This document shows positions 1 through 64,000 of a DNA stretch of 64,000 bases, one piece after another. Under the pieces are notes generated by a model. It did not search any database, was not told the origin of the DNA, and saw only the letters and a list, made by a program, of their open reading frames with translations. The position numbers and the translations under genes are program-made. The stretch is from an uncultured Gammaproteobacteria bacterium (lineage in GTDB: Bacteria; Patescibacteriota; Patescibacteriia; S139-126), in the NCBI GenBank assembly GCA_964493305.1, contig CAZBLW010000002.1, forward strand, positions 258,521-322,520, written 5' to 3'. How positions within the stretch are numbered: the stretch's first letter is position 1; the number at the start of each line of letters is the position of its first letter.

Positions 1-1
1 A

Positions 2-2302
2 CGTATCAGGGCCGGTGCCAGCCAAGGGTCAAACAATTTATTTGAAATTCAAGATGCCACGGCCGCTTACGCTTTACTTTTTACTTCAACCCAAGAGTTA
101 CGCGTTTATGCCACCAGCTCCGGGCAGTATGTAGCTATGTTCCATGATGGCACCAATGGTAAAATCATTACCTCCAGTGGTGACTTGGAAATTGGTAGCG
201 GTGGTGGTGACTTACGCGTGTATGATAGTAGTGGAGTTGATTATATCCAAATCACCCATGATGGCACTGATGCCAACCTGGCACTCAATGCCGGAGTATT
301 CCGTATGAGTACCAGTACAGTCACTGATGGCACTATCAAGACTGGTGGTGGCAATGCCCAAGGTTATAACTCTTTTGGTACAGGTAGCCCTGGTCAAGCT
401 GCTATTGCCTCGAGCTCTGATGTTTATGTAGCGGGTGAATTGGAAGTGGATGGCGTAGCTTATCTGTCCGGTGGTACTGCTTGGACACAAGGTGACTTTG
501 CCGAACGAGTAACAATTTTTGAAGCTTCGGCTTTACCTGGTGATTTGATTGTGGCCAATGATTTAGGTGGAGAGGCCAGAGGTAGGTTATCTTATAGTGC
601 CAATTCCAACAAAATATTGGGTGTCATTTCAACAGCGCCAGCAGGAATTTTGAAAAATGATGCGCCCGGTGAACCACTTGCTCTCACTGGAACTGTACCA
701 GTCAAAGTTACTATAGAAAATGGTAATATCCGCCGCGGTGATCAACTAACCTCTTCTGCCAGTGTGCCGGGTGCTGCTATGAAAGCGACTACTTCCTCAG
801 CTGGAACTGTAGGTATTGCTTTGGAAGATTATACAGCAAGCTCTACTGGTTATGTGACTATACTTCTAAATATCAACAATAAGTTTGATCCTATTTCACA
901 ACTGGCTCAAGCTGACAAACAAACTACTACCAGTACTGATAGCACTGCCAGCTCAACCGCATCCACCACCTTGGTTGTTATCAACAATTCCACCACCACG
1001 ATTGCCACTACTACCATTCAAGTCATCAACAACACCACCAACAACAACACGCAAATCGTAGTAATTGATTATGAAGAGTTAGCTAATATCAAAGTAATGG
1101 GCCAAGCAGTCTTTGCCGGTTTAGTAAAAGTAGTGGATGCTGAGTTTTCCGGTCGGGTAATGGTGAAGGGTGACATAATTGTAGCAGGGGACATTGATTT
1201 GTCTGGTGCTGTTACTACTTGGTTCTGGCAAGATATAGCTACTTCTACTTTGGTAACATCTAGCGAACAAATCCAGTTGGGCGATGCCGTAGCGATTATG
1301 GGCGAAAATACAGTGGTGCCAATGTGGGCTAATACTTATGAGTTTAAACCCGCAGTTGGTATAGCTGTGGCCCTTAAACCTTTTGCTTCACTATCGAATG
1401 AAGAAATTGCGGCAATGCCAGAAGGATTGAAAGTAAAATACCAACAAATTTTGGATGAGTTAATAGCGGCAAATACCGCTACTTCCAGTACTTCCACACA
1501 AAACATTGTTATTCGTACTGACAACCCAGCCTTTAGTGATTTCCGAATGGTCAAAGTGGCTATCAGCGGTATAGTTAAAGGTTATCAAAATTTGATTCCA
1601 GGTAGTAGATATTATCTGGCCTTGGATGAAGATATTTCTCGGCAAAAAGCAGTAATAGATACGGGTGATAATGAGTTGATTGATTTGATAAATCAAACCG
1701 AGGCATTACTCAGTGAGGCCAGTGCTTTGACTGGCACTTCAACTACTAGCACTACTGGTACAGTTGCCGGAGAAGAAGAAGTAGTTGATAATAGTTTAGC
1801 CAAAGTCAGTCGCACCATAACATATCTGGAACCAGCCGAGCAGGATGCTAAGTTGCAGGTGATTGGTATTGCCAAATCACGCAGTGAACTACTGATACAG
1901 CCCAGCTTCAATTACTCTACTTACAGAGATGGTTATTTATCCTGGGATTATGGTTCTCTCTCAACTGCCACTGCTACACCAACCAGTTCAACTCCATTTG
2001 TAAACAATCAACCGATTGTGCCGGTTTATATTCCTATTATTACTCCAACTCCTACGCCTACATCCAGCCCGACTAGTACTGCCAGTACCACCACTTCAAC
2101 TACTACTTCTACTACTACATCAACCACTGGCACTTCAACTGAGGAAATAATAGAAGACGTAGTAGTAGATGATAATGCCAACCCAGTTGGAGAAACAACC
2201 AGTATAGAAACCACGACCACCACTGATACAACCAGTAGTACCACTAGTGGTGATTCCAATTTATTGCAACCAGCTGGTGGGGGAATACAGGGAAGTATAT
2301 AA
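2..2302 (+). CDS. 5'-partial gene. The reading frame is open from window position 2, and the first ATG is at 137. Encodes a Ser/Thr-rich, probably secreted cell-surface protein with S/T/N low-complexity linkers.
   Basis: No stop in frame 2 from nt 2 up to the ORF-track start at 137. Long ORF with poly-Thr/Ser linkers (TTTSTDSTASSTASTT, TSTTTSTTTSTTG). Antisense ORFs in this span are low-complexity artefacts. Confidence 0.55.
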   Translation, partial: RIRAGASQGSNNLFEIQDATAAYALLFTSTQELRVYATSSGQYVAMFHDGTNGKIITSSGDLEIGSGGGDLRVYDSSGVDYIQITHDGTDANLALNAGVFRMSTSTVTDGTIKTGGGNAQGYNSFGTGSPGQAAIASSSDVYVAGELEVDGVAYLSGGTAWTQGDFAERVTIFEASALPGDLIVANDLGGEARGRLSYSANSNKILGVISTAPAGILKNDAPGEPLALTGTVPVKVTIENGNIRRGDQLTSSASVPGAAMKATTSSAGTVGIALEDYTASSTGYVTILLNINNKFDPISQLAQADKQTTTSTDSTASSTASTTLVVINNSTTTIATTTIQVINNTTNNNTQIVVIDYEELANIKVMGQAVFAGLVKVVDAEFSGRVMVKGDIIVAGDIDLSGAVTTWFWQDIATSTLVTSSEQIQLGDAVAIMGENTVVPMWANTYEFKPAVGIAVALKPFASLSNEEIAAMPEGLKVKYQQILDELIAANTATSSTSTQNIVIRTDNPAFSDFRMVKVAISGIVKGYQNLIPGSRYYLALDEDISRQKAVIDTGDNELIDLINQTEALLSEASALTGTSTTSTTGTVAGEEEVVDNSLAKVSRTITYLEPAEQDAKLQVIGIAKSRSELLIQPSFNYSTYRDGYLSWDYGSLSTATATPTSSTPFVNNQPIVPVYIPIITPTPTPTSSPTSTASTTTSTTTSTTTSTTGTSTEEIIEDVVVDDNANPVGETTSIETTTTTDTTSSTTSGDSNLLQPAGGGIQGSI

Positions 2303-2352
2303 AAATTATAAATTATAAATTGTAAATTATAAATTAATTATCAAAAAAACAA

Positions 2353-2433
2353 TTGTCATTCTCGTGTAAACGGGAATCTAAAAACAAAAAATTATTTATT
2401 TTTTTGGATTCCTGACTAAATCAGGAATGACAA
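2353..2433. repeat. MITE-like element (TTGTCATTCC...GGAATGACAA termini, two internal hairpins)
   Basis: ttgtcattctcgtgtaaacgggaatctaaaaacaaaaaattatttatttttttggattcctgactaaatcaggaatgacaa. Confidence 0.7.
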
Positions 2434-2460
2434 ATAAAGAAATTTAAAGTTTAGAAAGTA

Positions 2461-2952
2461 ATGTTTTTTTCCAAAAAAAATAAAAAATATATACTAATAG
2501 TTATTCTAGTTCTGATATTTTTATTATCTACATGGCTGATTATTTATTTATTTCCACCAATAAGTAAAAATTTACCACCTCTACCTACAAATCCAGTTTC
2601 CATAAAAACAAGTAATAAAATTTATGATCCAGCCAGTAAACATAGTTGCGAAGTAGTGCCATTTTCCCAATCTTTTACAAATGAACAGATTGTTTACCAG
2701 GTTAATTTATTTCCTTCAAATAAAAATTTTAGTTATCAACTAGAATTAGGAGAGCTACCGTTGGGTATAGTAGGGAATATCAACCCAATTTTAGGTAAAG
2801 GTAAAACGTCTGTAAATTTATATTTAAACAATATAACCAAGCAAACTGAAGGTTCCTTTACCATCCCCTTAGTTTATCATGAATATCAGTTGGGAAAATT
2901 CAAATGGCTGACCAACTATTGTTTGTTCAATGTGATTTTACCGGAAAATTAA
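2461..2952 (+). CDS. hypothetical protein with an N-terminal signal-anchor
   Basis: 163-aa ORF. After the basic start MFFSKKNKK there is a hydrophobic helix ILIVILVLIFLLSTWLIIYLF. It is tightly packed against the next gene. Confidence 0.5.
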   Translation: MFFSKKNKKYILIVILVLIFLLSTWLIIYLFPPISKNLPPLPTNPVSIKTSNKIYDPASKHSCEVVPFSQSFTNEQIVYQVNLFPSNKNFSYQLELGELPLGIVGNINPILGKGKTSVNLYLNNITKQTEGSFTIPLVYHEYQLGKFKWLTNYCLFNVILPEN

Positions 2953-2958
2953 TAAAAT

Positions 2959-3930
2959 ATGATATTTAGTAAAAAGAAAAAAATTACGAAAGATTACATT
3001 TATCTCCTGGTGATATTAGGGTTGGTAATTTTCAATATATTTTGCTTGAGTAGATTATCCAATCCGGAAATTTTTATAGATAAATATGGAAAGTTGTATC
3101 CTTTTATTGATTTTTCCCGCAATTTTATACCGCAAGAGTTTTATTTGTCCAATCTGCAACCTTTGAGAAATAGTTTAAACGAACTAGTCAGCCAAGAACA
3201 GTCCCAAGGCAATCAAGTAAGTATTTATTTTGAGTATTTAAATACCGGCGGCAATATTTCCATCAATCAAAATTTGCAGCTGATTCCGGCCAGTCTCAAT
3301 AAACTACCAGTGGCGATGGCGGCGTTGGATAAAGTGGAAAAGGGTGAATGGTCTCTGACTGACAGGTTGGTATTATTGCCGGAAGATGTGGATTCTAATT
3401 TTGGCACATTACACCAAGAACCACTAAATAGCAGTTTTACCATAGAATTTTTACTGAAAGAGATGTTGCAAAAATCAGACAATACTGCTCTCAATATTTT
3501 ACTGAGAAATGTGACGGTTGACGGGGTGATAAAAATTTTAGATGAAATTGGTTTGCAGGAATTATTTGACGAGCGGGGAAATATTACGGCCAAAGAATAT
3601 TCGCAATTATTTCGTTCTTTATATACGGCAAATTTATTGAACCGCGAGTATTCGCAACTTTTATTGTCCTGGCTGACCCAGACCGAGTTTAATGAGTTTA
3701 TTTCCCATAATATTCCGGCAGAAGTTCCGGTGGCGCATAAGTTTGGTTTGAACATGGATTATTTGGTTTTTGCTGATTCCGGAATTGTCTATTTACCAAA
3801 CCAGCCTTACCTACTGACAGTTTTAGTCAATCCTGAAAACAGTATCACGGCCGATAGTGCTCTTGGGGAAGCTGGAGAAATAATGAATGAAATTTCAGTC
3901 ATTATTTATAAATTTTTAAATGAACAATAA
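2959..3930 (+). CDS. membrane-anchored class A beta-lactamase-like serine hydrolase (PenP/penicillin-binding fold)
   Basis: N-terminal TM helix. Motifs in class A order and spacing: S-x-x-K (ASLNKLPVAMAA), SDN (QKSDNTALNILL, compare SDNTAANLLL in TEM), a Glu-containing omega-loop-like TEFNEF, and KFG in place of KTG (VAHKFGLN). Confidence 0.65.
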   Translation: MIFSKKKKITKDYIYLLVILGLVIFNIFCLSRLSNPEIFIDKYGKLYPFIDFSRNFIPQEFYLSNLQPLRNSLNELVSQEQSQGNQVSIYFEYLNTGGNISINQNLQLIPASLNKLPVAMAALDKVEKGEWSLTDRLVLLPEDVDSNFGTLHQEPLNSSFTIEFLLKEMLQKSDNTALNILLRNVTVDGVIKILDEIGLQELFDERGNITAKEYSQLFRSLYTANLLNREYSQLLLSWLTQTEFNEFISHNIPAEVPVAHKFGLNMDYLVFADSGIVYLPNQPYLLTVLVNPENSITADSALGEAGEIMNEISVIIYKFLNEQ

Positions 3931-6900
3931 TTTCAAAAAAATTAAATATTTTTTTGTTCCGGTATTGGTTTTTTTGATGTTGATTACCGGTATTCCTTTG
4001 GATGTGCAGTTGAATGAGCGCGGGCGCATCGTGGACACCATGTATTTAGCAATGAAAGGCCAAGTCAATTTTTCTGATTTTTATTTTGGTAATACCGCCC
4101 GCGCCGAGACCAAAACCATTATTTTGAATTTTACCCAAACGATTTTGACCGAAGGCAATACCTGGACCGTGCCGCTTGATTGGGATAATGCATCCAATAC
4201 CATAGAAGTAATTGGCGGCGGCGGCGCGGGGTGGACGGATACGGCCGGTACCAATGGCGCTGGCGGCGGTGGCGGTGGGGCATATTCCAAGTCGGTCAAT
4301 GTCACTTTAAGTGCCGGAGCGACTGTTAGTTATAATATAGGTAATGGTGGCAATGTTTATTCAGTAAATGGTGGGGATACTTATTTTTGTAACTCCACCA
4401 CCAATTGTGCTTCTATCGGTGGTAGTGCGGTAGTAGTTGGTGCTAAAGGTGGCTTGGGCGCAATCAATGCCACTGGTGCGCAAGGCGGGGCAACTTCAAC
4501 AGGAGTAGCAACCGGAACTGGCTCTGTAAAATATAAAGGAGGTAATGGTGGAACAGGTAATGGTCGCGGTGATTCTGGTGGTGGTGGAGGTGGGGCCGCA
4601 GGCCCCAATGGCAACGGTGGTAATGGCGGTGATGGTAATAGTAATACTACCTATGGTCATGGCGGCGGCGGCGGCGGAAATGGCGGCGGCGCAAATGGCG
4701 CTTCAGTGAGTGGCAATCCGCCCAGCCCAAATCAAAGTGGTGCCGGGGGAAATAATTATTTAAATACTGGTGGCGGTGCAGGTGTAACTAGTGGTGATGG
4801 TACCAATGGTACAGCTGGCGGTGGCGGTGCAGGTGGTTTTGATTCCAATGACGGAGGCAACGGCGGTGATGGTCAGGAATGGGGAGAAGTTGGCTCTGGC
4901 GGCGGCGGTGGTGGAACCGGGGATACTTCAAGCACAGTTGGTTACGGTGGTGATGCCGGTTTTTACGGCGCGGGTGGTGGTGGCGGACTTATTGGAGGAC
5001 GTGGTGCTCCAGGTATAATTATTATTACTTATGGTTATAACCAACCAACCAAAACTATTTGGACTGTTCCAAGTGATTGGAACAATGCTTCCAACACCAT
5101 AGAAGTAATTGGTGCTGGTGGGGCTGGGTATACAGCAGTTGACAGCGGTGGTGCTGCCGCTGGTGGCGGTGGCGGTTATTCCAAATCTATCAATGTATCT
5201 CTAACTGCTAATACACAAGTAGCTTATCAAATTGGCAATGGTGGTAGAAAAAATGGGCGAGGTAGTGCTATAGCTGGATTGTCAGGAGGTGATACTTATT
5301 TTTGTAATGCTACTTCAAACTGTACAACGATTGCAGGTAGTGCAGTTCGAGTAGGTGCCAAAGGTGGCACGGGTGGTACCAGTGCAACCACTGGCGGAAG
5401 AACTGGTGGTGCAGCTGCTAGTGGAGTTGCTTATGCAAATGAAGTATTAAATGGTAGTGGTAGCCAAAAGTATAGCGGTGGTACGGGAGGAGCTGGTACT
5501 GGTACTGGTGATAATGGTGGTGGCGGTGGTGGTGCAGCTGGCCCCAATGGCAATGCCGGTGCTGGTGGAAGTGGTACCAATACTGCAACTTATGGTGGTG
5601 GTGGTGGTGGTGGTGCTGGTGGCACAGCTTGTAGTGGTTCACCGTGTGCTGGTAGTGGTCCAAATACCACTACAGGTGGTGCGGGAGGTAATGGTCCGGC
5701 TGGTACTGGCGGTGGCGCTGGAGGTAATCCTGGTCAAAATGGTGGTTCTGGTACAGGTGGTGGAGCGGGAGGTGGAAATAATATTTCCGGTGGAGGCTTT
5801 GGTGGCAGTGGAAGTGAGTGGACTATTGCCGGTGCCGGTGGTGGTGGTGGTGGTGTTGGTGATAACTCAGGTGCTGAAACCACTGGTGGTAATGGTGGTT
5901 TGTTTGGTGCTGGTGGCGGTGGTGGTAAATGGGGAGGTTGGGGAGCTAACGGTTTAATAGTTATTACTTATGTGCCCGCCGTATTTAGTCAATCGGCTTA
6001 TCGATTTTTTAACAATACAAATTCTACTGTTGTGGGAGCGCCTTTTACAACTCAAAATACAACCACAACAATTCCTTATAATTCTCAGTTTCGTTTACGT
6101 ATATTGATTCATGTAGCTGATGCACCTTTGGGTACCAGTGGTCGTGATTTTAAGTTACAATTTGTTGATATGGGCACCGGTACTTGTGCTGCTCCTAGCG
6201 GCGGTAGCCCGTCAAGTTATACTGATGTCACTTCTACTACAGCCATAGCTTATTTTAATAACCCCACACCAGTAGATGGAGATGCTTTAACTAGTACCAC
6301 TACCGACCCTACTCATAGTGGACATTCGTTGGTGAATCAAACATATGAAGAAGCTAATAATTTTACCAATTCTCAATCGCAGATTGATCCTGATTCGTAT
6401 GATGGTCTTTGGGATTTTTCTTTAGATGATTATAATGCTGAAATTGGTAAGACTTATTGTTTTCGTGCAGTTGAAGCAAATAGTAAACTTTTATCTAGTT
6501 ATAATATTTATCCTGCTGTGACTTTTATTAATTTCCCTCCTACCATCACGTCTGCTACGGACGCTCCTGATCCAGTGAACGCTGGTTCCAATATTACTTT
6601 TACGGTTGATTGGTCAGATGAAAATGCTGATAATACTCGTTCGTTTATCTGTAAAACCAATTCTTTTACTTCATCAACTCTTACTTGCCCTGGGGGAGCT
6701 TGGGCATCATCAACTTCTTTTGCTACCACTGACCCGGTTGATATGGTATATACCACGCAAGTAGCTGATGGTGGTACCAACAATTACTATGCCTTTACTT
6801 GTGATAATGATAATGCTTGTTCGTCTGGTAGCCCTGGTACTTTTACCGTTAATCGCTACCCAAGTATTACTTCGGTTAATGACGCTCCTGACCCAGTGAA

Positions 6901-7903
6901 CGCTGGTTCCAATATTACTTTTACGGTTGATTGGTCAGATGCTGATGCCGGCGATTTAACCCGTTCGTTTATCTGTAAAACCAATTCCTTTACTTCCTCG
7001 ACACTTACTTGTGATGGTGGTTGGTGGTCATCAAGTACCGCATTCGCTACTACTGATCCGGTAGATGTTATTTATACTACCCAAGGAGGGGATATTGGCA
7101 CCAATAACTACTATGCTTTTACTTGTGATAATGACAATGCCTGTTCGTCTGGCAGTCCTGGTACTTTTGATGTCAATTCAGGTAATTCCGCCCCAACTAT
7201 AAATTCAGCTACTGATTATCCCGACCCAGTCAGTGTTGGCAGTGCAGTTACTTTCACAGTTAATTGGTCAGACGCTGACACTGGTGATTTAACGCGCACT
7301 TTTATTTGTAAAACCAATTCTTTTACTTCATCTACTTTGACTTGTGACGGCGGGTCTTGGGCGTCAAGTACATCTTTTAGCTCTATTAATATAACAGAAG
7401 TTTTCTATACCGCTTTACTAGGTGATTTAGGAACCAAAAACTATTTTGCATTTGTGTGTGATGATAGTAATGCTTGTTCCAATGGTAGTGCTGGTACTTT
7501 TACAGTGGTTAAGAGTGCACCAATTATAAATTCAGTTATTGATGCCCCTGATCCAGTAGTCGCTAGTAATAATATTACCTTTACAGTTAATTGGACTGAT
7601 CCGGAAGGGGACAATGCTAGGTCTTTTATTTGTAAAACCAATGTTATTACCACTTCAACCCTAACTTGTCCAGGTGGTTGGTATGCTTCCAGTACTTCCA
7701 TGGCTGCCACCAATCCAGTGCAAATATCCTATACCGCTCAAGCTGGGGATGCTGGACCTAGGAGTTATTATGCTTTTGTCTGTGATAGTGATAATAAATG
7801 TTCTACAGCTACAGTTGGTTCATTTTTGGTCAACTTAACTAGTTCAGTCAGTGGATATATTGAAGGGATATTCAATATCCTTGGTGATGTATTATTTAGA
7901 TAA
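3920..7903 (+). CDS. giant glycine-rich membrane-anchored surface protein. It has two ~370-aa Gly-rich modules (phage-tail-fibre-like glycine-rich domain) followed by four ~110-aa Cys-containing tandem repeats.
   Basis: 1327-aa ORF with an N-terminal TM. Each Gly-rich module starts WTVPxDWxNASNTIEVIGxGGAG..GGGGG(A)YSKS and ends GAPGIIIITYGY / GANGLIVITYVP. This matches the T-V-P...VIGGGGGG...RIIW architecture I recall for the phage tail-fibre glycine-rich domain. C-terminal repeats: DAPDPVNAGSNITFTVDWSD..RSFICKTNSFTSSTLTC..YYAFTCDNDNACSSGSPGTFTV, four copies. Confidence 0.75.
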   Translation: MNNNFKKIKYFFVPVLVFLMLITGIPLDVQLNERGRIVDTMYLAMKGQVNFSDFYFGNTARAETKTIILNFTQTILTEGNTWTVPLDWDNASNTIEVIGGGGAGWTDTAGTNGAGGGGGGAYSKSVNVTLSAGATVSYNIGNGGNVYSVNGGDTYFCNSTTNCASIGGSAVVVGAKGGLGAINATGAQGGATSTGVATGTGSVKYKGGNGGTGNGRGDSGGGGGGAAGPNGNGGNGGDGNSNTTYGHGGGGGGNGGGANGASVSGNPPSPNQSGAGGNNYLNTGGGAGVTSGDGTNGTAGGGGAGGFDSNDGGNGGDGQEWGEVGSGGGGGGTGDTSSTVGYGGDAGFYGAGGGGGLIGGRGAPGIIIITYGYNQPTKTIWTVPSDWNNASNTIEVIGAGGAGYTAVDSGGAAAGGGGGYSKSINVSLTANTQVAYQIGNGGRKNGRGSAIAGLSGGDTYFCNATSNCTTIAGSAVRVGAKGGTGGTSATTGGRTGGAAASGVAYANEVLNGSGSQKYSGGTGGAGTGTGDNGGGGGGAAGPNGNAGAGGSGTNTATYGGGGGGGAGGTACSGSPCAGSGPNTTTGGAGGNGPAGTGGGAGGNPGQNGGSGTGGGAGGGNNISGGGFGGSGSEWTIAGAGGGGGGVGDNSGAETTGGNGGLFGAGGGGGKWGGWGANGLIVITYVPAVFSQSAYRFFNNTNSTVVGAPFTTQNTTTTIPYNSQFRLRILIHVADAPLGTSGRDFKLQFVDMGTGTCAAPSGGSPSSYTDVTSTTAIAYFNNPTPVDGDALTSTTTDPTHSGHSLVNQTYEEANNFTNSQSQIDPDSYDGLWDFSLDDYNAEIGKTYCFRAVEANSKLLSSYNIYPAVTFINFPPTITSATDAPDPVNAGSNITFTVDWSDENADNTRSFICKTNSFTSSTLTCPGGAWASSTSFATTDPVDMVYTTQVADGGTNNYYAFTCDNDNACSSGSPGTFTVNRYPSITSVNDAPDPVNAGSNITFTVDWSDADAGDLTRSFICKTNSFTSSTLTCDGGWWSSSTAFATTDPVDVIYTTQGGDIGTNNYYAFTCDNDNACSSGSPGTFDVNSGNSAPTINSATDYPDPVSVGSAVTFTVNWSDADTGDLTRTFICKTNSFTSSTLTCDGGSWASSTSFSSINITEVFYTALLGDLGTKNYFAFVCDDSNACSNGSAGTFTVVKSAPIINSVIDAPDPVVASNNITFTVNWTDPEGDNARSFICKTNVITTSTLTCPGGWYASSTSMAATNPVQISYTAQAGDAGPRSYYAFVCDSDNKCSTATVGSFLVNLTSSVSGYIEGIFNILGDVLFR
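6538..7830 (+). repeat. four in-frame tandem repeats (~321-335 bp each) inside the 3920-7903 gene. Repeats 1 and 2 are almost identical at the nucleotide level.
   Basis: 'acgctcctgacccagtgaacgctggttccaatattacttttacggttgattggtcagatg' recurs at 6561 and 6882. Diverged copies start at ~7217 and ~7541. Confidence 0.8.
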
Positions 7904-7906
7904 TTC

Positions 7907-10900
7907 ATGAACAAAAAATTTGTACAATTTATCGCCAATAAATATTTTCTGATTTTGATTTTCATCTTTTTAGTGCTGTCTGGGGCAATTTTTGCCTGGC
8001 AAATTTTTACCAATAACTCACAAATGAGTTTGCAGGTTAGTGTGCCGGACAACTATCAAGATAAGATTGTTTACTCCTACCAAGGACAGTCTTTTGCTAT
8101 TCAACCAATTGCTGCCAGTAGCGTCAATGTGAAAAAGAAATTTTTTGCTGAGGAGTATGATTATCAAGATCCTTATAGTAAGGTTGATGTTAAGCGGTTA
8201 GTATCAGAAACCGGAGTCAAAGAAGATATTGTTTTACGCGAACCAGGACATCCTATGCAGTTTAAGTTTCAGCTTGATTTGGGTGAGTTTGATTATGTCA
8301 AAGATTTGACTGGAAATATTACTTTGACCAGCAAAACAGATAAACTCGAGGAAAAAGATTTACAACGAAAATTTTTCTTGCCCGCACCGTTTTTTATTGA
8401 TGCCGCTGGTAAGCAGAGTGATACTAGTGCAATTGATTTACGAATAGATGATAAAGGTATTATTACTTATACCTTAAATGAGTCGTGGTTAGCGCAAGCT
8501 CAGTACCCAGTTGTACTTGACCCGTCAGTGGAATTGGTAATTTTAAATGTGCACTCTTATCCGCAAACCGGTGATGAATGGGTGGTTGATTTTACCACCC
8601 AAGGCACGGCTGATTTAATCATTTCTCCAGCTGATCAAGCCACGATTGATGATGACAGGTTTGTTGGACTTTATTGTGATGGTGAGGAAAGATTGCCAGA
8701 AATATACAAAAATGACGTAATTTTTTATGCCAATTGGTCGTGTGCTGGTGTGGGTAGAGTAGTTCATTTTACTGAGTATGCTGGTAAACACACTTTAAAG
8801 TTTGAATTTGCAGGACAAGTGGCTTATGCCTACAACTCTGATTGGTGGAATCCGTCTTGGACTAAGCGCAAAAAAATATTTTTTGATACTACTACTTCAG
8901 CTACCACTTCCAATTTGATTGATTTTCCTTTGAGTGTGCAGTTGAATTCTACCAGAGTTGACTATACTGCCACACAAAATAGCGGTCAGGATATTCGGTT
9001 TGTAGATACTGACGGTACCGAACTACCTTATGAAATAGAGTCCTGGAATGAGTCGGGCACTTCTACTTTGTGGGTAAAAGTACCTCAGGTAAATCAAAAC
9101 ACTACGGCCGATTATATGTGGATGTATTATGGTAACTCAACGGCAGCTGATAATTCAACAACTACAGGAGTGTGGGATAATAATTATAAACTAGTGCAAC
9201 ATATGGATAATACCGTTACTAGTACTGACAGCTTTGTTGATTCTACCAAAAATTATAATCACGGTACTGGTTTTGGTGGAGGTTCATTGGCAGCAACTAG
9301 CAGTGGAAAGATAAATGGAGCTTTTAATTTTGACGGTACTGACGATTATGTTGAAGTATCCAATGATAGTAGTCTAAGCGGAATGAATGAACTCAGTATG
9401 TCAGCTTGGATTTATCTTGATCAACTACCTACAACCGTAGCGCATGATGTTGAAATTTTAGTGAAAAGACATAGTACTACCCCTTGGAACTCATATTATT
9501 TTTATATTGTGGGTACAGCTTGTACAAATGATAATGTTATGTATGTCTCATTGAAAAATGAATTGGAAGCAGCGGAATATCGTTGCGCCAGTTCAAGTTT
9601 AGCCGTCGGTCAGTGGTACCATGTTGCGGTTACTTGGGATGGATCAGATCTTCATTTTTATCTAAATGGCTCATATGATGATGAGGGGGCTACCAATTTT
9701 TCTGGTACTAGTGTTTTTTCTTCTGATGGTTCCTTTTATATAAATGGTGAAGATAGTGGGCCGGGTAGAATGGATGGCAAGATTGATGAAGTACGTATAT
9801 CAAGTATTGACCGGGGAGTAAATTGGATAAAATTTGAATATTGTAATCAAACTGATAGTTGTACCACTTATGGAACGGAGGAAACTGATGTGTGGTGGAA
9901 TACCAAGTGGTTGAAGCGGAAAAAGATTATGTTTGATACCACTACCTCAGCTACTACCACTAGTTTAGTAGATTTTCCCGTAGCTGTGCAGTTAAATAGT
10001 TCACGTATTGATTATGCTTATACCAAACCATATGGTGAAGATATTCGTTTTATTGACTCTGATGGCAAAACTTCACTGTCATATGAAATAGAAAAATGGG
10101 ACAAAACCGCCACCTCTACTTTTTGGGTGAAAGTACCAACCATTGATCGCAATTCCAACTCCGATCATATCTGGCTTTATTACAACAATCCTAACGCTTT
10201 GGATAACTCCACTACCACAGGAGTGTGGACCAATGGTTTTGTCGGTGTCTGGCATATGAACAACGCATACAATGCCTCAACCACTGATTCAACCAAAAAT
10301 GCTTTGCATGGCATTTCCAGAAATCTCGCAGCCACTTCTACTTATATGGTTGGTAGTGCTTTACAGTTCAACGGTTCAACTGCTGATGTAAAATTGCCAA
10401 TCAGTACACTACTCAATCCCGAATACACTTTAACCATAGAAGCTTGGGCCAGAACCAATTCATTGTCAGGTGAACAATCAATTCTTGGTCGAACTTTATC
10501 ATATGAACTTTTAGCCATGAGAACTTGGGCGCCAACTGGCAGACCATTGGCTCCAATTTATTATGCTTATGATACCTCAATGGATTTGGAATCAGCTACC
10601 GCACTAACTCCAGGACAGTTTACCTATTTGGCAGCTACTTACAATGGCACTACTACGGGAAAAGCGATTTTATATCAAGATACTATTATTAAACATACTA
10701 TCACTACCACCACCCCAGAAAGTTTATATCAAAATTCGGCTAACACTTATATTGGTGATTCGCAGTGGGATGATAATTCTGGCTTCAGTGGTGTAATTGA
10801 TGAAGTAAGAATTTCTGATACAGACAGAACTAAAAGTTGGATAAATTTTACTTATTGTAATATTAAAGAAACTTGTAATACTTACGGCAAAGAACAAACC

Positions 10901-13900
10901 TATGGTTGGTGGGATACAAGGTGGCAAAAACGAAAACCTATTTATTTTGATACCACCACTTCTGCTACTACTTCAGATTTAGCCAACTTTACTGCTCTAG
11001 TAAGGCTGAATTCCTCGCGGATAAATTATACCTATACCCAAAACAGCGGTCAGGATATTAGGTTTGTAGATGCTGATGGATTGACCGAGCTACCTTATGA
11101 GATTGAAAATTGGAATGAGTCAGGCGAGTCAATTGTCTGGGTGAAAGTGCCAAAGATTGATAAAAATTCTAAGACTGATCATATTTGGATGTACTATGAT
11201 AACCCCTTGGCTAGTGATAATTCTACTACCACTGGTACTTGGAATAGTAACTATGTTATTGTCCAACATTTACAAGAGACAACAACCGGAGCAAGTGATT
11301 TTAAAGATTCAACTAGCTATGGAAATGATTCAGTTGCTGTCACTTTTGGTGGTACTGGTTCTAATCCTGATGCAGTAGGTAAAATAAATGGTGCTATCCA
11401 ATTTGATGGTACTGATGACACTATCAGTTTTGGTGATAGTGATGATTTTAGCGCTACCAATGGAGTAACTGACCGGCCGATATCAGTTTCGTTTTGGGTA
11501 AAACCCGATACATTTGGTGCTGGTGGTCAAGATAGAATTATGCAGAAGTATGATAGTAGTGGAGAGTGGGAAATTTGGAATAGTGACACTGGAGCGGTCA
11601 ATTTTGCCTTCTTTGATCAAACAACCTATGACAACGGTATTGGTCGAGCGGTTGATTTTGCACTTACTGAAGGTCAGTGGGATTATCTGACTATGACCTA
11701 CAATGGTAATGAAACCAATTCCGGGATAAAAATTTTTAGAAATGGTGTAAGAATTGATGATGCTGATTATGCCAACGGCACTTATCCTGGTTCTTCCAAT
11801 ACTGATTCACAATTTAGAATGGGTTGGAATTATGGCTCTGATTATTGGGATGGATTTTTAGATGAAGTAAGAATTGCCAATATAGAATTGGACCCCAATT
11901 GGATTACTTTTGAATATTGTAATATGAATGATGCTTGTGCATCATTTGGTGCTGAAGAAGCTCAAGCTATCAAGATTTATCGCAGTATGGGTTTCAATAA
12001 CACTTCTCCCTTAGCTTCGGGTTCGAGTACGGTTGAGCTTACTATCAGCGGATTTGACGCCACTTTTAGCGCTGGTATGCCAATGAGAGTTGGAGTAGGA
12101 GATGCGATTCAATATGACTCTGATAGTAACGGTTCAGTTGATAGTATTGTATTTATTCATAAAAGAGTTTCTTCAACTCAATATGAAATAAGAACTGCCA
12201 ATGGCACTTCCACACCCACCGCCGTAACGGCTGATAAAGATTGGCGAATTTATCGGGCTTATACAACTTCAGATAATGCGGTTTCGGGAGTGGAAAATAC
12301 CGGTATTGCTTCAGCTTTGAGAAATTTTGATACTTGGTCGTTGGGTGATGATTTAGTTACCAAAAATTACCAATGGAATATCGCTCTCTATGCTGATGCA
12401 GTAGAAGTTGTCACCACCACAAGTCTTATAGATACATCCAATTGGACAACTGGACCAAAAAATTATCTTAGATTTTTTACACCAGTTAATAAAAATGAGG
12501 TTGGTGTATCCCAAAGGCATAATGGACGTCTGACTGACACTGCTTATAAAATATTAATTAATGTCGCGGGTGATTATCAAGATGTATACCAACAGCAAGC
12601 TAATTATATTAGAATCGAAGGTATTCAGTGTGAAATTTCTAGCCCCACTGCTTATATTGGAATACACTGTATAAATTTAAATCGGTCAACCGGCGCAGCT
12701 TATATTAGCGAAAATATTTTTAAAGGAGAAAGCGGGGTAATACCTTACCAAGGAGGTATTAAGTTTTATCATTCTGCTCCAGCAGGCATAACCGCTTATA
12801 TTTGGAATAATATTTTTTATGATTTTAGATATCCATCTGGTACTGAAGCTTATGGAATATCTATTAATCAAGCTGATTCTATAGGTTATGTTTATAACAA
12901 TACTTTTTACAACTGTAACGAAGCAATTCACGGAAGACTTTTGTTAATTCAGATTACTAACAATATCATGCAAAACACAAATACTTGTTATAGTACTTGG
13001 AATGGTTCCAACGCTTATACGGATTATAATATGTGTGACAATAGCAATGGTTCGCCTGGTTCTCATTCTTTAAACAATGTAACAGTAAGTTTTGTCAGTT
13101 CTACTGCCAGTGATTTTCGTCTCAAGTCTAGTGATTCAGTTGCCAGGGATAAGGGTAAAGATATGTCAGGGGACGTTAACTTACCTTTTAACAATGATAT
13201 TGAAAATCAAACTAGACAGGGTCCTTGGGATATTGGTGCTGATGAATATGTTGTCACATCACTTGGTACGCAAGGTTGGTGGCAATCTGCTTGGAAGAAT
13301 CGCATGAAGATAACTATTGATAACTCTTCCCAAAGTGAAACCCTGACCAATTTTCCTTTGGTGGTGACTTTATACTCCAGCAGAATTGATTACACTCAAA
13401 CCCAAAACAGTGGTCAGGATATTAGGTTTGTAGCTTCAGATGGCACGGAACTTCCTTATGAAATTGAAAAATGGGATGAAGCAGCAACTTCTACTGTCTG
13501 GGTGAAAGTACCCCAAATAAATGGTGGGTCAAATGCCGGATATATTTGGATGTATTATGGAAATCCTGATGCTGCTGACAATCAATCTCCCAATGACGTT
13601 TGGGATACGAACTATAAATTTGTTCACCACTTGGAAGAAAGTCCAGATGACACAGTGGCTGGTCATTTTGACTCCACTAGCAACAATGCCACTGGCACAC
13701 CTTACAATTTTCAAACTGGTGGCACGGGTACTACCAACGCCACTGGTAAACTGGATGGCGCGGATTATTTTAGTGTTACTACCAACAATGACTATGTAAC
13801 TATTCCAAGCCTAGCCAGTCAGCAGTTGACTGCTTCTGGTACGTTGGAAGCATGGGTGAAGCCAGATTTAACTACTGGGCGAATAGTTACCCATGGTCAA

Positions 13901-14377
13901 CAAAATGGTTTTTGGTTGGGCTATGTATCTTCTAAGTTTAATGTGAATTTATTTAATGGCGCCTTAAACGCCGCTACAACTTCTTATGTAATTTCAGGTA
14001 CTGATTGGTATTATGTAGTTGGTACATTTGGTTATGATGGTGCAACTAAGTATTTACGTCTTTATGTAAATGGATTACTGCAAGATTCGGTTGCTTTATC
14101 AACCAATAATATTAATTATGAAAGCGCTGATTATAGAAGTTGTATAAATGCTTATGGTGATTGTAGTGGTGGTTTTGGTCAGCATACTATTGATGAAGTT
14201 AGGTTATCAAATGTCACTCGGAGTGCTGATTGGATTAAGTTTTCTTATTGTAATATGAATGATAGTTGTTTGGATTATACCCAAAGTGAAGCATTTGGTG
14301 ATAGTACTGCTAGTAGCGGAGGGTCTAGTAAAGTGAAAGGCGGGATACAGATTAAAGGTGGAATTAGGTTTAAGTAA
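7907..14377 (+). CDS. giant (2156 aa) membrane-anchored surface protein: four DUF2341-like plus LamG-like (Laminin_G_3 / concanavalin-A-like) units and a right-handed parallel beta-helix (pectate-lyase-like) segment
   Basis: N-terminal TM (YFLILIFIFLVLSGAIFAW). Recurrent W(W)NxxWxKRKKIxFDTTTSATT..L.DFP..VQLNS.RIDY....SGQDIRF.D.DG.ELPYEIE.W.E...ST.WVKVP.....T.D.IWMYYGN (DUF2341-like), each followed by a jelly-roll ending IDEVRIS...R...WI.F.YCN (LamG-like). Residues ~1600-1760: NNIFYDFRY..YNNTFYNCNEAIHG..ITNNIMQN...SDFRLKSSDS, typical of PbH1 beta-helix ends. Confidence 0.8.
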   Translation: MNKKFVQFIANKYFLILIFIFLVLSGAIFAWQIFTNNSQMSLQVSVPDNYQDKIVYSYQGQSFAIQPIAASSVNVKKKFFAEEYDYQDPYSKVDVKRLVSETGVKEDIVLREPGHPMQFKFQLDLGEFDYVKDLTGNITLTSKTDKLEEKDLQRKFFLPAPFFIDAAGKQSDTSAIDLRIDDKGIITYTLNESWLAQAQYPVVLDPSVELVILNVHSYPQTGDEWVVDFTTQGTADLIISPADQATIDDDRFVGLYCDGEERLPEIYKNDVIFYANWSCAGVGRVVHFTEYAGKHTLKFEFAGQVAYAYNSDWWNPSWTKRKKIFFDTTTSATTSNLIDFPLSVQLNSTRVDYTATQNSGQDIRFVDTDGTELPYEIESWNESGTSTLWVKVPQVNQNTTADYMWMYYGNSTAADNSTTTGVWDNNYKLVQHMDNTVTSTDSFVDSTKNYNHGTGFGGGSLAATSSGKINGAFNFDGTDDYVEVSNDSSLSGMNELSMSAWIYLDQLPTTVAHDVEILVKRHSTTPWNSYYFYIVGTACTNDNVMYVSLKNELEAAEYRCASSSLAVGQWYHVAVTWDGSDLHFYLNGSYDDEGATNFSGTSVFSSDGSFYINGEDSGPGRMDGKIDEVRISSIDRGVNWIKFEYCNQTDSCTTYGTEETDVWWNTKWLKRKKIMFDTTTSATTTSLVDFPVAVQLNSSRIDYAYTKPYGEDIRFIDSDGKTSLSYEIEKWDKTATSTFWVKVPTIDRNSNSDHIWLYYNNPNALDNSTTTGVWTNGFVGVWHMNNAYNASTTDSTKNALHGISRNLAATSTYMVGSALQFNGSTADVKLPISTLLNPEYTLTIEAWARTNSLSGEQSILGRTLSYELLAMRTWAPTGRPLAPIYYAYDTSMDLESATALTPGQFTYLAATYNGTTTGKAILYQDTIIKHTITTTTPESLYQNSANTYIGDSQWDDNSGFSGVIDEVRISDTDRTKSWINFTYCNIKETCNTYGKEQTYGWWDTRWQKRKPIYFDTTTSATTSDLANFTALVRLNSSRINYTYTQNSGQDIRFVDADGLTELPYEIENWNESGESIVWVKVPKIDKNSKTDHIWMYYDNPLASDNSTTTGTWNSNYVIVQHLQETTTGASDFKDSTSYGNDSVAVTFGGTGSNPDAVGKINGAIQFDGTDDTISFGDSDDFSATNGVTDRPISVSFWVKPDTFGAGGQDRIMQKYDSSGEWEIWNSDTGAVNFAFFDQTTYDNGIGRAVDFALTEGQWDYLTMTYNGNETNSGIKIFRNGVRIDDADYANGTYPGSSNTDSQFRMGWNYGSDYWDGFLDEVRIANIELDPNWITFEYCNMNDACASFGAEEAQAIKIYRSMGFNNTSPLASGSSTVELTISGFDATFSAGMPMRVGVGDAIQYDSDSNGSVDSIVFIHKRVSSTQYEIRTANGTSTPTAVTADKDWRIYRAYTTSDNAVSGVENTGIASALRNFDTWSLGDDLVTKNYQWNIALYADAVEVVTTTSLIDTSNWTTGPKNYLRFFTPVNKNEVGVSQRHNGRLTDTAYKILINVAGDYQDVYQQQANYIRIEGIQCEISSPTAYIGIHCINLNRSTGAAYISENIFKGESGVIPYQGGIKFYHSAPAGITAYIWNNIFYDFRYPSGTEAYGISINQADSIGYVYNNTFYNCNEAIHGRLLLIQITNNIMQNTNTCYSTWNGSNAYTDYNMCDNSNGSPGSHSLNNVTVSFVSSTASDFRLKSSDSVARDKGKDMSGDVNLPFNNDIENQTRQGPWDIGADEYVVTSLGTQGWWQSAWKNRMKITIDNSSQSETLTNFPLVVTLYSSRIDYTQTQNSGQDIRFVASDGTELPYEIEKWDEAATSTVWVKVPQINGGSNAGYIWMYYGNPDAADNQSPNDVWDTNYKFVHHLEESPDDTVAGHFDSTSNNATGTPYNFQTGGTGTTNATGKLDGADYFSVTTNNDYVTIPSLASQQLTASGTLEAWVKPDLTTGRIVTHGQQNGFWLGYVSSKFNVNLFNGALNAATTSYVISGTDWYYVVGTFGYDGATKYLRLYVNGLLQDSVALSTNNINYESADYRSCINAYGDCSGGFGQHTIDEVRLSNVTRSADWIKFSYCNMNDSCLDYTQSEAFGDSTASSGGSSKVKGGIQIKGGIRFK

Positions 14378-14465
14378 TTATAATGATTTAAGATTTAAGA
14401 ATAAAGATTTAAGAATTTACCCTTATTTAATTGCCTTGCACCTTAGACAGAAATTAAAAATAAAA

Positions 14466-14650
14466 TGTTTTACCTCTATTTTTTGTCAGTCCCGCGGACG
14501 CGGGATAGCAAAAACTGCCGACCAGCGCTTCCGTTCAGGTAAAATTGCCAACCGTTCGCGCGCCTCTCAAAATCTCTTACGCTTTAGTTGAGAGGCGTAA
14601 CCGCTCACTACTTGGCAATATTTACACTTCAGGAAGCGGAAGGTCGGAAA
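14466..14650. ncRNA. candidate structured RNA / conserved structured element, copy A
   Basis: Second copy at 44052-44250. Shared T-rich leader, GC hairpin, outer stem CCGACC...GGTCGG, conserved stem aattgccaa...ttggcaat, inner stem gcctctcaa...ttgagaggc. Confidence 0.35.
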
Positions 14651-14725
14651 GAAATTCAAAATAAAAATTATAAAATTAAAAAATTCATTAGTTATTAGTA
14701 ATTAGAAATTAGTAATTAAAATATT

Positions 14726-14814
14726 TGTCATTCCGTGCTTGACACGGAATCCAGAAACAAAAATAGATTCCTGCTCGAGTTTATCCCGCACTTGATGCGG
14801 GACAGGAATGACAA
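14726..14814. repeat. MITE-like element, full copy
   Basis: tgtcattccgtgcttgacacggaatccagaaacaaaaatagattcctgctcgagtttatcccgcacttgatgcgggacaggaatgacaa. Confidence 0.7.
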
Positions 14815-14897
14815 GGATAAAAGTTTAAAAATTCAGATTTATTTAAAAATTACAAAATTAAAAATTAAAAAATTCATTAGTTATTAGTAATTAAAAA

Positions 14898-15004
14898 ATG
14901 AAGTTTTCTTTTCCCCAACTAAATATATTAAAGTCCTTAAAACGAGTTCCAGGTAACAAGGAATATAATTGTCATTCCGAACTTGTTTCGGAATCTAAAA
15001 AATA
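14898..15004 (+). pseudogene. orphan duplicated 5' end (about 21 codons, out of frame) of the giant-protein gene family, interrupted by a half MITE
   Basis: atgaagttttcttttccccaactaaatatattaaagtccttaaaacga encodes MKFSFPQLNILKSLKR, homologous to the N-termini at 15005 (MKLKFSKLNIVKTLKR) and 20946 (MHFSFPQLNILNALKR). It is followed by ttgtcattccgaacttgtttcggaatc and a stop, then the real start at 15005. 15005 minus 14898 is not a multiple of 3. Confidence 0.5.
14970..15000. repeat. MITE half-element (first hairpin only)
   Basis: ttgtcattccgaacttgtttcggaatctaaaaaat. Confidence 0.6.
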
Positions 15005-18000
15005 ATGAAATTAAAATTTTCAAAACTAAATATAGTAAAGACCCTGAAAAGATTTCAGGGTGACAAGCGGACTTGGTTAGCTGTATTGGCCGTAGTGGTT
15101 TTGGCAATGGCTGCGTCATTTTATTTTTTCCGCAATCAGTCACCAGAGGCAGTAGCCGGGTGGTGGGATGAGGATTGGCATTATCGGATGAAAATGACAG
15201 TTGATGCCACCAAGATTGACTCTGATTTAACCAATTTTCCTGTAGCCATAGTTTTGACCACTAGTAACTTCACTTATGCCAATGCACAAAGTGCTGGACA
15301 AGATATAAGGTTTACTGACGCCAATGGCAATACCTTATATCACGAAATAGAAAAATGGAACTCTAGTGCTACTTCAACTATTTGGGTAAAAGTACCAATG
15401 GTTGATGATACAACTGATACCACTTTATATATGTATTATGGCAATTTAGCTGTGGCTGACGGGCAAAATAAAACTGCGGTGTGGGATGAGGGTTTTGTCA
15501 TGGTCCAGCATATGAACAATACCGCTACTGGCACAGATAGTTTTGTTGATGCAACCAAATACAATAATCACGGTACAGGGGCTGGTAGTGGTACATCTTT
15601 AGTTGCTACCAGTAGTGGTATAATAGATGGGGCTTTTGAAGTTGACGGAATTGATGACCGCGTGGAAGTGCCTAATGATAGTAGTCTTAGTGGCATGTCC
15701 CAATTAACTATGTCTGGTTGGGTATATTTTGATCAGCTGCCATCAGTTATTGGTCATGAAGGTTTATTGATGGTAAAAAGGCATGAGGGTGAACCTTATG
15801 ATTCATATTATTTGGATATTGTGGGGTCTTCAGGTTGTGCTAGTCCCAATGTAATGTTGGCGACAATAAAAAATCAAGTAGAAGGTACAGATTATAAGTG
15901 TGCTAACACTAGTTTGACTGCCAACCAATGGTACTATATAGCTTCTACTTGGGACGGTTCAAATATTCATTTTTATCTCAACGGAGTCAATGATGATTAT
16001 GGTGATACCACTTTTAGTGGAACTAGTGTATTTGTTTCTGATGGTATTTTATATATCAATTCCGATGATAGTACTGGTGGCAGAATTGATGGCAAGATTG
16101 ATGATGTACGAATTTCCAAAATTGCTAGACCAGCCGCTTGGTTGAGAGCGGATTATTACAACGGGATAAATAATTTATTAACCTTAGCAGCCGAAGAAAA
16201 AGGCCCGGGTCCAGTGGCGTATTGGGGTTTTGAAGAAGGTTATGGTAATAGTATCGCTGATTTGAGTGGCAATGGACACACCTTAACCGCCAGTAGTACG
16301 GTTTGGAAAACAGATAGTGAATGTTTGCGCGGTAAGTGTTTGTATTTTGATGGAACTACCAGTGTGGCGACTACCACCAATACCAATGCTTTGAATATTT
16401 CTGGCAGTGAGATTACTCTAACTTCTTGGTTTAAGCCAATTACTTTTTCTGGAAAAAAAATGCTGCTGGATAAAGGTTCTTATGCGGTGCACTGGAATTA
16501 TGGATTTGGCTTGAATAATTCAGGGTTATTGATGCGTCACAATAACGGTGATAAAACAACTAACAATGTAACCTTAGGTTTAAATGAATGGCATCAATTC
16601 ACAGCAGTGTATTCGGGTGGAAATGATTATTTTTATATTGATGGTGTACTGGTGGAAAGCATGTCAGATACGAGTTGGTCAGAAAATACAGGGACACAAC
16701 AATTAACCTTAGGCGCCGCTTGGCAAGACGGAGTAGGGTATAGTGAATTTTTTCACGGCTATTTAGATGAGGTTAAAGTTTACAATTATGCCAAGACCGC
16801 TGATCAAGTAAAAACTGATTACAATAAAAATATGGCCGTTATGTTAGGCACTAATGAGTATACTAGTTTGTCGGATGGATTATTGCTACAGTGGCAGATG
16901 GACGAACAAACTTGGAACGGAACAAGTGGTGAGGTAAAAGATTCTTCTGGTTCTGGCAATCACGGCACAGCCGATAGTGCTTTGGCCACTTCAACTGCCA
17001 AATTCAATCGAGCGGGAAATTTGGATGGTGATACAGACATGGTAAATATTAATCCAGCTGGAACAAATTTAGCTAATCTTGCAACATCAAGCGTTACGAT
17101 GTCAATCTGGCTTAAAACCAATACAGTCGTCAAAAGTTTTGCGGATATTTCTAATACTGGTGGTTCAACACAATTCTTACATTTAGTTAATGATCACGAT
17201 ATTGTTCGTGCTTATTTTTATTTAAATGGTGATGGTACTCAAAAAGTACTTGAATCTGATTCAGGTTCTATTACTGTTGGTCAGTGGTATCATATGGCAG
17301 TAACCAGAGATTATCAAACCGGGGATACTATATTATATTTAGACGGGGTAGAAGTGGACCGCTTGCAGGCAATTGGTACAACTGGTTATGCCCCGACAAA
17401 TATAGGTTTGGGAAATGGTAGTAATTATTGTTTTGACGGACAGTTGGATGATTTTCGTATTTACAACCGCGCCTTGTCACCTGATGAAGTCAGACGCTTG
17501 TCTGAATGGGCACCGGGACCAGTGACTCATTGGAAAATGGATGAGACAAGTTGGAACGGAACGACTAACGAAGTCAAAGATAGTTCAGTAAATGGTTTAC
17601 ACGGTGAATCTACAGGTAGTGGTACTTATGTATCACCACTTGGTAAATATGGTAGTGCTGGATATTTTGATGGCACTAGTTATCTGGATTTTGGCAATCC
17701 TAGCGGTGAAGTTTTGGATCCAGGCATGCGTAATTTTACTTTTTCAACTTGGATAAAAACCAGCAATACAGCCAATGCCAGAATTTTTGAAAAGAGAGCT
17801 AGCGGATATGACGGGTTCGAATTTGGTATTGGGACAGGGGGTAATTGGATGTATTTTATAGGTGATAATACCAATAGAAGTTGGAGTGATAGTTTAGGAA
17901 CAGCCGGTATTTTATCAGATGACCAGTGGCATCATGTGGCTTATGTGGTTGATAGAAAAAATAGCATAATATCTTTTTATAAAGATGGTATTTTAAATAC

Positions 18001-20806
18001 TACTTCCAGTATTTCTATTGTGACTGGTCATGTGTCATCTACGGCTAATTTTATTTTGGGCACAGGTTTTACCAATGATTATATCGGTAAACTTGATGAT
18101 GTTAGAATTTATAATTATGCGCGCAATCAGCGGCAAATACTTGAAGACATGAATGCTGGGCGAAAAAACAATCCGATTGGGTATTGGAGTTTTGATGAAG
18201 GACAGGGAGGTACAGCACATGATAGTAGTTATTTAGCTGCACTTGGTTCGGGAAATAATGGTACATTGATTAATATGACAACCAGTGGCCCAAGTTCTGT
18301 TTGGTCGCCAAGTGGTAAAGCTGGCAAAGCTTTGCAGTTTGATGGGTCAGATGATGTTGTAACCATAACCAATAATAACATTACCAACTATAATCAAAGT
18401 CGTTCAGTTAGTTTGTGGTTTAAAACAAATACTTTAGGCAGTCAAAAAGGTATAATTGGCACAGGCAATACAGTTTTAGAATCTGCGCCTTTTTGGTTAC
18501 TTACTCAAAGTGATAGTAATAAAATATCACTTTATCATTCAGGCTATTATGATGGGACTACTACTTTAGAAAGAAACAAGTGGTATCATTTGGTTTATAC
18601 TTACGATCGCCCTAGAAATTATTTGGTTTTGTATTTAGATGGGAAAGTTGAATATGCAGGCACTGCGAATGAAGCTGATAATAATAAAAATAATATTTAT
18701 ATTGGTGGGGGCTGGGGAGGGTATTTCAATGGCCAGATTGATGAAGTGAAAATATACAATTATCCCATCACTGTTGATGAAATCAGACAAAATTACAATG
18801 TTGGTCAGCAGATTGTTTTGTCACGTAGTGCCAATGACAATTTGACCGACGGACTACTGGCTTATTGGCCGATGGATGGTGACCTGACTGATGCCAGTGG
18901 CAATGGCAATACGGGAACAGCTTCAGGAGCAACAGCAACAACTTCAGCCATGTTTGGCCAAGCTTATGCAATCAATGCTGGGACAAATTATATTTCAGTT
19001 CCCACTTCTGCTTCACTTGATTCCTATACTGATAAATTAACAGTGTCAGGGTGGTATTATTTTAATACCCTTGCTCCTACCCAGCAATGGTTATTTGATA
19101 AAGGTTTAAATTATTATTTACGAGTAACCAGCGCCGGTGGATTTACCAACTATCTATTTGGTATCAACAATGAAGATTATTGGTCAACTCAAAATAGTTT
19201 AGTTACAGCTGGTGAGTGGTATTATATTGTTTTTACTTATGATGGCCAGGAACGAAAATTGTATATTAATGGTGAATTAAAAGAGAGTAAAGCAGATACT
19301 GGCACTATAGATAACGGTGGTAATTTGACTATTGGCAATCGTGCTGGGCATAGTGAGCCAATGGACGGGCAGGTAGATGATATAAAAATTTATAATCGCG
19401 TACTGTCAGCTGATGAAATTGCGCAAAATTATGTAAATACTCCAGGACCGGTGGCTTATTGGAAAATGGATGAAGGAACAGGGCAAACGTCAAATGATAG
19501 TAGTAATTACAATAATACTTTACGACTCGGTTTGGATAGCCGCAGCCCAAGTTGGCAACCAATAGGTAAAATTGGTAGCGCTTTAAATTTCAATGATGCC
19601 AATCCCGAAGATTGGGCTGGTGCATCAAGTACTGATAGTTTGAATATTGCCGGGAAAATTACTTTGGAGGCTTGGGTACGTTTACGAAGTTATGATGGCT
19701 ATTTTATGGATGTTGTCTCCAAAGACAATAGTTCCAATTTTTCTTATTGGCTGGGGATTGATAATGTTACTGCTCGACCGATGATGATATTGACCAATGA
19801 TGGTTCTACTCAGTACCAAGCTTATGGCGCAGAGGCATTGGAAGAAAATAAATGGTATCATCTGGCCGGTGTTTATGATGGTTCGCAAATGAGAGTTTAT
19901 GTAAATGGAGTTTTAGCTTCCAACGGCTCTAGCAATCCCAGATCATATTCATCTGGTATTTATCAAAATGTCAATTCAGATGTCAATGTTGGTTACAGTC
20001 AATCATGGGCGAATAACGGTTGGGATGGTGATATTGATGAGGTAAAAATTTACAATTATGCTCGTACGCAGCGGCAAATTTTGGAAGATATGAATGCTGG
20101 TCGAAAAAATAACCCAGTTGCCTATTGGAAATTTGATGAGGGTTCAGGAGAAGTAATTCATGATTTTTCTGGCAACAGTCACAATGGTACTTTGATAGTA
20201 GGCAGTGGTGGCACTCAGTCAGCTACCAGTTCCATTTGGACCAATGGTTTATCAGGTAAAATAAATGGTTCACTTAATTTTGATGGTACTGACGATATTG
20301 TCAATATGGGAACAAGTACAGCATTCAATATTGCCACTGGTACTGTATCGGTTTGGTTTAATTTAAATAGCCACACTATACTTGATAAAACAATTATTGG
20401 TAAAGATTTAAGTGGAGGTAATAATGGTGATTTTAATTTACGAGTAGCTGAATCTGATGATGCCACCAATCCCAGTAAGATAGAATTTAAGACTGAGAAT
20501 GGTGGCTCAAGTTATTATGTTGCCAGTGATAATATTGCCCCTACCAATGAATGGGTTCATGTGGCTGTTTTGTTTGGTGATGGTGGGATGAGAATGTATG
20601 TTAATGGAATTTTACAAAAATCTACTGCCTCACAAGTTTATGGTATGACTAATGCTTCTGCAAATTTATTTATAAGTGCTTCAGCTACCGGTAATACTGA
20701 TTATTTTAATGGTAAAATAGATGAAGCGAAGATTTACAATTATCATCTTACCCCTGAAGAAATCAAACAAGAATACAATGGGGGGTTTAGTAGTTATTTT
20801 AGATAA
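15005..20806 (+). CDS. giant (1933 aa) membrane-anchored surface protein: DUF2341-like module plus about nine LamG-like jelly-roll modules
   Basis: N-terminal TM (WLAVLAVVVLAMAASFYFF), then WWDEDWHYRMKMTVDATKIDSDLTNFPVAIVL (DUF2341-like). Repeated LamG hallmark endings: YLDEVKVYNYAKTADQV, LDDFRIYNRALSPDEVRRLSEW, LDDVRIYNYARNQRQILEDM, IDEVKIYNY, VDDIKIYNRVLSADEIAQNY, IDEAKIYNYHLTPEEIKQEY. Confidence 0.8.
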   Translation: MKLKFSKLNIVKTLKRFQGDKRTWLAVLAVVVLAMAASFYFFRNQSPEAVAGWWDEDWHYRMKMTVDATKIDSDLTNFPVAIVLTTSNFTYANAQSAGQDIRFTDANGNTLYHEIEKWNSSATSTIWVKVPMVDDTTDTTLYMYYGNLAVADGQNKTAVWDEGFVMVQHMNNTATGTDSFVDATKYNNHGTGAGSGTSLVATSSGIIDGAFEVDGIDDRVEVPNDSSLSGMSQLTMSGWVYFDQLPSVIGHEGLLMVKRHEGEPYDSYYLDIVGSSGCASPNVMLATIKNQVEGTDYKCANTSLTANQWYYIASTWDGSNIHFYLNGVNDDYGDTTFSGTSVFVSDGILYINSDDSTGGRIDGKIDDVRISKIARPAAWLRADYYNGINNLLTLAAEEKGPGPVAYWGFEEGYGNSIADLSGNGHTLTASSTVWKTDSECLRGKCLYFDGTTSVATTTNTNALNISGSEITLTSWFKPITFSGKKMLLDKGSYAVHWNYGFGLNNSGLLMRHNNGDKTTNNVTLGLNEWHQFTAVYSGGNDYFYIDGVLVESMSDTSWSENTGTQQLTLGAAWQDGVGYSEFFHGYLDEVKVYNYAKTADQVKTDYNKNMAVMLGTNEYTSLSDGLLLQWQMDEQTWNGTSGEVKDSSGSGNHGTADSALATSTAKFNRAGNLDGDTDMVNINPAGTNLANLATSSVTMSIWLKTNTVVKSFADISNTGGSTQFLHLVNDHDIVRAYFYLNGDGTQKVLESDSGSITVGQWYHMAVTRDYQTGDTILYLDGVEVDRLQAIGTTGYAPTNIGLGNGSNYCFDGQLDDFRIYNRALSPDEVRRLSEWAPGPVTHWKMDETSWNGTTNEVKDSSVNGLHGESTGSGTYVSPLGKYGSAGYFDGTSYLDFGNPSGEVLDPGMRNFTFSTWIKTSNTANARIFEKRASGYDGFEFGIGTGGNWMYFIGDNTNRSWSDSLGTAGILSDDQWHHVAYVVDRKNSIISFYKDGILNTTSSISIVTGHVSSTANFILGTGFTNDYIGKLDDVRIYNYARNQRQILEDMNAGRKNNPIGYWSFDEGQGGTAHDSSYLAALGSGNNGTLINMTTSGPSSVWSPSGKAGKALQFDGSDDVVTITNNNITNYNQSRSVSLWFKTNTLGSQKGIIGTGNTVLESAPFWLLTQSDSNKISLYHSGYYDGTTTLERNKWYHLVYTYDRPRNYLVLYLDGKVEYAGTANEADNNKNNIYIGGGWGGYFNGQIDEVKIYNYPITVDEIRQNYNVGQQIVLSRSANDNLTDGLLAYWPMDGDLTDASGNGNTGTASGATATTSAMFGQAYAINAGTNYISVPTSASLDSYTDKLTVSGWYYFNTLAPTQQWLFDKGLNYYLRVTSAGGFTNYLFGINNEDYWSTQNSLVTAGEWYYIVFTYDGQERKLYINGELKESKADTGTIDNGGNLTIGNRAGHSEPMDGQVDDIKIYNRVLSADEIAQNYVNTPGPVAYWKMDEGTGQTSNDSSNYNNTLRLGLDSRSPSWQPIGKIGSALNFNDANPEDWAGASSTDSLNIAGKITLEAWVRLRSYDGYFMDVVSKDNSSNFSYWLGIDNVTARPMMILTNDGSTQYQAYGAEALEENKWYHLAGVYDGSQMRVYVNGVLASNGSSNPRSYSSGIYQNVNSDVNVGYSQSWANNGWDGDIDEVKIYNYARTQRQILEDMNAGRKNNPVAYWKFDEGSGEVIHDFSGNSHNGTLIVGSGGTQSATSSIWTNGLSGKINGSLNFDGTDDIVNMGTSTAFNIATGTVSVWFNLNSHTILDKTIIGKDLSGGNNGDFNLRVAESDDATNPSKIEFKTENGGSSYYVASDNIAPTNEWVHVAVLFGDGGMRMYVNGILQKSTASQVYGMTNASANLFISASATGNTDYFNGKIDEAKIYNYHLTPEEIKQEYNGGFSSYFR

Positions 20807-20862
20807 AAAATGTTAATTATAAATTGTAAATTTTAAATTATAAATGAATTATAAAATTACAA

Positions 20863-20882
20863 CCTGCCTGCCGGCAGGCAGG
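20863..20882. repeat. perfect 20-bp palindrome cctgcctgccggcaggcagg in the intergenic region between two giant genes
   Basis: Read directly from the sequence. Related to the second hairpin of the MITE (gattcctgc...gcaggaatc). Confidence 0.6.
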
Positions 20883-20945
20883 AATTAAAAATTATAAAAT
20901 TAGTAATTCATTAGTTATTAGTAATTAGTCATTAGTAATTTATCC

Positions 20946-23900
20946 ATGCATTTTTCTTTTCCCCAACTAAATATATTAAATGCCTTAAAACGAACCAAAG
21001 TTAACAAAGGTACTTGGTTGGCTATTTTTGCAGTAGTGGTTTTGGTTTTGGCTAGTTCTTTTTACTTCTTTCGTAAAGATTCCCCAGAAGCAGAAGCTTC
21101 TTGGTGGGATGAAGGTTGGTATTATCGTAAAGCCTTAGTAGTTGACTATACCAAAGTAGATAGTGAATTAACCAACTTTCCCATAGCTGTCCAGTTTAAC
21201 ACCACCAACAATATCTATAATAATACCAATAGTGATGGCTCTGATCTTAGGTTTACTGATAACAATGGTAATCTCTTAAACTATGAGATAGAAAAGTGGA
21301 ATGAATCAGGCACTTCTACTGTTTGGGTAAAACTACCCACTGTTTATGCTACTGCTTCTACTACTTTTTATATCTACTATGGCAATCCTACTGCCACTGA
21401 TGCTCAAACACCTACTGAAGTCTGGGATGATAACTTTGTGGGGGTGTGGCATATGGCGCAAGATCCATCAATTGCTGGTGCCAGTATTTTAGATTCTACC
21501 AGCAAGCAAAGCAACGGCTCACCCCTGGGGTCGATGACTACTGATGATTTGATAGATGGCCAGTTGGGTCAAGCTTTGGATTTTGATGGTTCAAATGACA
21601 CAATCAATTTTGGCAATGGAACTGATTTCAATTTGACTAGTGAATATACTTTTTCAGCGTGGATAAATTATAAACGAACCCTACTTCAAACTTTATTTGC
21701 CAAAAGTAGTTCTTATCGTTGCCGCGTACAAGCTACTAGTGATACTTTGAGTATTTACAATTTTACCGATACGACCGATACCAATGTCAATGCCATATTG
21801 ACCGTACCAAAAAACGAATGGTCATATGTGTCTTGTGTTTATGATAGTACCAATGGTGGTAAAGCATATTTAAACACCAGCACCAACACCGGACCTACTC
21901 CAGGCAGTGGTAATCTTGATCAAACAAGCGAAAATGTTTATTTAGCTTCTTTGAACAATAGTAGTAGGTTTATGCAAGCCTTTATAGATGAGGCTAGACT
22001 TTCCAAAGTCAGAAGAAGTGATGCCTGGATAAAAGCCGATTATTATAGCGGTTTAGGTACACTTTATACCCAATTGTCTGAAGAACAAGGTCCAGGGCCG
22101 GTGGCTTATTGGAGTTTTGATGAAGGGTATGGGACTACTGCCAATGACTATTCAACTGGCGGTAATAACGGCACTATCACCGGCGCTACTTGGAAAGATA
22201 GTTCAGAGTGCGTAAAAGGTAAATGTTTATTTTTTAATGACAACGGCTATGTTCAGATGAATACTACCACGACATTGGCAAAAAACAATTTTACGATTTC
22301 AGCATGGTTTAAAACTGATAGCACTGCTGATGATAAGATTATTTCTTTTGGTACATCATACCATCCTTTGCAGATTTTAAATGGCAATTTTCGTGTTTGT
22401 ATGAATGGTTGCTCAGTTGGCACTCGTATATTTAATGATAATATATGGCATCACGCACTTATTGTCGGAGATCAATCTTCTATCCGAGTATATGTTGATG
22501 GACAATTAGAAATAACTCAAGGGGTAACAAGTGGTGATATGGCTGGTATTTTACGTATTGGTGCTGTCGGTGCAGATGGTGGTGGTACGAGTCCTACTTA
22601 TTATTTTAAAGGTTATATTGATGAAGTAAAAGTTTATAACTACGCTCGCAGTGCTGATCAAATCAGACAAGATTACAATAAAGGTTTTAACATCGCTTTA
22701 GGACAAGCCAATCAATACAATAGTTTGTCAGATGGTTTGGTTGGGTGGTGGCCCATGGATGAACAAACTTGGAATGGAACCTCTGGTGAAGTACTTGATA
22801 TGAGTGGCAATAACACCACCGGTACAGCTACCAATGCCAATACCACATCCACCGCTAGATTTGGTAGAGCTGGAAGTTTTGATGGTGATAGTGATTATGT
22901 TGAGTTGAATAATAATTCTAAAATTGCCAATTTAAACTCATCTAGCTTCACTATGGCTGGCTGGATTAGAACCACTGATATTACAAAAGAATGGCAAGGT
23001 ATTTTTGGTACTGACAACAGTCTTAGTTTTTTCGCAATTTATTTGCAAAGTGATGTCTATGCCTATACCTATATGGATGGACAGGTTGGAAATATTCGTA
23101 CACTTCACTCTGGCGCCAATTCTATAAAAAATAATACTTGGTATCATATTGCCGCCACCAGAGATTATCAAACTGGAGTTACTAATTTGTATTTAGACGG
23201 TAAATTGGTAGATACTTTTACAGCTTTAGGTAATGCTGGTGATCCACAAAATGGACTATATTTGTCTGTGGATGGTGCCAATAGCTTCAAAGGACAACTT
23301 GATGATATGCGTATATATAACCGCGCACTATCAGCTGATGAAGTCAGGCGTTTGTCTGAGTGGGCACCAGGGCCAGTATTATATATGCCTTTAGATGAAG
23401 CATCTGGAAGTAGTGTGTATGATAAAAGTGGAAATAATTTAAGTACAACGACAATCGGTTCACCAACTTGGTTAGACGGAAAATATGGTTCAGCTTTGCA
23501 TTTCAATGGTTCTACCCAAAAAATTGATTTAGGTAATAGTTCAAATTTACAATTAACAAATGGAACAGTTGAAGCCTGGATTAAAACCAGTGATGCCGGA
23601 ACGACGTATCGAGGTATTGTGGCCAAACAAAATGCCTATGGTATGTTTTTAAATGATAATGTTTTTGGAATATATGATTGGGGTGGAAGTGGGTGGCACA
23701 CGTCTGGCGTTAGTTTAAATGATAATCAGTGGCACCATGTCGCTTTTTCTTTTCAGAGTGGAATTGCCAGCGGTACTATTTTATATATCGATGGTATTCC
23801 TAAGTTGATAACAACAATGACAGTATCCAATCAAACTGCTTCATTGCAAATTGGTGAAGCAAATTCTAATCAGTATTTTGCAGGAGAAATTGATGATATA

Positions 23901-25949
23901 AAAATATACAATTATGTTCGTAACCAGCGGCAGATACTTGAAGATATGAACGCTGGTCGACCAAACAATCCGGTAGCGTATTGGAGTTTTGATGAAGGTC
24001 AAGGAAGTTATGCTAATGACTATAGTGGTTATAATCATCGAGGGACTTTAGGTTGCTCAGGTACAGGTTGTTCGTTACCTGAATGGAAAACTGGTGTAAG
24101 AAATACTGCTTTTTACTCAGATCCAGCAACAACTACAGAAAAACAATGCGTCTCACTTACTACTACAAATTTGAATATTTCTAGTGCTACCGGGACATCT
24201 GTTAGTATGTCGGTTTGGTTGAATGCTTCCACAACTCAGATAAGTAGTGGTGGGGGTTGGGTGCTTCGTCGGGGTTCAGGAACTGATGAAAATTATAGTA
24301 TGATTTTAGTTGCCAGTGGAGGAAAATATAAAGTTAAGCTGGAAGGTTATGATGGTATTACCTTTAGAAGCGGAACTTCCAATGGTGCTTATATAACACC
24401 TGGCGAGTGGACTCATGTCGTGATGATTTATAAACAAGGGATTGGTTTTGATCTGTATATCAATGGTGTATTTAAGGAAACTGTCAGTTATCCCTATATC
24501 AATTTGACTGGCACAAGTTTTGCGATTGCTTGTGGTGGTGGTAGTAATCAGTCTTACAATGGTTATATTGATGAATTGAAAATATATTTGTATGAGCTGA
24601 CCATGGATGAAATCAGAAAAGATTATAATTTTGGTTTACAAAATGTTTTAAGTCAGCCAGCGGTAAATACTCAAAGTGCTCCGACTTCTTCTTTAGCATA
24701 TTGGAAGTTTGATGATATGACAGGAACTACAGCTGTGGATAGTACTGGTAATGGTAAAAGTGGTAATTTTGGTGGTAGTCCGACGTGGACAGTTGAAGGT
24801 AAAAATGGCGGTGCTTTGTCTTTCAATGGCAGTAGTGATTATGTATCAGTCACAAATGATAGCGATTTAAATTTTGGTACCAGCAGTTTCTCAATAAGTT
24901 ATTGGACCAAATCAAATTATCCTTCAGGCACCAGAGGTTTTATTCAAAAAGGATCTGGACCTTTCAATACTGCTGGCACTGGTTGGCAACTGCGTCAAAA
25001 TGGAACTTTATTTGAATTTGCCCGTAATAATGGTGGTGCTAATCCAACCCGTTTATCAACCAGTTTATCTGCCTGGTCAGGCAAATGGGTAAATGTAATT
25101 GTGACTTACAATTATAGTACTGGTGATGCCAAGCTTTATGTCAATGGAAGTTATATTGATACAGTAAATTATACTGGTGACTATGTAGATTCTTATAATT
25201 TAGAAATAGGGCGAGGTAATGATGGATATTTCAGTGGCATGATTGATGATGTAAAACTTTATAACTATGTTTTAACTGACAGAGATATTATTATGGAATA
25301 CAATGGTGGCGCGCCAGTGGGTTATTGGAGTTTTGATGAAGGTCAAGGCGAAACCGTATTTGATAGGAGCGGCAATGGCAATAATGGCACATTAATTGTG
25401 GGTTCAGGTGGCACTCAGTCAGCTACTAGTTCCGCCTGGGCCAATGGCGTGGCAGGTAAAATAAATAGTTCTCTTAGTTTTGATGGTAGTAATGATGAAG
25501 TTATAATGCAAGGTCCTGAGCTATCTGTTAATGCTACTATAAGTGGATGGTTTTATTGGGTGGGTGGTGTCACTAGTTTAATAAGAGATAACACTGGAGG
25601 TAATGGTTGGATATTGGGTTATAACAGTGGTGATATTTTAAGATATCGGGTTGGTGGGATTGAGTTTAACACCAATATAAATGTTAGTAGCTTGCAAAAT
25701 AAATGGGTTCATTATGCTGTTACAAAAAATGCGAGTACAACAAATTATTATATTGATGGTGTTTTAAAATTTACAGGAACAACCGCAGCTAATGTTACTA
25801 GTACTATGCCATGGCATATAATGAGAAATGGCACAATTGCAAGTTATATATCTGGTAAAGCAGACGAAATAAAAATTTGGAATTATGCCTTAACTTCAGA
25901 TGAAATCAAACAAGAGTATAATGGAGGGTTTAGTAGTTTTTTTAGATAA
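20946..25949 (+). CDS. giant (1667 aa) membrane-anchored surface protein, paralog of the 15005-20806 gene (DUF2341-like plus about eight LamG-like modules)
   Basis: N-terminus, linker peptides (YNYARSADQIRQDYNKGF; NRALSADEVRRLSEWAPGPV; NYVRNQRQILEDMNAGRPNNPVAYWSFDEGQG) and the C-terminal ..EIKQEYNGGFSSFFR are near-identical to the previous gene. The two share stretches of DNA identity. Confidence 0.8.
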   Translation: MHFSFPQLNILNALKRTKVNKGTWLAIFAVVVLVLASSFYFFRKDSPEAEASWWDEGWYYRKALVVDYTKVDSELTNFPIAVQFNTTNNIYNNTNSDGSDLRFTDNNGNLLNYEIEKWNESGTSTVWVKLPTVYATASTTFYIYYGNPTATDAQTPTEVWDDNFVGVWHMAQDPSIAGASILDSTSKQSNGSPLGSMTTDDLIDGQLGQALDFDGSNDTINFGNGTDFNLTSEYTFSAWINYKRTLLQTLFAKSSSYRCRVQATSDTLSIYNFTDTTDTNVNAILTVPKNEWSYVSCVYDSTNGGKAYLNTSTNTGPTPGSGNLDQTSENVYLASLNNSSRFMQAFIDEARLSKVRRSDAWIKADYYSGLGTLYTQLSEEQGPGPVAYWSFDEGYGTTANDYSTGGNNGTITGATWKDSSECVKGKCLFFNDNGYVQMNTTTTLAKNNFTISAWFKTDSTADDKIISFGTSYHPLQILNGNFRVCMNGCSVGTRIFNDNIWHHALIVGDQSSIRVYVDGQLEITQGVTSGDMAGILRIGAVGADGGGTSPTYYFKGYIDEVKVYNYARSADQIRQDYNKGFNIALGQANQYNSLSDGLVGWWPMDEQTWNGTSGEVLDMSGNNTTGTATNANTTSTARFGRAGSFDGDSDYVELNNNSKIANLNSSSFTMAGWIRTTDITKEWQGIFGTDNSLSFFAIYLQSDVYAYTYMDGQVGNIRTLHSGANSIKNNTWYHIAATRDYQTGVTNLYLDGKLVDTFTALGNAGDPQNGLYLSVDGANSFKGQLDDMRIYNRALSADEVRRLSEWAPGPVLYMPLDEASGSSVYDKSGNNLSTTTIGSPTWLDGKYGSALHFNGSTQKIDLGNSSNLQLTNGTVEAWIKTSDAGTTYRGIVAKQNAYGMFLNDNVFGIYDWGGSGWHTSGVSLNDNQWHHVAFSFQSGIASGTILYIDGIPKLITTMTVSNQTASLQIGEANSNQYFAGEIDDIKIYNYVRNQRQILEDMNAGRPNNPVAYWSFDEGQGSYANDYSGYNHRGTLGCSGTGCSLPEWKTGVRNTAFYSDPATTTEKQCVSLTTTNLNISSATGTSVSMSVWLNASTTQISSGGGWVLRRGSGTDENYSMILVASGGKYKVKLEGYDGITFRSGTSNGAYITPGEWTHVVMIYKQGIGFDLYINGVFKETVSYPYINLTGTSFAIACGGGSNQSYNGYIDELKIYLYELTMDEIRKDYNFGLQNVLSQPAVNTQSAPTSSLAYWKFDDMTGTTAVDSTGNGKSGNFGGSPTWTVEGKNGGALSFNGSSDYVSVTNDSDLNFGTSSFSISYWTKSNYPSGTRGFIQKGSGPFNTAGTGWQLRQNGTLFEFARNNGGANPTRLSTSLSAWSGKWVNVIVTYNYSTGDAKLYVNGSYIDTVNYTGDYVDSYNLEIGRGNDGYFSGMIDDVKLYNYVLTDRDIIMEYNGGAPVGYWSFDEGQGETVFDRSGNGNNGTLIVGSGGTQSATSSAWANGVAGKINSSLSFDGSNDEVIMQGPELSVNATISGWFYWVGGVTSLIRDNTGGNGWILGYNSGDILRYRVGGIEFNTNINVSSLQNKWVHYAVTKNASTTNYYIDGVLKFTGTTAANVTSTMPWHIMRNGTIASYISGKADEIKIWNYALTSDEIKQEYNGGFSSFFR

Positions 25950-25990
25950 AAAAAATGAACACTGATTTATAACAGATAAACACGGATATT

Positions 25991-26401
25991 ATGACAGAAT
26001 TACTATATGAAGAGTTGAGTTATAAAATTAGAGGATGTTGTTTTACTATTTATAATACTCTTGGCTTTGGTCATAAAGAAGATATATATCAAAAAGCCTT
26101 AGAGATTGAATTAGCTAAACAAAAAGTTAGATATGAAGCACAAAAAAGTTTAGCTATATATTATGATGATAAAAAAGTTGGCAACTATAGACCAGATTTA
26201 ATTATTGATGATAAAATAATTATTGAAATTAAAGCAGTTGAGTTTATTCCAAAAAAGTTTGAACAACAGTTAATATATTATTTAAGGGGAATTAATTTCA
26301 AACTTGGATTTTTAGTAAATTTTGGAAGTTCAAAACTATATATTAAACGTCTTATTTGGTCGACAAATTATCAGCGTAAATCTGCCATTAATCCGTTGTA
26401 A
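25991..26401 (+). CDS. GxxExxY family protein (PD-(D/E)xK-like small protein)
   Basis: 136 aa. N-terminal LSYKIRGCCFTIYNTLGFGHKEDIYQKALEIEL carries the G-H-K-E-D-I-Y (GxxExxY) signature and the ALxxEL helix typical of TIGR04256-like proteins. Confidence 0.75.
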   Translation: MTELLYEELSYKIRGCCFTIYNTLGFGHKEDIYQKALEIELAKQKVRYEAQKSLAIYYDDKKVGNYRPDLIIDDKIIIEIKAVEFIPKKFEQQLIYYLRGINFKLGFLVNFGSSKLYIKRLIWSTNYQRKSAINPL

Positions 26402-26406
26402 CTATT

Positions 26407-27519
26407 ATGAAGTTGAGTAGAAAAAAAATATTATTTATTATAATCGCAATTGTTTGGGCTATCCCAGCTCTAGCAGATGACTATGCCTCTTCTACTTACA
26501 TCATCCGTGATCCGATTATTAGTGAGGGTGGAACACATTATTCTTCCTCAACCAATTTTGAAGTCAGATCAACTATTGGTGGTGTTGAAGCAATTGGAGT
26601 TTCCACTAGTACCAGTTATGAGGTAAGAAGTGGTTTTCAGTATTATGATGACTCTGGTCCGGATATAACAGCAGCAGTAGTTAATGATGGACCAGGAGCT
26701 GATCTTGATCAGCAGTCATCAATCAATACTTTAAGTGCCAATTGGTCAGGATTTGTTGACAATGAGTCAGGCCTACGGCCAACCAATACTTATGCTTATG
26801 CTCTCAGGCGAACACCTGACAATTATTATTGGAACGCTACTACCACCACCTGGCAAGCAGGTGAGGCTTGGTATTATACCAGCAATGCTTATGCCACGGT
26901 TACACCGGTATATTTGCGTACCTCCCAAACTTTTTATGTTTCAGTCAAAGCCTACAACAATTTAGATATTGCTTCACTGCCAGTCAATTCTGACGGAGTA
27001 AAGGTAATTGAAACTTTGACATTTTCTTTGAGTTCGTTTTCCGCTAGTTTCAATACTTTGGATCCGGGAAATAATTTTACGGCACTCAGTTACACTACTA
27101 CTACCGTTTCCACCAATGCCTACAATGGTTATGTAATAACTGCCTGGGAAACAGGCCCGATGACCCACCAAATCAATAACTTTTTTACTATTTCTGATTG
27201 GCCAGGTACCAATGCCGTGCCCACCGCCTGGGCGGGGACCTGTCAGGGAAATGATGAGTGCGGTTTTGGTTACAAAACTAGTGATACTAGCTTGTCCGGT
27301 GGAACTGCCAATCGGTTCGCCAGTGGCAATGATTATGCGGGTTTTGTCCAAACCGGAGCGGGAGACCCGGTAGCTGATCACACTGCCAATATCGACGGTT
27401 CTACAGGTGAAGTCGTAAATCAGCAGTTTTTGATAACTTATAAAATTTCTTCCAATGCCAGTCAAGCAGCTGGTCCATATGCTACTACCGTGGTGTATGT
27501 AGCAACGGCAAATTATTAG
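26407..27519 (+). CDS. secreted protein (type A of an A/B paralog pair). Signal peptide, internally duplicated SSTNFEVRSTIGG / STSYEVRSGF motif, Cys-pair region.
   Basis: 370 aa with a signal peptide (IIIAIVWAIPALA). The C-terminus (QAAGPYATTVVYVATANY) and the C..C..F..YxxFASG block are shared with the 28788 protein (SGDYSNTVVYITTAQFD; HTCFGLDCVGAYSSGTNYRQFAS). Confidence 0.6.
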   Translation: MKLSRKKILFIIIAIVWAIPALADDYASSTYIIRDPIISEGGTHYSSSTNFEVRSTIGGVEAIGVSTSTSYEVRSGFQYYDDSGPDITAAVVNDGPGADLDQQSSINTLSANWSGFVDNESGLRPTNTYAYALRRTPDNYYWNATTTTWQAGEAWYYTSNAYATVTPVYLRTSQTFYVSVKAYNNLDIASLPVNSDGVKVIETLTFSLSSFSASFNTLDPGNNFTALSYTTTTVSTNAYNGYVITAWETGPMTHQINNFFTISDWPGTNAVPTAWAGTCQGNDECGFGYKTSDTSLSGGTANRFASGNDYAGFVQTGAGDPVADHTANIDGSTGEVVNQQFLITYKISSNASQAAGPYATTVVYVATANY

Positions 27520-27520
27520 A

Positions 27521-27590
27521 ATAAGATTTAAGATGTAAGATTTAAGAATTAAGAATTCATAAATCATACTTCATAAATCAGAAATCATTT
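27521..27590. repeat. 'gatttaagatttaagaat ... attcataaatcatacttcata' intergenic repeat. Second copy at 59048-59118, partial copy at 14381-14420.
   Basis: The 21-mer attcataaatcatacttcata is present at 27545 and 59086, both preceded by gatttaag iterations. Confidence 0.6.
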
Positions 27591-27594
27591 TTAG

Positions 27595-28653
27595 ATGAAA
27601 AAAATTTTTTTTCTAATTATTACTACGTTTTTACTTTGGCCTGTTTTAACCAGCGCCCAAGTCAAAGAAGCACCGACTATTACCGTCAGTCCTGGTACTT
27701 TTGAACTTGATGTTTTGGGGGGAGAGAGTATAACTAGAGAAATTTTATTACGCAACGAAACCAACCTACCCCTACCGATAAAAGTTAAAACGATTACCTT
27801 TGATGCGGCTGATGAAACTGGTGGTATGACTTTTTTTGATGACACCAGTGCTGGTGAGTTATCAGCACAAAATTGGCTGAAACCAGACAGAAAAGAATTT
27901 ATCCTGGATGCTAAGCAAACAATTTTTTTACCAGTCACCGTTGCAGTTCCCACTGAAGCTTTGCCGGGCGGACATTATGTAGTGATGTTGTTTGAACCAC
28001 AACTACCTTCATTTTATTTTGCCGACAATGCCACCAAAGTAGTGCCAGTGGTTGGGGTGTTGTTTTTATTTAACGTACAAAAAGATTCCTTGAGTCGGCA
28101 GGTGGGTGATTTTTTATCCATTGTTAGTATTAACTGGCAAGACCAAACCGCTGATTTTTTACAAGGTTTGTCTAGGGTTTTAGAAAAATCTCTGGCCTGG
28201 TTATTACCCCAAAGAGTACTGGCTGCTGCCAATCCCATGGTTTATATTGACCCGCCAGAAGAGTTTGTAATGCGTCTGAAAAACAATCAGTTATGGCATA
28301 TCAAGCCCAGTGGCTATGTGAGAGTGCATAATATTTTCAACCATCTAGTAACTGAGACTGAAGTAAAACAATTTACTATTCTACCGGGTAGAATTAGGGA
28401 AGTCCCAGTGACTTTAGGTTGGAAAAATTTGGATAATTTTTGGCCACACGTTTTTGGCCGCTATGTGGTAGAAGTATCACTTAGCACCAAAGAAGGTTAT
28501 GTTTTCAACCAGTGGCAGGTTTTGTGGATCTTACCCTGGCAGTATATGTTATCCACATTTATTTTAGCTGGACTTTTCTTGTTTTTTGTGTTACAATTTA
28601 AAGGTAGAATAAGGAGATTTTTAATGGTTTTATTCACAGGCAAGACAGAATAG
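27595..28653 (+). CDS. cell-surface protein with N-terminal signal and C-terminal TM anchor (type B; DUF916/DUF3324-like topology as in the Firmicute WxL-locus protein CscA)
   Basis: 352 aa with a signal peptide and a beta-rich ectodomain carrying ..LPVTVAVPTEALPGGHYVVMLFEP (compare the GxYLGGI block of DUF916). C-terminal TM LSTFILAGLFLFFVLQF followed by the basic tail KGRIRRF. Paralog of 29977. Confidence 0.55.
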   Translation: MKKIFFLIITTFLLWPVLTSAQVKEAPTITVSPGTFELDVLGGESITREILLRNETNLPLPIKVKTITFDAADETGGMTFFDDTSAGELSAQNWLKPDRKEFILDAKQTIFLPVTVAVPTEALPGGHYVVMLFEPQLPSFYFADNATKVVPVVGVLFLFNVQKDSLSRQVGDFLSIVSINWQDQTADFLQGLSRVLEKSLAWLLPQRVLAAANPMVYIDPPEEFVMRLKNNQLWHIKPSGYVRVHNIFNHLVTETEVKQFTILPGRIREVPVTLGWKNLDNFWPHVFGRYVVEVSLSTKEGYVFNQWQVLWILPWQYMLSTFILAGLFLFFVLQFKGRIRRFLMVLFTGKTE

Positions 28654-28787
28654 AGAATTACGAATTAGGTATTACGAATTAAGAATAAATGAAAAATCCT
28701 TATAAATTAGTCATTTTTATCAGTAATTAGTTATTAGTAATTAGTCATTAATTAATATATTCCCCATTAATAAAATTAATCAAACAT

Positions 28788-29924
28788 ATGAAACTTAGAA
28801 AATTTTTCATGCCCAACTGGTATAAATGTCGACGTAATTTATACTTAGTTTTGGTTTTAGTTTTGTTGTTTACCACTTGGATGGTACAACCAGCCCGAGC
28901 TGATTTGACCAATGTCAAAGACACTTTGTCTGATTCCAGGCCCAGCCTTGGTGCCAATCATACTATCCAGTTTACCTTGTCTGGTGCCAACAATATCTCT
29001 ACTTCAGATACTATTGTAGTGACTTTTCCCGCAGGTTTTACAATTGGCTCAGTTGATTATACTGATATAGATCTTTCTGGATCAAGTGCCAGTGAACAAA
29101 CTTTGGCGGCCTCAGCTACTGCTTCTGATTGGGGAGCGGTTTTTTCCGGACAAGTGCTAACTTTGACTGCTCCGTCTGGTGCTGGACCTTTTATTGCCGG
29201 TGGTGAAACTGTGACCATCGAGATTGGCACCAATGCCACAGCTGGAGCTACGGGTGATCAACAAATACAAAATCCGACCGCTGCTAGTTATACAATTAGC
29301 ATAGCCGCCAATGGTGATAGTGCCGAAACCGGTGCTTTGGTGGTTGCTATAATTTCTGGGGTGACAGTGTCAGCTACTATTGCTGAATCTTTGACTTTTT
29401 CAATTACTGGTGTGAGCAACACCGCTTGTACTTTGGGTAATGCCGTAACTGCTGTGACAACTACAGCCACCGCCGTTCCTTTTGCTTCAATGAATGCCAA
29501 TACCTTTAAAAAAGGTTGTCAGATTTTGACAGTCAATACCAACGCCGGTGATGGTTATACTATGACCTCACAAGAAACTGATCAATTGACCAATGCTGGT
29601 TCACAAACTATTCCGGATACTACTTGTGATACTGGTACTTGTACCGAAAGCACAGCTGCTGCTTGGGCAACAGCCACTGCCAACCATGGACTTGGTCATA
29701 CTTGCTTTGGTCTTGATTGTGTAGGTGCTTATTCTTCCGGTACCAATTATCGCCAGTTTGCTTCAATTGCCGATACAGAAACCGCGCAAACTATTATGTC
29801 TTCATCAACGCCGGTAACCAATTCTACTTCTACCGTAGTTTATCAATTATCTGTTTCAGGATCACAATCATCTGGTGACTATTCCAATACCGTTGTCTAT
29901 ATCACTACTGCTCAATTTGATTGA
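28788..29924 (+). CDS. secreted protein (type A', paralog of 26407)
   Basis: 378 aa with a signal peptide (LVLVLVLLFTTWMVQPARA). Ala/Thr/Ser/Gly-rich, beta-rich. Shares the C-terminal blocks of the 26407 protein. Confidence 0.6.
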   Translation: MKLRKFFMPNWYKCRRNLYLVLVLVLLFTTWMVQPARADLTNVKDTLSDSRPSLGANHTIQFTLSGANNISTSDTIVVTFPAGFTIGSVDYTDIDLSGSSASEQTLAASATASDWGAVFSGQVLTLTAPSGAGPFIAGGETVTIEIGTNATAGATGDQQIQNPTAASYTISIAANGDSAETGALVVAIISGVTVSATIAESLTFSITGVSNTACTLGNAVTAVTTTATAVPFASMNANTFKKGCQILTVNTNAGDGYTMTSQETDQLTNAGSQTIPDTTCDTGTCTESTAAAWATATANHGLGHTCFGLDCVGAYSSGTNYRQFASIADTETAQTIMSSSTPVTNSTSTVVYQLSVSGSQSSGDYSNTVVYITTAQFD

Positions 29925-29976
29925 TCATTTTAGCAATCGAAAAATGTAAATTCACCCAAGTAGAATTTGGTCATGC

Positions 29977-30966
29977 TTGGGTGATATTTTTGCTCATATT
30001 AATGATTCCTTTGTGAAAAAATTTCGTAACAATTTAGTACGAATTATTAGCTTAGTATTTTTATTAGTTGTTGGATTGAATATACCTTTTGGTCAAGCCC
30101 AAGAGTTGTCCGATGATACACGTTCAATTACTATTTCACCTTTAACCTATGAACTTTCCGCCAACCCCGGTGAGCAAATTAGCAATAAAATTAAAGTAAT
30201 AAATACCAGTCCGCAGCCGATATTTGTCACTATGGAAGTAGAGGATTTTACCGCTGTTGGTGAAGGTGGTGGAGTGGTGGTCCAAGAACAGGATAATCAA
30301 ACTTTTTCTTTGGCTAGTTGGGTGGCTTTGTCGGAAACTCAGTTTACCTTAGCACCAGCTGAACAAAAAATTATTGATTTTACCGTGAGTGTTCCAGCAG
30401 ATGGGGAGCCGGGCGGTCATTATGGTTCTATTTTGGCAGTGGTATCACCACCTGATGTTTTAGCCGGTGGTGGTAGTGGCGTAGCTCAAAAGGTTGGTTC
30501 ACTTTTACTTTTGTCAGTTGCCGGAGAAGTCAAAGAAAATCTAATAGTCAAAGAATTTTCCGCACCAGTATTTTTTGAAAAACCACCAATTGATTTTATA
30601 TTACGTTTTGAAAACAAAGGCACCGTGCACGTAAGACCCAGGGGTTTTGTGTCCATAACCAATATGTTCGGAAAAAAAGAAGTAGATATTCCATTTCCCC
30701 AGAAAAATGTTTTGCCTGCATCGATCAGAAAAGTAGATGTCAGGTGGGATCCATCCTTGGCAATTGGTAAATATACTGCTACTTTGGTTGCCAATTATGG
30801 CACCGAAAATACCCCGCTGGTTTCCAGTTTTGTTTTTTGGGTATTTCCTTGGAAATTAGCTTTACTGGTATTTGTGGGATTGGTTATTGTTATTACTTTA
30901 CTTATCAAATCACGCCGGCGTTTGCGACTGGCTTTACGTATATTGTTTAGAGGAGATAAATCATAA
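29977..30966 (+). CDS. cell-surface protein with signal peptide and C-terminal TM anchor (type B', paralog of 27595; DUF916-like)
   Basis: 329 aa. ITISPLTYELSANPGEQISNKIKVINTSPQPIFV...VSVPADGEPGGHYGSILAVVSPP parallels the 27595 protein. C-terminal TM LALLVFVGLVIVITLLI followed by KSRRRLRL. Confidence 0.55.
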   Translation: MGDIFAHINDSFVKKFRNNLVRIISLVFLLVVGLNIPFGQAQELSDDTRSITISPLTYELSANPGEQISNKIKVINTSPQPIFVTMEVEDFTAVGEGGGVVVQEQDNQTFSLASWVALSETQFTLAPAEQKIIDFTVSVPADGEPGGHYGSILAVVSPPDVLAGGGSGVAQKVGSLLLLSVAGEVKENLIVKEFSAPVFFEKPPIDFILRFENKGTVHVRPRGFVSITNMFGKKEVDIPFPQKNVLPASIRKVDVRWDPSLAIGKYTATLVANYGTENTPLVSSFVFWVFPWKLALLVFVGLVIVITLLIKSRRRLRLALRILFRGDKS

Positions 30967-30975
30967 ATTAAATCC

Positions 30976-32070
30976 ATGCATAGTTGGGTAAAACTAGCGT
31001 GGATAATCTTGATTGGAATTATTTTAATTCCAATTTTTGTATTGGCCCAAACCACTACCGTTACTTCTACTAGAAATATCATCGTTTCGGTGCAAGTGAT
31101 TGGCCCACAAGTTTGTGGCAATAATTACATCGAACCACCCGAAGAGTGTGATGATGGCAATTTGGTAAATGGTGATGGTTGTTCGGATCAATGTTTATTG
31201 GAACAGATTTGTGGTGATGGTATAGTGCAAACACCCGAAGAATGCGATGATGGCAATTTGGTAAATGGCGATGGTTGTTCGGATCAATGTTTACTGGAAC
31301 AGATTACGCCAACCAGTACACCACCAGTAGGTTGGAGTGGTGGCAAAACCCTGACTACGGTTGAGTTTTTTGGTGTGACTTCTCCTTCTGCTCTGGTTAG
31401 TCTTACCAAATTTGGTCGAGTAGTGGCCATCACCCAAGCAGATCAGACGGGAAATTTTGTTTTTAGATTGTCCGCTTTGCCGATTGGTACTTATGATTTT
31501 GGTTTGTTTGCTGAGGATAGATTTGGTAGATATACCCTAACCACCAATTTTAGTCTGAGCTTGGTTGCCCGTAGCATCACTACTGTTGAGAATATATTTC
31601 TTACTCCGACAATATCAATTTCTCGTCGCGATATAATTCCTGGGCAAAAAATGATGGTTTTTGGTGAGACTGCTCCCAATGCTTTGGTGGAGGTTTATTT
31701 AGGCAGTACTCGTCTAGATCAAGTGGTTTATAGTGACGCTAACGGTTTTTGGCAACTAGAGCTAGATTCAACCAATCTACCGGCTGGTCCACAAAGTATC
31801 AAAACTAAGGCCTTGACTAGCGATGGATTGGAGAGTAATTTTTCCGAAAGTTTATATTTTGAGGTAGTACCGGCGCCAATTCCTCAAGGTCAGTGTGCTG
31901 GGCCGGATTTAAATTTTGATGGTTGGGTAAATATCTTTGATTTATCAATTTTACTAAATTATTGGCGACAAACTAACCCCGAGTTTGTCTGTGCTGATAT
32001 CAATCAAGACGGCATAGTGGATATAGTTGATTTTTCCATCATGCTGTATTGGTGGAGTGAAAGTTTTTAG
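30976..32070 (+). CDS. secreted protein with two Myxococcus-type cysteine-rich repeats and a C-terminal type-I dockerin domain
   Basis: Signal peptide. CGNNYIEPPEECDDGNLVNGDGCSDQCLLEQI occurs twice (CxxGxxEECDDGNxxxGDGCSxxC). C-terminus has two Ca-binding dockerin segments: DLNFDGWVNIFDLSILLNYW and DINQDGIVDIVDFSIMLYWW (DxNxDGxVNxxD + helix). Confidence 0.7.
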   Translation: MHSWVKLAWIILIGIILIPIFVLAQTTTVTSTRNIIVSVQVIGPQVCGNNYIEPPEECDDGNLVNGDGCSDQCLLEQICGDGIVQTPEECDDGNLVNGDGCSDQCLLEQITPTSTPPVGWSGGKTLTTVEFFGVTSPSALVSLTKFGRVVAITQADQTGNFVFRLSALPIGTYDFGLFAEDRFGRYTLTTNFSLSLVARSITTVENIFLTPTISISRRDIIPGQKMMVFGETAPNALVEVYLGSTRLDQVVYSDANGFWQLELDSTNLPAGPQSIKTKALTSDGLESNFSESLYFEVVPAPIPQGQCAGPDLNFDGWVNIFDLSILLNYWRQTNPEFVCADINQDGIVDIVDFSIMLYWWSESF

Positions 32071-32175
32071 TTAAAGCATTTCACTAATTATCGATTTTAT
32101 TGTATAATATAGGCAGGCATATACAGATGTCATGGCCGTCTTTTGTTGTATTAAGCTATTATCTTTATTTCAAAT

Positions 32176-33309
32176 TTGAAGTTCCTTTTCGGTATGTTTA
32201 AAAAATTTTTATTTTTATTCGTTCTACTTGTTTTATTTTTTCCTCTTGCCAGTAAAGCAGCGGAACTTTATTTATGGCCTCAAGGTTTAGCAGTCAGCCA
32301 ACAGGAAACATTTTTGGTTGATTTGCGTATCAATAGTTCAGATCCGATCAATGCTCTTGACACGGAAGTGTTTTGGTTACCCGAAGAATTGGAACTTGTG
32401 TCAGTTAGTACTGGTGACAGTGTATTTGATTTATGGGTATCTGATCCCAATAAATTTTCTTTGGGTAGTATTAGACTTATAGCTGGCGCCAGCAAACCCT
32501 GGCAAGGCAATGGGGGAAAAGTAGTAACTTTTTTATTTAAAGCCCTAGTCAGTCGCGAACAAGTGCAGATTGGTATTGATGATGATACTAAATTGGTCGG
32601 TTACGGTGGTAGTGGCGAAGAGTTGCCAGTTGATTTATTACCAACCAACGTAGCTGTCAATCCCACCGGTCAGGGAGAACCGGTGCTTAGTTCAACCAGG
32701 ATACCCGATGAAGATTCGTGGTATGCGGTCAATGTATTTGATATCAATTGGGAAGTTAAACCAAACCTGGAGTATAGTTATCTCCTGACCATGGATCCCA
32801 CGCAATTACCTGATGACAATCCAGAATCGCTCCTAGCTAATATTCAATACGAAGGATTAGCTGACGGGATTTATTATTTTGTTTTACGCTATCGACCACA
32901 AGGAGGTGATTGGCAGGGAAAAGTCATGCGCCGAGCAATGATTGACACCACTCCGCCAACTTTCAATGAGCTAAGGCTAATTGAAAAAAGTGATGCTTAT
33001 GGTTTGGAACAGAATTTATTTTTTGCCGCCACTGACAATGCTGCGGGTATTTCCGAGTATACTTTGAGTATCAACGGACAATTGCCACAAATCGTGACTA
33101 GTCCTTGGCGTGTTCCCAAGCGCTGGTTGGTGAGTCAAAATTTAGAAATCAGAGCTATTGATGCGGCAGGTAATTGGCAAAGCAAAAGTTTGACTTTGTC
33201 GGCAGTCATACCACTATGGGTCTGGCTGATCGTCTTATTTATCATTATAATTATTATAGGTTTGTATTTGTACCGTTTATGGAGAGTAAAAAAACCAAAA
33301 TCATCTTAA
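32176..33309 (+). CDS. type-I membrane protein with an N-terminal cohesin-like domain (putative dockerin receptor)
   Basis: Signal peptide, then AELYLWPQGLAVSQQETFLVDLRINSSDPINALDTEVFWLPEELELVSVSTGDSVFD...GKVVTFLFKALVSREQVQIGI. This resembles the cohesin beta-sandwich signature (..sgdtvtvpv...dlkyDpsvLe.v.v..G......gtlatltFkaka.G). C-terminal TM IPLWVWLIVLFIIIIIIGLYLY followed by RLWRVKK. Confidence 0.55.
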   Translation: MKFLFGMFKKFLFLFVLLVLFFPLASKAAELYLWPQGLAVSQQETFLVDLRINSSDPINALDTEVFWLPEELELVSVSTGDSVFDLWVSDPNKFSLGSIRLIAGASKPWQGNGGKVVTFLFKALVSREQVQIGIDDDTKLVGYGGSGEELPVDLLPTNVAVNPTGQGEPVLSSTRIPDEDSWYAVNVFDINWEVKPNLEYSYLLTMDPTQLPDDNPESLLANIQYEGLADGIYYFVLRYRPQGGDWQGKVMRRAMIDTTPPTFNELRLIEKSDAYGLEQNLFFAATDNAAGISEYTLSINGQLPQIVTSPWRVPKRWLVSQNLEIRAIDAAGNWQSKSLTLSAVIPLWVWLIVLFIIIIIIGLYLYRLWRVKKPKSS

Positions 33310-34739
33310 TAGCACTTTTGACATTACTGATTGTTTTACCAGCTAGGGCGGGTGAATTTAGTTTTGGTTTTGCACCCTCGCAAAAAAGCGTTTTAGTCGG
33401 AGAAGAGTTTAGTGTAGATTTTGTAATTAGTGCCACCGAAAATATCAATGCCGCCAGGTCACAATATACTTTTGATAGTGACTATTTGGAACTGCTAAAT
33501 TTAACTACTTCTGATTCACTATTTACTCAGTGGCCAGCTAAACCCCAAGTCACTGGCAGTAGGATAGAATTTTCTGGTGGTCTACCTGATCCAGGATTTA
33601 CCGGGGATAATGGCAAGATATTAACGATGTTATTTCGGGCAAAAAAACCCGGTAGTGCTAAATTGCAATTTATTTCTGGTTCACTACATGCCAATGACGG
33701 TCAAGGTACCAATGTTTTAACTGGTATGAATGGTGCAATTTTTATGATTCAACCGCCTGGTACTTTGCCAGAAGGTATTTCCGCTGAAGAGTTGACCGCC
33801 ACACTGCCGGCAGCTACAATTTCTTCACCAACTCATCCTGATCAAACAGCCTGGTATCGGCAGTCACAGACAGTTTTTACTTGGCAACTGCCCCAACGAG
33901 CTGATCGATTATACTATGAAATAGACAGTAAACCCAATACCTATCCACAAAAATTACTTAGCTCACCACTCAACTATAGCCATTCGTTTTTAGAAAATGG
34001 TATTTGGTATTTCCATTTGCGTTATGAAAGCGGAACTGAGCGCAGTCGTACGGCTCATTTTAAAGTCCAGTTTGACGATACGCCACCGCGAGATTTTAAA
34101 ATTGAAATAACCAAGGATGATAAAACCGGTGCTTACAACATGTCTTTTCCCACTCAGGATGATTTGTCAGGAGTGAATTACTATGAAGTAAGTATTGATG
34201 ATGATAAGTATTTTATCCGTACCTCGCAAGCCAGTTATGAAATTGCCACTTTACCAACCGGTTCGCATCCGATTGTAGTTAGTGCCGTTGATAAAGCGGG
34301 GAACAATCGGGCGGTGAGAGCGGTGGTGGATGTAGAAACTTTGACTTTTGCTCCGCAAGTTTTGGTTAAAATGTTTTCACCTGATATTTTACCGTTGGAA
34401 ATGCGATTGTCGTTTTATTATGGTTTGATGTTTTTGGTATTTTTGTTTTTACTTTTGTTTATCATTTTGTGGTTTAGAAGAGCCAAACGCAGACAAGACA
34501 GAAAATTTTCTCAAGAGGTGGGGGAACTTGCAGCCAGTGTTGATTTTGGTTTCCAGACCCTGAGGCGAGATATTTTAGTGCAGATTGAAGAGATTTACAA
34601 AAAACAAAAAGCCATTGGTTTAGACGATAAGGAAAAGGACAACTTGAAAAAATTGGAAGCTGATCTTGATATTATTGAAACTTATATTAAAAAAGAACTG
34701 AAAGACGTCTCTGATTTTGATAAATATAAAACGAAATAG
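33279..34739 (+). CDS. type-I membrane protein with an N-terminal cohesin-like domain and a ~90-aa cytoplasmic coiled-coil tail. Start chosen at the internal ATG, MESKKTKII.
   Basis: The ORF track starts at 33174 and overlaps the previous gene by 136 nt. The ATG at 33279 gives a clean signal peptide (KIILIALLTLLIVLPARAGEF). Cohesin-like block FSFGFAPSQKSVLVGEEFSVDFVIS...YTFDSDYLELLNLTTSDSLF...GKILTMLFRAKKPGSAKLQFISG. TM MFLVFLFLLLFIILWF followed by RRAKRR and a K/E-rich tail. Confidence 0.55.
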   Translation: MESKKTKIILIALLTLLIVLPARAGEFSFGFAPSQKSVLVGEEFSVDFVISATENINAARSQYTFDSDYLELLNLTTSDSLFTQWPAKPQVTGSRIEFSGGLPDPGFTGDNGKILTMLFRAKKPGSAKLQFISGSLHANDGQGTNVLTGMNGAIFMIQPPGTLPEGISAEELTATLPAATISSPTHPDQTAWYRQSQTVFTWQLPQRADRLYYEIDSKPNTYPQKLLSSPLNYSHSFLENGIWYFHLRYESGTERSRTAHFKVQFDDTPPRDFKIEITKDDKTGAYNMSFPTQDDLSGVNYYEVSIDDDKYFIRTSQASYEIATLPTGSHPIVVSAVDKAGNNRAVRAVVDVETLTFAPQVLVKMFSPDILPLEMRLSFYYGLMFLVFLFLLLFIILWFRRAKRRQDRKFSQEVGELAASVDFGFQTLRRDILVQIEEIYKKQKAIGLDDKEKDNLKKLEADLDIIETYIKKELKDVSDFDKYKTK

Positions 34740-35011
34740 AATAAAGAATTAAGAAGTAAGAATAAAGTATAAATTCCAAATTCAAAACACTAAATACTAA
34801 ACAAATTCAAAATTATAAAATCAAATGTTCAAAATATTTTAGTTAGTTTTGATTTAAAAAATTTGAATTTAGATATTATTTAGAATTTAGGGTTTAGTGC
34901 TTAGGATTTATTTTTATTGTGGATAATTAATTTGCCAAAAATTAAAATATATTTTAATCTCAAGCTCAAGTAAGAGCTTTTTTGTTTTTTAATAATTATA
35001 TAGGAGGAATC

Positions 35012-35194
35012 ATGTTTGGTTTAAATGAAATAGTAGCTATCAACAATATACCTGAGGCAAAAACAAAATTTATGAAAGGTGGCCTTAATGCCACACTCAA
35101 TATGGGCTTCGGCTCGAAAACTTATCCAGAAGGATTAAAAAAAGACCAACCCAAAAAAGAAAAAATTAAAAATAAGCAAATAAAACCCGAATAA
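35012..35194 (+). CDS. small (60 aa) Lys-rich protein of unknown function, with a strong RBS and an intrinsic terminator
   Basis: taggaggaatcATG at 35012. The ORF-track start at 34982 lacks an RBS. The stop codon sits inside the loop of the terminator hairpin aaacccgaaTAActtcgggttttttt. Confidence 0.4.
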   Translation: MFGLNEIVAINNIPEAKTKFMKGGLNATLNMGFGSKTYPEGLKKDQPKKEKIKNKQIKPE

Positions 35195-35208
35195 CTTCGG
35201 GTTTTTTT
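35183..35208 (+). terminator. rho-independent terminator
   Basis: aaacccgaa-taa-cttcgggttt stem followed by a T7 run. Confidence 0.7.
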
Positions 35209-35283
35209 ATTGTTGAATTTATGATAAAATAAAAATATCCAAATCATGCCGATTGGTTAATTATTAAGTGTCAATATTTCCCC

Positions 35284-37026
35284 ATGCAAACCAATGACTT
35301 TAACTGGAAAATAGGTGGTGAAGCCGGTTTTGGTATTATGTCATCAGGAATGATGTTTGCCAAAATTTGTACCCGATCAGGACTATTTATCCATGATTAT
35401 AGTGAATATCCCTCATTGATCAGAGGTGGACACAATACTTATCAAGTTTATGTAAATAGTAAACATATCCATAGCCAACGACGAGTGGTTAATTTGTTAG
35501 TTGCCCTAAATACCCAAACGATTACTGAGCACCTGGCTGAGTTGGTTGCGGGTAGCGGTTTGATTTGTGATAGTTCTCGGGTCCAAGTGCCTAAAGCAGT
35601 ACTGCAAAAGAAAAAAATTGAACTCTATGATTTACCGCTCAACAATATTGCCAAAGAAGTGGGTGGTGATGAAGTTATGCGTAATACTGTTGCTCTTGGT
35701 GCAACTATGGCCTTGATCAAACTGGAGTTTAAAATTTTGGAAAATATTATCAAGGAACAATTTGCCCACAAAGACGAACAGGTGGCGGTACAAAATATCA
35801 AAGCAGCTAAAAGTGGTTATGAATATATCAAGTCCCATTACCAAGTAGATAATTTTGGTTTTAAATTGCAGGCACAAACAAATAAAGAGCAGATTGTGTT
35901 GACCGCCAATGACGCAGCAGCTCTCGGAGCAATTGCTGCTGGTTGTAAATTTTATGCTGCCTATCCCATGACACCGGCTTCATCCATTTTGCACACCTTA
36001 GCAGAGATAGGTCCGAAATACGGGATGGTAGTTAGACATGCTGAAGATGAAATATCAGTTATCAATATGGTAGCTGGTGCTGCGACAGCTGGAGTGAGAG
36101 CGATGTTGGGAACTTCTGGTGGTGGTTGGGCATTGATGAACGAAGGTTATTCGTTGGCCGGTATTACAGAAACGCCTATGGTGATTATTATGTCCCAACG
36201 ACCGGGTCCAGCTACTGGACTACCAACTTGGACTGAACAGGGGGATTTGAAATTTATCTTAAATTCTGGTCACGGTGAATTTCCTCGTATTGTCCTAACA
36301 CCCGGTGATCAGGAAGAGGCGTTTTATTTAACACAACTTGCTTTCAATCTAGCTGAGCTTATTCAGAATCCAGTGATAGTGTTGTTGGATAAATATTTAT
36401 CCGAAAGTCATATTTCTTGCCCACCATTTGTTTGGCAAAAATTACCAATTAAGCGAGGTAAAATCTTAACCAATGTCGAGGCTAAAAAGCTAGGTGATAA
36501 ATATCGTCGTTTTAAAGTAACAGCCGATGGCATCTCACCCCGGGCATTACCCGGCCAAGCTGGACCGATTGTTTTTATCAATTCTGATGAACATGATGAA
36601 ATGGGTTTTAGTGAAGAATCAGCAGAAAATCGTATTAAGCAAGTAGAAAAAAGAGCCAAGAAAATAAAATCTATAAGTAAAGATTTGCCTCAAGCTAAAG
36701 TCTATGGTCCAAAATCAGCTCCTTTGACTTTAGTAGGTTGGGGCAGTGTTAAGGGCCCAGTTTTGGATGCACTACAAAGTCAAAAGTTGAGAAACAAATT
36801 AAATTTTATCCATCTTCCTTTATTGTCACCTCTGCCCAGCAACGCAACTAAATTATTGAAAGCTAGTAAACGTTTAGTATTGGTGGAAAACAATTCCACT
36901 GGACAGTTGGCAGATATTTTACGTGCCAATTTTAGTGTTGAATTTAAGCATAAAATATTGCGTTACGACGGCAGACCTTTTTATAGTGAAGATTTGGTTA
37001 CAGAGATAAATAAAATTAAATTATAA
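35284..37026 (+). CDS. korA: 2-oxoacid:ferredoxin oxidoreductase, alpha subunit (fused gamma/alpha type)
   Basis: 580 aa. Family-typical blocks GGEAGFGIMSSG, AAYPMTPAS, GxxGGGWALMNEG. Immediately followed by the TPP-binding beta subunit. Confidence 0.8.
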   Translation: MQTNDFNWKIGGEAGFGIMSSGMMFAKICTRSGLFIHDYSEYPSLIRGGHNTYQVYVNSKHIHSQRRVVNLLVALNTQTITEHLAELVAGSGLICDSSRVQVPKAVLQKKKIELYDLPLNNIAKEVGGDEVMRNTVALGATMALIKLEFKILENIIKEQFAHKDEQVAVQNIKAAKSGYEYIKSHYQVDNFGFKLQAQTNKEQIVLTANDAAALGAIAAGCKFYAAYPMTPASSILHTLAEIGPKYGMVVRHAEDEISVINMVAGAATAGVRAMLGTSGGGWALMNEGYSLAGITETPMVIIMSQRPGPATGLPTWTEQGDLKFILNSGHGEFPRIVLTPGDQEEAFYLTQLAFNLAELIQNPVIVLLDKYLSESHISCPPFVWQKLPIKRGKILTNVEAKKLGDKYRRFKVTADGISPRALPGQAGPIVFINSDEHDEMGFSEESAENRIKQVEKRAKKIKSISKDLPQAKVYGPKSAPLTLVGWGSVKGPVLDALQSQKLRNKLNFIHLPLLSPLPSNATKLLKASKRLVLVENNSTGQLADILRANFSVEFKHKILRYDGRPFYSEDLVTEINKIKL

Positions 37027-37093
37027 ATTATCAATCATAAATTATAAATCAATTTTTAAAATTTAAAATTTAAAATTTATAATTAATACAACT

Positions 37094-37951
37094 ATGTCCA
37101 CTGATAATAATTTTATAACTTCCTATGATCCTACCTGGTGTCCGGGGTGTGGCAACTACGGACTTTGGGGTGCTTTGAAAAAAACTTTAGCCGAAATTGA
37201 TATTCCGCGTGAACAGATCATGGCTGTTTATGGTATCGGTTGTAGTGGCAATGGTTTCAATTTTACGAAAGTAAATGCCTTCCATGGCTTACACGGCCGA
37301 GCGCTACCAGTAGCTGAAGGACTAAAACTAGCCAATCATAAATTAACAGTTATTGCTTTAGGGGGTGATGGTGATGGTTATGGCGAAGGAGGAAATCATT
37401 TTTTACATGCCTGTCGGGCCAATCATGATATTGCTTATTTTGTCCACAACAACCAAACCTATGGACTTACTACCGGTCAAACTTCACCCACATCTGAACA
37501 AGGAATTAAATCAAAATCCAATCCTACCGGTGGAGTTGATAAACCCGTCAATCCGGTCGCGCTAGCCATTACTGCCGGGGCAACTTTTGTAGCCCGAGGG
37601 TTTACTGGCGATATTAACCATTTATCCGAAATGATGAAGTTAGCTATCAAACATAAAGGTTTTGCTTTGTTGGATATTTTGCAACCTTGCTTTACTTTCA
37701 ATAAGCACAATACTTATCAGTATTTTAGGCAAAGAATATATAAACCCGACAATCATCAAGCAAACGATTGGGAAGCTGCATTGCATTTGGCGTGGCAGTG
37801 GGAAAGGGAAGATAAAATTCCTTTGGGAGTAATTTATCAAACTGAAGATCGGCCGGCGTTTCATGAAAATTTTCCTCAAATTGAAAAACAGGTTTTGAAA
37901 GACCAACCATTAAAACACAACTTAACGGCTGATTTAAAAAGTTTCGTTTAA
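37094..37951 (+). CDS. korB: 2-oxoacid:ferredoxin oxidoreductase, beta subunit (TPP-binding)
   Basis: TWCPGCGNYG Cys motif, GIGCSGNG, GGDGDGYGEGGNH TPP-binding loop. 285 aa. Confidence 0.85.
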   Translation: MSTDNNFITSYDPTWCPGCGNYGLWGALKKTLAEIDIPREQIMAVYGIGCSGNGFNFTKVNAFHGLHGRALPVAEGLKLANHKLTVIALGGDGDGYGEGGNHFLHACRANHDIAYFVHNNQTYGLTTGQTSPTSEQGIKSKSNPTGGVDKPVNPVALAITAGATFVARGFTGDINHLSEMMKLAIKHKGFALLDILQPCFTFNKHNTYQYFRQRIYKPDNHQANDWEAALHLAWQWEREDKIPLGVIYQTEDRPAFHENFPQIEKQVLKDQPLKHNLTADLKSFV

Positions 37952-37957
37952 TCGTAT

Positions 37958-38425
37958 ATGAAATTGACCATTCTAGTAGTTGGTAAGACCAAACAACAAT
38001 TTTTACAAACCGGGGAGGGGATTTATTTGAAAAAAATATCCCCTTTTTTTCAGGTGGAGATTAAAACAATTAAATCTTTGGCTGATATAAAAAATCAAAC
38101 TAAAGATAAAATCGTGGTCAAAGAAGGCGAACTAATTATGCAAAAAATTTCTCCCTTGTCCCACGTAGTCTCTTTGGATAGAACCGGCAAAAAAATAAAT
38201 TCCGAACAAATGGCGAGACAAATCGCCACTTGGTTAAGTTTAGGTAAAGATATCACAATAGTAATTGGCGGGGCTTTTGGTTTGTCCGAACAAGTAAAAA
38301 AAAGATCACAAGTAATTTTAAGTTTGTCAGATCTAACCTTTACTCACGAAATGGTGCGTTTAATACTTCTTGAGCAGCTTTACCGTGGTTTTACAATTAT
38401 CAAGGGCGTTCCTTATCATTATTAA
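37958..38425 (+). CDS. rlmH: 23S rRNA (pseudouridine1915-N3)-methyltransferase RlmH (SPOUT family)
   Basis: 155 aa. C-terminal HEMVRLILLEQLYRGFTIIKGVPYH matches the RlmH signature (..H.laR..L.EQlYRa..I..g.PYH). Confidence 0.85.
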   Translation: MKLTILVVGKTKQQFLQTGEGIYLKKISPFFQVEIKTIKSLADIKNQTKDKIVVKEGELIMQKISPLSHVVSLDRTGKKINSEQMARQIATWLSLGKDITIVIGGAFGLSEQVKKRSQVILSLSDLTFTHEMVRLILLEQLYRGFTIIKGVPYHY

Positions 38426-38428
38426 AAA

Positions 38429-38455
38429 AACTGTCTCGAGAGACAGTTTAAAATT
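38429..38455. terminator. bidirectional intrinsic terminator between convergent rlmH (+) and a small basic-protein gene (-)
   Basis: aactgtctcgagagacagtt palindrome flanked by an A-run on the left and a T-run on the right. Confidence 0.65.
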
Positions 38456-38457
38456 TT

Positions 38458-38634
38458 TTAGTTATCAATTGGTTTAACCTTGGGGTTAGTGTTGCAGGAT
38501 TTATGAGTGATTTTTCTTCGGATAATAATTTTGCCTTTACGGGGAGTGTGATTGTTTAATTTTTTGTTTTGATTGCTGATAACACCTTGGTTATGATTTT
38601 TTACGGAAAGAAATTTGGTGAAGAGACTGATCAT
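38458..38634 (-). CDS. small (58 aa) very basic protein, possibly a ribosomal or nucleic-acid-binding small protein. Start chosen at the internal ATG that has a consensus RBS.
   Basis: Minus-strand atcaggaggttacaaATG (AGGAGG RBS). Product MISLFTKFLSVKNHNQGVISNQNKKLNNHTPRKGKIIIRRKITHKSCNTNPKVKPIDN. I could not assign it to a known r-protein family by eye. Confidence 0.4.
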   Translation of the reverse strand: MISLFTKFLSVKNHNQGVISNQNKKLNNHTPRKGKIIIRRKITHKSCNTNPKVKPIDN

Positions 38635-38797
38635 TTGTAACCTCCTGATAATTAATAAGAATAAATTATTTAAGAACAATTTATTTAATATAAGCTAAAT
38701 TATCTATTTTGTCAAGGTTATTTTGATTAAAGATTTAAGTTGTAAGTTATAAGTCGTAATTCGTAATTATTAATTCCTAATTCCTAATTCTATTTAC

Positions 38798-40186
38798 ATG
38801 AAACTAACATTTTACGGAGCAGCCAAAGAAGTTACCGGGTCCAAACACTTATTGGAAGTAAAAGGAAAAAAAATACTACTGGATTGTGGTATGTTTCAAG
38901 GACACCGTAAAGAAGCGGAAAAGAAAAATAGAGAGTTACCTTTTCGGGCGGCAGAAATTGATGCTGTAATTTTGTCGCACGCTCATTTAGATCACTGTGG
39001 TAGCTTACCAACTATGTGGTCGCAAGGTTTTCGAGGAAAAGTGTATTGTACACCAGCTACCAGAGATGTGACTGAGTTGATATTGCTTGATAGTGCTCAT
39101 GTCCAGGAATCAGACAATACTCATATCGCTCAAGTAAAAAATCAAATTGAACCAGAATTGCCACTTTATACCGAGAAGGAAGTTTATGCGGTTTTACAAC
39201 AATTTGTCACCGTACCTTATCACCAAGAGTTTACTTTGTTTAATAATGTCAAAGCAAAATTTAGCGATGCCGGTCATATTTTAGGATCAGCCCAAATTGA
39301 ACTGACTGTCAAAGATTTATGGCGACAAGTAAAAATTGGTTTTACCGGTGATCTAGGTAGATATCAGATGCCTATTTTAAAAGATCCTGAACAGATGCAG
39401 GATTTGGATATTTTAATAACCGAATCAACTTATGGCAATAGAACCCACGAAAGTTTTATTGAGGCTAAGAGAATTATAAAAAAATATATACTGACCGCGG
39501 TCGAACGTCAAGCCAAAATTGTTGTACCATCTTTTGCCTTGGGTCGTACTCAAGAGCTGGTCTATTTGTTACACGAGCTAACCGACGCTGGTGAAATACC
39601 CAGATTTCCTATTTATGTTGATTCGCCTTTAGCGATAAATTTAACCAATATATTTAAAAACCATCCGGAGTGTTTTGACAAGGAAACTTTTTTGACCTTT
39701 AGCGCCAGTGACAACCCGTTTGGTTTTAGAAATTTGACCTATACCTATACTACCGCTGATTCGATTGCCCTCAACAACAAACCAGGGCCTATGATGATTA
39801 TCTCTGCAGCTGGTATGTGTGAAGGTGGGCGTATTAGACATCATTTGAAAAATACCTTAGAAAATCGTAATAACATGATTTTGGTTACTGGTTTTATGGC
39901 CAAACACACCTTGGGTAGAAAAATTGTTGAGCAAGAACCAATGATAAAAATATTTGATAATATGTACCGTCTGCAAGCCCAAGTAGTAGTAGTCAATGCC
40001 CTGTCTGCACACGCTGATTCAGTTGATTTGCTCAATTATGTTGAAAGGGTGGGAGAGCGTTTGCAAAAGGTTTTTATTGTTCACGGCGAAGAGACACAAA
40101 GCGCGGTTTTTCAAGGAAGAATCAAAGAGAGATTTCAGTCACTGCAGGCAATTATCCCAGATTTTGCGCAATCATTTAAAATATAA
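38798..40186 (+). CDS. metallo-beta-lactamase / beta-CASP family ribonuclease (RNase J-like)
   Basis: HAHLDHCGSLP (HxHxDH motif 2), preceded by a D-C-G block, with downstream beta-CASP-like Asp/His motifs. 462 aa. Confidence 0.75.
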   Translation: MKLTFYGAAKEVTGSKHLLEVKGKKILLDCGMFQGHRKEAEKKNRELPFRAAEIDAVILSHAHLDHCGSLPTMWSQGFRGKVYCTPATRDVTELILLDSAHVQESDNTHIAQVKNQIEPELPLYTEKEVYAVLQQFVTVPYHQEFTLFNNVKAKFSDAGHILGSAQIELTVKDLWRQVKIGFTGDLGRYQMPILKDPEQMQDLDILITESTYGNRTHESFIEAKRIIKKYILTAVERQAKIVVPSFALGRTQELVYLLHELTDAGEIPRFPIYVDSPLAINLTNIFKNHPECFDKETFLTFSASDNPFGFRNLTYTYTTADSIALNNKPGPMMIISAAGMCEGGRIRHHLKNTLENRNNMILVTGFMAKHTLGRKIVEQEPMIKIFDNMYRLQAQVVVVNALSAHADSVDLLNYVERVGERLQKVFIVHGEETQSAVFQGRIKERFQSLQAIIPDFAQSFKI

Positions 40187-40207
40187 AAGCTCACCGTATG
40201 GGGTGAG

Positions 40208-40498
40208 CTAAAGGTAATCTGCTTGTAGTTCTTCTTTGATTTTTTGGATAATTTCCTTGAGAGTATATAATTTCATTTTAAAGAAAAGACTGGCTAAAGT
40301 TATTAGTATTAGGCAAATAATTATTTGCGAGACAATATTGGGATGAGGTTTTATTTGAATAATAACAATAGCGCTAATAGCAGCAAAGAAGGTAATGACT
40401 GATAAGGTCGCAAAAAAATAGTATCTCATAGTTATCCATTTTGTTATTGAATTTTTAAAGTAGATATATATTATAAGGAGGGTTTGTCCTTTTGTCAA
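40208..40498 (-). CDS. small two-TM membrane protein, hypothetical
   Basis: 96-aa ORF with hydrophobic helices (FFATLSVITFFAAISAIVII; IIICLILITLASLFF). Confidence 0.4.
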   Translation of the reverse strand: MTKGQTLLIIYIYFKNSITKWITMRYYFFATLSVITFFAAISAIVIIQIKPHPNIVSQIIICLILITLASLFFKMKLYTLKEIIQKIKEELQADYL

Positions 40499-40707
40499 TA
40501 GAAATTTTATCCAGGACGGGTTATTGAGAAAAAAATCAGATAATTATTTATTATCGTGATCTCAAATTTATGGTTAAACGGGTTATTTTGGATCCTCCGC
40601 GTAGAACCGCAAACGCCTTAGATGCGTTTTCTCAACCAAGATAATTGATCGTTTTTTGGGGTTGAGATACCCCTGCCAACTGTCCTGATAATTTTTAAAT
40701 TAATTCT

Positions 40708-40734
40708 AAAACCACTCTAAAAGAGTGGTTTTTT
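40708..40734. terminator. palindromic intrinsic terminator adjacent to the tRNA
   Basis: aaaccactctaaaagagtggtttttt. Confidence 0.55.
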
Positions 40735-40753
40735 ATTGAGCAAAAATTTAATC

Positions 40754-40830
40754 TGGTCGGGGTGAGAGGACTTGAACCTCCGACCTCGTCGTCCCGAACG
40801 ACGCGCGCTAGCCAACTGCGCTACACCCCG
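40754..40830 (-). tRNA. tRNA-Pro (anticodon CGG), with encoded CCA
   Basis: Reverse complement CGGGGTG-TA-GCGC-AGTTGGCTA-GCGC-G-CGTCG-TTCGGGA-CGACG-AGGTC-GGAGG-TTCAAGT-CCTCT-CACCCCG-ACCA. Cloverleaf with a 7-bp acceptor, T-loop TTCAAGT, anticodon loop uuCGGga with G37. Confidence 0.85.
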
Positions 40831-40912
40831 TTGATTTTTAAAAATATTTTAATCCGCACTAGCCAGCCCCGGGCCTATGGTCCCCGGGCCTAATGGCCCG
40901 TTAGGGCCAGGC

Positions 40913-40927
40913 CTGCGCTACACCCCG
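40913..40927 (-). repeat. 15-nt duplicate of the tRNA-Pro 5' end (ctgcgctacaccccg), preceded by GC-rich hairpins (40853-40912)
   Basis: Exact 15-mer match to 40816-40830. The adjacent ccccgggcctatgg / ccccgggcctaatgg / ggcccgttagggcc form stems. It does not fold into a complete tRNA. Confidence 0.5.
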
Positions 40928-41046
40928 ATTAGACAATTATAAATTGTAAATTATAAATTGTAAATTATTAATTTATTTTAATTCTTAATTTATGATACTT
41001 TATTCCAATTTAGCCTTTCTTTTTTGTCAAATTTATGGTATAATAT

Positions 41047-41574
41047 TTGTATATGAAAAAACTTTTTTGGGGAAAGAAAATAAAAGTCTTAAGTGAAAAA
41101 TATGAAGGCTTACGTTTTAGTTTATATATAGCCAGTTTTTTGCTGGTGATATTTTTATTGGTGGAAATGGTATTGTTGTTATATTGGTCAATGTTGTCAT
41201 TTTATTCTCCAGGAGAATTGGAAAAATCAGCCAATTTTCAATCAGCCCCAGTAACCATGACCAATAGTCCGCAAAGATTGAAAATAAATTATTTAACCCA
41301 AATTGAAACTTTGACCAACAATTTAAATCAAGCTGATTTGGATATCTCTAATTATCAAACAATCAAAGCTGATTTGTTAGAAATTTATGTGCCTAAAGAA
41401 TATTTAGATTGGCATTTTCGATTGGTAGTCGCAGTTGATAAGATTCTTGAGTTTATGATTTTACAATCATCTTCTCCCAGTTTGGAACACGAACAATTGG
41501 TATCCAGTCAAGCAGCTTATATTAGTCAATATTTAACTACTATCAATCATGTCACTAGCGGCACTAATGAATAG
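41047..41574 (+). CDS. hypothetical membrane-anchored protein
   Basis: 175 aa with an N-terminal TM (LYIASFLLVIFLLVEMVLLLYW). Confidence 0.45.
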   Translation: MYMKKLFWGKKIKVLSEKYEGLRFSLYIASFLLVIFLLVEMVLLLYWSMLSFYSPGELEKSANFQSAPVTMTNSPQRLKINYLTQIETLTNNLNQADLDISNYQTIKADLLEIYVPKEYLDWHFRLVVAVDKILEFMILQSSSPSLEHEQLVSSQAAYISQYLTTINHVTSGTNE

Positions 41575-42337
41575 TAAAATCATTTCTCAGGTCACTATAG
41601 TTGTCTATTTATTGTGTTTGGCAGCTTTTGGTTGGTGGGCTTCAAGTTATCCGCAGTGGTTACTGCCGGTTGCCTTGGTTTTGTTTTTGGGATTGATACT
41701 GCTTATTAAATTTATTGTTGTTTTATCCTGGCGCGATGTAAATTTTTATAAACAGTTGGTTGCCCCAGGATTTTTTTTGCTGGGATCTATTTTATTTTAT
41801 GTATTTTTCAACACGCTAGTTTTGCAAAAGATATTTTGGATACTAGTCTGTTTAGCTTTGTATTTTTATTTGTATAATTTGTGGCTTTTTTATCGCAATC
41901 CCGCCAATTATCAAGCTTTTACTTTGGAAAATTTTTCTTGGTATTTACACTTGGCTGGCGGTTGGTTTATGGTCAGTTCTATTTATGGATTGATTATATT
42001 TATTGATTTCAAATTATATTATGCCTTACCTCTGCTTTTAGGCTATGTTAGTTTGGTTTTTTGGCAGATGTGGTGGATTCAGAAGTTAGAGCACCGATTT
42101 AAATGGTGGTGGTATGTTACTTTATTGATGGTTTGTTTTCAAGCATTTGTTACTTTGTTGCTACTGCCTTTGAGTTTTTATTTATTGGGTTTTTGGTGGA
42201 TAGTAATTTGGTATCTAGCTACTACTTTTATCTTTCAGAACATCAAGGAAACTTTTATTTGGAAAAAATATCTATCTACCGCTGGGATTATTTTACTGGT
42301 GGCGATTGGACTTACCTTTAGTGCAAAAATATTTTGA
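41549..42337 (+). CDS. polytopic integral membrane protein, hypothetical
   Basis: 262 aa with 7-8 hydrophobic helices. Overlaps the previous gene by 26 nt. Confidence 0.5.
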   Translation: MSLAALMNSKIISQVTIVVYLLCLAAFGWWASSYPQWLLPVALVLFLGLILLIKFIVVLSWRDVNFYKQLVAPGFFLLGSILFYVFFNTLVLQKIFWILVCLALYFYLYNLWLFYRNPANYQAFTLENFSWYLHLAGGWFMVSSIYGLIIFIDFKLYYALPLLLGYVSLVFWQMWWIQKLEHRFKWWWYVTLLMVCFQAFVTLLLLPLSFYLLGFWWIVIWYLATTFIFQNIKETFIWKKYLSTAGIILLVAIGLTFSAKIF

Positions 42338-42353
42338 TTATTAATTTTTATAT

Positions 42354-43649
42354 ATGGCCAAAAATAAAACTACCAACGAAACTGAAACAATCGGTCAAAC
42401 CACGACCGAAGGTATTGAAGATTTTTATGAAAAAGAACCCACTGTATTTAAGCGTCCTTTGTTGGAACATTTAGGATTTATTCGGGTTTATTATTTTTTA
42501 GTTTGTTTGATCGTTGGTATAGCTGGTGGTATTTTAGGTGAATTATTTGTCAACAATTATTTTTCCTCACAGGGACTGACATTGACTGCTTTGTGGCAAC
42601 CAGCTAGTGAAATCAGCAACAATGACAAACAACAAGTAATAATCTTGCGAACCAATGAAATCAATCAACCCGAATCAACTGCCATAGGTAGTTTGGTGGA
42701 AGCGGCTGGAGCTAGTGTGGTAGGTATTTTTCCCAAAAAAGAAACCAATGAAACTATTTGGGATACAATTTATTTACCCCAAGAACAACTTGGCAATGGT
42801 TTAATTTTGACAGCCGACGGTTGGATAGTAACCTCCAATCAAGTGGTAAATACTGATAGCAAAGATTTGGTGGTGGTGATGTCAGATAAATCTATCGCTG
42901 ATGTGGAATCAATAGTAACTGATCCAGCCTCGGGCGCGGTTTTTATCAAAGCCAAAGCTCAAGGTTTAAAAGTAGTTAAATTTGGCACCAACCAAATCTG
43001 GTCTCCGGGCGAGCAATTATTGGTACTGGCTAACTCTGTTACCAATGGCGGATATAAAACAATTTTGACCAATTTAGAAAAGCTTAATTATCAATCCTTA
43101 ACCAAAGGTCAAGATCTTTTGCAAAATACCGAAAGTTATAAAAAACGTATATTATTGAAAGACAGTTTAAGCAAAGAATTTTTTGGTAGTCCAGCAGTGA
43201 ATCTCAAAGGTGAGATTATCGGTATCTTATATGGTGGCGCTGATGGCAATATTTTGTTGCCCGAAAGTTATTTTTCTCAAGCCATGAAAAGTTTATTAGC
43301 CAACGGTCAGGTGGACAGACCTTATTTGGGAGTCAATTATCTGGATTTGGCTCACGTGGTGGGACTTGATAGTGCTATTAGTGAGGGGAGACAGTTTGGG
43401 GCGGTGCTTTATGGTGAAAAAGGAACTCTACCAGCAGTAATAGCTTCTAGCCCAGCAGCCAAAGCAGGGCTTAAGGCTGGTGATATAATCATCAAAGTAA
43501 ACAACGAACCAATCGATGCCAATCACTCACTGACTGAATTAATTCAACAATACAAAGTAGGGGATGTAGTAAAATTGACTGTTGTATTTCAGGGAACAGA
43601 AAGAGAGGTTGAAGCTGCTTTGGAAACCAAGCCAGCAGTCAAAGAATAG
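42354..43649 (+). CDS. HtrA/DegP-like PDZ-domain protein with N-terminal TM. The trypsin-like domain appears to lack the catalytic His (and possibly Asp), so it may be a pseudoprotease.
   Basis: ILTADGWIVTSNQVV aligns to DegP ..YVVTNNHVV with H replaced by Q. FFGSPAVNLKGEIIGI aligns to GNSGGPLVNLNGEVIGI. C-terminal PDZ: LGVNYLDL...AAKAGLKAGDIIIKVNNEPI. Confidence 0.65.
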   Translation: MAKNKTTNETETIGQTTTEGIEDFYEKEPTVFKRPLLEHLGFIRVYYFLVCLIVGIAGGILGELFVNNYFSSQGLTLTALWQPASEISNNDKQQVIILRTNEINQPESTAIGSLVEAAGASVVGIFPKKETNETIWDTIYLPQEQLGNGLILTADGWIVTSNQVVNTDSKDLVVVMSDKSIADVESIVTDPASGAVFIKAKAQGLKVVKFGTNQIWSPGEQLLVLANSVTNGGYKTILTNLEKLNYQSLTKGQDLLQNTESYKKRILLKDSLSKEFFGSPAVNLKGEIIGILYGGADGNILLPESYFSQAMKSLLANGQVDRPYLGVNYLDLAHVVGLDSAISEGRQFGAVLYGEKGTLPAVIASSPAAKAGLKAGDIIIKVNNEPIDANHSLTELIQQYKVGDVVKLTVVFQGTEREVEAALETKPAVKE

Positions 43650-43677
43650 AATTTAAAATCTATAGTCTTCAAAATAT

Positions 43678-43706
43678 AAAACCTCGGCATTTGCCGAGGT
43701 TTTTTA
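43678..43706 (+). terminator. rho-independent terminator
   Basis: aaacctcggcatttgccgaggtttttt. Confidence 0.75.
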
Positions 43707-43846
43707 GGGGATAGATTTGAGTAAGAAATAGGAAAGAATAATTACCAATTATTAATAACTAATTACTAAGCAATGATTAAATTTAAAAATTATCTAATTA
43801 GTAATTCATTAGTTATTAGTAATTAGAAATTAGTAATTAAAATATT

Positions 43847-43913
43847 TGTCATTCCGTGCTTGACACGGAATCTAAAAAATAAAAATGGATTCCTGCTTTC
43901 GCAGGAATGACAA
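43847..43913. repeat. MITE-like element, full copy
   Basis: tgtcattccgtgcttgacacggaatctaaaaaataaaaatggattcctgctttcgcaggaatgacaa. Confidence 0.7.
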
Positions 43914-44006
43914 TGATAAAAATTTAAAAATTTAGATTTATTTACAAATTTAAAAAATTTAAAATTGATTAGTTATTAGTAATTAGTCATTAGTAATTAA
44001 AACAGT

Positions 44007-44040
44007 TGTCATTCCTGATTTAGTCAGGAATCCAGAAACA
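44007..44040. repeat. MITE half-element
   Basis: tgtcattcctgatttagtcaggaatccagaaaca. Confidence 0.6.
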
Positions 44041-44051
44041 AAAATAAAAAT

Positions 44052-44250
44052 TTTATCTCTACTTTTTTGTTAACCTGCCTCGTCGGCAAGGCGGGCAAAA
44101 AAGTAACAAAAAATTGCGGCCAGTGCTTTGGTTCAGGCAAAATTGCCAATTCGCTCGTGTGTCTCTCAAAATCGCTAAACGCTTGAGTTGAGAGACTAAA
44201 TTCACTCGCTCCTTGGCAATATTTGCACTTCACAAATCAAATGGCCGAAT
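44052..44250. ncRNA. candidate structured RNA / conserved structured element, copy B
   Basis: Outer stem CGGCC...GGCCG. Inner stem gtctctcaa...ttgagagac, compensatory to copy A. The same aattgccaa...ttggcaat stem. Confidence 0.35.
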
Positions 44251-44359
44251 AAAAATAATAAGTTTTGAATTTAAATATTTGAATTTAGATATTATTTAGT
44301 ATTTAGTGCTTCGAATTTATAATTTCTTACATCTAGATTCAATATTCAAACTTCTAAAT

Positions 44360-44647
44360 TCAAGATTCACTTTCTTTTTCCACCAGCTCTTGGGAGGGGG
44401 AATATTTACGATTACGAATTTTCCACAAGTCAGAATACTGTCCCAGACCCTGTGTATAAAATTGGTTTTTACGACGGGTGCTTTTTTGCGACCATTCGAG
44501 AACTGAGGAAAAGTTTAATTTATATCTTCCTCTTACCACAATATATTTTATCTCTTGGTTTTTAATTGCCTGGCGGATGGTCTTACCGCTTACCCCAAAG
44601 AGGTGAGAAGCTTGGGTAATTGAAATACGAATAATTTTTTCTGTCAT
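44360..44647 (-). CDS. small helix-turn-helix DNA-binding protein (excisionase/MerR-like HTH)
   Basis: ITQASHLFGVSGKTIRQAIKNQEIKYIVVRGRYKL is the classic HTH_17/Xis-like arrangement. 95 aa. Confidence 0.5.
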   Translation of the reverse strand: MTEKIIRISITQASHLFGVSGKTIRQAIKNQEIKYIVVRGRYKLNFSSVLEWSQKSTRRKNQFYTQGLGQYSDLWKIRNRKYSPSQELVEKESES

Positions 44648-45030
44648 ATAAGTTATAGAATATTCTATACTTTATTGTATATTTTATACTTATTTTAGTC
44701 AAGATTTGTTACTTTTTTTTATAAAATTCGTATTTATGGTTAGGAGCGTTTAATATTTAAATCCCGTATTCTAAACATTATTTAATTTAATAATTAAATA
44801 ATTACTAATTCATTAGTAATTAATCATTAGTAATTAGTTATTATTCAGGGGCTATTTACATTTCCCAAACTATTAGCTAGTATAAGTTTATGCTAAATTT
44901 AGACTAATTTTCCCGAAAATTTATATAGTTTGTAGGGTTAATTAGTTTTTTTTATGGTTAATTTTATTTATTACTTGTAAATATTAAGCTTATTTAGTGT
45001 AATATATATTCCTTTTCTTCGTCTTATTAT

Positions 45031-45594
45031 ATGAACGCATTTAAAAAAATAAGAGAATCACTACTGCTGGAGCGGTTAAAAAACGGCGATCAAGACGCTT
45101 TTTCTCAAGTGTATGACCAGTATGTAGATCATATTTATCGTTATATTTTTTTCAAGGTTTCTGACCAGCATTTAGCCGAAGATCTGACCAGTAATACTTT
45201 TTTGAAATGTTGGGAGTATATCAGAGATGAGCAAAAAATGATTGATAATATCCGGGCATTTTTGTATCGAGTCGCTCGCAATTTAGTGATTGACCACTAT
45301 CGTACTAGGACGGATACTACTGATTTGACAACCGTAGCGGGACTGGATGATCAACAATTGCCCTTGCCGGATGAACTGATATCAATTAGTCAGGATAGCA
45401 AAATATTGATTAAAGATTTGGCCAAGCTACCTGATGATTACAACGATATTATTACCTTGCGTTATATTGAAGAATATTCAGTCAAAGAAATATCTAACCT
45501 TTTGGGTAAAACCGAAAACAATGTTCGTGTAACCTTGCACCGAGCCATACAAGCTTTGAAAAATAAAACCAATCTACCAACTGATAAAAAATAA
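45031..45594 (+). CDS. RNA polymerase sigma-70 family (ECF-type) sigma factor
   Basis: Region 2 (FLKCWEYIRDE, YRVARNLVIDHYR) and region 4 HTH (YIEEYSVKEISNLLGKTENNVRVTLHRAIQALK). 187 aa. Confidence 0.8.
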   Translation: MNAFKKIRESLLLERLKNGDQDAFSQVYDQYVDHIYRYIFFKVSDQHLAEDLTSNTFLKCWEYIRDEQKMIDNIRAFLYRVARNLVIDHYRTRTDTTDLTTVAGLDDQQLPLPDELISISQDSKILIKDLAKLPDDYNDIITLRYIEEYSVKEISNLLGKTENNVRVTLHRAIQALKNKTNLPTDKK

Positions 45595-46598
45595 TGGACC
45601 AATTGAAAAACAATTTAAAGAGCTTACAACAGATTAAAATGGACCAACGAGCCAAAGATTTGGGTCGGGAAGTTTTGCTTAGTAGCTTACCAAAAGAAAC
45701 TCAATCATATTCTTCTTTTCGGTATTTTGTATCTCATCCTTTAGTATTGAAACCGCTTACCTATATAGTAGCGGTAGTTTTGGTAATGTTGGCTGGTTCT
45801 TCTTATACTTTTTCAGCAACCCTGTCGGCTCTGCCTGGCAATGCTTTTTATCCGGTGAAATTGCAACTAGAAAAGTTGCAAGTTACTATGAGTGCTGATC
45901 AATTATCCAAGACCAAAAAACAGATTGAATATACTGACAGAAGATGGCAAGAATTTCAAACTGTGTCTGAGTTGGCAACTGACAATATGGATAAACCGGA
46001 ACAAGTAGCTCGTGCCGCTAGGCATTTCAATGAATCTTTGCAGGTTATAAAAAATAGTTTAAACGAGGTTAATAATCAAGAGCAAGTTGTCAGTGAGCAA
46101 GCAATCGATATTGCTAAAATGGTCAATGATAAAACCAGTCAGTATGAACAAAAGCTAGCTGGTGAGTATGTTGATTTACCCACCTCGGTTAAATCAGTGA
46201 TAGCCCAAGAAGTTGAGGAAATAAAGTTTCAGTCATTGGAGATGCTAGTAGCTAAATACGTGCAAGGTAGTGGTGGTATTTCTCAAGAGGTTTTAGAGAC
46301 TCAGTTGCAAAATAAATTAATGTCCTTGGTAGAAAAAGCTAGTGCTATGTCTGACGAGCAACAAAAGTTGGCCTTGGTACAACTAGATAAAATACAGGAA
46401 GCATTTGAAAATAAAAAATATTCTGAAGTTGTAGGTTTGATAAAAAATTACGAACAATGGTTAGCTGAGGAAAAAGCCAAAGCTGAAGCTGAAATTGAAG
46501 ATTCCAGTAGCACAGGTGAAGTTTTGGGCGAAGAAGAAGTGGTAGAGTCAGTAACTGATGTTAGTAACAATACTTCCACGGAGAAAACAATTGAGTAA
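45594..46598 (+). CDS. putative anti-sigma factor: single-TM protein with a coiled-coil extracytoplasmic domain, translationally coupled to the sigma factor
   Basis: The start codon overlaps the sigma-factor stop (taATGg). TM LTYIVAVVLVMLAG. Gene order is typical of ECF sigma / anti-sigma pairs. Confidence 0.5.
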   Translation: MDQLKNNLKSLQQIKMDQRAKDLGREVLLSSLPKETQSYSSFRYFVSHPLVLKPLTYIVAVVLVMLAGSSYTFSATLSALPGNAFYPVKLQLEKLQVTMSADQLSKTKKQIEYTDRRWQEFQTVSELATDNMDKPEQVARAARHFNESLQVIKNSLNEVNNQEQVVSEQAIDIAKMVNDKTSQYEQKLAGEYVDLPTSVKSVIAQEVEEIKFQSLEMLVAKYVQGSGGISQEVLETQLQNKLMSLVEKASAMSDEQQKLALVQLDKIQEAFENKKYSEVVGLIKNYEQWLAEEKAKAEAEIEDSSSTGEVLGEEEVVESVTDVSNNTSTEKTIE

Positions 46599-46730
46599 AA
46601 TTATAAATTATCAATTTTAAATTATAAATAAATTATAAATTTAAAATTAAAAAATTCATTAAAAATTTACAATTTATAATTTAAAATTACTTTCCCTGGT
46701 ATTCTGAAAATAGTATTTAAAAAAATGTAT

Positions 46731-46795
46731 TGTCATTCCCGCGTAGGCGGGAATCCAGAAACAAAAATAGATTCCTGCTTTCGCAGGAATGACAA
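46731..46795. repeat. MITE-like element, full copy
   Basis: tgtcattcccgcgtaggcgggaatccagaaacaaaaatagattcctgctttcgcaggaatgacaa. Confidence 0.7.
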
Positions 46796-47177
46796 GAATA
46801 AATGTTTAAAAATTTTAAATGTTTGAAATTTGTAGATTTAAGTCTACAGCTTTCAGACTTTTAAAGTCTGTGTCCCGCGCACGCGGGATAAAGTAGATCT
46901 TTGTTAGAACTTTGAATCATTTGGCCCTTCGTGTTATTTCACGTTTGGGGACTTTGGCGGAAGTGAACAAGCAGACGATTCCAGGTCAGCCTAGAAATAG
47001 GCTAGACAGGCTGCTTGTTCTAGACGGGTAGCCAGCGGAAAAATTTGTTTAGTTCGCTTGCACACCGCTTTTTGTCAAAGGTCGGACCGGCGTTATTGGT
47101 AACCAAGACCAGCCAGTTGGTTCTTTCGTTGCAATGAGTTCTAGCAAGACCTAATTATTAAAAAACACAAACACTGT

Positions 47178-50100
47178 ATGAAAAAGTTTTTGATCGGCAG
47201 TTTGACAGTCATGACCGTAGTTTGGGCCATGGGTTTGTCTGCTTTTGTAGCAACCCCAGCCTCAGCTGCAGTTGGTGATCTTGTTAAATCTGCTTCATCT
47301 AGCACAGTCTATGTAGTAAAGGCAGACGGTGTCACTATTTGTCAGTTCCCACATGCCAATGTTTACAAGTCATGGGGATACCCATCAAATTTCAGCACCG
47401 TTATGACTAAGGACCTCTCCAGCTACACTGTAGGATCTAACATCGAATTTAGAGATGCTTCCTTAGTGAAGGGAGATGGTCCAGCTGTATACCTCGTATA
47501 CAACAACATGAAGAGACCTATCATTTCTGATGTGGTCTTCTTGGGTTTAGGTTATGACTGGGATGATATTACCTGGTTATCCGATGCATTTTTAGCTGAT
47601 TACACCACTGGCGCTGTAGTTGATTCTTCAACTATGCACCCAGACGGTCAAATTGTTAAATATGCTGGTAGCCCAGCAGTTTATCTCATTGATAACGGTA
47701 TGAAGCGCCCGTTCGCTTCAGGTGCGGCTTTTGAAGCCAATCGTTATTCTTGGGGTGATATTATCACTATCCCTGATACCGAAACCTATCCAAATGGCTC
47801 AGCCATTTCTGGATATGAACAAGCTTTATCCTTACCAAATTGTATTGGTACATCAGCTGTTCCAGCTGGTAGTGGTTTGACCGTAGCTTTGTCTCCTTCA
47901 ACCCCAATGGCTGGCAGTATTATTACTGATTCTTCCAATGGTGGTCAGGCTTTAGCTGCTTTCACCACTGTTAACTTCACTGCCTCTTCAGACGGTGATG
48001 TTAAAGTAACCAATTTGAAATTCAAGAGAACAGGTGTATCATCTGATACTTCACTTGATAACATGTATCTCTATGATGGTAATACCAAACTAACTGATGG
48101 TGGTTCACTATCCAGTGGTATGGTTACCTTCAACAATGCTAATGGTTTATTCACAGTTCCAGCCGGCACTACCAAGTCCATTACTGTCAAAGGTGATGTG
48201 TCTACCACTGCTACCGCTGGTCAAACTATTGGTTTTGAATTATCCGGTTCTGCTTGGGTCACCACCAACGGTGCATCCGTCATGGGTAGTTTCCCAGCCA
48301 CTGGTAATTTAATGACCGTAGCTTCTGTGTCAGATTTGGCCAAAGTTGGTGTCGCTACAACTTCTGTAGCAACAACTGTTGATCCTGACTCCACTGATGT
48401 AGTGGTCTGGCAGGGTACAGTTTATACCACCAACCAAACTGTGGCTTTGCACTATGTCAAGTTTACTTCTTTGGGCAGTATTCAATATGATGACTTGAAA
48501 AACTTCAAGTTATATGATGGTGGCACTTTGGTTTCCTCAGTTGCCAGCATGACTTCTGACCGACAAGTAATGTTTGATTTAGGTAGCAGCCCAGTAAATT
48601 TCACAGTTGGTCAATCCAAGACTTTCAAAGTTATGGCTGATGTAGTCAAGGGTTCTACCCGCACTTATAATTTCACTATCCAAGAAGCTACTGATGTAGT
48701 TGCCAAGGATACCAATTATAATGTGTATGTTACTTCCAAAGTAACTAGCTCTTATGCCAATTGGGTAGTCTTGAAGATGAATTCTGATACTACTATCAAT
48801 TCCGGTGATTTAACTATTACCAAAGCCAATACCTCACCAACTGGCAATGTGGCTCAAAATGGTACCAATGTAAAAGTTGCTACCTTTGAACTAAAAGCTA
48901 CTGGTGAAGATATGAAGGTAAAAGATTTGAACGTCAAGGCTGATTTCTCTTCAGGTTATGAAGGTGGTCTTGACAATGGTAAAGTATTCTTCAATGGCGT
49001 CCAAGTTGGTTCTACCAAGGACTTAACTGAAGCTGGTACCATCAACTTTACCTTTGGTTCAAGTTTGATCGTTACAGCCGGTACTACTGGTGTATTAGAT
49101 ATCTATGCTGACATTCGTTCAGCTACAGGTACCACAATCACCGATGGTTCTGACGTTACTGTTTCTTTGGAGGCAGGTAGTTCCAATGTCCAAAAGATGT
49201 CATCTCTTGGCTATACTAGTGCTCCAAGTGCTTCAGTTCCAGCTAATAGCTTAAATGTAACTGCTGGATCATTAAGTATTTCTGAATATTCGGCTTATAC
49301 TAACCAAACTATGGTTGCTGGTAGCAATAACGTCAAAGTTGGTAGTGCTGTCTTTACAGCTGGTTCAGCTGAAGGCGTCAACGTGACTTCTATCACTGTT
49401 GATTTGTCAGCTGCTGAAGCTGGTAGTTCCACCAACATGTATTTGATGAAGGATGGTGTACAAATTGGTGTTACCAAGCCAACCTTGTCAACTTCCAACA
49501 TTTTCTCAGTCAATTTCAGCATTCCAGCTTCTGGCAGTCAGATTATTGATCTATATGCTAGTTTGAAGAGTAATGCTGGTATGGGAACATGGGAAGCCAC
49601 CATGTCAGCTGAAGGTGTCGGTTTAGTTACCAACAATACCGTAACTGCCTCATCTCAAGCTCTACAAGATATCACTATTGGTACTGGTTCATTAACTGCT
49701 ACAGCTGATGCTTCCAAACCAGATGCTGATATTATCTTAGCTGGCACAACTAAAGTCTTCATGAATGCTGTTAAGTTTACTGCTCAATATGAAGACTTCA
49801 ATGTCCAAGAATTAACCTTTATTGCTGATTCCGGCATTCAACCACATACTGGTGCTGTCACTTTAGAATATCCAGTACAAGGTGGTGGTACAGGAACTGC
49901 AATTGGTTATATGGCTTCAGGTGCAGTTACCTTCACTAATCTAAACATGTATGTAGCTAGAGACACTTCAGCCGTGTTGAAAGTTTATATTGATGTTCCA
50001 ACATTATCTTCCGGTACCATCTCAGGTGGTACAGGTGGTATTGATTGGGATGTTTCTGCCACTTATAAGCATGTTGGACTTGGTTCTGGTTTAACTGGAA

Positions 50101-50675
50101 CTACTGGTACAGCTGTTTCAGCATCAGACGTTACCGGTAATAATATGATTGTCCGCAAGACCAGACCAACAGTAACCTTAGTTTCTTTACCAGCTACTAC
50201 TTTGACTGCTGGTGATAAGACTATTTCCAAGTTTACTGTAGCCGCTGATGCTAAGGGTTCAATTGAACTCTTTGAATTGAATTGGGACGTTGCCACCTCA
50301 GGTGTAGCATTTACTAGCCCGAGATTGTACAACGATGCCAATCCAAGCACAGTGCTAACTGCTTCTGGTACCCCAGTATTTACAACTACTGGACTTGAGT
50401 ATAAACTCAACACCCCAGAACAGATTGCTGCTGGATCAAGTAAGACTTATATCTTAGTTGGTTTAGCCGGCGCTGTATCTAATCCAGCTAGTATTTCTAC
50501 CAACTTGGATGCTGATTCAAGTGGTGATACTAACGACCTTGACAGTTTATCTGCTACCTTTATTTGGTCAGATATGTCAGCGGTTCCACATGTCCTAGGC
50601 TCAGCTGATTGGGCAGGTGGTCTATATGTGAAGACTTTGCCATCTGGCACTCAAACATTATATTATCCTAATTAA
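47178..50675 (+). CDS. very large (1165 aa) secreted S-layer-like / surface array protein
   Basis: Signal peptide (MTVVWAMGLSAFVATPASA). No Cys, rich in T/S/G/V/A, with repeated ~100-aa beta-rich modules (..TV.GD.S..AT.GQTI.F.LSG..). Long structured 5' leader and two tandem terminators downstream. Confidence 0.65.
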   Translation: MKKFLIGSLTVMTVVWAMGLSAFVATPASAAVGDLVKSASSSTVYVVKADGVTICQFPHANVYKSWGYPSNFSTVMTKDLSSYTVGSNIEFRDASLVKGDGPAVYLVYNNMKRPIISDVVFLGLGYDWDDITWLSDAFLADYTTGAVVDSSTMHPDGQIVKYAGSPAVYLIDNGMKRPFASGAAFEANRYSWGDIITIPDTETYPNGSAISGYEQALSLPNCIGTSAVPAGSGLTVALSPSTPMAGSIITDSSNGGQALAAFTTVNFTASSDGDVKVTNLKFKRTGVSSDTSLDNMYLYDGNTKLTDGGSLSSGMVTFNNANGLFTVPAGTTKSITVKGDVSTTATAGQTIGFELSGSAWVTTNGASVMGSFPATGNLMTVASVSDLAKVGVATTSVATTVDPDSTDVVVWQGTVYTTNQTVALHYVKFTSLGSIQYDDLKNFKLYDGGTLVSSVASMTSDRQVMFDLGSSPVNFTVGQSKTFKVMADVVKGSTRTYNFTIQEATDVVAKDTNYNVYVTSKVTSSYANWVVLKMNSDTTINSGDLTITKANTSPTGNVAQNGTNVKVATFELKATGEDMKVKDLNVKADFSSGYEGGLDNGKVFFNGVQVGSTKDLTEAGTINFTFGSSLIVTAGTTGVLDIYADIRSATGTTITDGSDVTVSLEAGSSNVQKMSSLGYTSAPSASVPANSLNVTAGSLSISEYSAYTNQTMVAGSNNVKVGSAVFTAGSAEGVNVTSITVDLSAAEAGSSTNMYLMKDGVQIGVTKPTLSTSNIFSVNFSIPASGSQIIDLYASLKSNAGMGTWEATMSAEGVGLVTNNTVTASSQALQDITIGTGSLTATADASKPDADIILAGTTKVFMNAVKFTAQYEDFNVQELTFIADSGIQPHTGAVTLEYPVQGGGTGTAIGYMASGAVTFTNLNMYVARDTSAVLKVYIDVPTLSSGTISGGTGGIDWDVSATYKHVGLGSGLTGTTGTAVSASDVTGNNMIVRKTRPTVTLVSLPATTLTAGDKTISKFTVAADAKGSIELFELNWDVATSGVAFTSPRLYNDANPSTVLTASGTPVFTTTGLEYKLNTPEQIAAGSSKTYILVGLAGAVSNPASISTNLDADSSGDTNDLDSLSATFIWSDMSAVPHVLGSADWAGGLYVKTLPSGTQTLYYPN

Positions 50676-50719
50676 TCTTTGAGTTTAGTTAGATAGTAAA
50701 AAGTACTTCATAACGCTTT

Positions 50720-50757
50720 CCACCCCCTGTTCCTATGGCAGGGGGTGGATTGTTTTT
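50720..50757 (+). terminator. rho-independent terminator (first of two in tandem)
   Basis: ccaccccctgttcctatggcagggggtgg followed by a T-run. Confidence 0.75.
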
Positions 50758-50783
50758 AGCTCCGCTAAAAATAATATTTTGCT

Positions 50784-50815
50784 AAAAACCCCGCCGCATG
50801 GCGGGGTATTTGGGC
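50784..50815 (+). terminator. second hairpin/terminator
   Basis: aaaaaccccgccgcatggcggggtattt. Confidence 0.55.
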
Positions 50816-51139
50816 AGGATTTAGGAAATAGGATAAAGGGTAGAGGGTAGATAAAATTATTACCATATCCTAACTCCTATATCCTCAAACCCATCTCTAA
50901 TTAGTATTTTTTATTGGTTTTTGTTATAATTTTTATAGTTTATTTATAATTTTTAGCTGGTATTTGTTATTTAGATTATTGAACAAAAGGTTAAAAAAGT
51001 TTTATTATTTGTTATTTATAAGAAATTTTGTAATTTTTTAATTTTGTAATTTTATAAACAAAAGAATATAAATTTTTAAACATTTGAAATTAAAAATTAT
51101 TTAAAAATTAGAAAATTTAAAAATTAAAAATTATATAAT

Positions 51140-51943
51140 ATGAACAACCAACCAGACAATATTCAAACTAATCAGCCGGTGAGTGAAAATAAAAACCAAA
51201 ACCGTATTTGGTATTTGCTGATAATTATCGTAGTTTTGGCAATAGTTTCTTGGTTAGTTTATAACAACACCAAAGATAAAACCCCAACAGTCAGTGAAGA
51301 GCCAACCAATGGACAAGTATTGGTGGGTGGGCAAGATTTGTCACAATATTTCAAAAACGAAGACAAAAAACTATCTCCCGATGTATTACCACCAGAGGAA
51401 ATAAAGGCCAGATTTGAAGCTGATTTGGCAGCAGCGCGTCAGTATATAATTGATGAAGAGGCTAAAGGAGATGGCAATGAGTATCAGGGGTATATGGGAG
51501 TAGCCAATTCTTTACGTGCTTTGGGTGATTATCCTGCAGCTGAGCAAGCTTATTTTGATATGATAGCTAAATATCCGGATGATGAACTTATTTATCACAA
51601 CTTGGGTGTTTTGTATGAAGATATGCATCAGTATTTGGAGGCAGCTAAGGCCTATACAACTTCAATTGCCAAAAAACCAGAAGAGCTTATTGCTTATCTG
51701 AAACTAGCAGATCTTTATGTTAAACATTCAAGTCAGTCTGCCAAAGCCAAAGAAGTTTATCTCAAAGCCTTGGAAGCAACCAACAATCATCCGGAAATGT
51801 TGAAAGCTTATGCTAGTTATTTAGAAAATGATGAAAAAAATTTGCCTGAAGCTTTACTGTATTGGCAAGAAGTGTTGAAAGTAAATCCCGATAATCAAGC
51901 GGTGAAGGAGAGAGTGGAAGAGTTGGAAAAAAAGTTGAATTAA
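51140..51943 (+). CDS. TPR-repeat protein with N-terminal TM
   Basis: TM WYLLIIIVVLAIVSWLVY. TPR-like helical repeats (ANSLRALGDYPAAEQAYFDMIAKYPDDELIYHNLGVLYEDMHQYLEAAKAY...). Confidence 0.6.
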   Translation: MNNQPDNIQTNQPVSENKNQNRIWYLLIIIVVLAIVSWLVYNNTKDKTPTVSEEPTNGQVLVGGQDLSQYFKNEDKKLSPDVLPPEEIKARFEADLAAARQYIIDEEAKGDGNEYQGYMGVANSLRALGDYPAAEQAYFDMIAKYPDDELIYHNLGVLYEDMHQYLEAAKAYTTSIAKKPEELIAYLKLADLYVKHSSQSAKAKEVYLKALEATNNHPEMLKAYASYLENDEKNLPEALLYWQEVLKVNPDNQAVKERVEELEKKLN

Positions 51944-52415
51944 TTTTAAATTATAAATTATAAATTTTAAATCAATTTTTTAATTTTTAAATCAAAATAT
52001 ATGAGAGGAGAGAGTCATATTTTTGACCTTGAAGAAAGGACAGCTAAATTTGGCGAAGATGTATTGAAATTTTTAAAAGAAATAAAAGTAACAGTTAAAA
52101 ATCAGTCAATTATTAATCAACTTATAAAGTCAGCTACTTCCATTGGCGCCAATTATATGGAGGCAACAGGTGCAGAGTCAAAAAAAGACTTTAAACACAA
52201 AATTGGTATATGCAAAAAAGAAACCAGAGAAACAAAGCATTGGCTAAGGATGATTGCAATTTTCCAACCTGATAGCAAACCCCAAATTAAAACACTCTGG
52301 CAGGAAGCACATGAACTTATTTTAATATTTTCTAAGATAATCAGAACTTGTAAAAATTAAATAATTTATAATTAAGTTTTCATTTATAATTTAAAATTTA
52401 TAATTTATAATTTAA
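51937..52415 (+). repeat. ~480-bp direct repeat, copy 1 (carries the four-helix-bundle gene plus ATAAATT-tract flanks)
   Basis: Essentially identical to 54607-55085 including the ORF and both AT-rich flanks. The two copies bracket the 52422-54614 gene. Confidence 0.85.
52001..52360 (+). CDS. four-helix-bundle protein (TIGR02436 / 23S-rRNA-intervening-sequence protein family), copy 1
   Basis: 119 aa. SIGANYMEATGAESKKDFKHKIGICKKETRETKHWLRM matches the S-I-x-AN-I-A-EG...E..YWL signature of the family. Confidence 0.8.
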   Translation: MRGESHIFDLEERTAKFGEDVLKFLKEIKVTVKNQSIINQLIKSATSIGANYMEATGAESKKDFKHKIGICKKETRETKHWLRMIAIFQPDSKPQIKTLWQEAHELILIFSKIIRTCKN

Positions 52416-52421
52416 AACCCA

Positions 52422-54614
52422 ATGTCCCAAAATACCTTAAAACGAATTATTCAATCAGGACTAGCTGCAGTGCTGTTTGTACCAATATTAATTAGCGGAA
52501 AATTTTTGTTTCCTTATATCCATCTCAAAAATGCCTCATTTCGAGTGATTGTGACAGTACTTCTGGTGCTTGCGATTTGGTATTTGTGGCGACAAGGCGA
52601 GATTTATGGACGGAAAAATTATGTACTGTATGCATTTACGGGTATTTTTTTGGTAGAAATTATTGCTGGTATTTTTGGGCTAAATCCTTATAACAGTTTT
52701 TGGAGTAATTATGAGCGGATGGATGGGATTGTGCTGTTTTTCCATCTACTGCTTTATTTGTGGTTGTTGATACAATTTTTTCAAACCAAAGATGAGTGGT
52801 TATGGTTATTGCGTTCATCACTGGTAGTAGCTCTGATTTTATCGATTTATGGACTGGCCCAACGAGCAGGGGTAAGTAATGCTTGGATTTTGCCCAATGA
52901 CGCTCCTCGGATTGCTTCTACTATAGGTAACCCAGCTTATTTTGGTGGGTATTTACTGTTTCATGTATTTTTTTCGGGTATTTTACTTTATTTAGACCGT
53001 GTCAGATGGCGACAGGTGATTTATGCTTTGGGGGTAATATTTTTTACCTATATGATGTATGCCACTGGAACCCGCGGTCCTTTTTTGGGTTTTGTGGTGG
53101 GACTGGCTGTCATGGGGGCAATGTATTTTAAACATGCTGGTCAAAAACTAAAAATTGGCATAGCTATTGGTCTACTACTCATACCTTTGTCTGGAATATT
53201 TTTGTATACACAAAGAAACTCTGAGTGGTTGAAAAATTATTCTACTTTTCATCGTATTGCCAATATCAACTTGAAAGATTTGACTACCATTGATCGTATC
53301 AATACCTATGTGACTTCCTGGCATGCTTATACTGACCGGCCATTGTTTGGCTATGGACCAGAAAATTATCGTTATGGTTTCAATAAATATTACAATCCGG
53401 ATTTACATGAACAATGGTTTGACCGAGCGCACAATGTAATTTTTGATTATCTAAATTTAGGCGGACCCCTGGCATTGCTATTTTATCTGTCACTACTTGG
53501 AGCAGCAGTGTATTATCTTTGGCAGGCAAGAGGAGATGATTATTTTTTAAGTGTTTTGCTAATCAGTTTAGTATCAGCTTATTTTTTCCAAAATTTATTT
53601 GTCTTTGATTCTTTAAACACTTATTTGCCGCTTTTAGTAACTCTAGCTATGTCAGCTTGGCTTTATTTGCGCAATCAAAAGCATAGTTGGCAATTGTCTA
53701 ATAGTGCCCGAGCGTGGCAAATGCCACTAGTTGCAGCTAGTATAATTTTTGTTCTACTTAGTAATTATTTTATTGTTATCAAACCAGCGCAAGCCAATCT
53801 TATATCAATTGAAGCTTTTCGCTACACCCAAGCTGATCCCGCTAAATCTTTGGAACTTTTCGAGCAAGCAATCGATATGAATACTTATGGCAGTAGGGAA
53901 ATCATGTTACAACTTAATAATTTTGCTTCTGCAATAGTGCGTGATCAAAATCAAACTCAGGAATTACGGCAAAATGTTTTTAATACCAATCGGCGTTATG
54001 CCTTGGCGCATCTAGAAAAAGATCCTGGTGATATCCAATTTCGCATGTTGCTGGCAAATACTTATTTGAATTACTCGTCTATAGATAGTAGTTATTTACA
54101 AAAAACCGTTGATTTGTTGGAACCACATATTGCTGACTCACCGGATAGGTTGGAGTTGTATTTTACTTTGGTGCAGGCCTATCTGGGGATGAACAATTTA
54201 GACAAAGCCGGACTTTATGCCAAGACTGCTTTTTCCAAAACCCAAAGTAAGCCCTCAGTGTATCTCAATTTGATGAATTACTATGCGGCAGCCAAAGATG
54301 GTGATAATTTTATGAAAACCGCTGATGAGTATGAAACCAAATTTGATTTAGGACTGGCTGATTGGCAGCAGTTGGCTGAGTTTTATTACAACGTTGGATT
54401 GTATGATCGGGCTGAGCGTATTTTAAGAGATAAAATAATTGCGCAAGATCCTAACAATTTACAAAATTATGCAGGTCTAGTGGCGGTTCTGCGTGGACAA
54501 GGTAGATTGGATGAGGCGATTGCCTTATTGGAGCAGTTAAAACAAGCCTTTCCAGCAGCTGCCAAAGATATAGAAAGTTATCAGAAACAGCTGGAAACAG
54601 AGATGGGTAATTAA
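52422..54614 (+). CDS. O-antigen-ligase-like (Wzy_C) polytopic membrane protein with a C-terminal TPR domain
   Basis: About 12 TM helices, with ATGTRGPFLGFVVGLAVMG in the Wzy_C-like periplasmic loop region. C-terminal ~280 aa are TPR-like (LANTYLNY..., AEFYYNVGLYDRAERIL, LVAVLRGQGRLDEAIALL). Confidence 0.65.
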   Translation: MSQNTLKRIIQSGLAAVLFVPILISGKFLFPYIHLKNASFRVIVTVLLVLAIWYLWRQGEIYGRKNYVLYAFTGIFLVEIIAGIFGLNPYNSFWSNYERMDGIVLFFHLLLYLWLLIQFFQTKDEWLWLLRSSLVVALILSIYGLAQRAGVSNAWILPNDAPRIASTIGNPAYFGGYLLFHVFFSGILLYLDRVRWRQVIYALGVIFFTYMMYATGTRGPFLGFVVGLAVMGAMYFKHAGQKLKIGIAIGLLLIPLSGIFLYTQRNSEWLKNYSTFHRIANINLKDLTTIDRINTYVTSWHAYTDRPLFGYGPENYRYGFNKYYNPDLHEQWFDRAHNVIFDYLNLGGPLALLFYLSLLGAAVYYLWQARGDDYFLSVLLISLVSAYFFQNLFVFDSLNTYLPLLVTLAMSAWLYLRNQKHSWQLSNSARAWQMPLVAASIIFVLLSNYFIVIKPAQANLISIEAFRYTQADPAKSLELFEQAIDMNTYGSREIMLQLNNFASAIVRDQNQTQELRQNVFNTNRRYALAHLEKDPGDIQFRMLLANTYLNYSSIDSSYLQKTVDLLEPHIADSPDRLELYFTLVQAYLGMNNLDKAGLYAKTAFSKTQSKPSVYLNLMNYYAAAKDGDNFMKTADEYETKFDLGLADWQQLAEFYYNVGLYDRAERILRDKIIAQDPNNLQNYAGLVAVLRGQGRLDEAIALLEQLKQAFPAAAKDIESYQKQLETEMGN

Positions 54615-55085
54615 TTTTAAATTATAAATTATAAATTTTAAATCAATTTTTTAATTTTTAAATCAAAATATATGAGAGGAGAGAGTCATATTTTTGACCT
54701 TGAAGAAAGGACAGCTAAATTTGGCGAAGATGTATTGAAATTTTTAAAAGAAATAAAAGTAACAGTTAAAAATCAGTCAATTATTAATCAACTTATAAAG
54801 TCAGCTACTTCCATTGGCGCCAATTATATGGAGGCAACAGGTGCAGAGTCAAAAAAAGACTTTAAACACAAAATTGGTATATGCAAAAAAGAAACCAGAG
54901 AAACAAAGCATTGGCTAAGGATGATTGCAATTTTCCAACCTGATAGCAAACCCCAAATTAAAACACTCTGGCAGGAAGCACATGAACTTATTTTAATATT
55001 TTCTAAGATAATCAGAACTTGTAAAAATTAAATAATTTATAATTAAGTTTTCATTTATAATTTACAATTTATAATTTATAATTAA
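54607..55085 (+). repeat. ~480-bp direct repeat, copy 2
   Basis: Identical to 51937-52415. Confidence 0.85.
54672..55031 (+). CDS. four-helix-bundle protein, copy 2 (identical to 52001-52360)
   Basis: 100% identical ORF. Confidence 0.8.
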   Translation: MRGESHIFDLEERTAKFGEDVLKFLKEIKVTVKNQSIINQLIKSATSIGANYMEATGAESKKDFKHKIGICKKETRETKHWLRMIAIFQPDSKPQIKTLWQEAHELILIFSKIIRTCKN

Positions 55086-55258
55086 ACAAAAAGTTATCCC
55101 CTTGCCAGATATAAAATATTTTTTATAATAAAAACAAAGTTAATTTGAACTAGGAAGGAGGGATAATTAGTAAAAAGTTTACCCTGTTAAATTGCTTTCG
55201 CACCGCCTGTGGCGGATTTAACAAGGGTTAAAGTTTATAAAGTAAAAAGTATAAAGTA

Positions 55259-55347
55259 TTGTCATTCCGCACTTGATGCGGAATCTAAAAACAAAAACAA
55301 AAATATTATTTATTTTTTTGGATTTCTGACTAAATCAGGAATGACAA
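55259..55347. repeat. MITE-like element, full copy (second half near-identical to the 2353-2433 copy)
   Basis: tgtcattccgcacttgatgcggaatctaaaaacaaaaacaaaaatattatttatttttttggatttctgactaaatcaggaatgacaa. Confidence 0.7.
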
Positions 55348-55401
55348 AATTCTTAAATCTTAATTCGTAATTCCTAATACTTAATACTTAATTCTAAAAA
55401 A

Positions 55402-57807
55402 ATGAGGAGAGAGAAACAAAACTTATTTTTGGTTTGTTTGGGTTATTTATTAGCCCGGATAAAGCTGTGTGTCCCAATTGTTGTTGGGATTTTTTTATTT
55501 TTGGCGGTAGCACCACCTGCTGAGGCTCAGTTTTTACCTCTAGTGACCATCACCGGGCAAGTAACAGATATAAATAGTGACAAACCACTATATAAAGCCA
55601 AGGTTATGGTGGTGCAACCTTGGGAAACTGAAGATTGTTTGACAGGTAATTATACAATTTTTGGTTGTTGGCAGGATAAACATGTAATTTCCGGCCTGGC
55701 TTATACAGATTTACAAGGCAATTATAAAGTTTATACTCATGATGCTTGGGTTGATATTTGGTTGATTGTTGAAATTTATGGTTATGATACTTATCAGGAA
55801 ACCAAAAATTATAACAATTATAACCATCTACTTGATATTGCTATGACTAAAAATCCGGAAATTTTAGATCCAGTGTTAATTGTGCCGGGGATTATGGCCA
55901 GTTGGAATCGGAACCTTTTAGATAAAAATTTAGAATACGCTGATGAGTGGGAGCTTGATCCGCATTTTCATACTTATGACGGTTTAATTGCTGATTTGGA
56001 AAATTATGGTGGCTATGTACAGGGTGAAACCTTGTTTACTTTTCCTTATGATTGGCGAAAATCAAATATTTTTACGGCCGAACTATTGCACGGTGAGATT
56101 CAAAAAATAAAAAATCAGACAGGCTCTCCTAGGGTTGATGTGGTAGCTCACTCGATGGGAGGATTAATAGCCAGACAGTATATCAGTACTAATTTATACC
56201 AATATGATATTGATCAGCTTATTTTCATCGCCACGCCCCAGCGTGGCGCGCCCAAAGCGTATTTGGCCTGGGAAGGAGGGTATTTGGGTACCACGGTAGT
56301 GTCAGACTTTATCAAAGAACTGTTGGTGGCAAAAATTGCCAAAACCGACGGGTACTGTGATTCTATTTTAGAAAGAAACAGGTGTGTTTATAACTATGTC
56401 CGAGGTTATCCCGTGTCAGCTTTGCACCAACTACTGCCGGACTATGACTATTTGCAATCAGGTATCACTGGAGAAGTATTTTCCTATCCGTCTAAACATC
56501 CTTATAGTAGTTTATTGTCAACGCTCAATGCCTGGTACAGTTTAGCTAAATTTTACAACTCCGGAGTAGAAGTAAGTACGATTTATAATTCTACTCCCAA
56601 TAGTACGGTCGGTACGATCCAAGTACTACCCAGAACTGATGAGCAAAAACCTTTTTGGTACTATGGTTATCCGGATGGGTTTTCTAGTTTGTTTCGGGAT
56701 AATGGCATGGTTTATACAGATGGTGATGAAACCGTTCCTTATTCCAGTGCGACTTTTATAAATAGTGAAAGATTTATTGCTAAATTAGATACAGATCATA
56801 CAAGAATAGTAAATAAATCTTCTAAGAATATATTAGAAATACTAAATAATCAATTTATTGATATCCAAGTAGTTGATCAGCCGGATGAATATATAATCGT
56901 GCAAGTGCATTCACCAGTGGATATTTTGGTCACTACACCCAGTGGCAAAAAAATCGGATATAATGCTCAGACCAATACTGATACCAATGAAATTAGCGGA
57001 GCGTATTATTCAGGATCAAGGGCTAGTAATGAATATATTCTGTTACCTGGTAAGGAAGCGGGGAATTATCAACTAGATTTAGTGGGTACTGGTGAAGGGG
57101 AATATCAGGTAGATATTAGTTTGGTTTCAGACAACGGTTTCGTAAGTCAGATTGTAGCTAGCACAACTCATATTGGTGAACAAACTAGAGTAGGAGCAAA
57201 ATTTGATTCAGGAGGTGTAGAAATAGTTGATTTGACTGATACTACTCCACCAGAGATAGTTATTAACTCCCCACAAAGTTTTGGCGAGTATGAAGCTCAT
57301 TTAGTACTGCCAATTGAGGTAAATGTAAGCGATGAAAATAGTGGGGTAGGTGAGGTAAAAATTTTAATTGATGGACAAGAGTATTTATCAGCAACTATTA
57401 ATCTATGGGATTGGTCATTTGAGAGACATGATTTGCAAGTAGTAGCGACTGATCTTGCAGGCAATCAGGCCGTCAAAGAAATACCTTTTTGGGTTTATGC
57501 CAATTTCAACAGTTTACGTGGCAGTATTGATAGATTGTGGCAAAGCGGTGATATAATAAATGAAGAAGTCAAGAATAAATTGTTATTGGAAGTTGATTGG
57601 TTGTATCGTTCTAAAGAGTTGGAAAAGTTGTTGGAAGAAAAAAATGAACCCCAAGGTGATAGTGTGTCAAATTGGCGCACCAGTATGTCAGATTATTTGA
57701 CTGATAAGTTAGTCAATCAAATGTATAATAAGAGTTATATTTCCCAGTTTGCTAAAGAAATTTTACTTAAACAATTTTATTTTGTAACTCGTAATATAAA
57801 ATTATGA
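55402..57807 (+). CDS. secreted alpha/beta-hydrolase (lipase / LCAT-PGAP1-like esterase) with an N-terminal CarboxypepD_reg-like beta-sandwich and C-terminal beta-rich domains
   Basis: Signal anchor. ITGQVTDINSDKPLYKAKVMVVQ (carboxypeptidase regulatory-like). Nucleophile elbow VDVVAHSMGGLIARQY (GHSMGG). 801 aa. Confidence 0.65.
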   Translation: MRREKQNLFLVCLGYLLARIKLCVPIVVGIFLFLAVAPPAEAQFLPLVTITGQVTDINSDKPLYKAKVMVVQPWETEDCLTGNYTIFGCWQDKHVISGLAYTDLQGNYKVYTHDAWVDIWLIVEIYGYDTYQETKNYNNYNHLLDIAMTKNPEILDPVLIVPGIMASWNRNLLDKNLEYADEWELDPHFHTYDGLIADLENYGGYVQGETLFTFPYDWRKSNIFTAELLHGEIQKIKNQTGSPRVDVVAHSMGGLIARQYISTNLYQYDIDQLIFIATPQRGAPKAYLAWEGGYLGTTVVSDFIKELLVAKIAKTDGYCDSILERNRCVYNYVRGYPVSALHQLLPDYDYLQSGITGEVFSYPSKHPYSSLLSTLNAWYSLAKFYNSGVEVSTIYNSTPNSTVGTIQVLPRTDEQKPFWYYGYPDGFSSLFRDNGMVYTDGDETVPYSSATFINSERFIAKLDTDHTRIVNKSSKNILEILNNQFIDIQVVDQPDEYIIVQVHSPVDILVTTPSGKKIGYNAQTNTDTNEISGAYYSGSRASNEYILLPGKEAGNYQLDLVGTGEGEYQVDISLVSDNGFVSQIVASTTHIGEQTRVGAKFDSGGVEIVDLTDTTPPEIVINSPQSFGEYEAHLVLPIEVNVSDENSGVGEVKILIDGQEYLSATINLWDWSFERHDLQVVATDLAGNQAVKEIPFWVYANFNSLRGSIDRLWQSGDIINEEVKNKLLLEVDWLYRSKELEKLLEEKNEPQGDSVSNWRTSMSDYLTDKLVNQMYNKSYISQFAKEILLKQFYFVTRNIKL

Positions 57808-58166
57808 AAAAAATATTTAAATTTATAGTAGTTTATTTAGTGATTATTGGCTTGGCAATAATTACTACTACTATAGGCAAAAATATTTACGGTTTATTTT
57901 TTCCGAGGCAATTAATGGCGGGTTGGGGCACATTTTTTACCCCAGGAATTATAGAAGGATTTGTTTTCATGTATTTATTTTGGCTAAGCACAGTATTTGT
58001 GCCGGTGTTTAAACAAAAGTGGTGGCAGTATGCTTTAGCACCGGGATTAATTGTTTGGTTACCAGTTGCACTGTTTTGGCCGGTAGGTTTGGTGGGGGTG
58101 ATATTTTGTGGAGTGGGGGTGGGATTGGGATATCTGGCGCTTTGGTTAAAGAGAAAAATAAGTTAA
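57804..58166 (+). CDS. small polytopic membrane protein, hypothetical. Overlaps the lipase gene stop (ATGA).
   Basis: 120 aa with 3-4 TM helices, translationally coupled. Confidence 0.5.
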   Translation: MKKIFKFIVVYLVIIGLAIITTTIGKNIYGLFFPRQLMAGWGTFFTPGIIEGFVFMYLFWLSTVFVPVFKQKWWQYALAPGLIVWLPVALFWPVGLVGVIFCGVGVGLGYLALWLKRKIS

Positions 58167-58198
58167 AAGTTTGTAAAATAATAAAGTTTATAAAGTAT

Positions 58199-58282
58199 TG
58201 TCATCCCTGACTTAATCAGGGATCCAGAAAAAAAATAAGATGGACTCTTGATATTTCGCTGACGCAAAATTCAGGAATGACA
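58199..58282. repeat. MITE-like element, degenerate second half
   Basis: tgtcatccctgacttaatcagggatccagaaaaaaaataagatggactcttgatatttcgctgacgcaaaattcaggaatgaca. Confidence 0.6.
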
Positions 58283-58301
58283 CTTAGAATAAAATAAAAA
58301 A

Positions 58302-58589
58302 ATGAAAGAGTATTTTGTATATATTATGGCCAGTAATAAAAATGGCACATTGTATATAGGTGTAACTTCAGATTTGAAGAAAAGGATATATGAACATAAA
58401 AATGATTTAGTACCAGGTTTTACCAATAGATATAAAGTACACAATTTGGTTTATTTTGAAGTAATCAATGACATCAGAGAAGCATTACTTAGAGAAAAAA
58501 GATTAAAAAAATGGAAAAGAGAATGGAAGATTAAGTTAATTGAAAAAAATAACCCAAGTTGGAAAGATTTATATGAAGGTTTATTTTAG
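58302..58589 (+). CDS. GIY-YIG nuclease-superfamily small protein (UPF0213/YhbQ-like)
   Basis: YFVYIMASNKNGTLYIGVTSDLKKRIYEHKN (G-T-L-Y-I-G ... R...H). 95 aa. Confidence 0.8.
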   Translation: MKEYFVYIMASNKNGTLYIGVTSDLKKRIYEHKNDLVPGFTNRYKVHNLVYFEVINDIREALLREKRLKKWKREWKIKLIEKNNPSWKDLYEGLF

Positions 58590-58596
58590 ATTTTTT

Positions 58597-58745
58597 GGAT
58601 TCCTGCCTACGCAGGAATGACAAGGAAAGAACTTATTGTCATTCCGTGCTTGACACGGAATCTAAAAAAATAAAAATGGATTCCTGCCTACGCAGGAATG
58701 ACATGGGAGAATGGATTTCTGCTGAAGTTTATCCCGCACTTGATG
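58597..58745. repeat. cluster of MITE pieces: a second-half fragment (58597-58623), a full copy (58637-58703) and a truncated fragment (58704-58745)
   Basis: ggattcctgcctacgcaggaatgaca ... ttgtcattccgtgcttgacacggaatctaaaaaaataaaaatggattcctgcctacgcaggaatgaca ... ggatttctgctgaagtttatcccgcacttgatg. Confidence 0.65.
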
Positions 58746-58860
58746 TCAAAATGAAAATTTCATTTAATTAGGATTTGTTTATAAAATTAGAAAATTTATT
58801 TACAACTTGTGATTTGGAAATTCTAATTTTTTTGAAAAATTAGACCTGTGGATAACTTTA

Positions 58861-58890
58861 TTGCCTTACGTTAAAATTAATTGCTATAAT
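58861..58890 (+). promoter_or_regulatory. sigma-70-like promoter (TTGCCT, 18 nt spacer, TATAAT) driving a short transcript
   Basis: ttgccttacgttaaaattaattgctataat. Confidence 0.45.
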
Positions 58891-58896
58891 ATTAGC

Positions 58897-58979
58897 GTAA
58901 AAGTGGATTTAATATTGAGTGAGAGTTTCACATATACTCTTAGGGGAGAGGAACGCCGCGCTGCAGCACGGCGTTTTTT
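58897..58979 (+). ncRNA. candidate ~83-nt small RNA bounded by a promoter and an intrinsic terminator
   Basis: No ORF. Internal gagtgagag / ctcttagg pairing. Terminator acgccgcgctgcagcacggcgtttttt at 58953-58979. Confidence 0.35.
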
Positions 58980-59149
58980 GATACAAAAAAAACAGACAGA
59001 CGTCTGATTTAGTTAAAAGTTAGTAAAGTTTGTAAAGTTAGAAAGTATAGATGATTTAAGATTTAAGATTTATGATTTAAGAATATTCATAAATCATACT
59101 TCATATGTCATAAATCTGGTAAATTATTTATAATTTACAATTTATAATT

Positions 59150-60292
59150 TTACCGAAGGTATATTTCTTTGGTTTTACTAATCATATTCTCGATATTGAT
59201 TTGTTTTCTCACTCGAGAAAGTTGTTGTTCATCAAGTGGGGTTTGATTGATAAGTTCAGAAATGGTTTGGGTAAGTGCCGCGGTGTCATTTGGTTCTACG
59301 AGGCGATAATGAGTTTGCGGATAAAATTCCAGCATTTCAAAAATACCTCCCACCCGGGTGGCTACAATCGGTAACCCTTGAGCCATAGCCTCCAGTAGAG
59401 TATAAGGTAAACCTTCTTTGACTGAAGGTAAAACAAAGATATCAAAAGCCGAAAGATAGTTTTTGGCATTTTGTATACTACCCAGTAAAAAAACTTTACT
59501 TTCCAGTTTTTTTTGCTTGATCATAACTTGTAAATTTTTCTTTTCCGGGCCTTCACCAATGATGGTAAAGATAGTATCAGAATTTGTTTTAATAATTGTC
59601 TCTGCAGCGGTAATCAGGGCTGGGAGATTTTTGGTGGGATAAAGGTTGGCTATGGAGCCAATGAAGAATTTGGCAGTTGCTAGTTGTAAATTTCCCGATA
59701 TAGATAATAGTTTTTCTCTGGCTAGTTGTTTGGTAAGATTGGAAGTATGGTTGATATCAATACCGTTGTGAATTGTCACAATCTTTGCCATGGGAAATTT
59801 ATTGAGCCGGGCGGCGGAGCGATCGTATTCTGATACACAGATTACTTTGTTTTTATGAAGCGCAGAAAATTTCTCTGCCCAGAGATATAGTTTTTTCAAA
59901 CCTTCAGCAATTGGTTCCAAAAATACCCAACCGTGGGCAGTGTAGATAACTTTTTTATTTAAGCCCCAAGCGGCTAGCGATCCTAAAATACTTATCTTAC
60001 TGCTATTTAAATGGATAATATCAGGATTTAGGTTTTTGATTAGCTTTCTAATCTCAAATATTGCCAGCAAGTCAAAATGAGGTAAAATTGAACGTTTAAC
60101 ATATTTCAGTTGATACCAAGGAATTGAGTTGTCTTTCAATTTCAAAGGTAGCCAATCAGTATTGATTCCACCCGAGGCAACTGAGATATCAAGCTCATCT
60201 TTTAAGTGAGTAGCTAAATCAAGTACATAAGCTTGGGCGCCACCTGCTTCGGGTAAAGTAATCAAGTATAAGATTTTATTTTTTGTTGACAC
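59150..60292 (-). CDS. glycosyltransferase family 4 (GT-B, retaining)
   Basis: EGLPYTLLEAMAQGLPIVATRVGG (E-x7-E motif region) and N-terminal GGAQAYVLDLA. 380 aa. Confidence 0.8.
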   Translation of the reverse strand: MSTKNKILYLITLPEAGGAQAYVLDLATHLKDELDISVASGGINTDWLPLKLKDNSIPWYQLKYVKRSILPHFDLLAIFEIRKLIKNLNPDIIHLNSSKISILGSLAAWGLNKKVIYTAHGWVFLEPIAEGLKKLYLWAEKFSALHKNKVICVSEYDRSAARLNKFPMAKIVTIHNGIDINHTSNLTKQLAREKLLSISGNLQLATAKFFIGSIANLYPTKNLPALITAAETIIKTNSDTIFTIIGEGPEKKNLQVMIKQKKLESKVFLLGSIQNAKNYLSAFDIFVLPSVKEGLPYTLLEAMAQGLPIVATRVGGIFEMLEFYPQTHYRLVEPNDTAALTQTISELINQTPLDEQQLSRVRKQINIENMISKTKEIYLR

Positions 60293-60396
60293 AAAAATTA
60301 ATTATAAATTATTAATTGTAAATTATAAATGAATTTTCAATTATTCAATTCAAAAATTTTATAATTGATTTAAAATTGATAATTTAAAATTTAAAA
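60293..60396. repeat. AT-only tandem tract of ATAAATT / TTATAAATT units (representative of about 13 such intergenic tracts)
   Basis: aattaattataaattattaattgtaaattataaatgaatttt.... Similar tracts at 2298-2340, 20815-20860, 37024-37092, 40935-40975, 46598-46690, 51944-51990, 52360-52420, 54610-54660, 55030-55080, 59130-59160, 61168-61282, 62965-63000. Confidence 0.7.
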
Positions 60397-61167
60397 TTAT
60401 TTTAGTAATTTCTTAACTAGATATCTAACTACGCGACGTAAGTAAGCACCCAAAAATCCAGAATAATCTTTTCTGTATTTCACAATCAAACTGATATTCA
60501 TCTTCATCATAGCAAGGATTTTTTGCTTGGTCACGTTGCTAGAGTGCTTTCGGTATTTGGTCATATATTCTGGCAGATTGCCAATTTTCCACATCACTGC
60601 CATCCGTAACCACAGATCATAATCTTCCAAAAAAGGTAAACTCTCATCATAACCTTTCAAATGATCAATTCCAGCCGTACGCATCAAAACACTTGAGTGG
60701 GCCAGAGGATTTTTGTAGAGAATTGATTGTTTAATTTTTGCTGAATCGGTTTGGTTTTGGTAGCGGTTTATTTCCTGGCTTTGTTCATCAATTACAATCA
60801 CGCCGGTGCCAACCACCGCACAATCAGGGTGAGTGTCTAGATATTCAATTTGTTTAGCAAGTTTTTCTTGGTCAGACCATAAGTCATCACTATCAAGTAC
60901 TGCTAAAAATTCTCCTTTGGCAGCTTTTAGGCCGATGTTGCGCGCGGCACTAATACCAGGATCGGTTTCATTTTTGATATAAATAAAACGTTTATCATCT
61001 TTGGCTAATTCGGTGATGATTTTTTCATTAGCATCATAATCACCATTGTCCACGACAATAAGTTCCCAATCAGTCAGGGTTTGATTTTTTACACTTTGAA
61101 TCATCTCAGGGAGGAATTTTTCCCGCCCTTGGTGGGTAAGGGTGATAATGGAAACCTTGGGTAACAT
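60397..61167 (-). CDS. glycosyltransferase family 2
   Basis: VSIITLTHQGREKFLPEMIQSVKNQT..ELIVVDNGDYD..LAVLDSDD (GT-A DxD). 256 aa. Confidence 0.8.
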   Translation of the reverse strand: MLPKVSIITLTHQGREKFLPEMIQSVKNQTLTDWELIVVDNGDYDANEKIITELAKDDKRFIYIKNETDPGISAARNIGLKAAKGEFLAVLDSDDLWSDQEKLAKQIEYLDTHPDCAVVGTGVIVIDEQSQEINRYQNQTDSAKIKQSILYKNPLAHSSVLMRTAGIDHLKGYDESLPFLEDYDLWLRMAVMWKIGNLPEYMTKYRKHSSNVTKQKILAMMKMNISLIVKYRKDYSGFLGAYLRRVVRYLVKKLLK

Positions 61168-61282
61168 AAAATAATTTTGTAATTTTATAATTTTGTAATT
61201 TTTAAATAATTTTTAATTTTAAATGTTTAAAAATTTAAGTTTATGATTTATTTATAAAATTCAATAATTAAAAATTAAAAAT

Positions 61283-62122
61283 TTATAAAACATCCCATTC
61301 TTGCGGTAGTAGATGCTGGTAGTGCCCCTGGTATTTATTGTTCCATTTTTTGGGAGCAATGACAATTTTATTTGTATTTTGGTTTAAGTAAGCTGCCCAC
61401 CAGGAAAAAGTACTATTTGATATAATTTGGTGCTGGCATTGGCTCATCAATATCAACTCTTGTGTAGCTTCACTATTTTTTTCCGGTGAAACATATATAT
61501 TCTGTCCGTTGGTTTTTAAATTTGTTTTAACCCAAGCAATGTCATCTGAAAAAATGAAGAATATAGGATTTGTTATTTTTGTATTTATTAACTCCAGTGC
61601 TTTTTTAAAATAATCAATATTTATGGTTTGGTGAATCGATTTTATTTTTTGATTGTCAGCAAAGTCACCCCGTCTGATGTGGATAGCAACTGAATTTGAA
61701 TTTTTTATTTGACTGCTAATTTGTTGATAATAATCAGTAAACGGATTTTTCAAAGTGATTTCTTGTAGTAATTTATCTTTGATAGGATCAAGATATAGAT
61801 AGCTTTGCCAGTAGCCTTCAAAATAGTTTTTTTGCGAAGTTAACAAATGCGGTTGCCAACCAATATTAAATTCACGAAATATTTTTTGTTTGAAAAATCT
61901 GGCAAAAGCCGAGGGTGCGTACTTTTGTATTTCCTCTGTACTAGCAATTCCTGTTTTAATATTAAATTTATCCAAAACATACTTTCGTTTGGTATCTTTG
62001 GCACTTCCCATAGAAGATATATCCAATTTGAGTTGCTCGTTTCTTTTATTTGCTAAAAACCTTCCAAAGCCGTATTGGAAGAGTTGATTACCTAAACCTC
62101 CTTTTAATTTTACAATTAACAT
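61283..62122 (-). CDS. alpha-1,2-fucosyltransferase (GT11 family)
   Basis: The N-terminal LKGGLGNQLFQYGFG matches the GT11 signature (GGLGNQMFQYA). HxRRGD-like IHIRRGDF motif present. 279 aa. Confidence 0.75.
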   Translation of the reverse strand: MLIVKLKGGLGNQLFQYGFGRFLANKRNEQLKLDISSMGSAKDTKRKYVLDKFNIKTGIASTEEIQKYAPSAFARFFKQKIFREFNIGWQPHLLTSQKNYFEGYWQSYLYLDPIKDKLLQEITLKNPFTDYYQQISSQIKNSNSVAIHIRRGDFADNQKIKSIHQTINIDYFKKALELINTKITNPIFFIFSDDIAWVKTNLKTNGQNIYVSPEKNSEATQELILMSQCQHQIISNSTFSWWAAYLNQNTNKIVIAPKKWNNKYQGHYQHLLPQEWDVL

Positions 62123-62155
62123 ATTTGGTTAGCTTATAGCTGTCAGCTTTTAATT

Positions 62156-62881
62156 TTATTTAATAAACCAAAAACACCCGCAATCATAATTTCCTAATCT
62201 CAAATTATTAACATCAGGATTTTTTAGCATTGGACCATGGTATTCGGGGATAAGGCTAAATTCATGCAAACTTAAATCAGAAAATAGATTTTTTATCATT
62301 TCATAAGTATAAATCCGGTGGGCATTGAACATAATTTTTGCCTTTTTGCCAATAGGAACAACAAAGAGTAAATTTCCCCCAGGTGCTAAAACCCTGACCA
62401 ACTCTTTGATCGCTTTAATATCACCTTCAGGATCAAGTTGATCACCATAACGCCTTAAGCCAATATGTTCCACTGTGTGCATACAAGAAAGGGAGGAGAC
62501 ACTATTATCAGGCCAAGGAAGTTTCGTAATATCAATAGATTTAGTATTGAGATTTGAAAGTTGTAAATCAGCCGGTCTATAGTCATAGAAATCAACTGGC
62601 ACAAAAGCTGAAACAATTCCAGAAAAGTATAAGCTAGAAGCAATATCAATATGTTTTACCGGATTGATTTCTTTGACACATCTTGCTGCCCAAGCGGTGT
62701 GATAAATATAATGTCTATCAAAACCAGTAAGTATAGTTTTATCAAACGGTTGGGGATAGAAGTCTTTTAGTTGTGTAGAAAACCTTTTTTCCTTGTCTAT
62801 ATTTTTGAAATTTTTAAAATCCTGCCAAATCAAAGGAGTCAGCAACGTGTTTCTAATTAGTTTGTAGAGTTTTTTTAACAT
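62156..62881 (-). CDS. putative SAM-dependent methyltransferase-like protein (DUF268-like), in the glycan operon
   Basis: 241 aa. Rossmann-like stretch VRVLAPGGNLLFVVPIG. Assignment to DUF268 is from memory and tentative. Confidence 0.35.
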   Translation of the reverse strand: MLKKLYKLIRNTLLTPLIWQDFKNFKNIDKEKRFSTQLKDFYPQPFDKTILTGFDRHYIYHTAWAARCVKEINPVKHIDIASSLYFSGIVSAFVPVDFYDYRPADLQLSNLNTKSIDITKLPWPDNSVSSLSCMHTVEHIGLRRYGDQLDPEGDIKAIKELVRVLAPGGNLLFVVPIGKKAKIMFNAHRIYTYEMIKNLFSDLSLHEFSLIPEYHGPMLKNPDVNNLRLGNYDCGCFWFIK

Positions 62882-62889
62882 TTTTTTCT

Positions 62890-62962
62890 TGTCATTCTCG
62901 CGTAAGCGGGAATCCAGAAAGAATTTTTTATTTCTAGATTCCGTATCAAGTACGGAATGACA
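62890..62962. repeat. MITE-like element inside the minus-strand glycan operon (between two co-directional genes)
   Basis: tgtcattctcgcgtaagcgggaatccagaaagaattttttatttctagattccgtatcaagtacggaatgaca. Confidence 0.65.
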
Positions 62963-62985
62963 GTTAATTTATTTATAATTTAAAA

Positions 62986-63885
62986 TTAATAATTTATAAT
63001 TTTAAGGAATTTTTCAGCACTCTTTTTGTGCGTAAAATTTTCTAAAGCGTATTCACGTGGACTAAAGCTTTTTAAATTATTTAACATTTGTTCTAGCTTT
63101 ATTCCAAATTCTTCAATAGAACTAAAAAATATTCCACATTTATCAGTCAAGTAGGGACTGGAAATTTTTTTATCAGTCCAGCTGTATTCATTGTACTGCC
63201 ATTTGCCTGGATTCCAAACCAGTGTGGTTACATCACATATCCAGGCTTCTTGCTGGGCAATGCCTTGGCTTTCTGATTGAGTAAGAAATATGGCTAGTTT
63301 TGTTTGTTTTAATTTATTAAAATAGTCAGTTTGTTTGTATTTACCGTAAGTTATAATATCAATTTTATTATTTTCAATTTTTAATTTTTGGATAATTTTA
63401 TTTAACAGATCATTCGGTGCGTTTTTTTGATAAATCAAAATAGTGTCACGTTTATTAATCGGAGTTGGTTCACCTGGATTATCAACGCCAGCTGGCCAAA
63501 TATATATTTTATTTTGTAAAACAGGGGATTGACTGAGCCAAAAATCTTTAACCCATTGCGAAGGTACTAAAATTTTATCTATCAATGGATTGGTTGATAA
63601 ATTCCCAAAATCATTTGGTGTAACAGCAATATTTGGTCCAGCTAGAAGCTGTTTGATTTTCCCTTGTTTTTTTTGATCAATCGCATAACTTAGTGCTTTG
63701 GGATTTTGTAAAACAGCTACTGTATCAGTAAAATAGTTTGGATTAAATAGATAATTAAAATTCAATTCAGCTAATCCTTTTTGTAAACTTGTAGCTACCA
63801 TCTGAGGACCTCGCGCTGGTCTTAAGATCTCCTTTATATAATCAATTGGGGATAATGGTGGTTTAGTTAGTAGGGTGAGATCCAT
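62986..63885 (-). CDS. hypothetical protein of the surface-glycan operon (possibly a glycosyltransferase-associated protein)
   Basis: 299-aa ORF, co-directional and tightly linked with the GT genes. No motif recognised. Confidence 0.45.
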   Translation of the reverse strand: MDLTLLTKPPLSPIDYIKEILRPARGPQMVATSLQKGLAELNFNYLFNPNYFTDTVAVLQNPKALSYAIDQKKQGKIKQLLAGPNIAVTPNDFGNLSTNPLIDKILVPSQWVKDFWLSQSPVLQNKIYIWPAGVDNPGEPTPINKRDTILIYQKNAPNDLLNKIIQKLKIENNKIDIITYGKYKQTDYFNKLKQTKLAIFLTQSESQGIAQQEAWICDVTTLVWNPGKWQYNEYSWTDKKISSPYLTDKCGIFFSSIEEFGIKLEQMLNNLKSFSPREYALENFTHKKSAEKFLKIINY

Positions 63886-64000
63886 AAAATTTTTCTAAAG
63901 ATTCATCTATCCAAGTTTCAAATTTATTTATATTATTTTCTATCAGAAAAAGCTTGTCAGCTTTGGCTTTAGCTATTTTCCCCATTTCAACCAGTTCTCC
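63851..64000 (-). CDS. 3' end of a further minus-strand gene that runs off the window end (partial)
   Basis: Open frame on the minus strand from 64000 down to the TAA at ~63851 (..GELVEMGKIAKAKADKLFLIENNINKFETWIDESLEKFYGSHPTN*), overlapping the next gene's start. Confidence 0.3.

Follow-up and report, generated by a model that had tools for sequence, protein, structure and literature searches.

The closest described counterparts of the element analyzed here are dispersed hairpin repeats of bacterial genomes. The bcr1 repeat of the Bacillus cereus group, about 155 bp long, is transcribed, has short flanking direct repeats and a distribution that is not conserved between relatives, and is maintained in its folded structure by compensatory changes (PMC3184786). 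REPINs are REP doublets that form hairpins and are mobilized by RAYT transposases, and compensatory changes have been documented in these elements as well (PMC3116915). MITEs of the ERIC, Correia (NEMIS) and RUP types are often co-transcribed with their neighbors and can affect the fate of the mRNA; in particular, co-transcribed repeats of the ERIC type alter mRNA decay (PMC3184786). A hairpin of another kind, the single-strand origin ssoA, contains the RSB motif (TTATGCCGAGAAAATTT) in its stem and the CS-6 motif (TAGCGT) in its terminal loop (PMC4598088).

In the stretch of 64,000 nucleotides analyzed here (hereafter, the window), comparison of the copies shows a discrete, dispersed intergenic repeat of about 180 nt that belongs to a narrow lineage of Patescibacteria and comes in two old subtypes. 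Patescibacteria have small, streamlined genomes in which, to our knowledge, very few non-coding or repetitive elements have been described, and no Patescibacteria repeat or RNA of this kind was found in the literature.

Copies of the element and their parts

The two copies in the window, A (14466–14649) and B (44051–44249), are homologous, with a mean column identity of 81% in the MAFFT alignment; when copy A was compared with the window using blastn, copy B was matched at 78% over 129 nt (E 7e-23) and there was no other significant match. The positions and the end-to-end alignment given in an earlier, sequence-only reading of this DNA are thereby borne out, as is its placement of a gene stop some 90 nt before copy A (the stop is at 14377, 89 nt before 14466). 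That reading described a two-copy element; however, one related genome contains at least four more loci. Five more copies were recovered there, for a total of seven sequences from six independent loci in two genomes. Copies L006 and L018 come from the CAZINS01 MAG, and L022, L038 and L030 (the latter with two copies) from assembly JAANMV01; L030b is the same as L018, and L038 is the same as L006 except for one SNP. The copies of the relative were confirmed by blastn and by a covariance model, R1 (152–165 bits).

A split-pattern scan of public genome contigs returned 20 loci, of which two were real, both from one MAG, and a 20-mer scan of metagenomes returned 30 loci with three real ones, all from JAANMV01. 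Only chance matches came from two viral scans, and blastn against phages and plasmids left the element unmatched. The collection scans required exact matches, so the copy counts, two per 64-kb window and at least four in the relative (~45 kb read), are a lower bound that misses diverged members. With filters off, R1 did not find a third copy in the window (the next best match has an E of 0.07), nor any copy in ~150 kb of other retrieved DNA. When the whole window was searched with Rfam 15, tRNA-Pro alone passed the gathering threshold, and at E ≤ 10 the matches over the element at both loci were at chance level (13–18 bits), in agreement with the original failure to assign it to a known RNA family.

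Named protein homologs of the neighboring genes belong to Patescibacteria (Komeilibacteria, Kuenenbacteria and Parcubacteria), and the gene content of the window fits this group, with LamG/DUF2341 giant proteins, DUF5667, pyruvate:ferredoxin oxidoreductase and WxL/dockerin proteins. The CAZINS01 MAG, the source of L006 and L018, is recorded as ‘uncultured Gammaproteobacteria’. It is, however, syntenic with the window in its genes, and all named homologs of the neighboring genes of the window come from Patescibacteria; on this gene evidence, the label is probably wrong.

The unit consists of four parts, namely a 12-nt leader (TTTTAYCTCTAY), an A/U palindrome denoted hp1 (CUACUUUUUUG-loop-CAAAAAAGUAG), an A-tract linker and an imperfect rod hairpin of about 130 nt. 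In the window, these parts and the repeats that flank copy A are as follows.

14449–14465, + strand: left direct repeat of copy A (AGAAATTAAAAATAAAA), 16/17 identical to 14650–14666; abuts the conserved unit exactly
14468–14489, + strand: leader of copy A (TTTTACCTCTAT) and 5′ arm of hp1 (U-run, GUCAG); conserved leader and U-run
14490–14505, unstranded: GC palindrome of copy A (TCCCGCGGACGCGGGA), a secondary insertion missing from L006, L018 and L022
14506–14517, unstranded: A-tract linker of copy A (UAGCAAAAACUG); a U-tract directly after the hairpin on the − strand
14518–14647, unstranded: long rod hairpin of copy A, with five helices, conserved internal loops and a variable terminal loop (R1, 160.8 bits)
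14650–14666, + strand: right direct repeat of copy A (AGAAATTCAAAATAAAA), 16/17 identical to the left repeat
44051–44073, + strand: leader of copy B (TTTTATCTCTAC) and 5′ arm of hp1 (CTACTTTTTTG)
44074–44095, unstranded: GC palindrome of copy B (CCTGCCTCGTCGGCAAGGCGGG) inside the hp1 loop; missing from L006, L022 and the positional ortholog L018
44096–44116, unstranded: 3′ arm of hp1 (CAAAAAAGTAAC) and A-tract linker (AAAAAATTG) of copy B
44117–44247, unstranded: long rod hairpin of copy B (R1, 152.5 bits)

The leader (TTTTAYYTCTAY) and the U-run are kept in most copies, with a degenerate leader in L022, and the linker follows the pattern CAAAAA(A)YUG in 7/7 copies. The pairing of hp1 is maintained, L022 being one U and one A shorter, one in each arm; in copy A, the GC palindrome replaces the 3′ arm of hp1. 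A small ORF was considered and rejected, the ATG-led 25-codon frame of copy A being kept in no other copy.

The GC hairpin, initially thought to be common to both copies, differs in sequence between them (TCCCGCGGACGCGGGA in A, CCTGCCTCGTCGGCAAGGCGGG in B) and is not a feature of the family: L006, L018 and L022 lack it, and L030a carries a third such hairpin (CCTGCCTGCCGGTAGGCAGG) placed after hp1, not within it. Hairpins that differ, are missing or are displaced among the copies point to three independent insertions of small GC palindromes into the A/U-rich part of the element. The 19-nt stretch with the palindrome of copy A is 94.7% identical to 46872–46890, and by this likeness the hairpin belongs to a separate small palindrome family. 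Small GC palindromes of the types TCCCGCG-N3-CGCGGGA and CCTGCC(T)GCCGG-N-GGCAGG occur at variable insertion points, in the window at 14490–14505, 44074–44095, 46872–46890 and about 20860–20880, and also in L030 (4222–4241) and L018 (2743–2758); the three independent insertions in the focal element lie within or beside hp1.

Site occupancy, selection and surroundings

The element is not a fixed gene: at three orthologous sites that differ in occupancy (insertion polymorphism), it was gained or lost as a whole. Site A, between LamG giant genes, is filled in the window and empty in L068, where both flanks are recognizably orthologous. At site B, the window and L018/L030 carry the element, and L053 (whose htrA is 83% identical to that of the window), L055 and L056 have an empty site. 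Conversely, the site at tRNA-Pro(CGG) is filled in L030, where the element starts 8 nt after the CCA end inside an extra segment of ~370 nt, and is empty in the window, where the tRNA terminator follows straight on. The L053, L055, L056 and L068 loci were obtained via htrA-like and LamG proteins, and the element is missing from all four. The genes next to the copies share no theme (a LamG giant gene, tRNA-Pro, NUDIX, TspO, htrA/HTH).

Homology among the copies starts at the leader and ends at the foot of the hairpin. Neither end of the unit (TTTTAYCTCTAC... and ...GGYCGRAA) is the reverse complement of the other, so that terminal inverted repeats are lacking and the inverted repeat of the unit is internal, within the rod hairpin. 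The 17-nt direct repeats of copy A are the best ungapped match between its flanks, with p ~ 0.001 against 3000 shuffles; the corresponding value for copy B is p ~ 0.06, and the flanks of the other four copies gave no significant match. Copies within a genome are 73–88% identical and thus old, with no sign of a recent burst. The paralogs L018 and L006 (88% identical) are closer to each other than the positional orthologs L018 and copy B (82%), which implies duplication or conversion after speciation. Among the scanned window ORFs of at least 80 aa, no transposase domain was detected with Pfam, and the 64-kb window contains no RAYT gene.

The positional ortholog of copy B (L018 2517–2680, L030 7475–7638) is defined by synteny, with the same 262-aa, htrA-like, HTH_17 and ECF-sigma neighbors, and is 83.4% identical to it over 169 nt (about 82–84% otherwise). 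Between the window and the relative, which are distant from each other, the neighboring genes (htrA, bCASP, sigma and others) are 71–92% identical in amino acid and 74–81% in nucleotide sequence, their four-fold degenerate sites are saturated (38–54% identity), and the flanking intergenic DNA at site B does not align. An identity of 82–84% in the face of saturated neutral sites, together with invariant loops and bulges, indicates purifying selection on both sequence and pairing, and such selection is what these comparisons suggest most firmly about the function of the element. The non-palindromic leader and linker are conserved, too.

Several other features of the window are repeated or conserved. 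An AT-rich intergenic module, AATTCATTAGTTATTAGTAATTAG(A/T)NATTAGTAATT, recurs at 14682–14720, 14870–14900, 20895–20941, 28715–28757, 43803–43840, 43963–44000 and 44790–44850, often directly upstream of a start codon; it lies 40–110 nt downstream of the hairpin element at 4/6 loci and is gained or lost with it at two sites. It may be a promoter/UP-like element or part of a larger mobile unit. A dispersed palindromic family is formed by modules of the architecture GTCATTCC-hairpin-GGAATC(CAGAAACAAAAATA)GATTCC-hairpin-GGAATGAC at 14726–14812, 43848–43915, 44007–44033, 46731–46795 and 55262–55290, one of which contains a nested hairpin-in-hairpin (14770–14810); of the Rfam families, FtrB (38 bits) and WsnRNA46 (34 bits) match these modules below threshold.

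Two non-coding blocks are conserved in the relatives. The first, 46893–47165 on the + strand, upstream of the ATG at 47178, consists of ~270 nt of higher GC content and is found in the same place in every relative, with identities of 89% (L018), 80% (L053), 87.6% (L055) and 75% (L056) against saturated neutral sites. Its RNAalifold structure for four species comprises 89 pairs with a long closing helix and 11 double-changed pairs, and no Rfam match was found at E ≤ 1; it is a candidate clade-wide structured RNA or the candidate 5′ leader of a 1165-aa protein without Pfam domains. The second, 40530–40700 on the − strand, between the tRNA-Pro terminator and a 96-aa ORF (40208–40498), is conserved over about 150–230 nt, with identities of 88% in L030 (locally about 96%), 84% in L053, 83% in L055 and 70% in L056; it has no Rfam match and could serve a small membrane protein as its leader or riboswitch, or could be an sRNA. 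A second tRNA-Pro 5′ half (CGGGGTGTAGCGCAG...TGGCTAGTGCG) is located at 40865–40935 (− strand), immediately upstream of the intact tRNA-Pro (40757–40830), and is interrupted by a GC-rich hairpin of ~48 nt; it is 92% identical in L030 and is called by neither ARAGORN nor Rfam. The window further includes an exact 300-nt duplication (51938–52237 and 54609–54908), which covers the start of two 119-aa genes of the 23S_rRNA_IVP family that flank an O-antigen-ligase/TPR gene, and small PD-(D/E)XK_3 (25991–26401) and GIY-YIG (58302–58589) genes.

Conserved fold, covariation and strand

On the + strand, copies A and B fold with minimum free energies of −73 and −66 kcal/mol (z −6.3 and −6.7, respectively; 0/200 shuffles as good for each), and for the rod hairpin of either copy z is between −4 and −7. 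The nested stems described earlier were all recovered, including the outer stem (CCGACC/GGTCGG in A, CGGCC/GGCCG in B), the invariant stem AATTGCCAA/TTGGCAAT present in both copies and the switch from C-G to U-A within the CUCUCAA stem. For the seven sequences, RNAalifold predicts a single rod of five helices and 42 pairs. Both sides changed with pairing kept in 12/42 pairs on the + strand and 13/42 on the − strand, the paired cells amounting to 96.3% and 98.0%, respectively; 0/500 shuffles matched the observed covariation, and in a slid control, with the 3′ partner moved by 1–3 columns, 28–45% of the cells were paired and 0–2 pairs covaried.

Most of the compensatory changes separate the two subtypes, both of which are present in both genomes. 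In type 1 (copy A, L022 and L030a), the outer stem CCGACC/GGUCGG is followed by GCUKCC/GGMAGC; in type 2 (copy B, L006/L038 and L018), CGGCC/GGCCG is followed by GCUUUG/CAAAGC. Pairs that covary within a subtype are found in helices 3, 4 and 5. In helices 1 and 2, 6/12 pairs changed while the internal loops are invariant; helices 3 and 5, along with the internal loops, are nearly invariant, and the central helix 4 has five pairs, three of them double-changed, that are 94–100% paired. Mismatched loops and bulges are the same in all seven copies, and variation, in sequence as well as in length, is greatest in the terminal loop. In the internal loops, the two arms read alike from 5′ to 3′, as UUCA/UUCA and CGCUC/CGCUC on the + strand or UGAA/UGAA and GAGCG/GAGCG on the − strand. 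A K-turn at the UGAA loop was rejected for want of a 3-nt bulge; on the − strand, the invariant UGAA/UGAA loop could form tandem G-A pairs.

The conserved fold and the compensatory changes are thus real, but the further step from covariation to a functional RNA, taken in the sequence-only reading, is unproven, because mobile DNA hairpins such as REPINs (PMC3116915) and bcr1 (PMC3184786) covary as well, so that covariation alone does not identify an RNA gene.

The strand assumed in that reading may also be wrong, given that the rod folds better on the − (bottom) strand in 7/7 copies, by 3–8 kcal/mol, with an alignment energy of −57.8 kcal/mol versus −52.0 kcal/mol on the + strand. About six A-C/C-A mismatch cells of the + strand turn into G-U on the − strand, which has about 5–6 G-U cells compared with one on the + strand. 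In addition, a U5–6 tract lies 2–3 nt past the stem on the − strand in 7/7 copies (at least five U within 8 nt), versus a T-rich tract on the other side of the stem (+ strand) at 1/6 loci; the − strand consensus GGYCG(G)-CA(A/G)-UUUUU(U)G, present in 7/7 copies, is terminator-like, a GC-closed stem followed by a U-tract. Together, these features incline us slightly toward the bottom strand as the functional one, and the inclination is slight because the counts are small and the copies are related.

The gene context does not settle the strand. Read in the + orientation, copy A, L038 and L030a each come after a gene or tRNA of the same direction, with no terminator between; at site B, the element lies behind the terminator of htrA itself, and in L022 it is antisense. 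In the − orientation, no other terminator-like structure comes between the HTH_17 gene of site B and the hairpin with its U-tract in either species, and this is the only gene that could be terminated (1/5 independent sites); at copy A, L038, L022 and L030a, a terminator role on the − strand fails, there being no co-oriented gene without a terminator of its own. No conserved promoter at a fixed distance was found on either side of the element: the TTGACA within hp1 lacks a −10, and the GC insertions disrupt its spacing, the conserved TAYTTT hexamer of the leader has no consistent −35, and in the downstream flanks no −10 occurs at a fixed distance. An ECF sigma gene is located 0.8–1 kb downstream of the element at two sites, a sample too small for more than coincidence to be claimed.

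Competing explanations and comparison with known systems

Asymmetric ends that delimit a discrete block, gain and loss at orthologous sites, and selected pairing with invariant symmetric loops are, taken together, best matched by dispersed hairpin repeats. By analogy with these, we tentatively favor, at slightly under an even chance, an element that is, or was until recently, a non-autonomous duplicating hairpin of the REPIN, bcr1 or ERIC kind, recognized by a protein encoded in trans. The hairpin would form in single-stranded nucleic acid and would be bound there by the putative protein, with the invariant helices and symmetric internal loops (UUCA/UUCA and CGCUC/CGCUC; UGAA/UGAA on the − strand) as putative contact sites; the outer helices would need only to pair, which would explain their covariation. 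Bottom-strand transcription of a copy would yield a very stable hairpin with a U-tract behind it, which would terminate or shield transcripts, as has been described for other repeats transcribed with their neighbors; we take this to be a secondary effect and not the reason for the existence of the element. The intergenic DNA of the window is full of other small palindromic modules, some of them nested, as would suit a mobile element. Against mobility, the copies are few and old, the flank repeats are significant for copy A only, the unit lacks terminal inverted repeats and the scanned window ORFs encode no transposase; the occupancy pattern would arise just as well if an ancestral locus for a functional RNA had been deleted in particular lineages, and the conservation of the loops also fits a protein-binding sRNA.

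The strongest of the alternatives, although in our view unlikely, is a paralogous family of small RNA genes, trans-acting or protein-sequestering, most likely on the bottom strand, with each copy transcribed separately up to an end at the hairpin and U-tract, and with losses in some lineages. The strong selection on sequence and pairing speaks for it, as do the better fold of the − strand with its additional G-U pairs and the U-tract after the stem in 7/7 copies, the possible tandem G-A pairs of the invariant UGAA/UGAA loop, the retention of both subtypes in both genomes and the positional orthology of copy B across two species. However, such genes would be expected neither to lack a conserved promoter at a fixed distance nor to lose homology exactly at the hairpin foot; the leader and hp1 would lie beyond the terminator and yet are conserved, syntenic sites are empty in three to four near relatives, no single-stranded ‘seed’ is conserved (the terminal loop being the most variable part), and the direct repeats of copy A are left unexplained. 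A more specific proposal, which we consider quite unlikely, is a new class of stand-alone structured ncRNA of Patescibacteria, read from the bottom strand, ending in its own U-tract and binding a dimeric protein through its symmetric loops; if true, this RNA might have a regulatory role or serve an unrecognized mobile or defense system as its RNA partner.

It is improbable that the element acts in cis on a neighboring gene, as a terminator or as a hairpin that stabilizes or processes 3′ ends. ERIC and Correia-type repeats do affect mRNA stability (PMC3184786), and here the − strand structure is the first terminator-like one after HTH_17 at site B in both species, while on the + strand a co-oriented gene or tRNA precedes the element without an intervening terminator at copy A, L038 and L030a. 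The orientation relative to neighbors is nevertheless mixed, an upstream co-oriented gene without its own terminator exists on the − strand at only 1/5 independent sites, htrA and tRNA-Pro use ordinary short intrinsic terminators in the same loci, and a 130-nt hairpin with conserved loops far exceeds the needs of termination.

Still less credible, and very improbable, is a palindrome without function, with the complementarity of its arms maintained by template switching or by conversion within the hairpin. Template switching can generate and preserve hairpins and mimic compensatory substitutions (PMC8794818), and symmetric mismatched loops with the same 5′-to-3′ sequence on both arms are what a short inversion of one arm would leave. 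This process, however, does not account for the 82–84% identity that persists where neutral sites are saturated, nor for the conservation of the non-palindromic leader and linker, and conversion would erase the mismatched loops and bulges that are invariant in the seven copies. The least probable explanation of all, a hairpin that binds RNA polymerase as a 6S-like RNA or an ssoA-like single-strand initiation site, could draw on the rod shape with its partly open center, on TAGCG[A/C], close to the CS-6 motif TAGCGT, in the − strand terminal loop of 4/6 distinct copies and on a weak TTGCCA-N17/18-CAAAAT match inside copies A and B, but the CS-6-like match is post hoc and would arise by chance in a few percent of cases, the relatives do not keep the −10-like hexamer, the central region pairs and covaries, Rfam gives no 6S match at E ≤ 10, and the element is multi-copy and patchy, with no RSB motif and no Rep or plasmid context. 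Integron attC sites, DGR TR/VR, retrons, type I toxin-antitoxin systems and omega/bridge RNAs were rejected because their core motifs are absent and there is no nearby partner gene, and because the differences between copies are not adenine-specific.

With a conservation above that of the surrounding protein-coding genes, clean covariation and invariant loops, the element has, on sequence grounds, a putative specific binding partner, which could be a transposase, a nuclease or a regulator. If mobile, it would be the first structured hairpin repeat described for this radiation and a handle on genome rearrangement; if an sRNA, it would be a new family. On either reading, it illustrates that telling RNA genes from selected DNA hairpins takes more than covariation. 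The reach of the finding is that of a narrow family seen in two species.

In comparison with ssoA, a CS-6-like TAGCG[A/C] lies in the − strand loop of 4/6 distinct copies; an RSB, a Rep gene and a plasmid context are lacking here. Like 6S RNA, the element is a rod-like hairpin of about 140–185 nt with an irregular center. Some bacteria have two 6S RNA paralogs. Unlike 6S RNA, the element has a center that is paired and covaries, with no large open bubble, it has no Rfam match, and it occupies no fixed housekeeping locus, being missing at syntenic sites in L053, L055, L056 and L068 and at tRNA-Pro of the window.

The resemblance to ERIC, Correia (NEMIS) and RUP MITEs lies in their being intergenic, long imperfect hairpins of 100–170 bp (PMC3184786); the copies of these MITEs are many and near-identical, with terminal inverted repeats and with TA or short target duplications, whereas the element has asymmetric ends and diverged copies. 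REPINs differ in being mobilized by RAYT, which is absent from the window, and in copy number, with tens to hundreds of copies per genome compared with two per 64 kb and three to four scanned loci in the relative (a lower bound) for the element; the element also has an extra asymmetric leader and A/U hairpin, and its arms each hold no more than a weak, AT-rich self-complement (GGCAAAATTGCC) in place of a GC-rich REP. What it has in common with REPINs is a long hairpin of two inverted arms with conserved arm cores and compensatory changes elsewhere, the presence of both subtypes in both genomes, which suggests long persistence, and insertion into or next to other repeats.

From bcr1, with its tens of copies and two-stem-loop cruciform, the element differs in sequence, to which it bears no similarity, in its few old copies, in its architecture of one long rod plus a small A/U hairpin, and in being known from sequence alone. 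The two are alike as intergenic repeats of similar size and patchy distribution with compensatory changes, the flanking direct repeats being found here at copy A only. The family is new, and the kind of element is already known.

Follow-up and report, generated by a model that had tools for sequence, protein, structure and literature searches.

How do the ultra-small bacteria of the candidate phyla radiation (CPR, Patescibacteria) fasten appendages to their cell surface? Possibly making up at least a quarter of bacterial diversity, these bacteria live attached to host cells; to our knowledge, how CPR appendages are constructed and fastened is barely known. The question is raised here by three consecutive genes in a 64 kb stretch of patescibacterial DNA (the window), which encode a secreted dockerin protein (P1) and two cohesin membrane proteins, one short (P2) and one long (P3); all three ORFs are present as an earlier note had stated. 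The explanation that we favour overall, with a probability of about 0.55, is that P1 docks on P2/P3 in a Ca-dependent manner, probably as the membrane-proximal terminator of a Pam-type pilus.

Results

P1 ends in a predicted type I dockerin and is followed by two predicted cohesin proteins

P1-P2-P3 form the 3' end of a seven-gene operon that reads pilin, chaperone, pilin, chaperone, dockerin protein, cohesin, cohesin (Table 1). Only 9 nt separate the end of chap2 from the start of P1, and a terminator scan of 26407-34739 found none in the intergenic gaps, with weak terminator-like matches inside coding sequence only.

Table 1. Features of the operon, in window coordinates
Feature	Position	Strand	Basis or detail
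pil1, Pam-type pilin-like protein, possibly tip-like	26407..27519	+	sub-cutoff NCBIfam matches; jackhmmer homology to pil2
chap1, membrane-anchored chaperone-like protein (PamC/D-like)	27595..28653	+	paralogue of chap2
pil2, Pam-type shaft pilin-like protein	28788..29924	+	CPR_Pam_pilin_C match; linker strand
pil2 linker (donor) strand SGVTVSATIAE, aa 190-200	29355-29387	+	
chap2, membrane-anchored chaperone-like protein	29977..30966	+	Pfam WxLIP_PGBD; C-terminal transmembrane segment
P1, secreted dockerin protein, 364 aa	30976..32070	+	signal peptide, N-terminal strand, 2 Cys-rich repeats, 2 Ig-like domains, dockerin
P1 N-terminal beta-strand-like extension TTTVTSTRNIIVSVQVIGPQV, aa 25-46, putative donor strand	31048..31113	+	
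P1 two tandem 32-aa Cys-rich acidic repeats	31114..31305	+	DUF4215 / TIGR02232
P1 predicted type I dockerin	31906..32043	+	Ca-binding loops 31906-31941 and 31996-32031
P2, short cohesin membrane protein	32176 (gene callers: ATG 32194)..33309	+	
P2 modelled cohesin region	32254-32691	+	
P2 transmembrane segment	about 33184-33288	+	
P3, long cohesin membrane protein	33279 (most likely ATG)..34739	+	
P3 modelled cohesin region	33342-33794	+	
P3 transmembrane segment	34401-34487	+	
P3 charged 86-aa cytoplasmic tail	34479-34736	+	
Two terminator-like hairpins 3' of P3	34962-34979, 35182-35205	+	likely operon end

P1 has no transmembrane segment and its C-terminus is the dockerin. Residues 311-356 match Pfam Dockerin_1 (PF00404) at 28.5 bits, above the curated cutoff of 22.9, and contain DLNFDGWVNIFD (aa 311) and DINQDGIVDIVD (aa 341), a tandem pair of 12-residue Ca-binding loops of the pattern D.[ND].[DN]G.{5}D; by these sequence features P1 classes as a type I dockerin protein, bearing out the two Ca-binding segments that the earlier note had read at its end. 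Solved type I dockerins that the P1-family profile hits include 2y3n_B (1.3e-5), 4fl4_A and 5nrm_B. In the 66 P1 homologues examined, the dockerin is the extreme C-terminus and the Ca-ligand positions D1, N/D3, D/N5 and D12 are kept at 80-99% in both loops; many homologues carry PF00404. P1 is also, as first reported, the only dockerin protein in the window: it alone among ORFs of at least 60 aa has a loop pair of this pattern, and it is the sole match of an iterated dockerin profile. The Cys-rich region matches TIGR02232 (3.6e-26) and DUF4215 (1.3e-12) over two stretches each. The two units are not the exact copies that had been claimed: aa 47-78 and 79-110 are identical over a 24-aa core and differ at six of their first eight residues, and the underlying DNA, with a period of 96 nt, is 82% identical between units. 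Judging from domain homology, P1 itself appears to lack an acceptor domain.

The gap between P1 and P2 contains a promoter-like site (32080-32108). P2 and P3 each have an N-terminal signal peptide and a single C-terminal transmembrane segment, and the charged cytoplasmic tail previously ascribed to P3 is indeed there (86 aa, 47% K/E/D/R). Pfam Cohesin (PF00963) has no match at E<=1 in P2 or P3, and a search of their sequences against the PDB found no match. Structure prediction nevertheless gave a cohesin for both N-terminal domains, in line with the earlier proposal of two membrane-anchored cohesin-like neighbours: the AF2 models (pLDDT 93.5 and 93.3) have the nine-stranded jelly-roll of cohesins, and their top 50 Foldseek matches in the PDB are cohesins only (best 1.5e-9 and 2.7e-9, TM 0.69-0.78). 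The top matches include cohesins solved in complex with dockerins. The wider families agree, since 29 of the 44 aligned P3-family members match Pfam Cohesin (best 1.3e-9) and hhalign relates P2 to the P3-family profile with a probability of 100%.

The upstream genes resemble those of the Pam pilus

At the sequence level, the four upstream genes resemble those of a donor-strand-exchange pilus, the Pam pilus, described in one cultivated species, Ca. Mycosynbacter amalyticus (Troman et al., 2026; bioRxiv 10.64898/2026.03.03.709456). The likeness lies in the pilin-like proteins, whose C-terminal domain is a candidate Pam-type domain, and in the chaperone-like proteins with their putative membrane anchors. 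In pil2, aa 227-377 match CPR_Pam_pilin_C (NCBIfam NF058581) at 1.8e-5 (24.8 bits); in pil1, aa 215-370 match it at 6e-4 (19.9 bits), both under the cutoff of 55, and aa 9-108 match CPR_pilus_PamT at 1e-9, also under cutoff. Syntenic pilin homologues pass the CPR_Pam_pilin_C cutoff, with 152 (L024), 80.5 (L029) and 67 bits (L060). Jackhmmer finds pil1 and pil2 homologous; the linker motif is conserved in 20 pilins, and pil2-type pilins have a longer linker strand ('VTVSATIA') than the stretch that precedes the C-terminal domain of pil1.

The two chaperone-like proteins are paralogues. Chap2 matches Pfam WxLIP_PGBD (29.7 bits, cutoff 27.3) and has a C-terminal transmembrane segment (aa 284-314), as described for PamC/D; chap1 has a C-terminal hydrophobic segment (aa 315-336), and its homologues occupy the same position in related loci. 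The NCBIfam PamC/D models had no match in the chaperone-like proteins of the window.

The dockerin-cohesin-cohesin set is conserved across Patescibacteria

Relatives of P3 occur in at least 586 species-representative genome stretches, from which we consider 83 non-redundant, best-matching loci of diverse Patescibacteria. The dockerin gene lies directly upstream of the first cohesin gene at 61 of the 66 loci with room for it and, counting three overlap cases, at 64/66, with a median gap of 10 nt; exactly two cohesin genes are found at 64 of the 83 loci. The three genes thus form a set, as the earlier note had it, although not a free-standing one, for they are the distal part of a pilin-chaperone operon: a chaperone gene directly 5' of the dockerin gene is found in 49/58 loci and a pilin gene next upstream of the chaperone in 28/42. 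In about a dozen loci no chaperone or pilin is detectable upstream of the dockerin and cohesin genes, and two loci have cohesin genes alone, indicating that the cohesin-dockerin core can exist without a pilus. The conserved adjacency with a dockerin gene is an indirect indication that P2/P3 may bind dockerins.

By sequence comparison, the P1 family conserves as its core the N-terminal beta-strand, a pair of Ig-like domains and the dockerin, the Cys-rich repeat being one of several interchangeable inserts: 64 dockerin proteins divide into 34 with a Cys-rich module, 11 minimal forms, 10 with a pilin-like N-terminal region and 9 others. The Cys-rich part, earlier taken for the tethered ligand, is not what the family conserves as cargo.

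Alternatively, and in line with the model of the earlier note, the locus could serve stand-alone surface display, P2/P3 being generic cohesin anchors for dockerin-tagged adhesins such as P1, with the pilus genes only co-regulated and P1 no pilus subunit. The prevalence of the Cys-rich module would suit such a role, as would the fact that the dockerin-cohesin-cohesin core is more widely kept than detectable pilins and chaperones and is found without them in several loci. Moreover, larger, adhesin-like MG2, InlB-B-repeat and DUF2341 proteins terminate in this dockerin subtype (58-65% identical), and so does an NHL/Big_7 protein close to the operon in L043, in keeping with a role in display generally. 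We nevertheless consider pure display rather unlikely, given how regularly a chaperone gene directly precedes the dockerin gene and given the N-termini of the dockerin proteins themselves: some of the ten with a pilin-like region have a recognisable linker strand, and most of the remaining ones begin with a pilin-linker-like strand on a flexible tether.

Most dockerin proteins begin with a strand similar to the pilin linker

In the dockerin proteins of three loci (L058, L076 and L004), a pilin N-terminal domain is joined through a linker strand and a Pro/Gly linker to Ig-Ig-dockerin, a layout in which the acceptor domain is replaced. Most of the other dockerin proteins have, after the signal peptide, the motif [DGS]V.[VI][ST]A[ST]V, which resembles GVTVSATIAE of the pilin linker; a tether rich in Pro/Gly or a Cys-rich insert comes next. 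Against a PSSM built from pilin linkers, dockerin-protein N-termini outscore other ORFs (Mann-Whitney p=3e-12); the strand of P1 itself scores only moderately (4.1). No significant genome-specific matching (p=0.13) emerged between the strands of dockerin proteins and the pilin linkers of the same genome.

Discussion

A proposed cohesin-dockerin joint at the base of a pilus

The probable function of the P1-P2-P3 trio is to hold a surface fibre or an adhesin at the cell membrane. Beyond the domain identities, topologies and conserved gene order described above, our model posits cohesin-dockerin binding, donor-strand insertion and a position of P1 at the pilus base. All seven operon products would be exported via Sec signal peptides; P2 and P3 would be held in the cytoplasmic membrane by one C-terminal helix, with the N-terminal cohesin raised above it by a stalk of beta-sandwich domains. 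P1 would be freed from the membrane and plug its C-terminal Ca-binding dockerin into the cohesin of P2 and/or P3, which would tether it non-covalently to the cell surface. It would most likely be the membrane-proximal end of a Pam-type donor-strand-exchange pilus encoded upstream: the last pilin would have its C-terminal Ig domain completed by the free N-terminal beta-strand of P1, and P1, apparently lacking an acceptor domain, would stop polymerisation and connect the fibre with the membrane via the cohesin-dockerin joint. Under the published polarity of Pam assembly, a donor-like strand with no evident acceptor domain points to the base and not to the tip.

This arrangement would split the role of PamR, the proposed pilus terminator and tether of the Pam system, into an adaptor (P1) and anchors (P2/P3). 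PamR is described as an N-terminal strand with two FnIII domains behind it and then a transmembrane helix; the Pam preprint mentions neither cohesin nor dockerin (bioRxiv 10.64898/2026.03.03.709456). Compared by description, P1 likewise has a strand at its N-terminus and then two Ig/FnIII-like domains, and its minimal forms are of similar size; in contrast, PamR reportedly ends in a transmembrane helix while P1 ends in a dockerin, the helix being supplied by separate cohesin proteins. The operon encodes no PamR-type protein (strand, two FnIII domains, C-terminal transmembrane helix). It suggests a mode of fastening unlike the membrane-spanning Pam tether and much more widespread, a plug-and-socket joint from fibre to membrane. 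Tentatively, and at slightly less than even odds, we propose that most Patescibacteria tether a Pam-type pilus by such a split, non-covalent joint and without a membrane-spanning subunit, the dockerin protein being the strand-donating terminator and the invariably paired cohesin proteins, short and long, the membrane socket; a conserved cytoplasmic coiled-coil tail would extend from the long one, and the near-symmetric dockerin might engage both cohesins.

A more radical alternative is that there is no pairing inside the module, the cohesin folds being structural or ligand-binding beta-sandwiches and the dockerin a Ca-stabilised end module that binds something else, for instance cell wall, S-layer or host surface. 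We know of no demonstrated partner for many non-cellulosomal cohesin and dockerin modules. The P2/P3 cohesins are too divergent for Pfam and, while type I dockerins of Clostridium thermocellum typically have Ser-Thr at helix positions 10-11, the dockerin here has hydrophobic residues at these positions (I-F and I-V). Still, we find this improbable: one dockerin gene and the cohesin genes stay adjacent almost invariably across very divergent genomes, and the cohesins closest in structure include those of dockerin complexes. Even less probable is binding in trans, in which the P1 dockerin at the fibre end would grip cohesins of sister cells or of the host for cell-cell adhesion; CPR bacteria do live attached to other cells and the paired loops are nearly symmetric, yet the cohesin partners share an operon with P1, whose donor-like strand speaks for a place at the fibre base.

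If the basal joint proposed here is real, it would be the first cellular role assigned to a non-cellulosomal cohesin-dockerin pair as a pilus anchor, giving a concrete function to pairs for which this has been an open question since they were catalogued. The anchor would also be a reusable dock for other dockerin-tagged adhesins, and the pair a natural orthogonal cohesin-dockerin couple for protein engineering.

Relation to other known systems

The closest parallel to the predicted joint is the cellulosome anchoring scaffoldin, in which a cell-bound cohesin receives a C-terminal duplicated Ca-binding type I dockerin: the type I cohesins of Clostridium thermocellum OlpA/OlpC (PDB 3ul4, 4dh2) are among the top structural matches of P2/P3. 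There are a number of key differences: (i), P2 and P3 are anchored by one transmembrane helix and not by SLH domains or sortase; (ii), the dockerin recognition positions differ; (iii), the host is a CPR bacterium and the operon is of the pilus type. A cellulosome was considered and rejected because the 64 kb hold one dockerin, each protein has one cohesin and there is no multi-cohesin scaffoldin; no glycoside hydrolase or CBM domain was found in the operon or in the upstream genes scanned. Other non-cellulosomal modules, such as the Archaeoglobus fulgidus cohesin (2xdh) and the toxin cohesins of Clostridium perfringens (2jh2, 2vo8, 2w1n), reside in enzymes or soluble proteins, whereas here a dedicated membrane-anchored cohesin pair and one adaptor share an operon kept across the whole radiation.

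The proposed role of P1 would also recall, by functional resemblance only, chaperone-usher terminators (e.g. PapH), where the last subunit donates a strand, cannot be extended and fixes the base of the fibre. Unlike in chaperone-usher pili, there is no usher and no outer membrane, and anchoring would be by cohesin-dockerin. In a comparison with the WxL surface-protein loci of Firmicutes (WxLIP / DUF916), no protein with a WxL domain was detected here, and the partners are Pam-type pilins and the cohesin-dockerin set; the likeness lies in chap2, which passes WxLIP_PGBD and has a C-terminal membrane anchor.

A dockerin protein and its two cohesin neighbours

The three consecutive plus-strand ORFs that the earlier note had read as a dockerin-cohesin module are present (see table) and encode a secreted dockerin protein (P1), a short cohesin membrane protein (P2) and a long one (P3). 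The dockerin claimed for P1 passes its Pfam cutoff (Dockerin_1, residues 311-356, 28.5 bits against 22.9). It is also, as had been stated, the only one in the window: among ORFs of 60 aa or more in the 64 kb, P1 is the sole carrier of a strict two-Ca-loop pattern (D.[ND].[DN]G.{5}D twice, 18-50 residues between), and it is the sole match in the window to an iterated dockerin-tail profile. DUF4215 (1.3e-12) and TIGR02232 (3.6e-26), the latter proposed earlier as a check, each match P1 twice in the Pfam/NCBIfam scans; the Cys-rich units are however not the exact copies that had been described, only a 24-residue core being identical, with 82% identity at the DNA level in the 96-nt repeat. The topologies are as first described: all three carry a signal peptide, in P1 with nothing further, in P2 and P3 together with a single C-terminal hydrophobic helix, which in P3 is followed by 86 residues, 47% of them charged. 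This charged helical cytoplasmic tail (aa 401-486, 34479-34736) is kept in the long cohesin paralogues (L008-L087); the short paralogue is without it. The true start of P3 is almost certainly ATG 33279.

That the N-terminal domains of P2 and P3 are cohesin-like holds for family and fold but not for their own profile matches: neither protein matches Cohesin at E<=1 in a direct Pfam scan, and the NCBIfam scan likewise gave none. Searches against PDB sequences were uninformative, phmmer of P2 and P3 finding nothing relevant and a full-length P3-family profile finding Ig-like and coiled-coil matches only, no cohesin, so that a fold comparison was needed. With AlphaFold2 models of P3 (aa 22-172, pLDDT 93.5) and P2 (aa 27-172, pLDDT 93.3), the top 50 Foldseek matches of both in the PDB are cohesins throughout (E down to 1.5e-9, TM 0.69-0.78), including the Archaeoglobus non-cellulosomal cohesin 2xdh and cohesins crystallised with dockerins; the non-cohesin fold that the earlier note had named as evidence against its reading was thus not what emerged. 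With 26% identity across 325 residues (E=5e-20) and an hhalign probability of 100%, P2 and P3 are paralogues. They come from a large Patescibacteria family, in which 29 of 44 aligned members match PF00963 (best 1.3e-9) and 36 of the 44 match Big_13; NCBI already calls some members 'cohesin domain-containing protein'. Cohesin and dockerin are known families, and non-cellulosomal pairs are known.

Features of the operon and its surroundings (window coordinates unless marked aa)
Feature	Position	Strand	Remarks
1327-aa ORF	3920-7903		no Pfam match; very long Gly-rich tracts (GGGGAGG...)
three giant surface-protein ORFs	7907-14377, 15005-20806, 20946-25949	+	2156, 1933, 1667 aa; directly upstream of operon
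small PD-(D/E)XK_3 gene	25991-26401		between last giant protein and first pilin gene
pil1	26407-27519	+	first gene of pair 1; Pam pilin C-terminal domain, weak match
chap1	27595-28653	+	second gene of pair 1; C-terminal membrane helix
pil2	28788-29924	+	first gene of pair 2; Pam pilin C-terminal domain, weak match
pil2 linker	aa 190-200	+	SGVTVSATIAE; conserved linker motif
chap2	29977-30966	+	second gene of pair 2; C-terminal membrane helix, passes Pfam WxLIP_PGBD
P1	30976-32070	+	364-aa ORF
P2	32176-33309	+	ORF; gene callers in identical public contigs use ATG 32194, giving 371 aa
P3	33174-34739	+	ORF; start ATG 33279 (486 aa); 486-aa form identical to database protein and called gene
pyruvate/2-oxoacid:ferredoxin oxidoreductase genes	35284-37951		downstream of operon; likewise in L003 and L006

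The trio lies in a conserved pilin-chaperone operon

The dockerin/cohesin/cohesin trio recurs in other genomes, but the three-gene limit first set for the module does not hold: four same-strand genes upstream of P1, forming two pilin-like/chaperone-like pairs, share the conserved order. In the window, chap2 ends 9 nt before P1 and the P2 and P3 genes overlap; the P1-P2 gap of 105-123 nt holds a promoter-like site (32080-32108), and terminator-like hairpins lie downstream of P3 (34962-34979 and 35182-35205).

In a scan of one genome per species, at least 586 stretches encode a P3 relative, and wherever records credibly name a taxon it is Patescibacteria; some automated MAG taxon labels in the scan are probably wrong. 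The best 80 of these were fetched and analysed with our own ORF calls, phmmer and jackhmmer, all counts being over 83 non-redundant loci. The order on contigs with homologues is pilin, chaperone, (pilin, chaperone), dockerin protein, short cohesin, long cohesin. Of the 66 loci with room for it, 61 have a P1-type dockerin gene immediately 5' of the first cohesin gene (median gap 10 nt), three further loci having been overlooked solely through gene overlap. A chaperone-like gene is directly upstream of the dockerin gene in 49/58 loci, with a pilin upstream of that chaperone gene in 28/42, and exactly two cohesin genes are found in 64/83. Four or five tandem cohesin paralogues stand behind one dockerin gene in L004 (6367-11966), L020, L021 and L084. 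Among the 83 loci, two have cohesin genes adjoining housekeeping genes and lack the dockerin gene, and about a dozen have dockerin and cohesin genes without a recognisable chaperone upstream.

The window pilins match the NCBIfam CPR Pam pilin C-terminal domain weakly (24.8 and 19.9 bits, cutoff 55); pilins of three loci pass that cutoff (152, 80.5 and 67 bits). NCBIfam Pam-system models match none of the dockerin, cohesin and chaperone proteins of four other loci, and a PHROGs search with all seven operon proteins gave no tail-fibre or other informative match. The N-terminal 100 residues of pil1 match the model of the tip pilin PamT (1e-9), ahead of its C-terminal domain it has a shorter stretch than the donor linker that pil2-type pilins carry, and its N-terminal module is also found on some dockerin proteins (L023, L031, L034, L047, L064, L073); together this suggests that pil1 may be the tip subunit and that gene order mirrors assembly order.

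A pilin-like strand on the dockerin proteins

Alignment of 34 homologues and 66 C-terminal tails defines the constant core of the P1 family: signal peptide, short beta-strand, Pro/Gly-rich tether, two Ig-like domains, of which the first resembles Bap/Big_6 domains, and a dockerin at the extreme C-terminus (consensus DLNxDGRVNLxDFSIxAYWY ... DLNxDGxVDLxDFSIMAYYWTG). The family profile matches solved type I dockerins (2y3n_B at 1.3e-5, 4fl4_A, 5nrm_B, 1daq), and a word-indexed homologue search with the core gave 27 close relatives. What varies is an insert between strand and tether: among 64 full-length homologues it is Cys-rich and acidic in 34, absent in 11, a pilin-like N-terminal region in 10 and something else in 9. 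The Cys-rich repeat is therefore common and dispensable.

The strand itself suggests a link to the pilus. Pil2-type pilins carry a conserved linker, [GQ]V[TA]V[ST][AG]T[VI]xE, just ahead of the C-terminal domain, and many dockerin proteins have a near-identical motif straight after the signal peptide (for example GMSVSATVE, GVSISATIE, QVIVTATVP, VVSVSATVQ, DVTVTGTVP); in P1 the corresponding strand is TRNIIVSVQVIG. Dockerin-protein N-termini outscore other ORFs against a pilin-linker PSSM (Mann-Whitney p=3e-12), P1's own strand being only a moderate match. In several of these proteins, Gly, Ser or Pro runs come after the strand, so it probably does not belong to the first Ig domain. The dockerin proteins of L058, L076 and L004 have a pilin N-terminal domain and linker strand, then a Pro/Gly linker and the Ig-Ig-dockerin core; judged by this domain order, each is a putative pilin with its acceptor domain replaced. 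We also asked whether each dockerin-protein strand is closer to its own genome's pilin linker than to those of other genomes, and the difference between the means (17.3 for cognate, 16.6 for non-cognate pairs) did not reach significance (permutation p=0.13).

Two proposed roles: pilus anchor or docking platform

The Pam pili of Ca. Mycosynbacter amalyticus, solved in a 2026 preprint, have pilins in which an N-terminal sandwich is followed by a linker strand and then by an Ig-like C-terminal domain that is incomplete; each incoming subunit gives its linker strand to the previous one, the tip is acceptor only, and the 'tether' PamR consists of a strand at the N-terminus, then two FnIII domains, then a transmembrane helix (bioRxiv 10.64898/2026.03.03.709456). 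Given this polarity, P1, which has a donor-like strand and appears to lack an acceptor, would sit at the pilus base. We infer that it would be the functional counterpart of PamR with one difference: PamR ends in a transmembrane helix, whereas P1 ends in a dockerin in its place, and the separate cohesin proteins P2 and P3 would provide the helix in the membrane. The base position and the PamR parallel are weakened by the cognate test and by the moderate PSSM match of P1's strand, and we put the reading of P1-P3 as a pilus base adaptor with its anchor at roughly 0.55. The neighbourhoods also differ: the pam operon is reported near ATP-synthase genes, the window operon is flanked by oxidoreductase genes. 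The text of the preprint mentions neither cohesin nor dockerin (bioRxiv 10.64898/2026.03.03.709456).

Alternatively, the cohesin anchors might serve display only, as a general docking platform for dockerin-tagged cargoes, which we consider rather unlikely as the sole function. Among 1.84 billion cluster representatives, the P1 dockerin tail matches 4128 at E<=1e-3 and 244 at E<=1e-10. Its close matches, at 58-65% identity, form the ends of larger proteins that are non-enzymatic and have MG2, InlB-B-repeat or DUF2341 domains. A second cargo candidate for these cohesins stands 4 kb away from the operon in the Woykebacteria locus L043: a 1140-aa NHL-repeat/Big_7 protein with a C-terminal Dockerin_1 (31 bits; 1949-5371, minus strand). 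On these grounds the cohesin anchors may hold several cargoes, and a docking platform is compatible with the pilus adaptor. A cellulosome is rejected because enzymes, CBMs and a multi-cohesin scaffoldin are all absent from the operon and the upstream genes scanned.

Southlakia epibionticum has an essential 'dockerin' protein, SEML1_0315 (PMC10633639); this 927-aa protein is encoded by a gene that stands alone among unrelated neighbours, so it is not a P1 orthologue. The component domains belong to known families, but in the searchable literature we found no report of a single dockerin adaptor being conserved alongside two membrane-anchored cohesin proteins in a pilus operon across Patescibacteria.

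Genes flanking the operon

Laminin_G_3 and DUF2341 domains recur within the giant surface proteins, which also have toxin receptor-binding-like domains and are anchored in the membrane at the N-terminus. Elsewhere, the 919-aa DUF2341 protein P0277 has at its end a dockerin of the P1 subtype, so that proteins of the giant type may be cargo of cohesin anchors in other genomes. The 1327-aa ORF, in which the Gly-rich tracts are followed by four or five repeats that contain Cys and are each about 100 aa long, accounts for a local GC of 0.52 and a GC skew of +0.34 in a genome otherwise at about 38% GC. The slot of the PD-(D/E)XK_3 gene is taken in L006 (829-1212) and L023 (6600-7007) by a small four-helix gene of the 23S_rRNA_IVP/bAvd type; the small gene in this slot may be a selfish mobile ORF, or else an accessory gene belonging to a diversity-generating retroelement.

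Follow-up and report, generated by a model that had tools for sequence, protein, structure and literature searches.

The locus discussed here raises a straightforward question: why does a gene for an O-antigen-ligase-like protein lie between two long and almost identical direct repeats? Does the arrangement act as a switch, by which the gene can be deleted or amplified? Or are the repeats copies of an independent element, so that the bracket is only a by-product of its spread? The evidence from the window (i.e., the whole 64-kb stretch of DNA that was analyzed) and from related loci makes the second answer the probable one.

The repeat copies occupy 51938-52412 and 54609-55083 (offset 2671), each 475 nt long, and a base-by-base comparison gives 474 identities. 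The stretch 51938-52393 equals 54609-55064 exactly over 456 nt; the sole mismatch, A at 52394 and C at 55065, falls in the 3' flank and is followed by 18 further identical bases, and on the right the ungapped similarity stops at 52412/55083. An earlier note on this DNA had described two identical direct repeats of ~480 bp, both flanks included, at 51937-52415 and 54607-55085: the repeats and their location stand, their complete identity does not, and the ends were drawn 1-3 nt too wide. A repeat search of the 64-kb window returned no second repeat as long as this pair, which excludes chance as its origin. Nor is the pair an artefact of assembly, because raw-read assemblies made independently break exactly at the repeat edges. 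In the runs SRR9016293 and SRR9016294, the Logan contigs L086 and L087 are 100% identical to the window and end at 51967, 30 nt inside copy 1, while contig L176 spans 52384-54638 and stops 30 nt inside copy 2. Stopping ~30 nt into a repeat is how a k=31 graph should behave where the repeat is real. Three of the four repeat junctions are confirmed by these independent assemblies of two runs, and L001, from a different sample, has the cassette after the Wzy-like gene. The parts of the locus are as follows.

51140..51943, + strand: TPR protein gene 5' of copy 1, which opens with the final 6 nt of this gene (AAT TAA, last codon plus stop)
51938..52412, + strand: cassette copy 1 (type A), in the spacer that separates the TPR and Wzy-like genes; the ancestral slot and probable donor
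51940..51975, + strand: left arm of copy 1, heptads TTTTAAA TTATAAA TTATAAA TTTTAAA TC; begins at the TPR-gene stop codon
52001..52360 (copy 1) and 54672-55031 (copy 2), + strand: four-helix-bundle ORF, 119 aa (PF05635 / TIGR02436)
52379..52412, + strand: right arm of copy 1, inverted heptads of the TTTATAA type; ends 9 nt 5' of the Wzy-like start codon
52422..54614, + strand: polytopic Wzy_C protein (O-antigen-ligase-like), 730 aa, with TPRs at the C terminus, between the two cassette copies
54609..55083, + strand: cassette copy 2 (type A), 3' of the Wzy-like gene in the following spacer; apparently a recent copy
54611-54646 and 55050-55083, + strand: arms of copy 2, which flank its ORF (54672-55031), placed by base-by-base comparison with copy 1

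Both genes at issue are what the earlier note had taken them to be. The bracketed gene encodes a polytopic membrane protein whose residues 204-356 score 62 bits for Wzy_C (PF04932), above the cut-off of 31.7, and the source databases list its homologues as "O-antigen ligase family protein". The 119-aa ORF carried by each repeat exceeds both family cut-offs, with 56.4 bits against 33.8 for PF05635 (23S_rRNA_IVP) and 79 bits against 24 for TIGR02436, and it matches PDB 2RLD in sequence (E 2.9e-12). An AlphaFold monomer model (pLDDT 93) predicts helices at residues 10-26, 35-56, 61-88, and 90-117; the best structural matches found with Foldseek are two non-DGR members, 2RLD (TM 0.77-0.84) and 2GSC (TM ~0.8), and the DGR Avd structures 8UB7 and 4DWL reach TM 0.65-0.73. 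The family has a conserved motif, GxxRxxxSxxxNxxE (PMC3936711), of which the SxxxNxxE part is found here as S47-IGA-N51-YM-E54, without variation in alignment A3; where the motif has R, this protein has K (most relatives keep R), and the subfamily does not conserve the G. Synonymous and nonsynonymous codon changes relative to orthologues number 28:10, 22:14, and 24:19, and on these counts the protein is under purifying selection in these lineages. Since the orthologous copies in relatives are merely 88-91% identical in nucleotides, the near-identity of the two copies indicates a very recent copy or conversion, as had been supposed.

What surrounds the ORF had been described as AT tracts. Such flanks are indeed present, but this description missed their nature: the ORF is enclosed by heptad arrays in inverted orientation, a feature general in the gene family. 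At this locus, the inverted arms measure 34-36 nt and are 88-89% complementary (inverted repeats I12-I14), the left arm of copy 1 being a period-7 array. The MFE and centroid folds both close copy 1 by pairing 51944-51972 with 52388-52417, a predicted stem of ~29 bp around the ORF; the whole-cassette fold beats shuffled sequences only modestly (z -2.09), and that of the L003 orthologue does not beat them (z -0.85). The left arm hardly varies among relatives with genomes ~80-85% identical, and the arms stay nearly invariant in relatives whose four-helix-bundle ORF has diverged by 9-12% of its nucleotides. Rfam detected only tRNAs and no rRNA in the window, and the cassette sits between protein-coding genes.

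How did two copies come to flank one gene? Eight related lineages were examined (L001, L003/L002, L005, L088, L169, L173, L174, and L175). The slot 5' of the Wzy-like gene holds a four-helix-bundle gene in every readable relative (L003, L005, L088, L173, and L175) and a remnant of one in L001; this slot has been occupied since ancient times. In five relatives (L002, L003, L173, L169, and L174), the slot 3' of the Wzy-like gene contains a heptad hairpin and no ORF, so that copy 2 is best seen as a recent copy of copy 1. In these hairpin-only relatives, the slot is bounded by the same anchor, AAAAGTTATCC. Their hairpins use other heptad types (TTACTAA, AAATCCT), and those of L003/L002, L173, and L169 differ in heptads with pairing conserved, at ~-22 kcal/mol each; an empty precursor with the same arms in the corresponding slot of the present lineage is hypothetical. 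Copy 2 also bears a mark of its source, for its first six bases, AAT TAA, are the final codon and stop of the TPR gene upstream of the donor, and the TPR genes of L003, L005, and L088 likewise end in AAT TAA. Because copy 2 brings these six bases with it, the Wzy-like protein ends in ...MGN* here and in L001, versus ...Q* in L003, L169, and L173.

Related to this history are ORF-less hairpins elsewhere in the window.

46599..46688, + strand: ORF-less hairpin with related arms, 3' of a DUF5667 gene; 3 mismatches in each arm
60293..60398, - strand: ORF-less type A hairpin, in the spacer between GT2 and GT4 glycosyltransferase genes

The arms of the second differ from the cassette arms by 1-2 mismatches in 34 nt, and its spacer is identical to the ORF-removed cassette at 94 of 105 positions; the same slot contains a type-A gene in L175 (71% aa) and an unrelated family member of 131/132 aa in L003/L173. 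The first matches the ORF-removed cassette at 83 of 96 positions, with a weak fold (z -1.06). Overall, ORF-less hairpins reach 94/105, 81/85, and 98/109 identities with the ORF-removed cassette (~90-95%), and filled and empty forms have both the arms and the inner, non-array sequence in common. The relatives contain four family members (types A-D), each with its own matching arms. Among 156 other loci, an empty hairpin stands at most 3 kb from a filled cassette in eight.

Is this architecture peculiar to one locus? Duplex z-scores were calculated for flanks of 100 nt around 80 homologues, drawn from species-representative genomes, with 75 metagenome loci as a replicate. The homologues gave a median of -2.73, with 70% below -2 and 44% below -3, as opposed to -0.10, 12%, and 6% for the flanks of 269 other genes of the same loci; the metagenome loci gave a median of -2.21, with 40% below -3. 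Flanks paired with their true partners averaged -32.8 kcal/mol versus -24.8 kcal/mol for mismatched partners (Wilcoxon p=1e-17, n=153, mostly CPR), and ~30-50% of the homologous loci have no clear stem in these 100-nt flanks. The period of 7 recurs in the flanks of homologues, where the heptads differ from locus to locus and in every case the 3' arm complements the 5' arm; period-7 arrays also occur in 12-14% of control flanks, i.e., those of genes not adjoining a four-helix-bundle gene. Pairing of the sense strand is preferred in 86 versus 67 loci (p=0.013), a small difference that base composition could explain. As for the genomic setting, Rfam found only tRNAs over 20 homologous loci, and a screen for rRNA motifs was positive in 2 of 160, leaving 158 without rRNA signatures. 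The four-helix-bundle gene is co-oriented with both neighbors in 49 of 64 cases, with median gaps of 53 and 75 nt. The 141 neighbor proteins fall into 107 clusters, with pairs such as parA/parB, ahcY/metK, and pilC/pilin (names given by reading the sequences, not by family search). In the window, no terminator-like site separates the TPR gene, the first cassette, the bracketed gene, and copy 2. The inverted-arm plus ORF architecture is thus typical of the gene subfamily across many, mainly CPR, genomes, and it resides in ordinary operons, between genes unrelated to one another, not in rRNA.

Taken together, we consider it probable that the repeats are rRNA-IVS-like stem-plus-ORF cassettes that occupy operon spacers and spread by recombination between hairpin arms. 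Copy 2 would then derive from copy 1 by recombination or gene conversion into a resident hairpin, with the ~35-nt heptad arms supplying the homology or microhomology for copying. The cassette may be co-transcribed with its neighbors, and, by analogy with 23S rRNA IVSs, its long AU stem could be a processing site for RNase III (a double-strand RNase), whose cleavage would free the small-ORF mRNA and separate the flanking cistrons. The conserved Avd-like protein might bind nucleic acid, possibly its own arms. If the repeats are such cassettes, their spread, and not a dedicated switch, accounts for the bracket around the Wzy-like gene.

Could the element instead be a DNA transposon or a MITE-like derivative, the arrays serving as terminal inverted repeats for a transposase acting in trans, or for the four-helix-bundle protein, and copy 2 being a product of transposition? 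The terminal inverted arrays, the dispersal of the arm sequence (eight matches against none expected across 64 kb), the short, MITE-like ORF-less derivatives, and the polymorphic occupancy between strains all agree with this view. It is nevertheless unlikely. No target-site duplication is definable at either copy apart from TTAA, ubiquitous in the AT-rich sequence here, and no recombinase, transposase, integrase, or reverse transcriptase was found in the 64-kb window (the latter in ORFs of at least 100 aa). Moreover, the left end of the copy takes in the donor gene's last codon and stop, and a resident hairpin appears to have been replaced by the copy, not joined by an insertion beside it; both points speak for recombination or conversion over transposition, whether cut-and-paste or copy-and-paste.

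The heptad arrays may also have a life of their own. All 18 in the window are intergenic, many are without an ORF, and some of the same sequence stand as single arms after the stop codons at 2304 and 20815, so that they may serve the host apart from the ORF, for example as promoters, terminators, or arrays that bind a protein. The right arm of copy 1 contains sigma-70-like -10 hexamers (TATAAT). One could therefore picture host regulatory hairpins (terminators, processing sites, or protein-binding arrays) with an ORF hitchhiking in their loops, duplicated by ordinary segmental gene conversion; the arrays in control flanks and the empties that share a slot in several relatives, with differing heptads and conserved pairing, would suit this picture. 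We give it little credence, as complementary flanks are far more frequent at these genes than at others in the same loci (the 70% versus 12% given above), the empties match particular cassette types down to the inner, non-array sequence, and members of types A-D each keep their own arms.

This leads back to the switch. The earlier note had proposed that the direct repeats make the Wzy-like gene excisable or amplifiable, and RecA-mediated deletion or tandem amplification would indeed provide an on/off or copy-number control of a surface glycan. A perfect direct repeat of 456 bp, with its partner 2.2 kb away, is a competent substrate for homologous recombination, and the neighborhood is a variable surface/glycan region of glycosyltransferases and LamG surface proteins, in which the window and L003 differ by a 3.6-kb insertion or deletion at 55292-58877. 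The proposal is thus physically possible, but it is unsupported, and we regard it as quite improbable. The comparison of other strains that the note had suggested shows the Wzy-like gene kept in 8/8 related lineages, with no TPR-cassette-lipase junction, the deletion allele, in any of them; what varies is occupancy by the small cassette. Deletion would, in addition, be irreversible, and proteins of the Wzy_C plus TPR type are widely conserved among Patescibacteria, with 343 homologues at E<1e-30, which argues against dispensability. Finally, in L009 a gene lies between two divergent, nonrecombinogenic cassettes (52% nucleotide identity), so bracketing follows from cassette density. Scarcely credible are an Avd accessory gene of a DGR, despite the similar fold, as no template/variable repeat pair lies nearby and non-DGR proteins match best, and a mis-joined repeat of the kind that MAG assemblies can produce, given the independent assemblies and the order seen in L001.

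How does the cassette compare with known systems? Its protein has a four-helix-bundle fold homologous to that of DGR Avd (TM ~0.7). Avd forms a basic pentamer and binds both reverse transcriptase and RNA, which points to a role in nucleic-acid binding; unlike a DGR, the cassette is accompanied by no reverse transcriptase, no template repeat, and no variable target gene. With systems that delete or amplify surface-antigen genes through direct repeats, the locus shares a glycan-related gene between long, near-perfect repeats, but here one arrangement is observed, and the repeats belong to an independent element known from many unrelated contexts. Like MITEs and REP/BIME palindromes, the cassette forms short, dispersed, intergenic hairpin repeats, with ORF-less forms related to a longer ORF-bearing form; it differs in being without target-site duplication, transposase, or RAYT-type gene, in having arms that are heptad arrays of different sequence between families, and in an ORF whose product, a helical bundle of 13 kDa, is no enzyme of known transposition chemistry.

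The rRNA-gene insertions of CPR bacteria also include ORF-containing and ORF-less versions at the same sites, scattered over the phylogeny, with 23S_rRNA_IVP ORFs among their passengers (PMC11270868). They share with the cassette filled and empty alleles at one site; however, most are group I introns or homing-endonuclease elements in rRNA (PMC11270868), whereas the cassette has no endonuclease or intron fold and sits in operon spacers.

Closest in design are the 23S rRNA IVSs with an S23p ORF of Coxiella burnetii, Leptospira, and Xanthomonas, which belong to the same family, PF05635/TIGR02436 (PMC4990558). The site differs, a spacer between protein genes for the cassette and helix 9, 25, or 45 of 23S rRNA for the IVSs, and so does the stem, almost pure A-U in the cassette; the Coxiella ORF, moreover, is decaying and probably untranslated (PMC4990558), in contrast to the apparent purifying selection on the cassette protein. 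In both, nevertheless, terminal inverted repeats form a long stem around the ORF, and heptamers lie beside it, of the TTATAAA type in the cassette and GACAGAT in Coxiella, where they precede the ORF in tandem and RNase III cuts the stem at the first heptamer (PMC4990558). Both types of element, the IVS (PMC4990558) and the cassette, exist in ORF-containing and ORF-less versions, and both have a sporadic, strain-variable distribution that suggests mobility.

The two repeats around the Wzy-like gene are real, although their description needs a small correction. The earlier note had them as identical direct repeats of about 480 bp; in a base-by-base comparison (offset 2671), 51938-52393 and 54609-55064 agree exactly over 456 nt, a sole mismatch follows (A at 52394, C at 55065), then 18 identities, and similarity stops at 52412 and 55083. 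The repeat unit is thus 475 nt with 474 identities, and no other repeat of comparable size occurs elsewhere in the 64-kb window. An assembly artefact is ruled out by the break points of independent Logan contigs: in the assemblies of SRR9016293 and SRR9016294, window-identical contigs end at 51967, 30 nt inside copy 1, and another contig covers 52384-54638 and ends 30 nt inside copy 2, the behaviour of a de Bruijn graph with k=31 at a true repeat. The upstream copy is 88-91% identical in nucleotides to those of the related lineages L088, L005 and L003, where the surrounding genes reach about 80-85%. Because copy 1 shows this ortholog-level divergence from its relatives, and yet matches copy 2 at 474 of 475 positions, the copying must be recent, as the earlier note had supposed, with ongoing gene conversion as its alternative. 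The parts of the locus are as follows.

51140-51943: TPR gene, upstream of copy 1
51940-51975: left arm of copy 1, heptads TTTTAAA TTATAAA TTATAAA TTTTAAA
52001-52360: four-helix-bundle ORF of copy 1, 119 codons
52379-52412: right arm of copy 1, the left-arm array inverted
52422-54614: Wzy-like gene, bracketed by the two copies
54672-55031: four-helix-bundle ORF of copy 2, 119 codons

The gene contents claimed for this region were confirmed: the bracketed gene encodes a Wzy_C polytopic protein with TPRs at its C-terminus, and each repeat bears a four-helix-bundle gene. The 119-aa product of the latter is a bona fide PF05635/TIGR02436 member, with 56.4 bits against PF05635 (cut-off 33.8), 79 bits against TIGR02436 (cut-off 24) and an E value of 2.9e-12 against PDB 2RLD. 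Its AlphaFold model has four helices (pLDDT 93) and most closely resembles 2RLD and 2GSC (TM about 0.8), with DGR Avd next (TM about 0.7). Synonymous changes outnumber non-synonymous ones in the ORF, the protein keeps >55% identity across very different lineages, and its closest homologue among GTDB representatives is 69% identical in amino acids. Avd is an RNA- and RT-binding protein; conservation and homology to Avd together lead us to expect that the four-helix-bundle protein would bind nucleic acid, possibly its own arms. A DGR was rejected, as neither an RT (in window ORFs of 100 aa or more) nor a nearby TR/VR pair was found. PADLOC assigned neither the small protein nor the Wzy-like and TPR proteins to a defence system, and no match came from scanning metagenome_contigs and viral_contigs with an exact-pattern query for the cassette ORF, a degenerate pattern of 34 nt. 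No further insertion sites of the type-A cassette of the window were found beyond the window and the known relatives.

With regard to the anatomy of the cassette, the arms of copy 1 measure 34-36 nt and are 88-89% complementary; both the MFE and the centroid RNA folds pair 51944-51972 with 52388-52417, which leaves the ORF in the loop and closes the whole cassette. The spacers are nearly filled by it: the ORF begins 57 nt after the TPR gene stops, and the Wzy-like gene begins 61 nt after the ORF stops. A strong terminator-like hairpin stands at 50719-50749, 5' of the TPR gene, and none was found between the TPR gene, the cassette, the Wzy-like gene and the second cassette; co-transcription of all of these is therefore likely. 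Sigma-70-like promoter matches (TTTTCA-16-TATAAT, 10/12) lie in the right arms (52377-52411 and 55048-55082), just 5' of the next gene, and a downstream gene could also gain a promoter from an inserted cassette. The arm sequence itself occurs 8 times in the window (<=3 mismatches) vs 0 expected.

The same enclosure is found around homologous genes. Homologues at 56-70% amino acid identity were fetched with their flanks from 80 loci of GTDB species representatives and 80 metagenome loci, labelled mostly as Patescibacteria/CPR and in some cases as Gammaproteobacteria, Desulfobacteria, Ignavibacteria or Zixibacteria; 158 of these 160 loci are free of rRNA signatures. When the 100 nt upstream of each gene were paired with the 100 nt downstream, the duplex z in the genome loci had a median of -2.73 (70% below -2, 44% below -3), as against -0.10 (12% and 6%) for 269 other genes in the same loci. 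In the metagenome loci (n=75) the median was -2.21, with 40% below -3, as against -0.74 and 15% for mismatched partner flanks. The mean duplex energy (n=153) was -32.8 kcal/mol vs -24.8 for mismatched partners (Wilcoxon p=1e-17), and the best 35-nt self-identity at period 7 was 0.64/0.68 in the four-helix-bundle flanks vs 0.47/0.48 in the control. In about a third to a half of the homologous loci the stem is not convincing within 100 nt. The heptad varies by locus (TTTTGAA, TGTCAAA, TTACTAA, a GGCCAAA type in a 51% GC genome, and others), and despite these differences the 3' arm in each case complements the 5' arm, which is covariation of entire arms. Duplexes are more stable in the sense than in the antisense strand (86 vs 67 loci, p=0.013), a small effect compatible with selection at the RNA level and too weak to decide on it. 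In 49 of 64 cases both neighbours point in the same direction as the gene, with median gaps of 53 and 75 nt, and the neighbours are diverse: 141 proteins fall into 107 clusters and, judged by reading the sequences, include pairs such as parA/parB, ahcY/metK and pilC/pilin. At 8 of 156 loci there are ORF-less hairpins, no more than 3 kb away, whose arms match.

Close relatives offer a view of individual slots. Eight related lineages were recovered, 69-92% identical in nucleotides over the Wzy-like region, and their occupants are listed here by cassette sequence type.

Occupants of three slots in the window and in related lineages (L numbers)
Upstream slot (TPR / Wzy), window: type A
Upstream slot, L003, L005, L088: type A, 84-92% aa
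Upstream slot, L173, L175: type B, 57-60% aa
Upstream slot, L001: frameshifted type-B remnant with type-B arm
Downstream slot (after Wzy), window: type A (copy 2)
Downstream slot, L001: type A, 99% identical
Downstream slot, L002/L003, L173: ORF-less heptad hairpin, TTACTAA/TTAGTAA arms
Downstream slot, L169: ORF-less heptad hairpin, AAATCCT arms
Downstream slot, L174: ORF-less heptad hairpin, partial
GT2 / GT4 spacer (60293-60398 in the window), window: ORF-less hairpin
GT2 / GT4 spacer, L175: type A, 71% aa
GT2 / GT4 spacer, L003, L173: unrelated type D (131/132 aa) with its own arms

All downstream-slot hairpins share the end anchor AAAAGTTATCC, and those that are complete (L003/L002, L173, L169) have folding energies of about -22 kcal/mol. 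For the upstream slot of L001, a decayed type-A cassette (69% identity) was considered and rejected: the sequence is a frameshifted type-B C-terminus plus right arm. Slot occupancy does not agree with the phylogeny of the adjoining Wzy-like gene. Three different four-helix-bundle genes lie at 388-7681 in L173 (GCA_964540695.1, CAZINS010000014.1) and two at 4116-11884 in L175, within 8-12 kb; such genes in the relatives belong to four sequence types (A-D) with mutual identities of 22-77%, and every one has heptad arms that match it. L174 carries, at 5428-6054, a Gp49 (HigB-like)/HTH pair, probably a toxin-antitoxin module, in the stretch that separates the GT4 gene from the lipase-like region, where the window has nothing comparable.

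Another point is how filled hairpins, which carry the ORF, relate to empty ones. Local alignments were used for these comparisons, a MAFFT global alignment being misleading there. The GT2/GT4 spacer of the window, whose arms differ from the cassette arms by 1-2 mismatches, is identical at 94 of 105 positions to the type-A cassette minus 54672-55028; the post-Wzy hairpin of L173 matches that lineage's own type-B cassette minus the ORF at 81/85, and that of L003 matches the ORF-removed type-B cassette of L173 at 98/109. By this likeness the ORF-less hairpins are the cassette minus its ORF. The likeness extends to the inner parts outside the arrays, so that a module of ~365 nt has been either inserted into, or deleted from, a common hairpin framework.

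The direction of copying can be read from the ends of the repeat. Its first bases, AAT TAA, form the final codon and the stop with which the TPR gene ends, and the same six bases end that gene in L003, L005 and L088; the Wzy-like protein ends in ...MGN* in the window and L001, and in ...Q* (CAATAA) in L003, L169 and L173. The start of the repeat and the altered C-terminus therefore identify the upstream cassette as the probable donor, the end of the recipient spacer having been overwritten. At the mismatch site, copy 1 has A, as have the upstream orthologues of L088 and L005, and C is found in copy 2, in the downstream copy of L001 and in the ORF-less arms 60300-60333 and 2304-2337. This would fit a conversion tract ending within the right arm of a resident hairpin of the same family, one site being weak evidence. 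The only candidate target-site duplication is TTAA, uninformative in AT-rich sequence, and searches of the 64-kb window turned up neither a transposase nor an integrase nor a reverse transcriptase; copy 2 is therefore more likely to stem from recombination or gene conversion, with the heptad arms as guides, than from transposition.

Compared with L001, the window is a mosaic: most 100-nt bins of 52610-53307 (5' part of the Wzy-like gene) are 67-87% identical, with 99% in bin 53010-53109, and most bins of 53908-55083 (3' part and downstream cassette) are 95-100% identical, with 88% in bin 54408-54507. This suggests recent inter-strain recombination with a breakpoint within the Wzy-like gene.

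Other repeats and genes of the window deserve mention. Period-7 AT-rich arrays (AATTATA, TTAGTAA, TTTAAGA and TAATTCC types) occupy 18 sites, intergenic only and never within genes, typically right after stop codons or shortly before start codons, and look like a genome-wide spacer architecture. Single arrays also exist without a partner arm, and these may have host functions. That all spacers are hairpins was rejected, since several intergenic heptad arrays fold no better than shuffles (z -1.06 to +1.12). A second dispersed family consists of GC-containing hairpin repeats of the TTGTCATTCCG...CGGAATGACAA type, which frequently form inverted pairs; a 3.6-kb segment that is absent from L003 has copies at and within its ends, at 55259-55347 and 58198-58724.

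2299-2337, 14685-14718, 20815-20847, 20908-20940, 27522-27559, 28722-28750, 37049-37089, 38763-38791, 40935-40968, 43806-43839, 43966-43999, 55351-55395, 59050-59084, 59123-59150 and the four cassette arms: period-7 arrays
14725-14764, 14969-15008, 43846-43885, 44006-44045, 55259-55298, 58198-58237, 58636-58675 (partners, e.g., 55306-55347): GC-containing hairpin repeats
55292-58877: the 3.6-kb segment, with a lipase-like 801-aa gene and a 120-aa membrane protein
3920-7903, + strand: 1327-aa ORF (notable at 4001-6000 and 6528-7700)
7907-25949, + strand: three very large proteins (2156, 1933 and 1667 aa) with repeated Laminin_G_3 and DUF2341 modules
25991-26401, + strand: PF13366 PDDEXK_3 gene (PD-(D/E)XK nuclease superfamily), 136 aa, gaps of 41 and 5 nt

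The 1327-aa ORF has a GC content of 0.52 vs about 0.37 elsewhere, a GC skew of +0.34, four tandem repeats of about 324-333 nt and no Pfam match. The three large proteins, whose DNA has many internal repeats, probably represent the kind of surface protein that is typical of CPR bacteria. The PF13366 gene separates the gene of the 1667-aa LamG surface protein from the one that follows; like the four-helix-bundle genes, this family of small genes is dispersed over operons and rRNA insertions, and no simple enclosing stem was seen around the copy at 25991-26401.

What, then, is the repeat pair? The earlier note saw in it a potential switch for the Wzy-like gene. Perfect repeats of 456 bp can indeed delete or duplicate this gene by recombination, but nothing in the available data shows either event taking place: the gene is kept in all eight relatives, with no deletion allele seen, and the Wzy_C+TPR protein is broadly conserved in Patescibacteria. 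Moreover, the repeats are explained by an element found in many unrelated contexts, and genes bracketed by two cassettes also exist with divergent copies (L009, another homologous locus). The Wzy-like gene itself is modestly affected, in that the repeats carry a latent risk of its being deleted or duplicated.

What is observed is the anatomy, the family-wide enclosure of these ORFs by inverted heptad arrays, alleles with and without the ORF, and a recent copy. The stem probably forms in a polycistronic transcript and would be a substrate for a double-strand RNase, as in 23S IVSs; in the IVS of Coxiella, tandem heptamers precede an ORF of the same family, and the first heptamer is where RNase III cuts (PMC4990558). 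A broader and quite tentative proposal, which may well prove wrong, goes further. Four-helix-bundle genes and their inverted heptad arms would form an undescribed class of small mobile cassette that colonises operon-spacer hairpins in CPR and other bacteria, and the classical intervening sequences (IVSs) of 23S rRNA would be a special case, cassettes that came to lie in rRNA. The ORF module of ~365 nt would move between same-arm hairpins by arm-guided recombination, the protein would act on the arms (DNA or RNA) and promote copying or processing, ORF-less hairpins would be empty or decayed sites, and the window pair a fresh copying event.

Should RNA be processed at the stems, operon mRNAs of CPR bacteria would undergo a so far unrecognised kind of processing; to our knowledge, these bacteria cannot yet be studied genetically. 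The result also accounts for the annotation of "four helix bundle protein" genes amid unrelated operons, including between cas genes (PMC3936711). Family members are likewise found in CPR rRNA insertions (PMC11270868), and the literature searched, with incomplete coverage, described neither cassettes that heptad arrays enclose in operon spacers nor alleles with and without the ORF. The function of the ORF in bacterial rRNA IVSs, and the mobility of IVSs, have been open questions since the early 1990s (reviewed in PMC4990558). The window locus provides a concrete handle on both, with heptad stems in ordinary operons, a slot that is filled in some close relatives and empty in others, and a second copy almost free of mutations. 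The element does not lie in rRNA, the location that defines an rRNA IVS, but it looks like an ORF-bearing one and, by analogy, would work like one.
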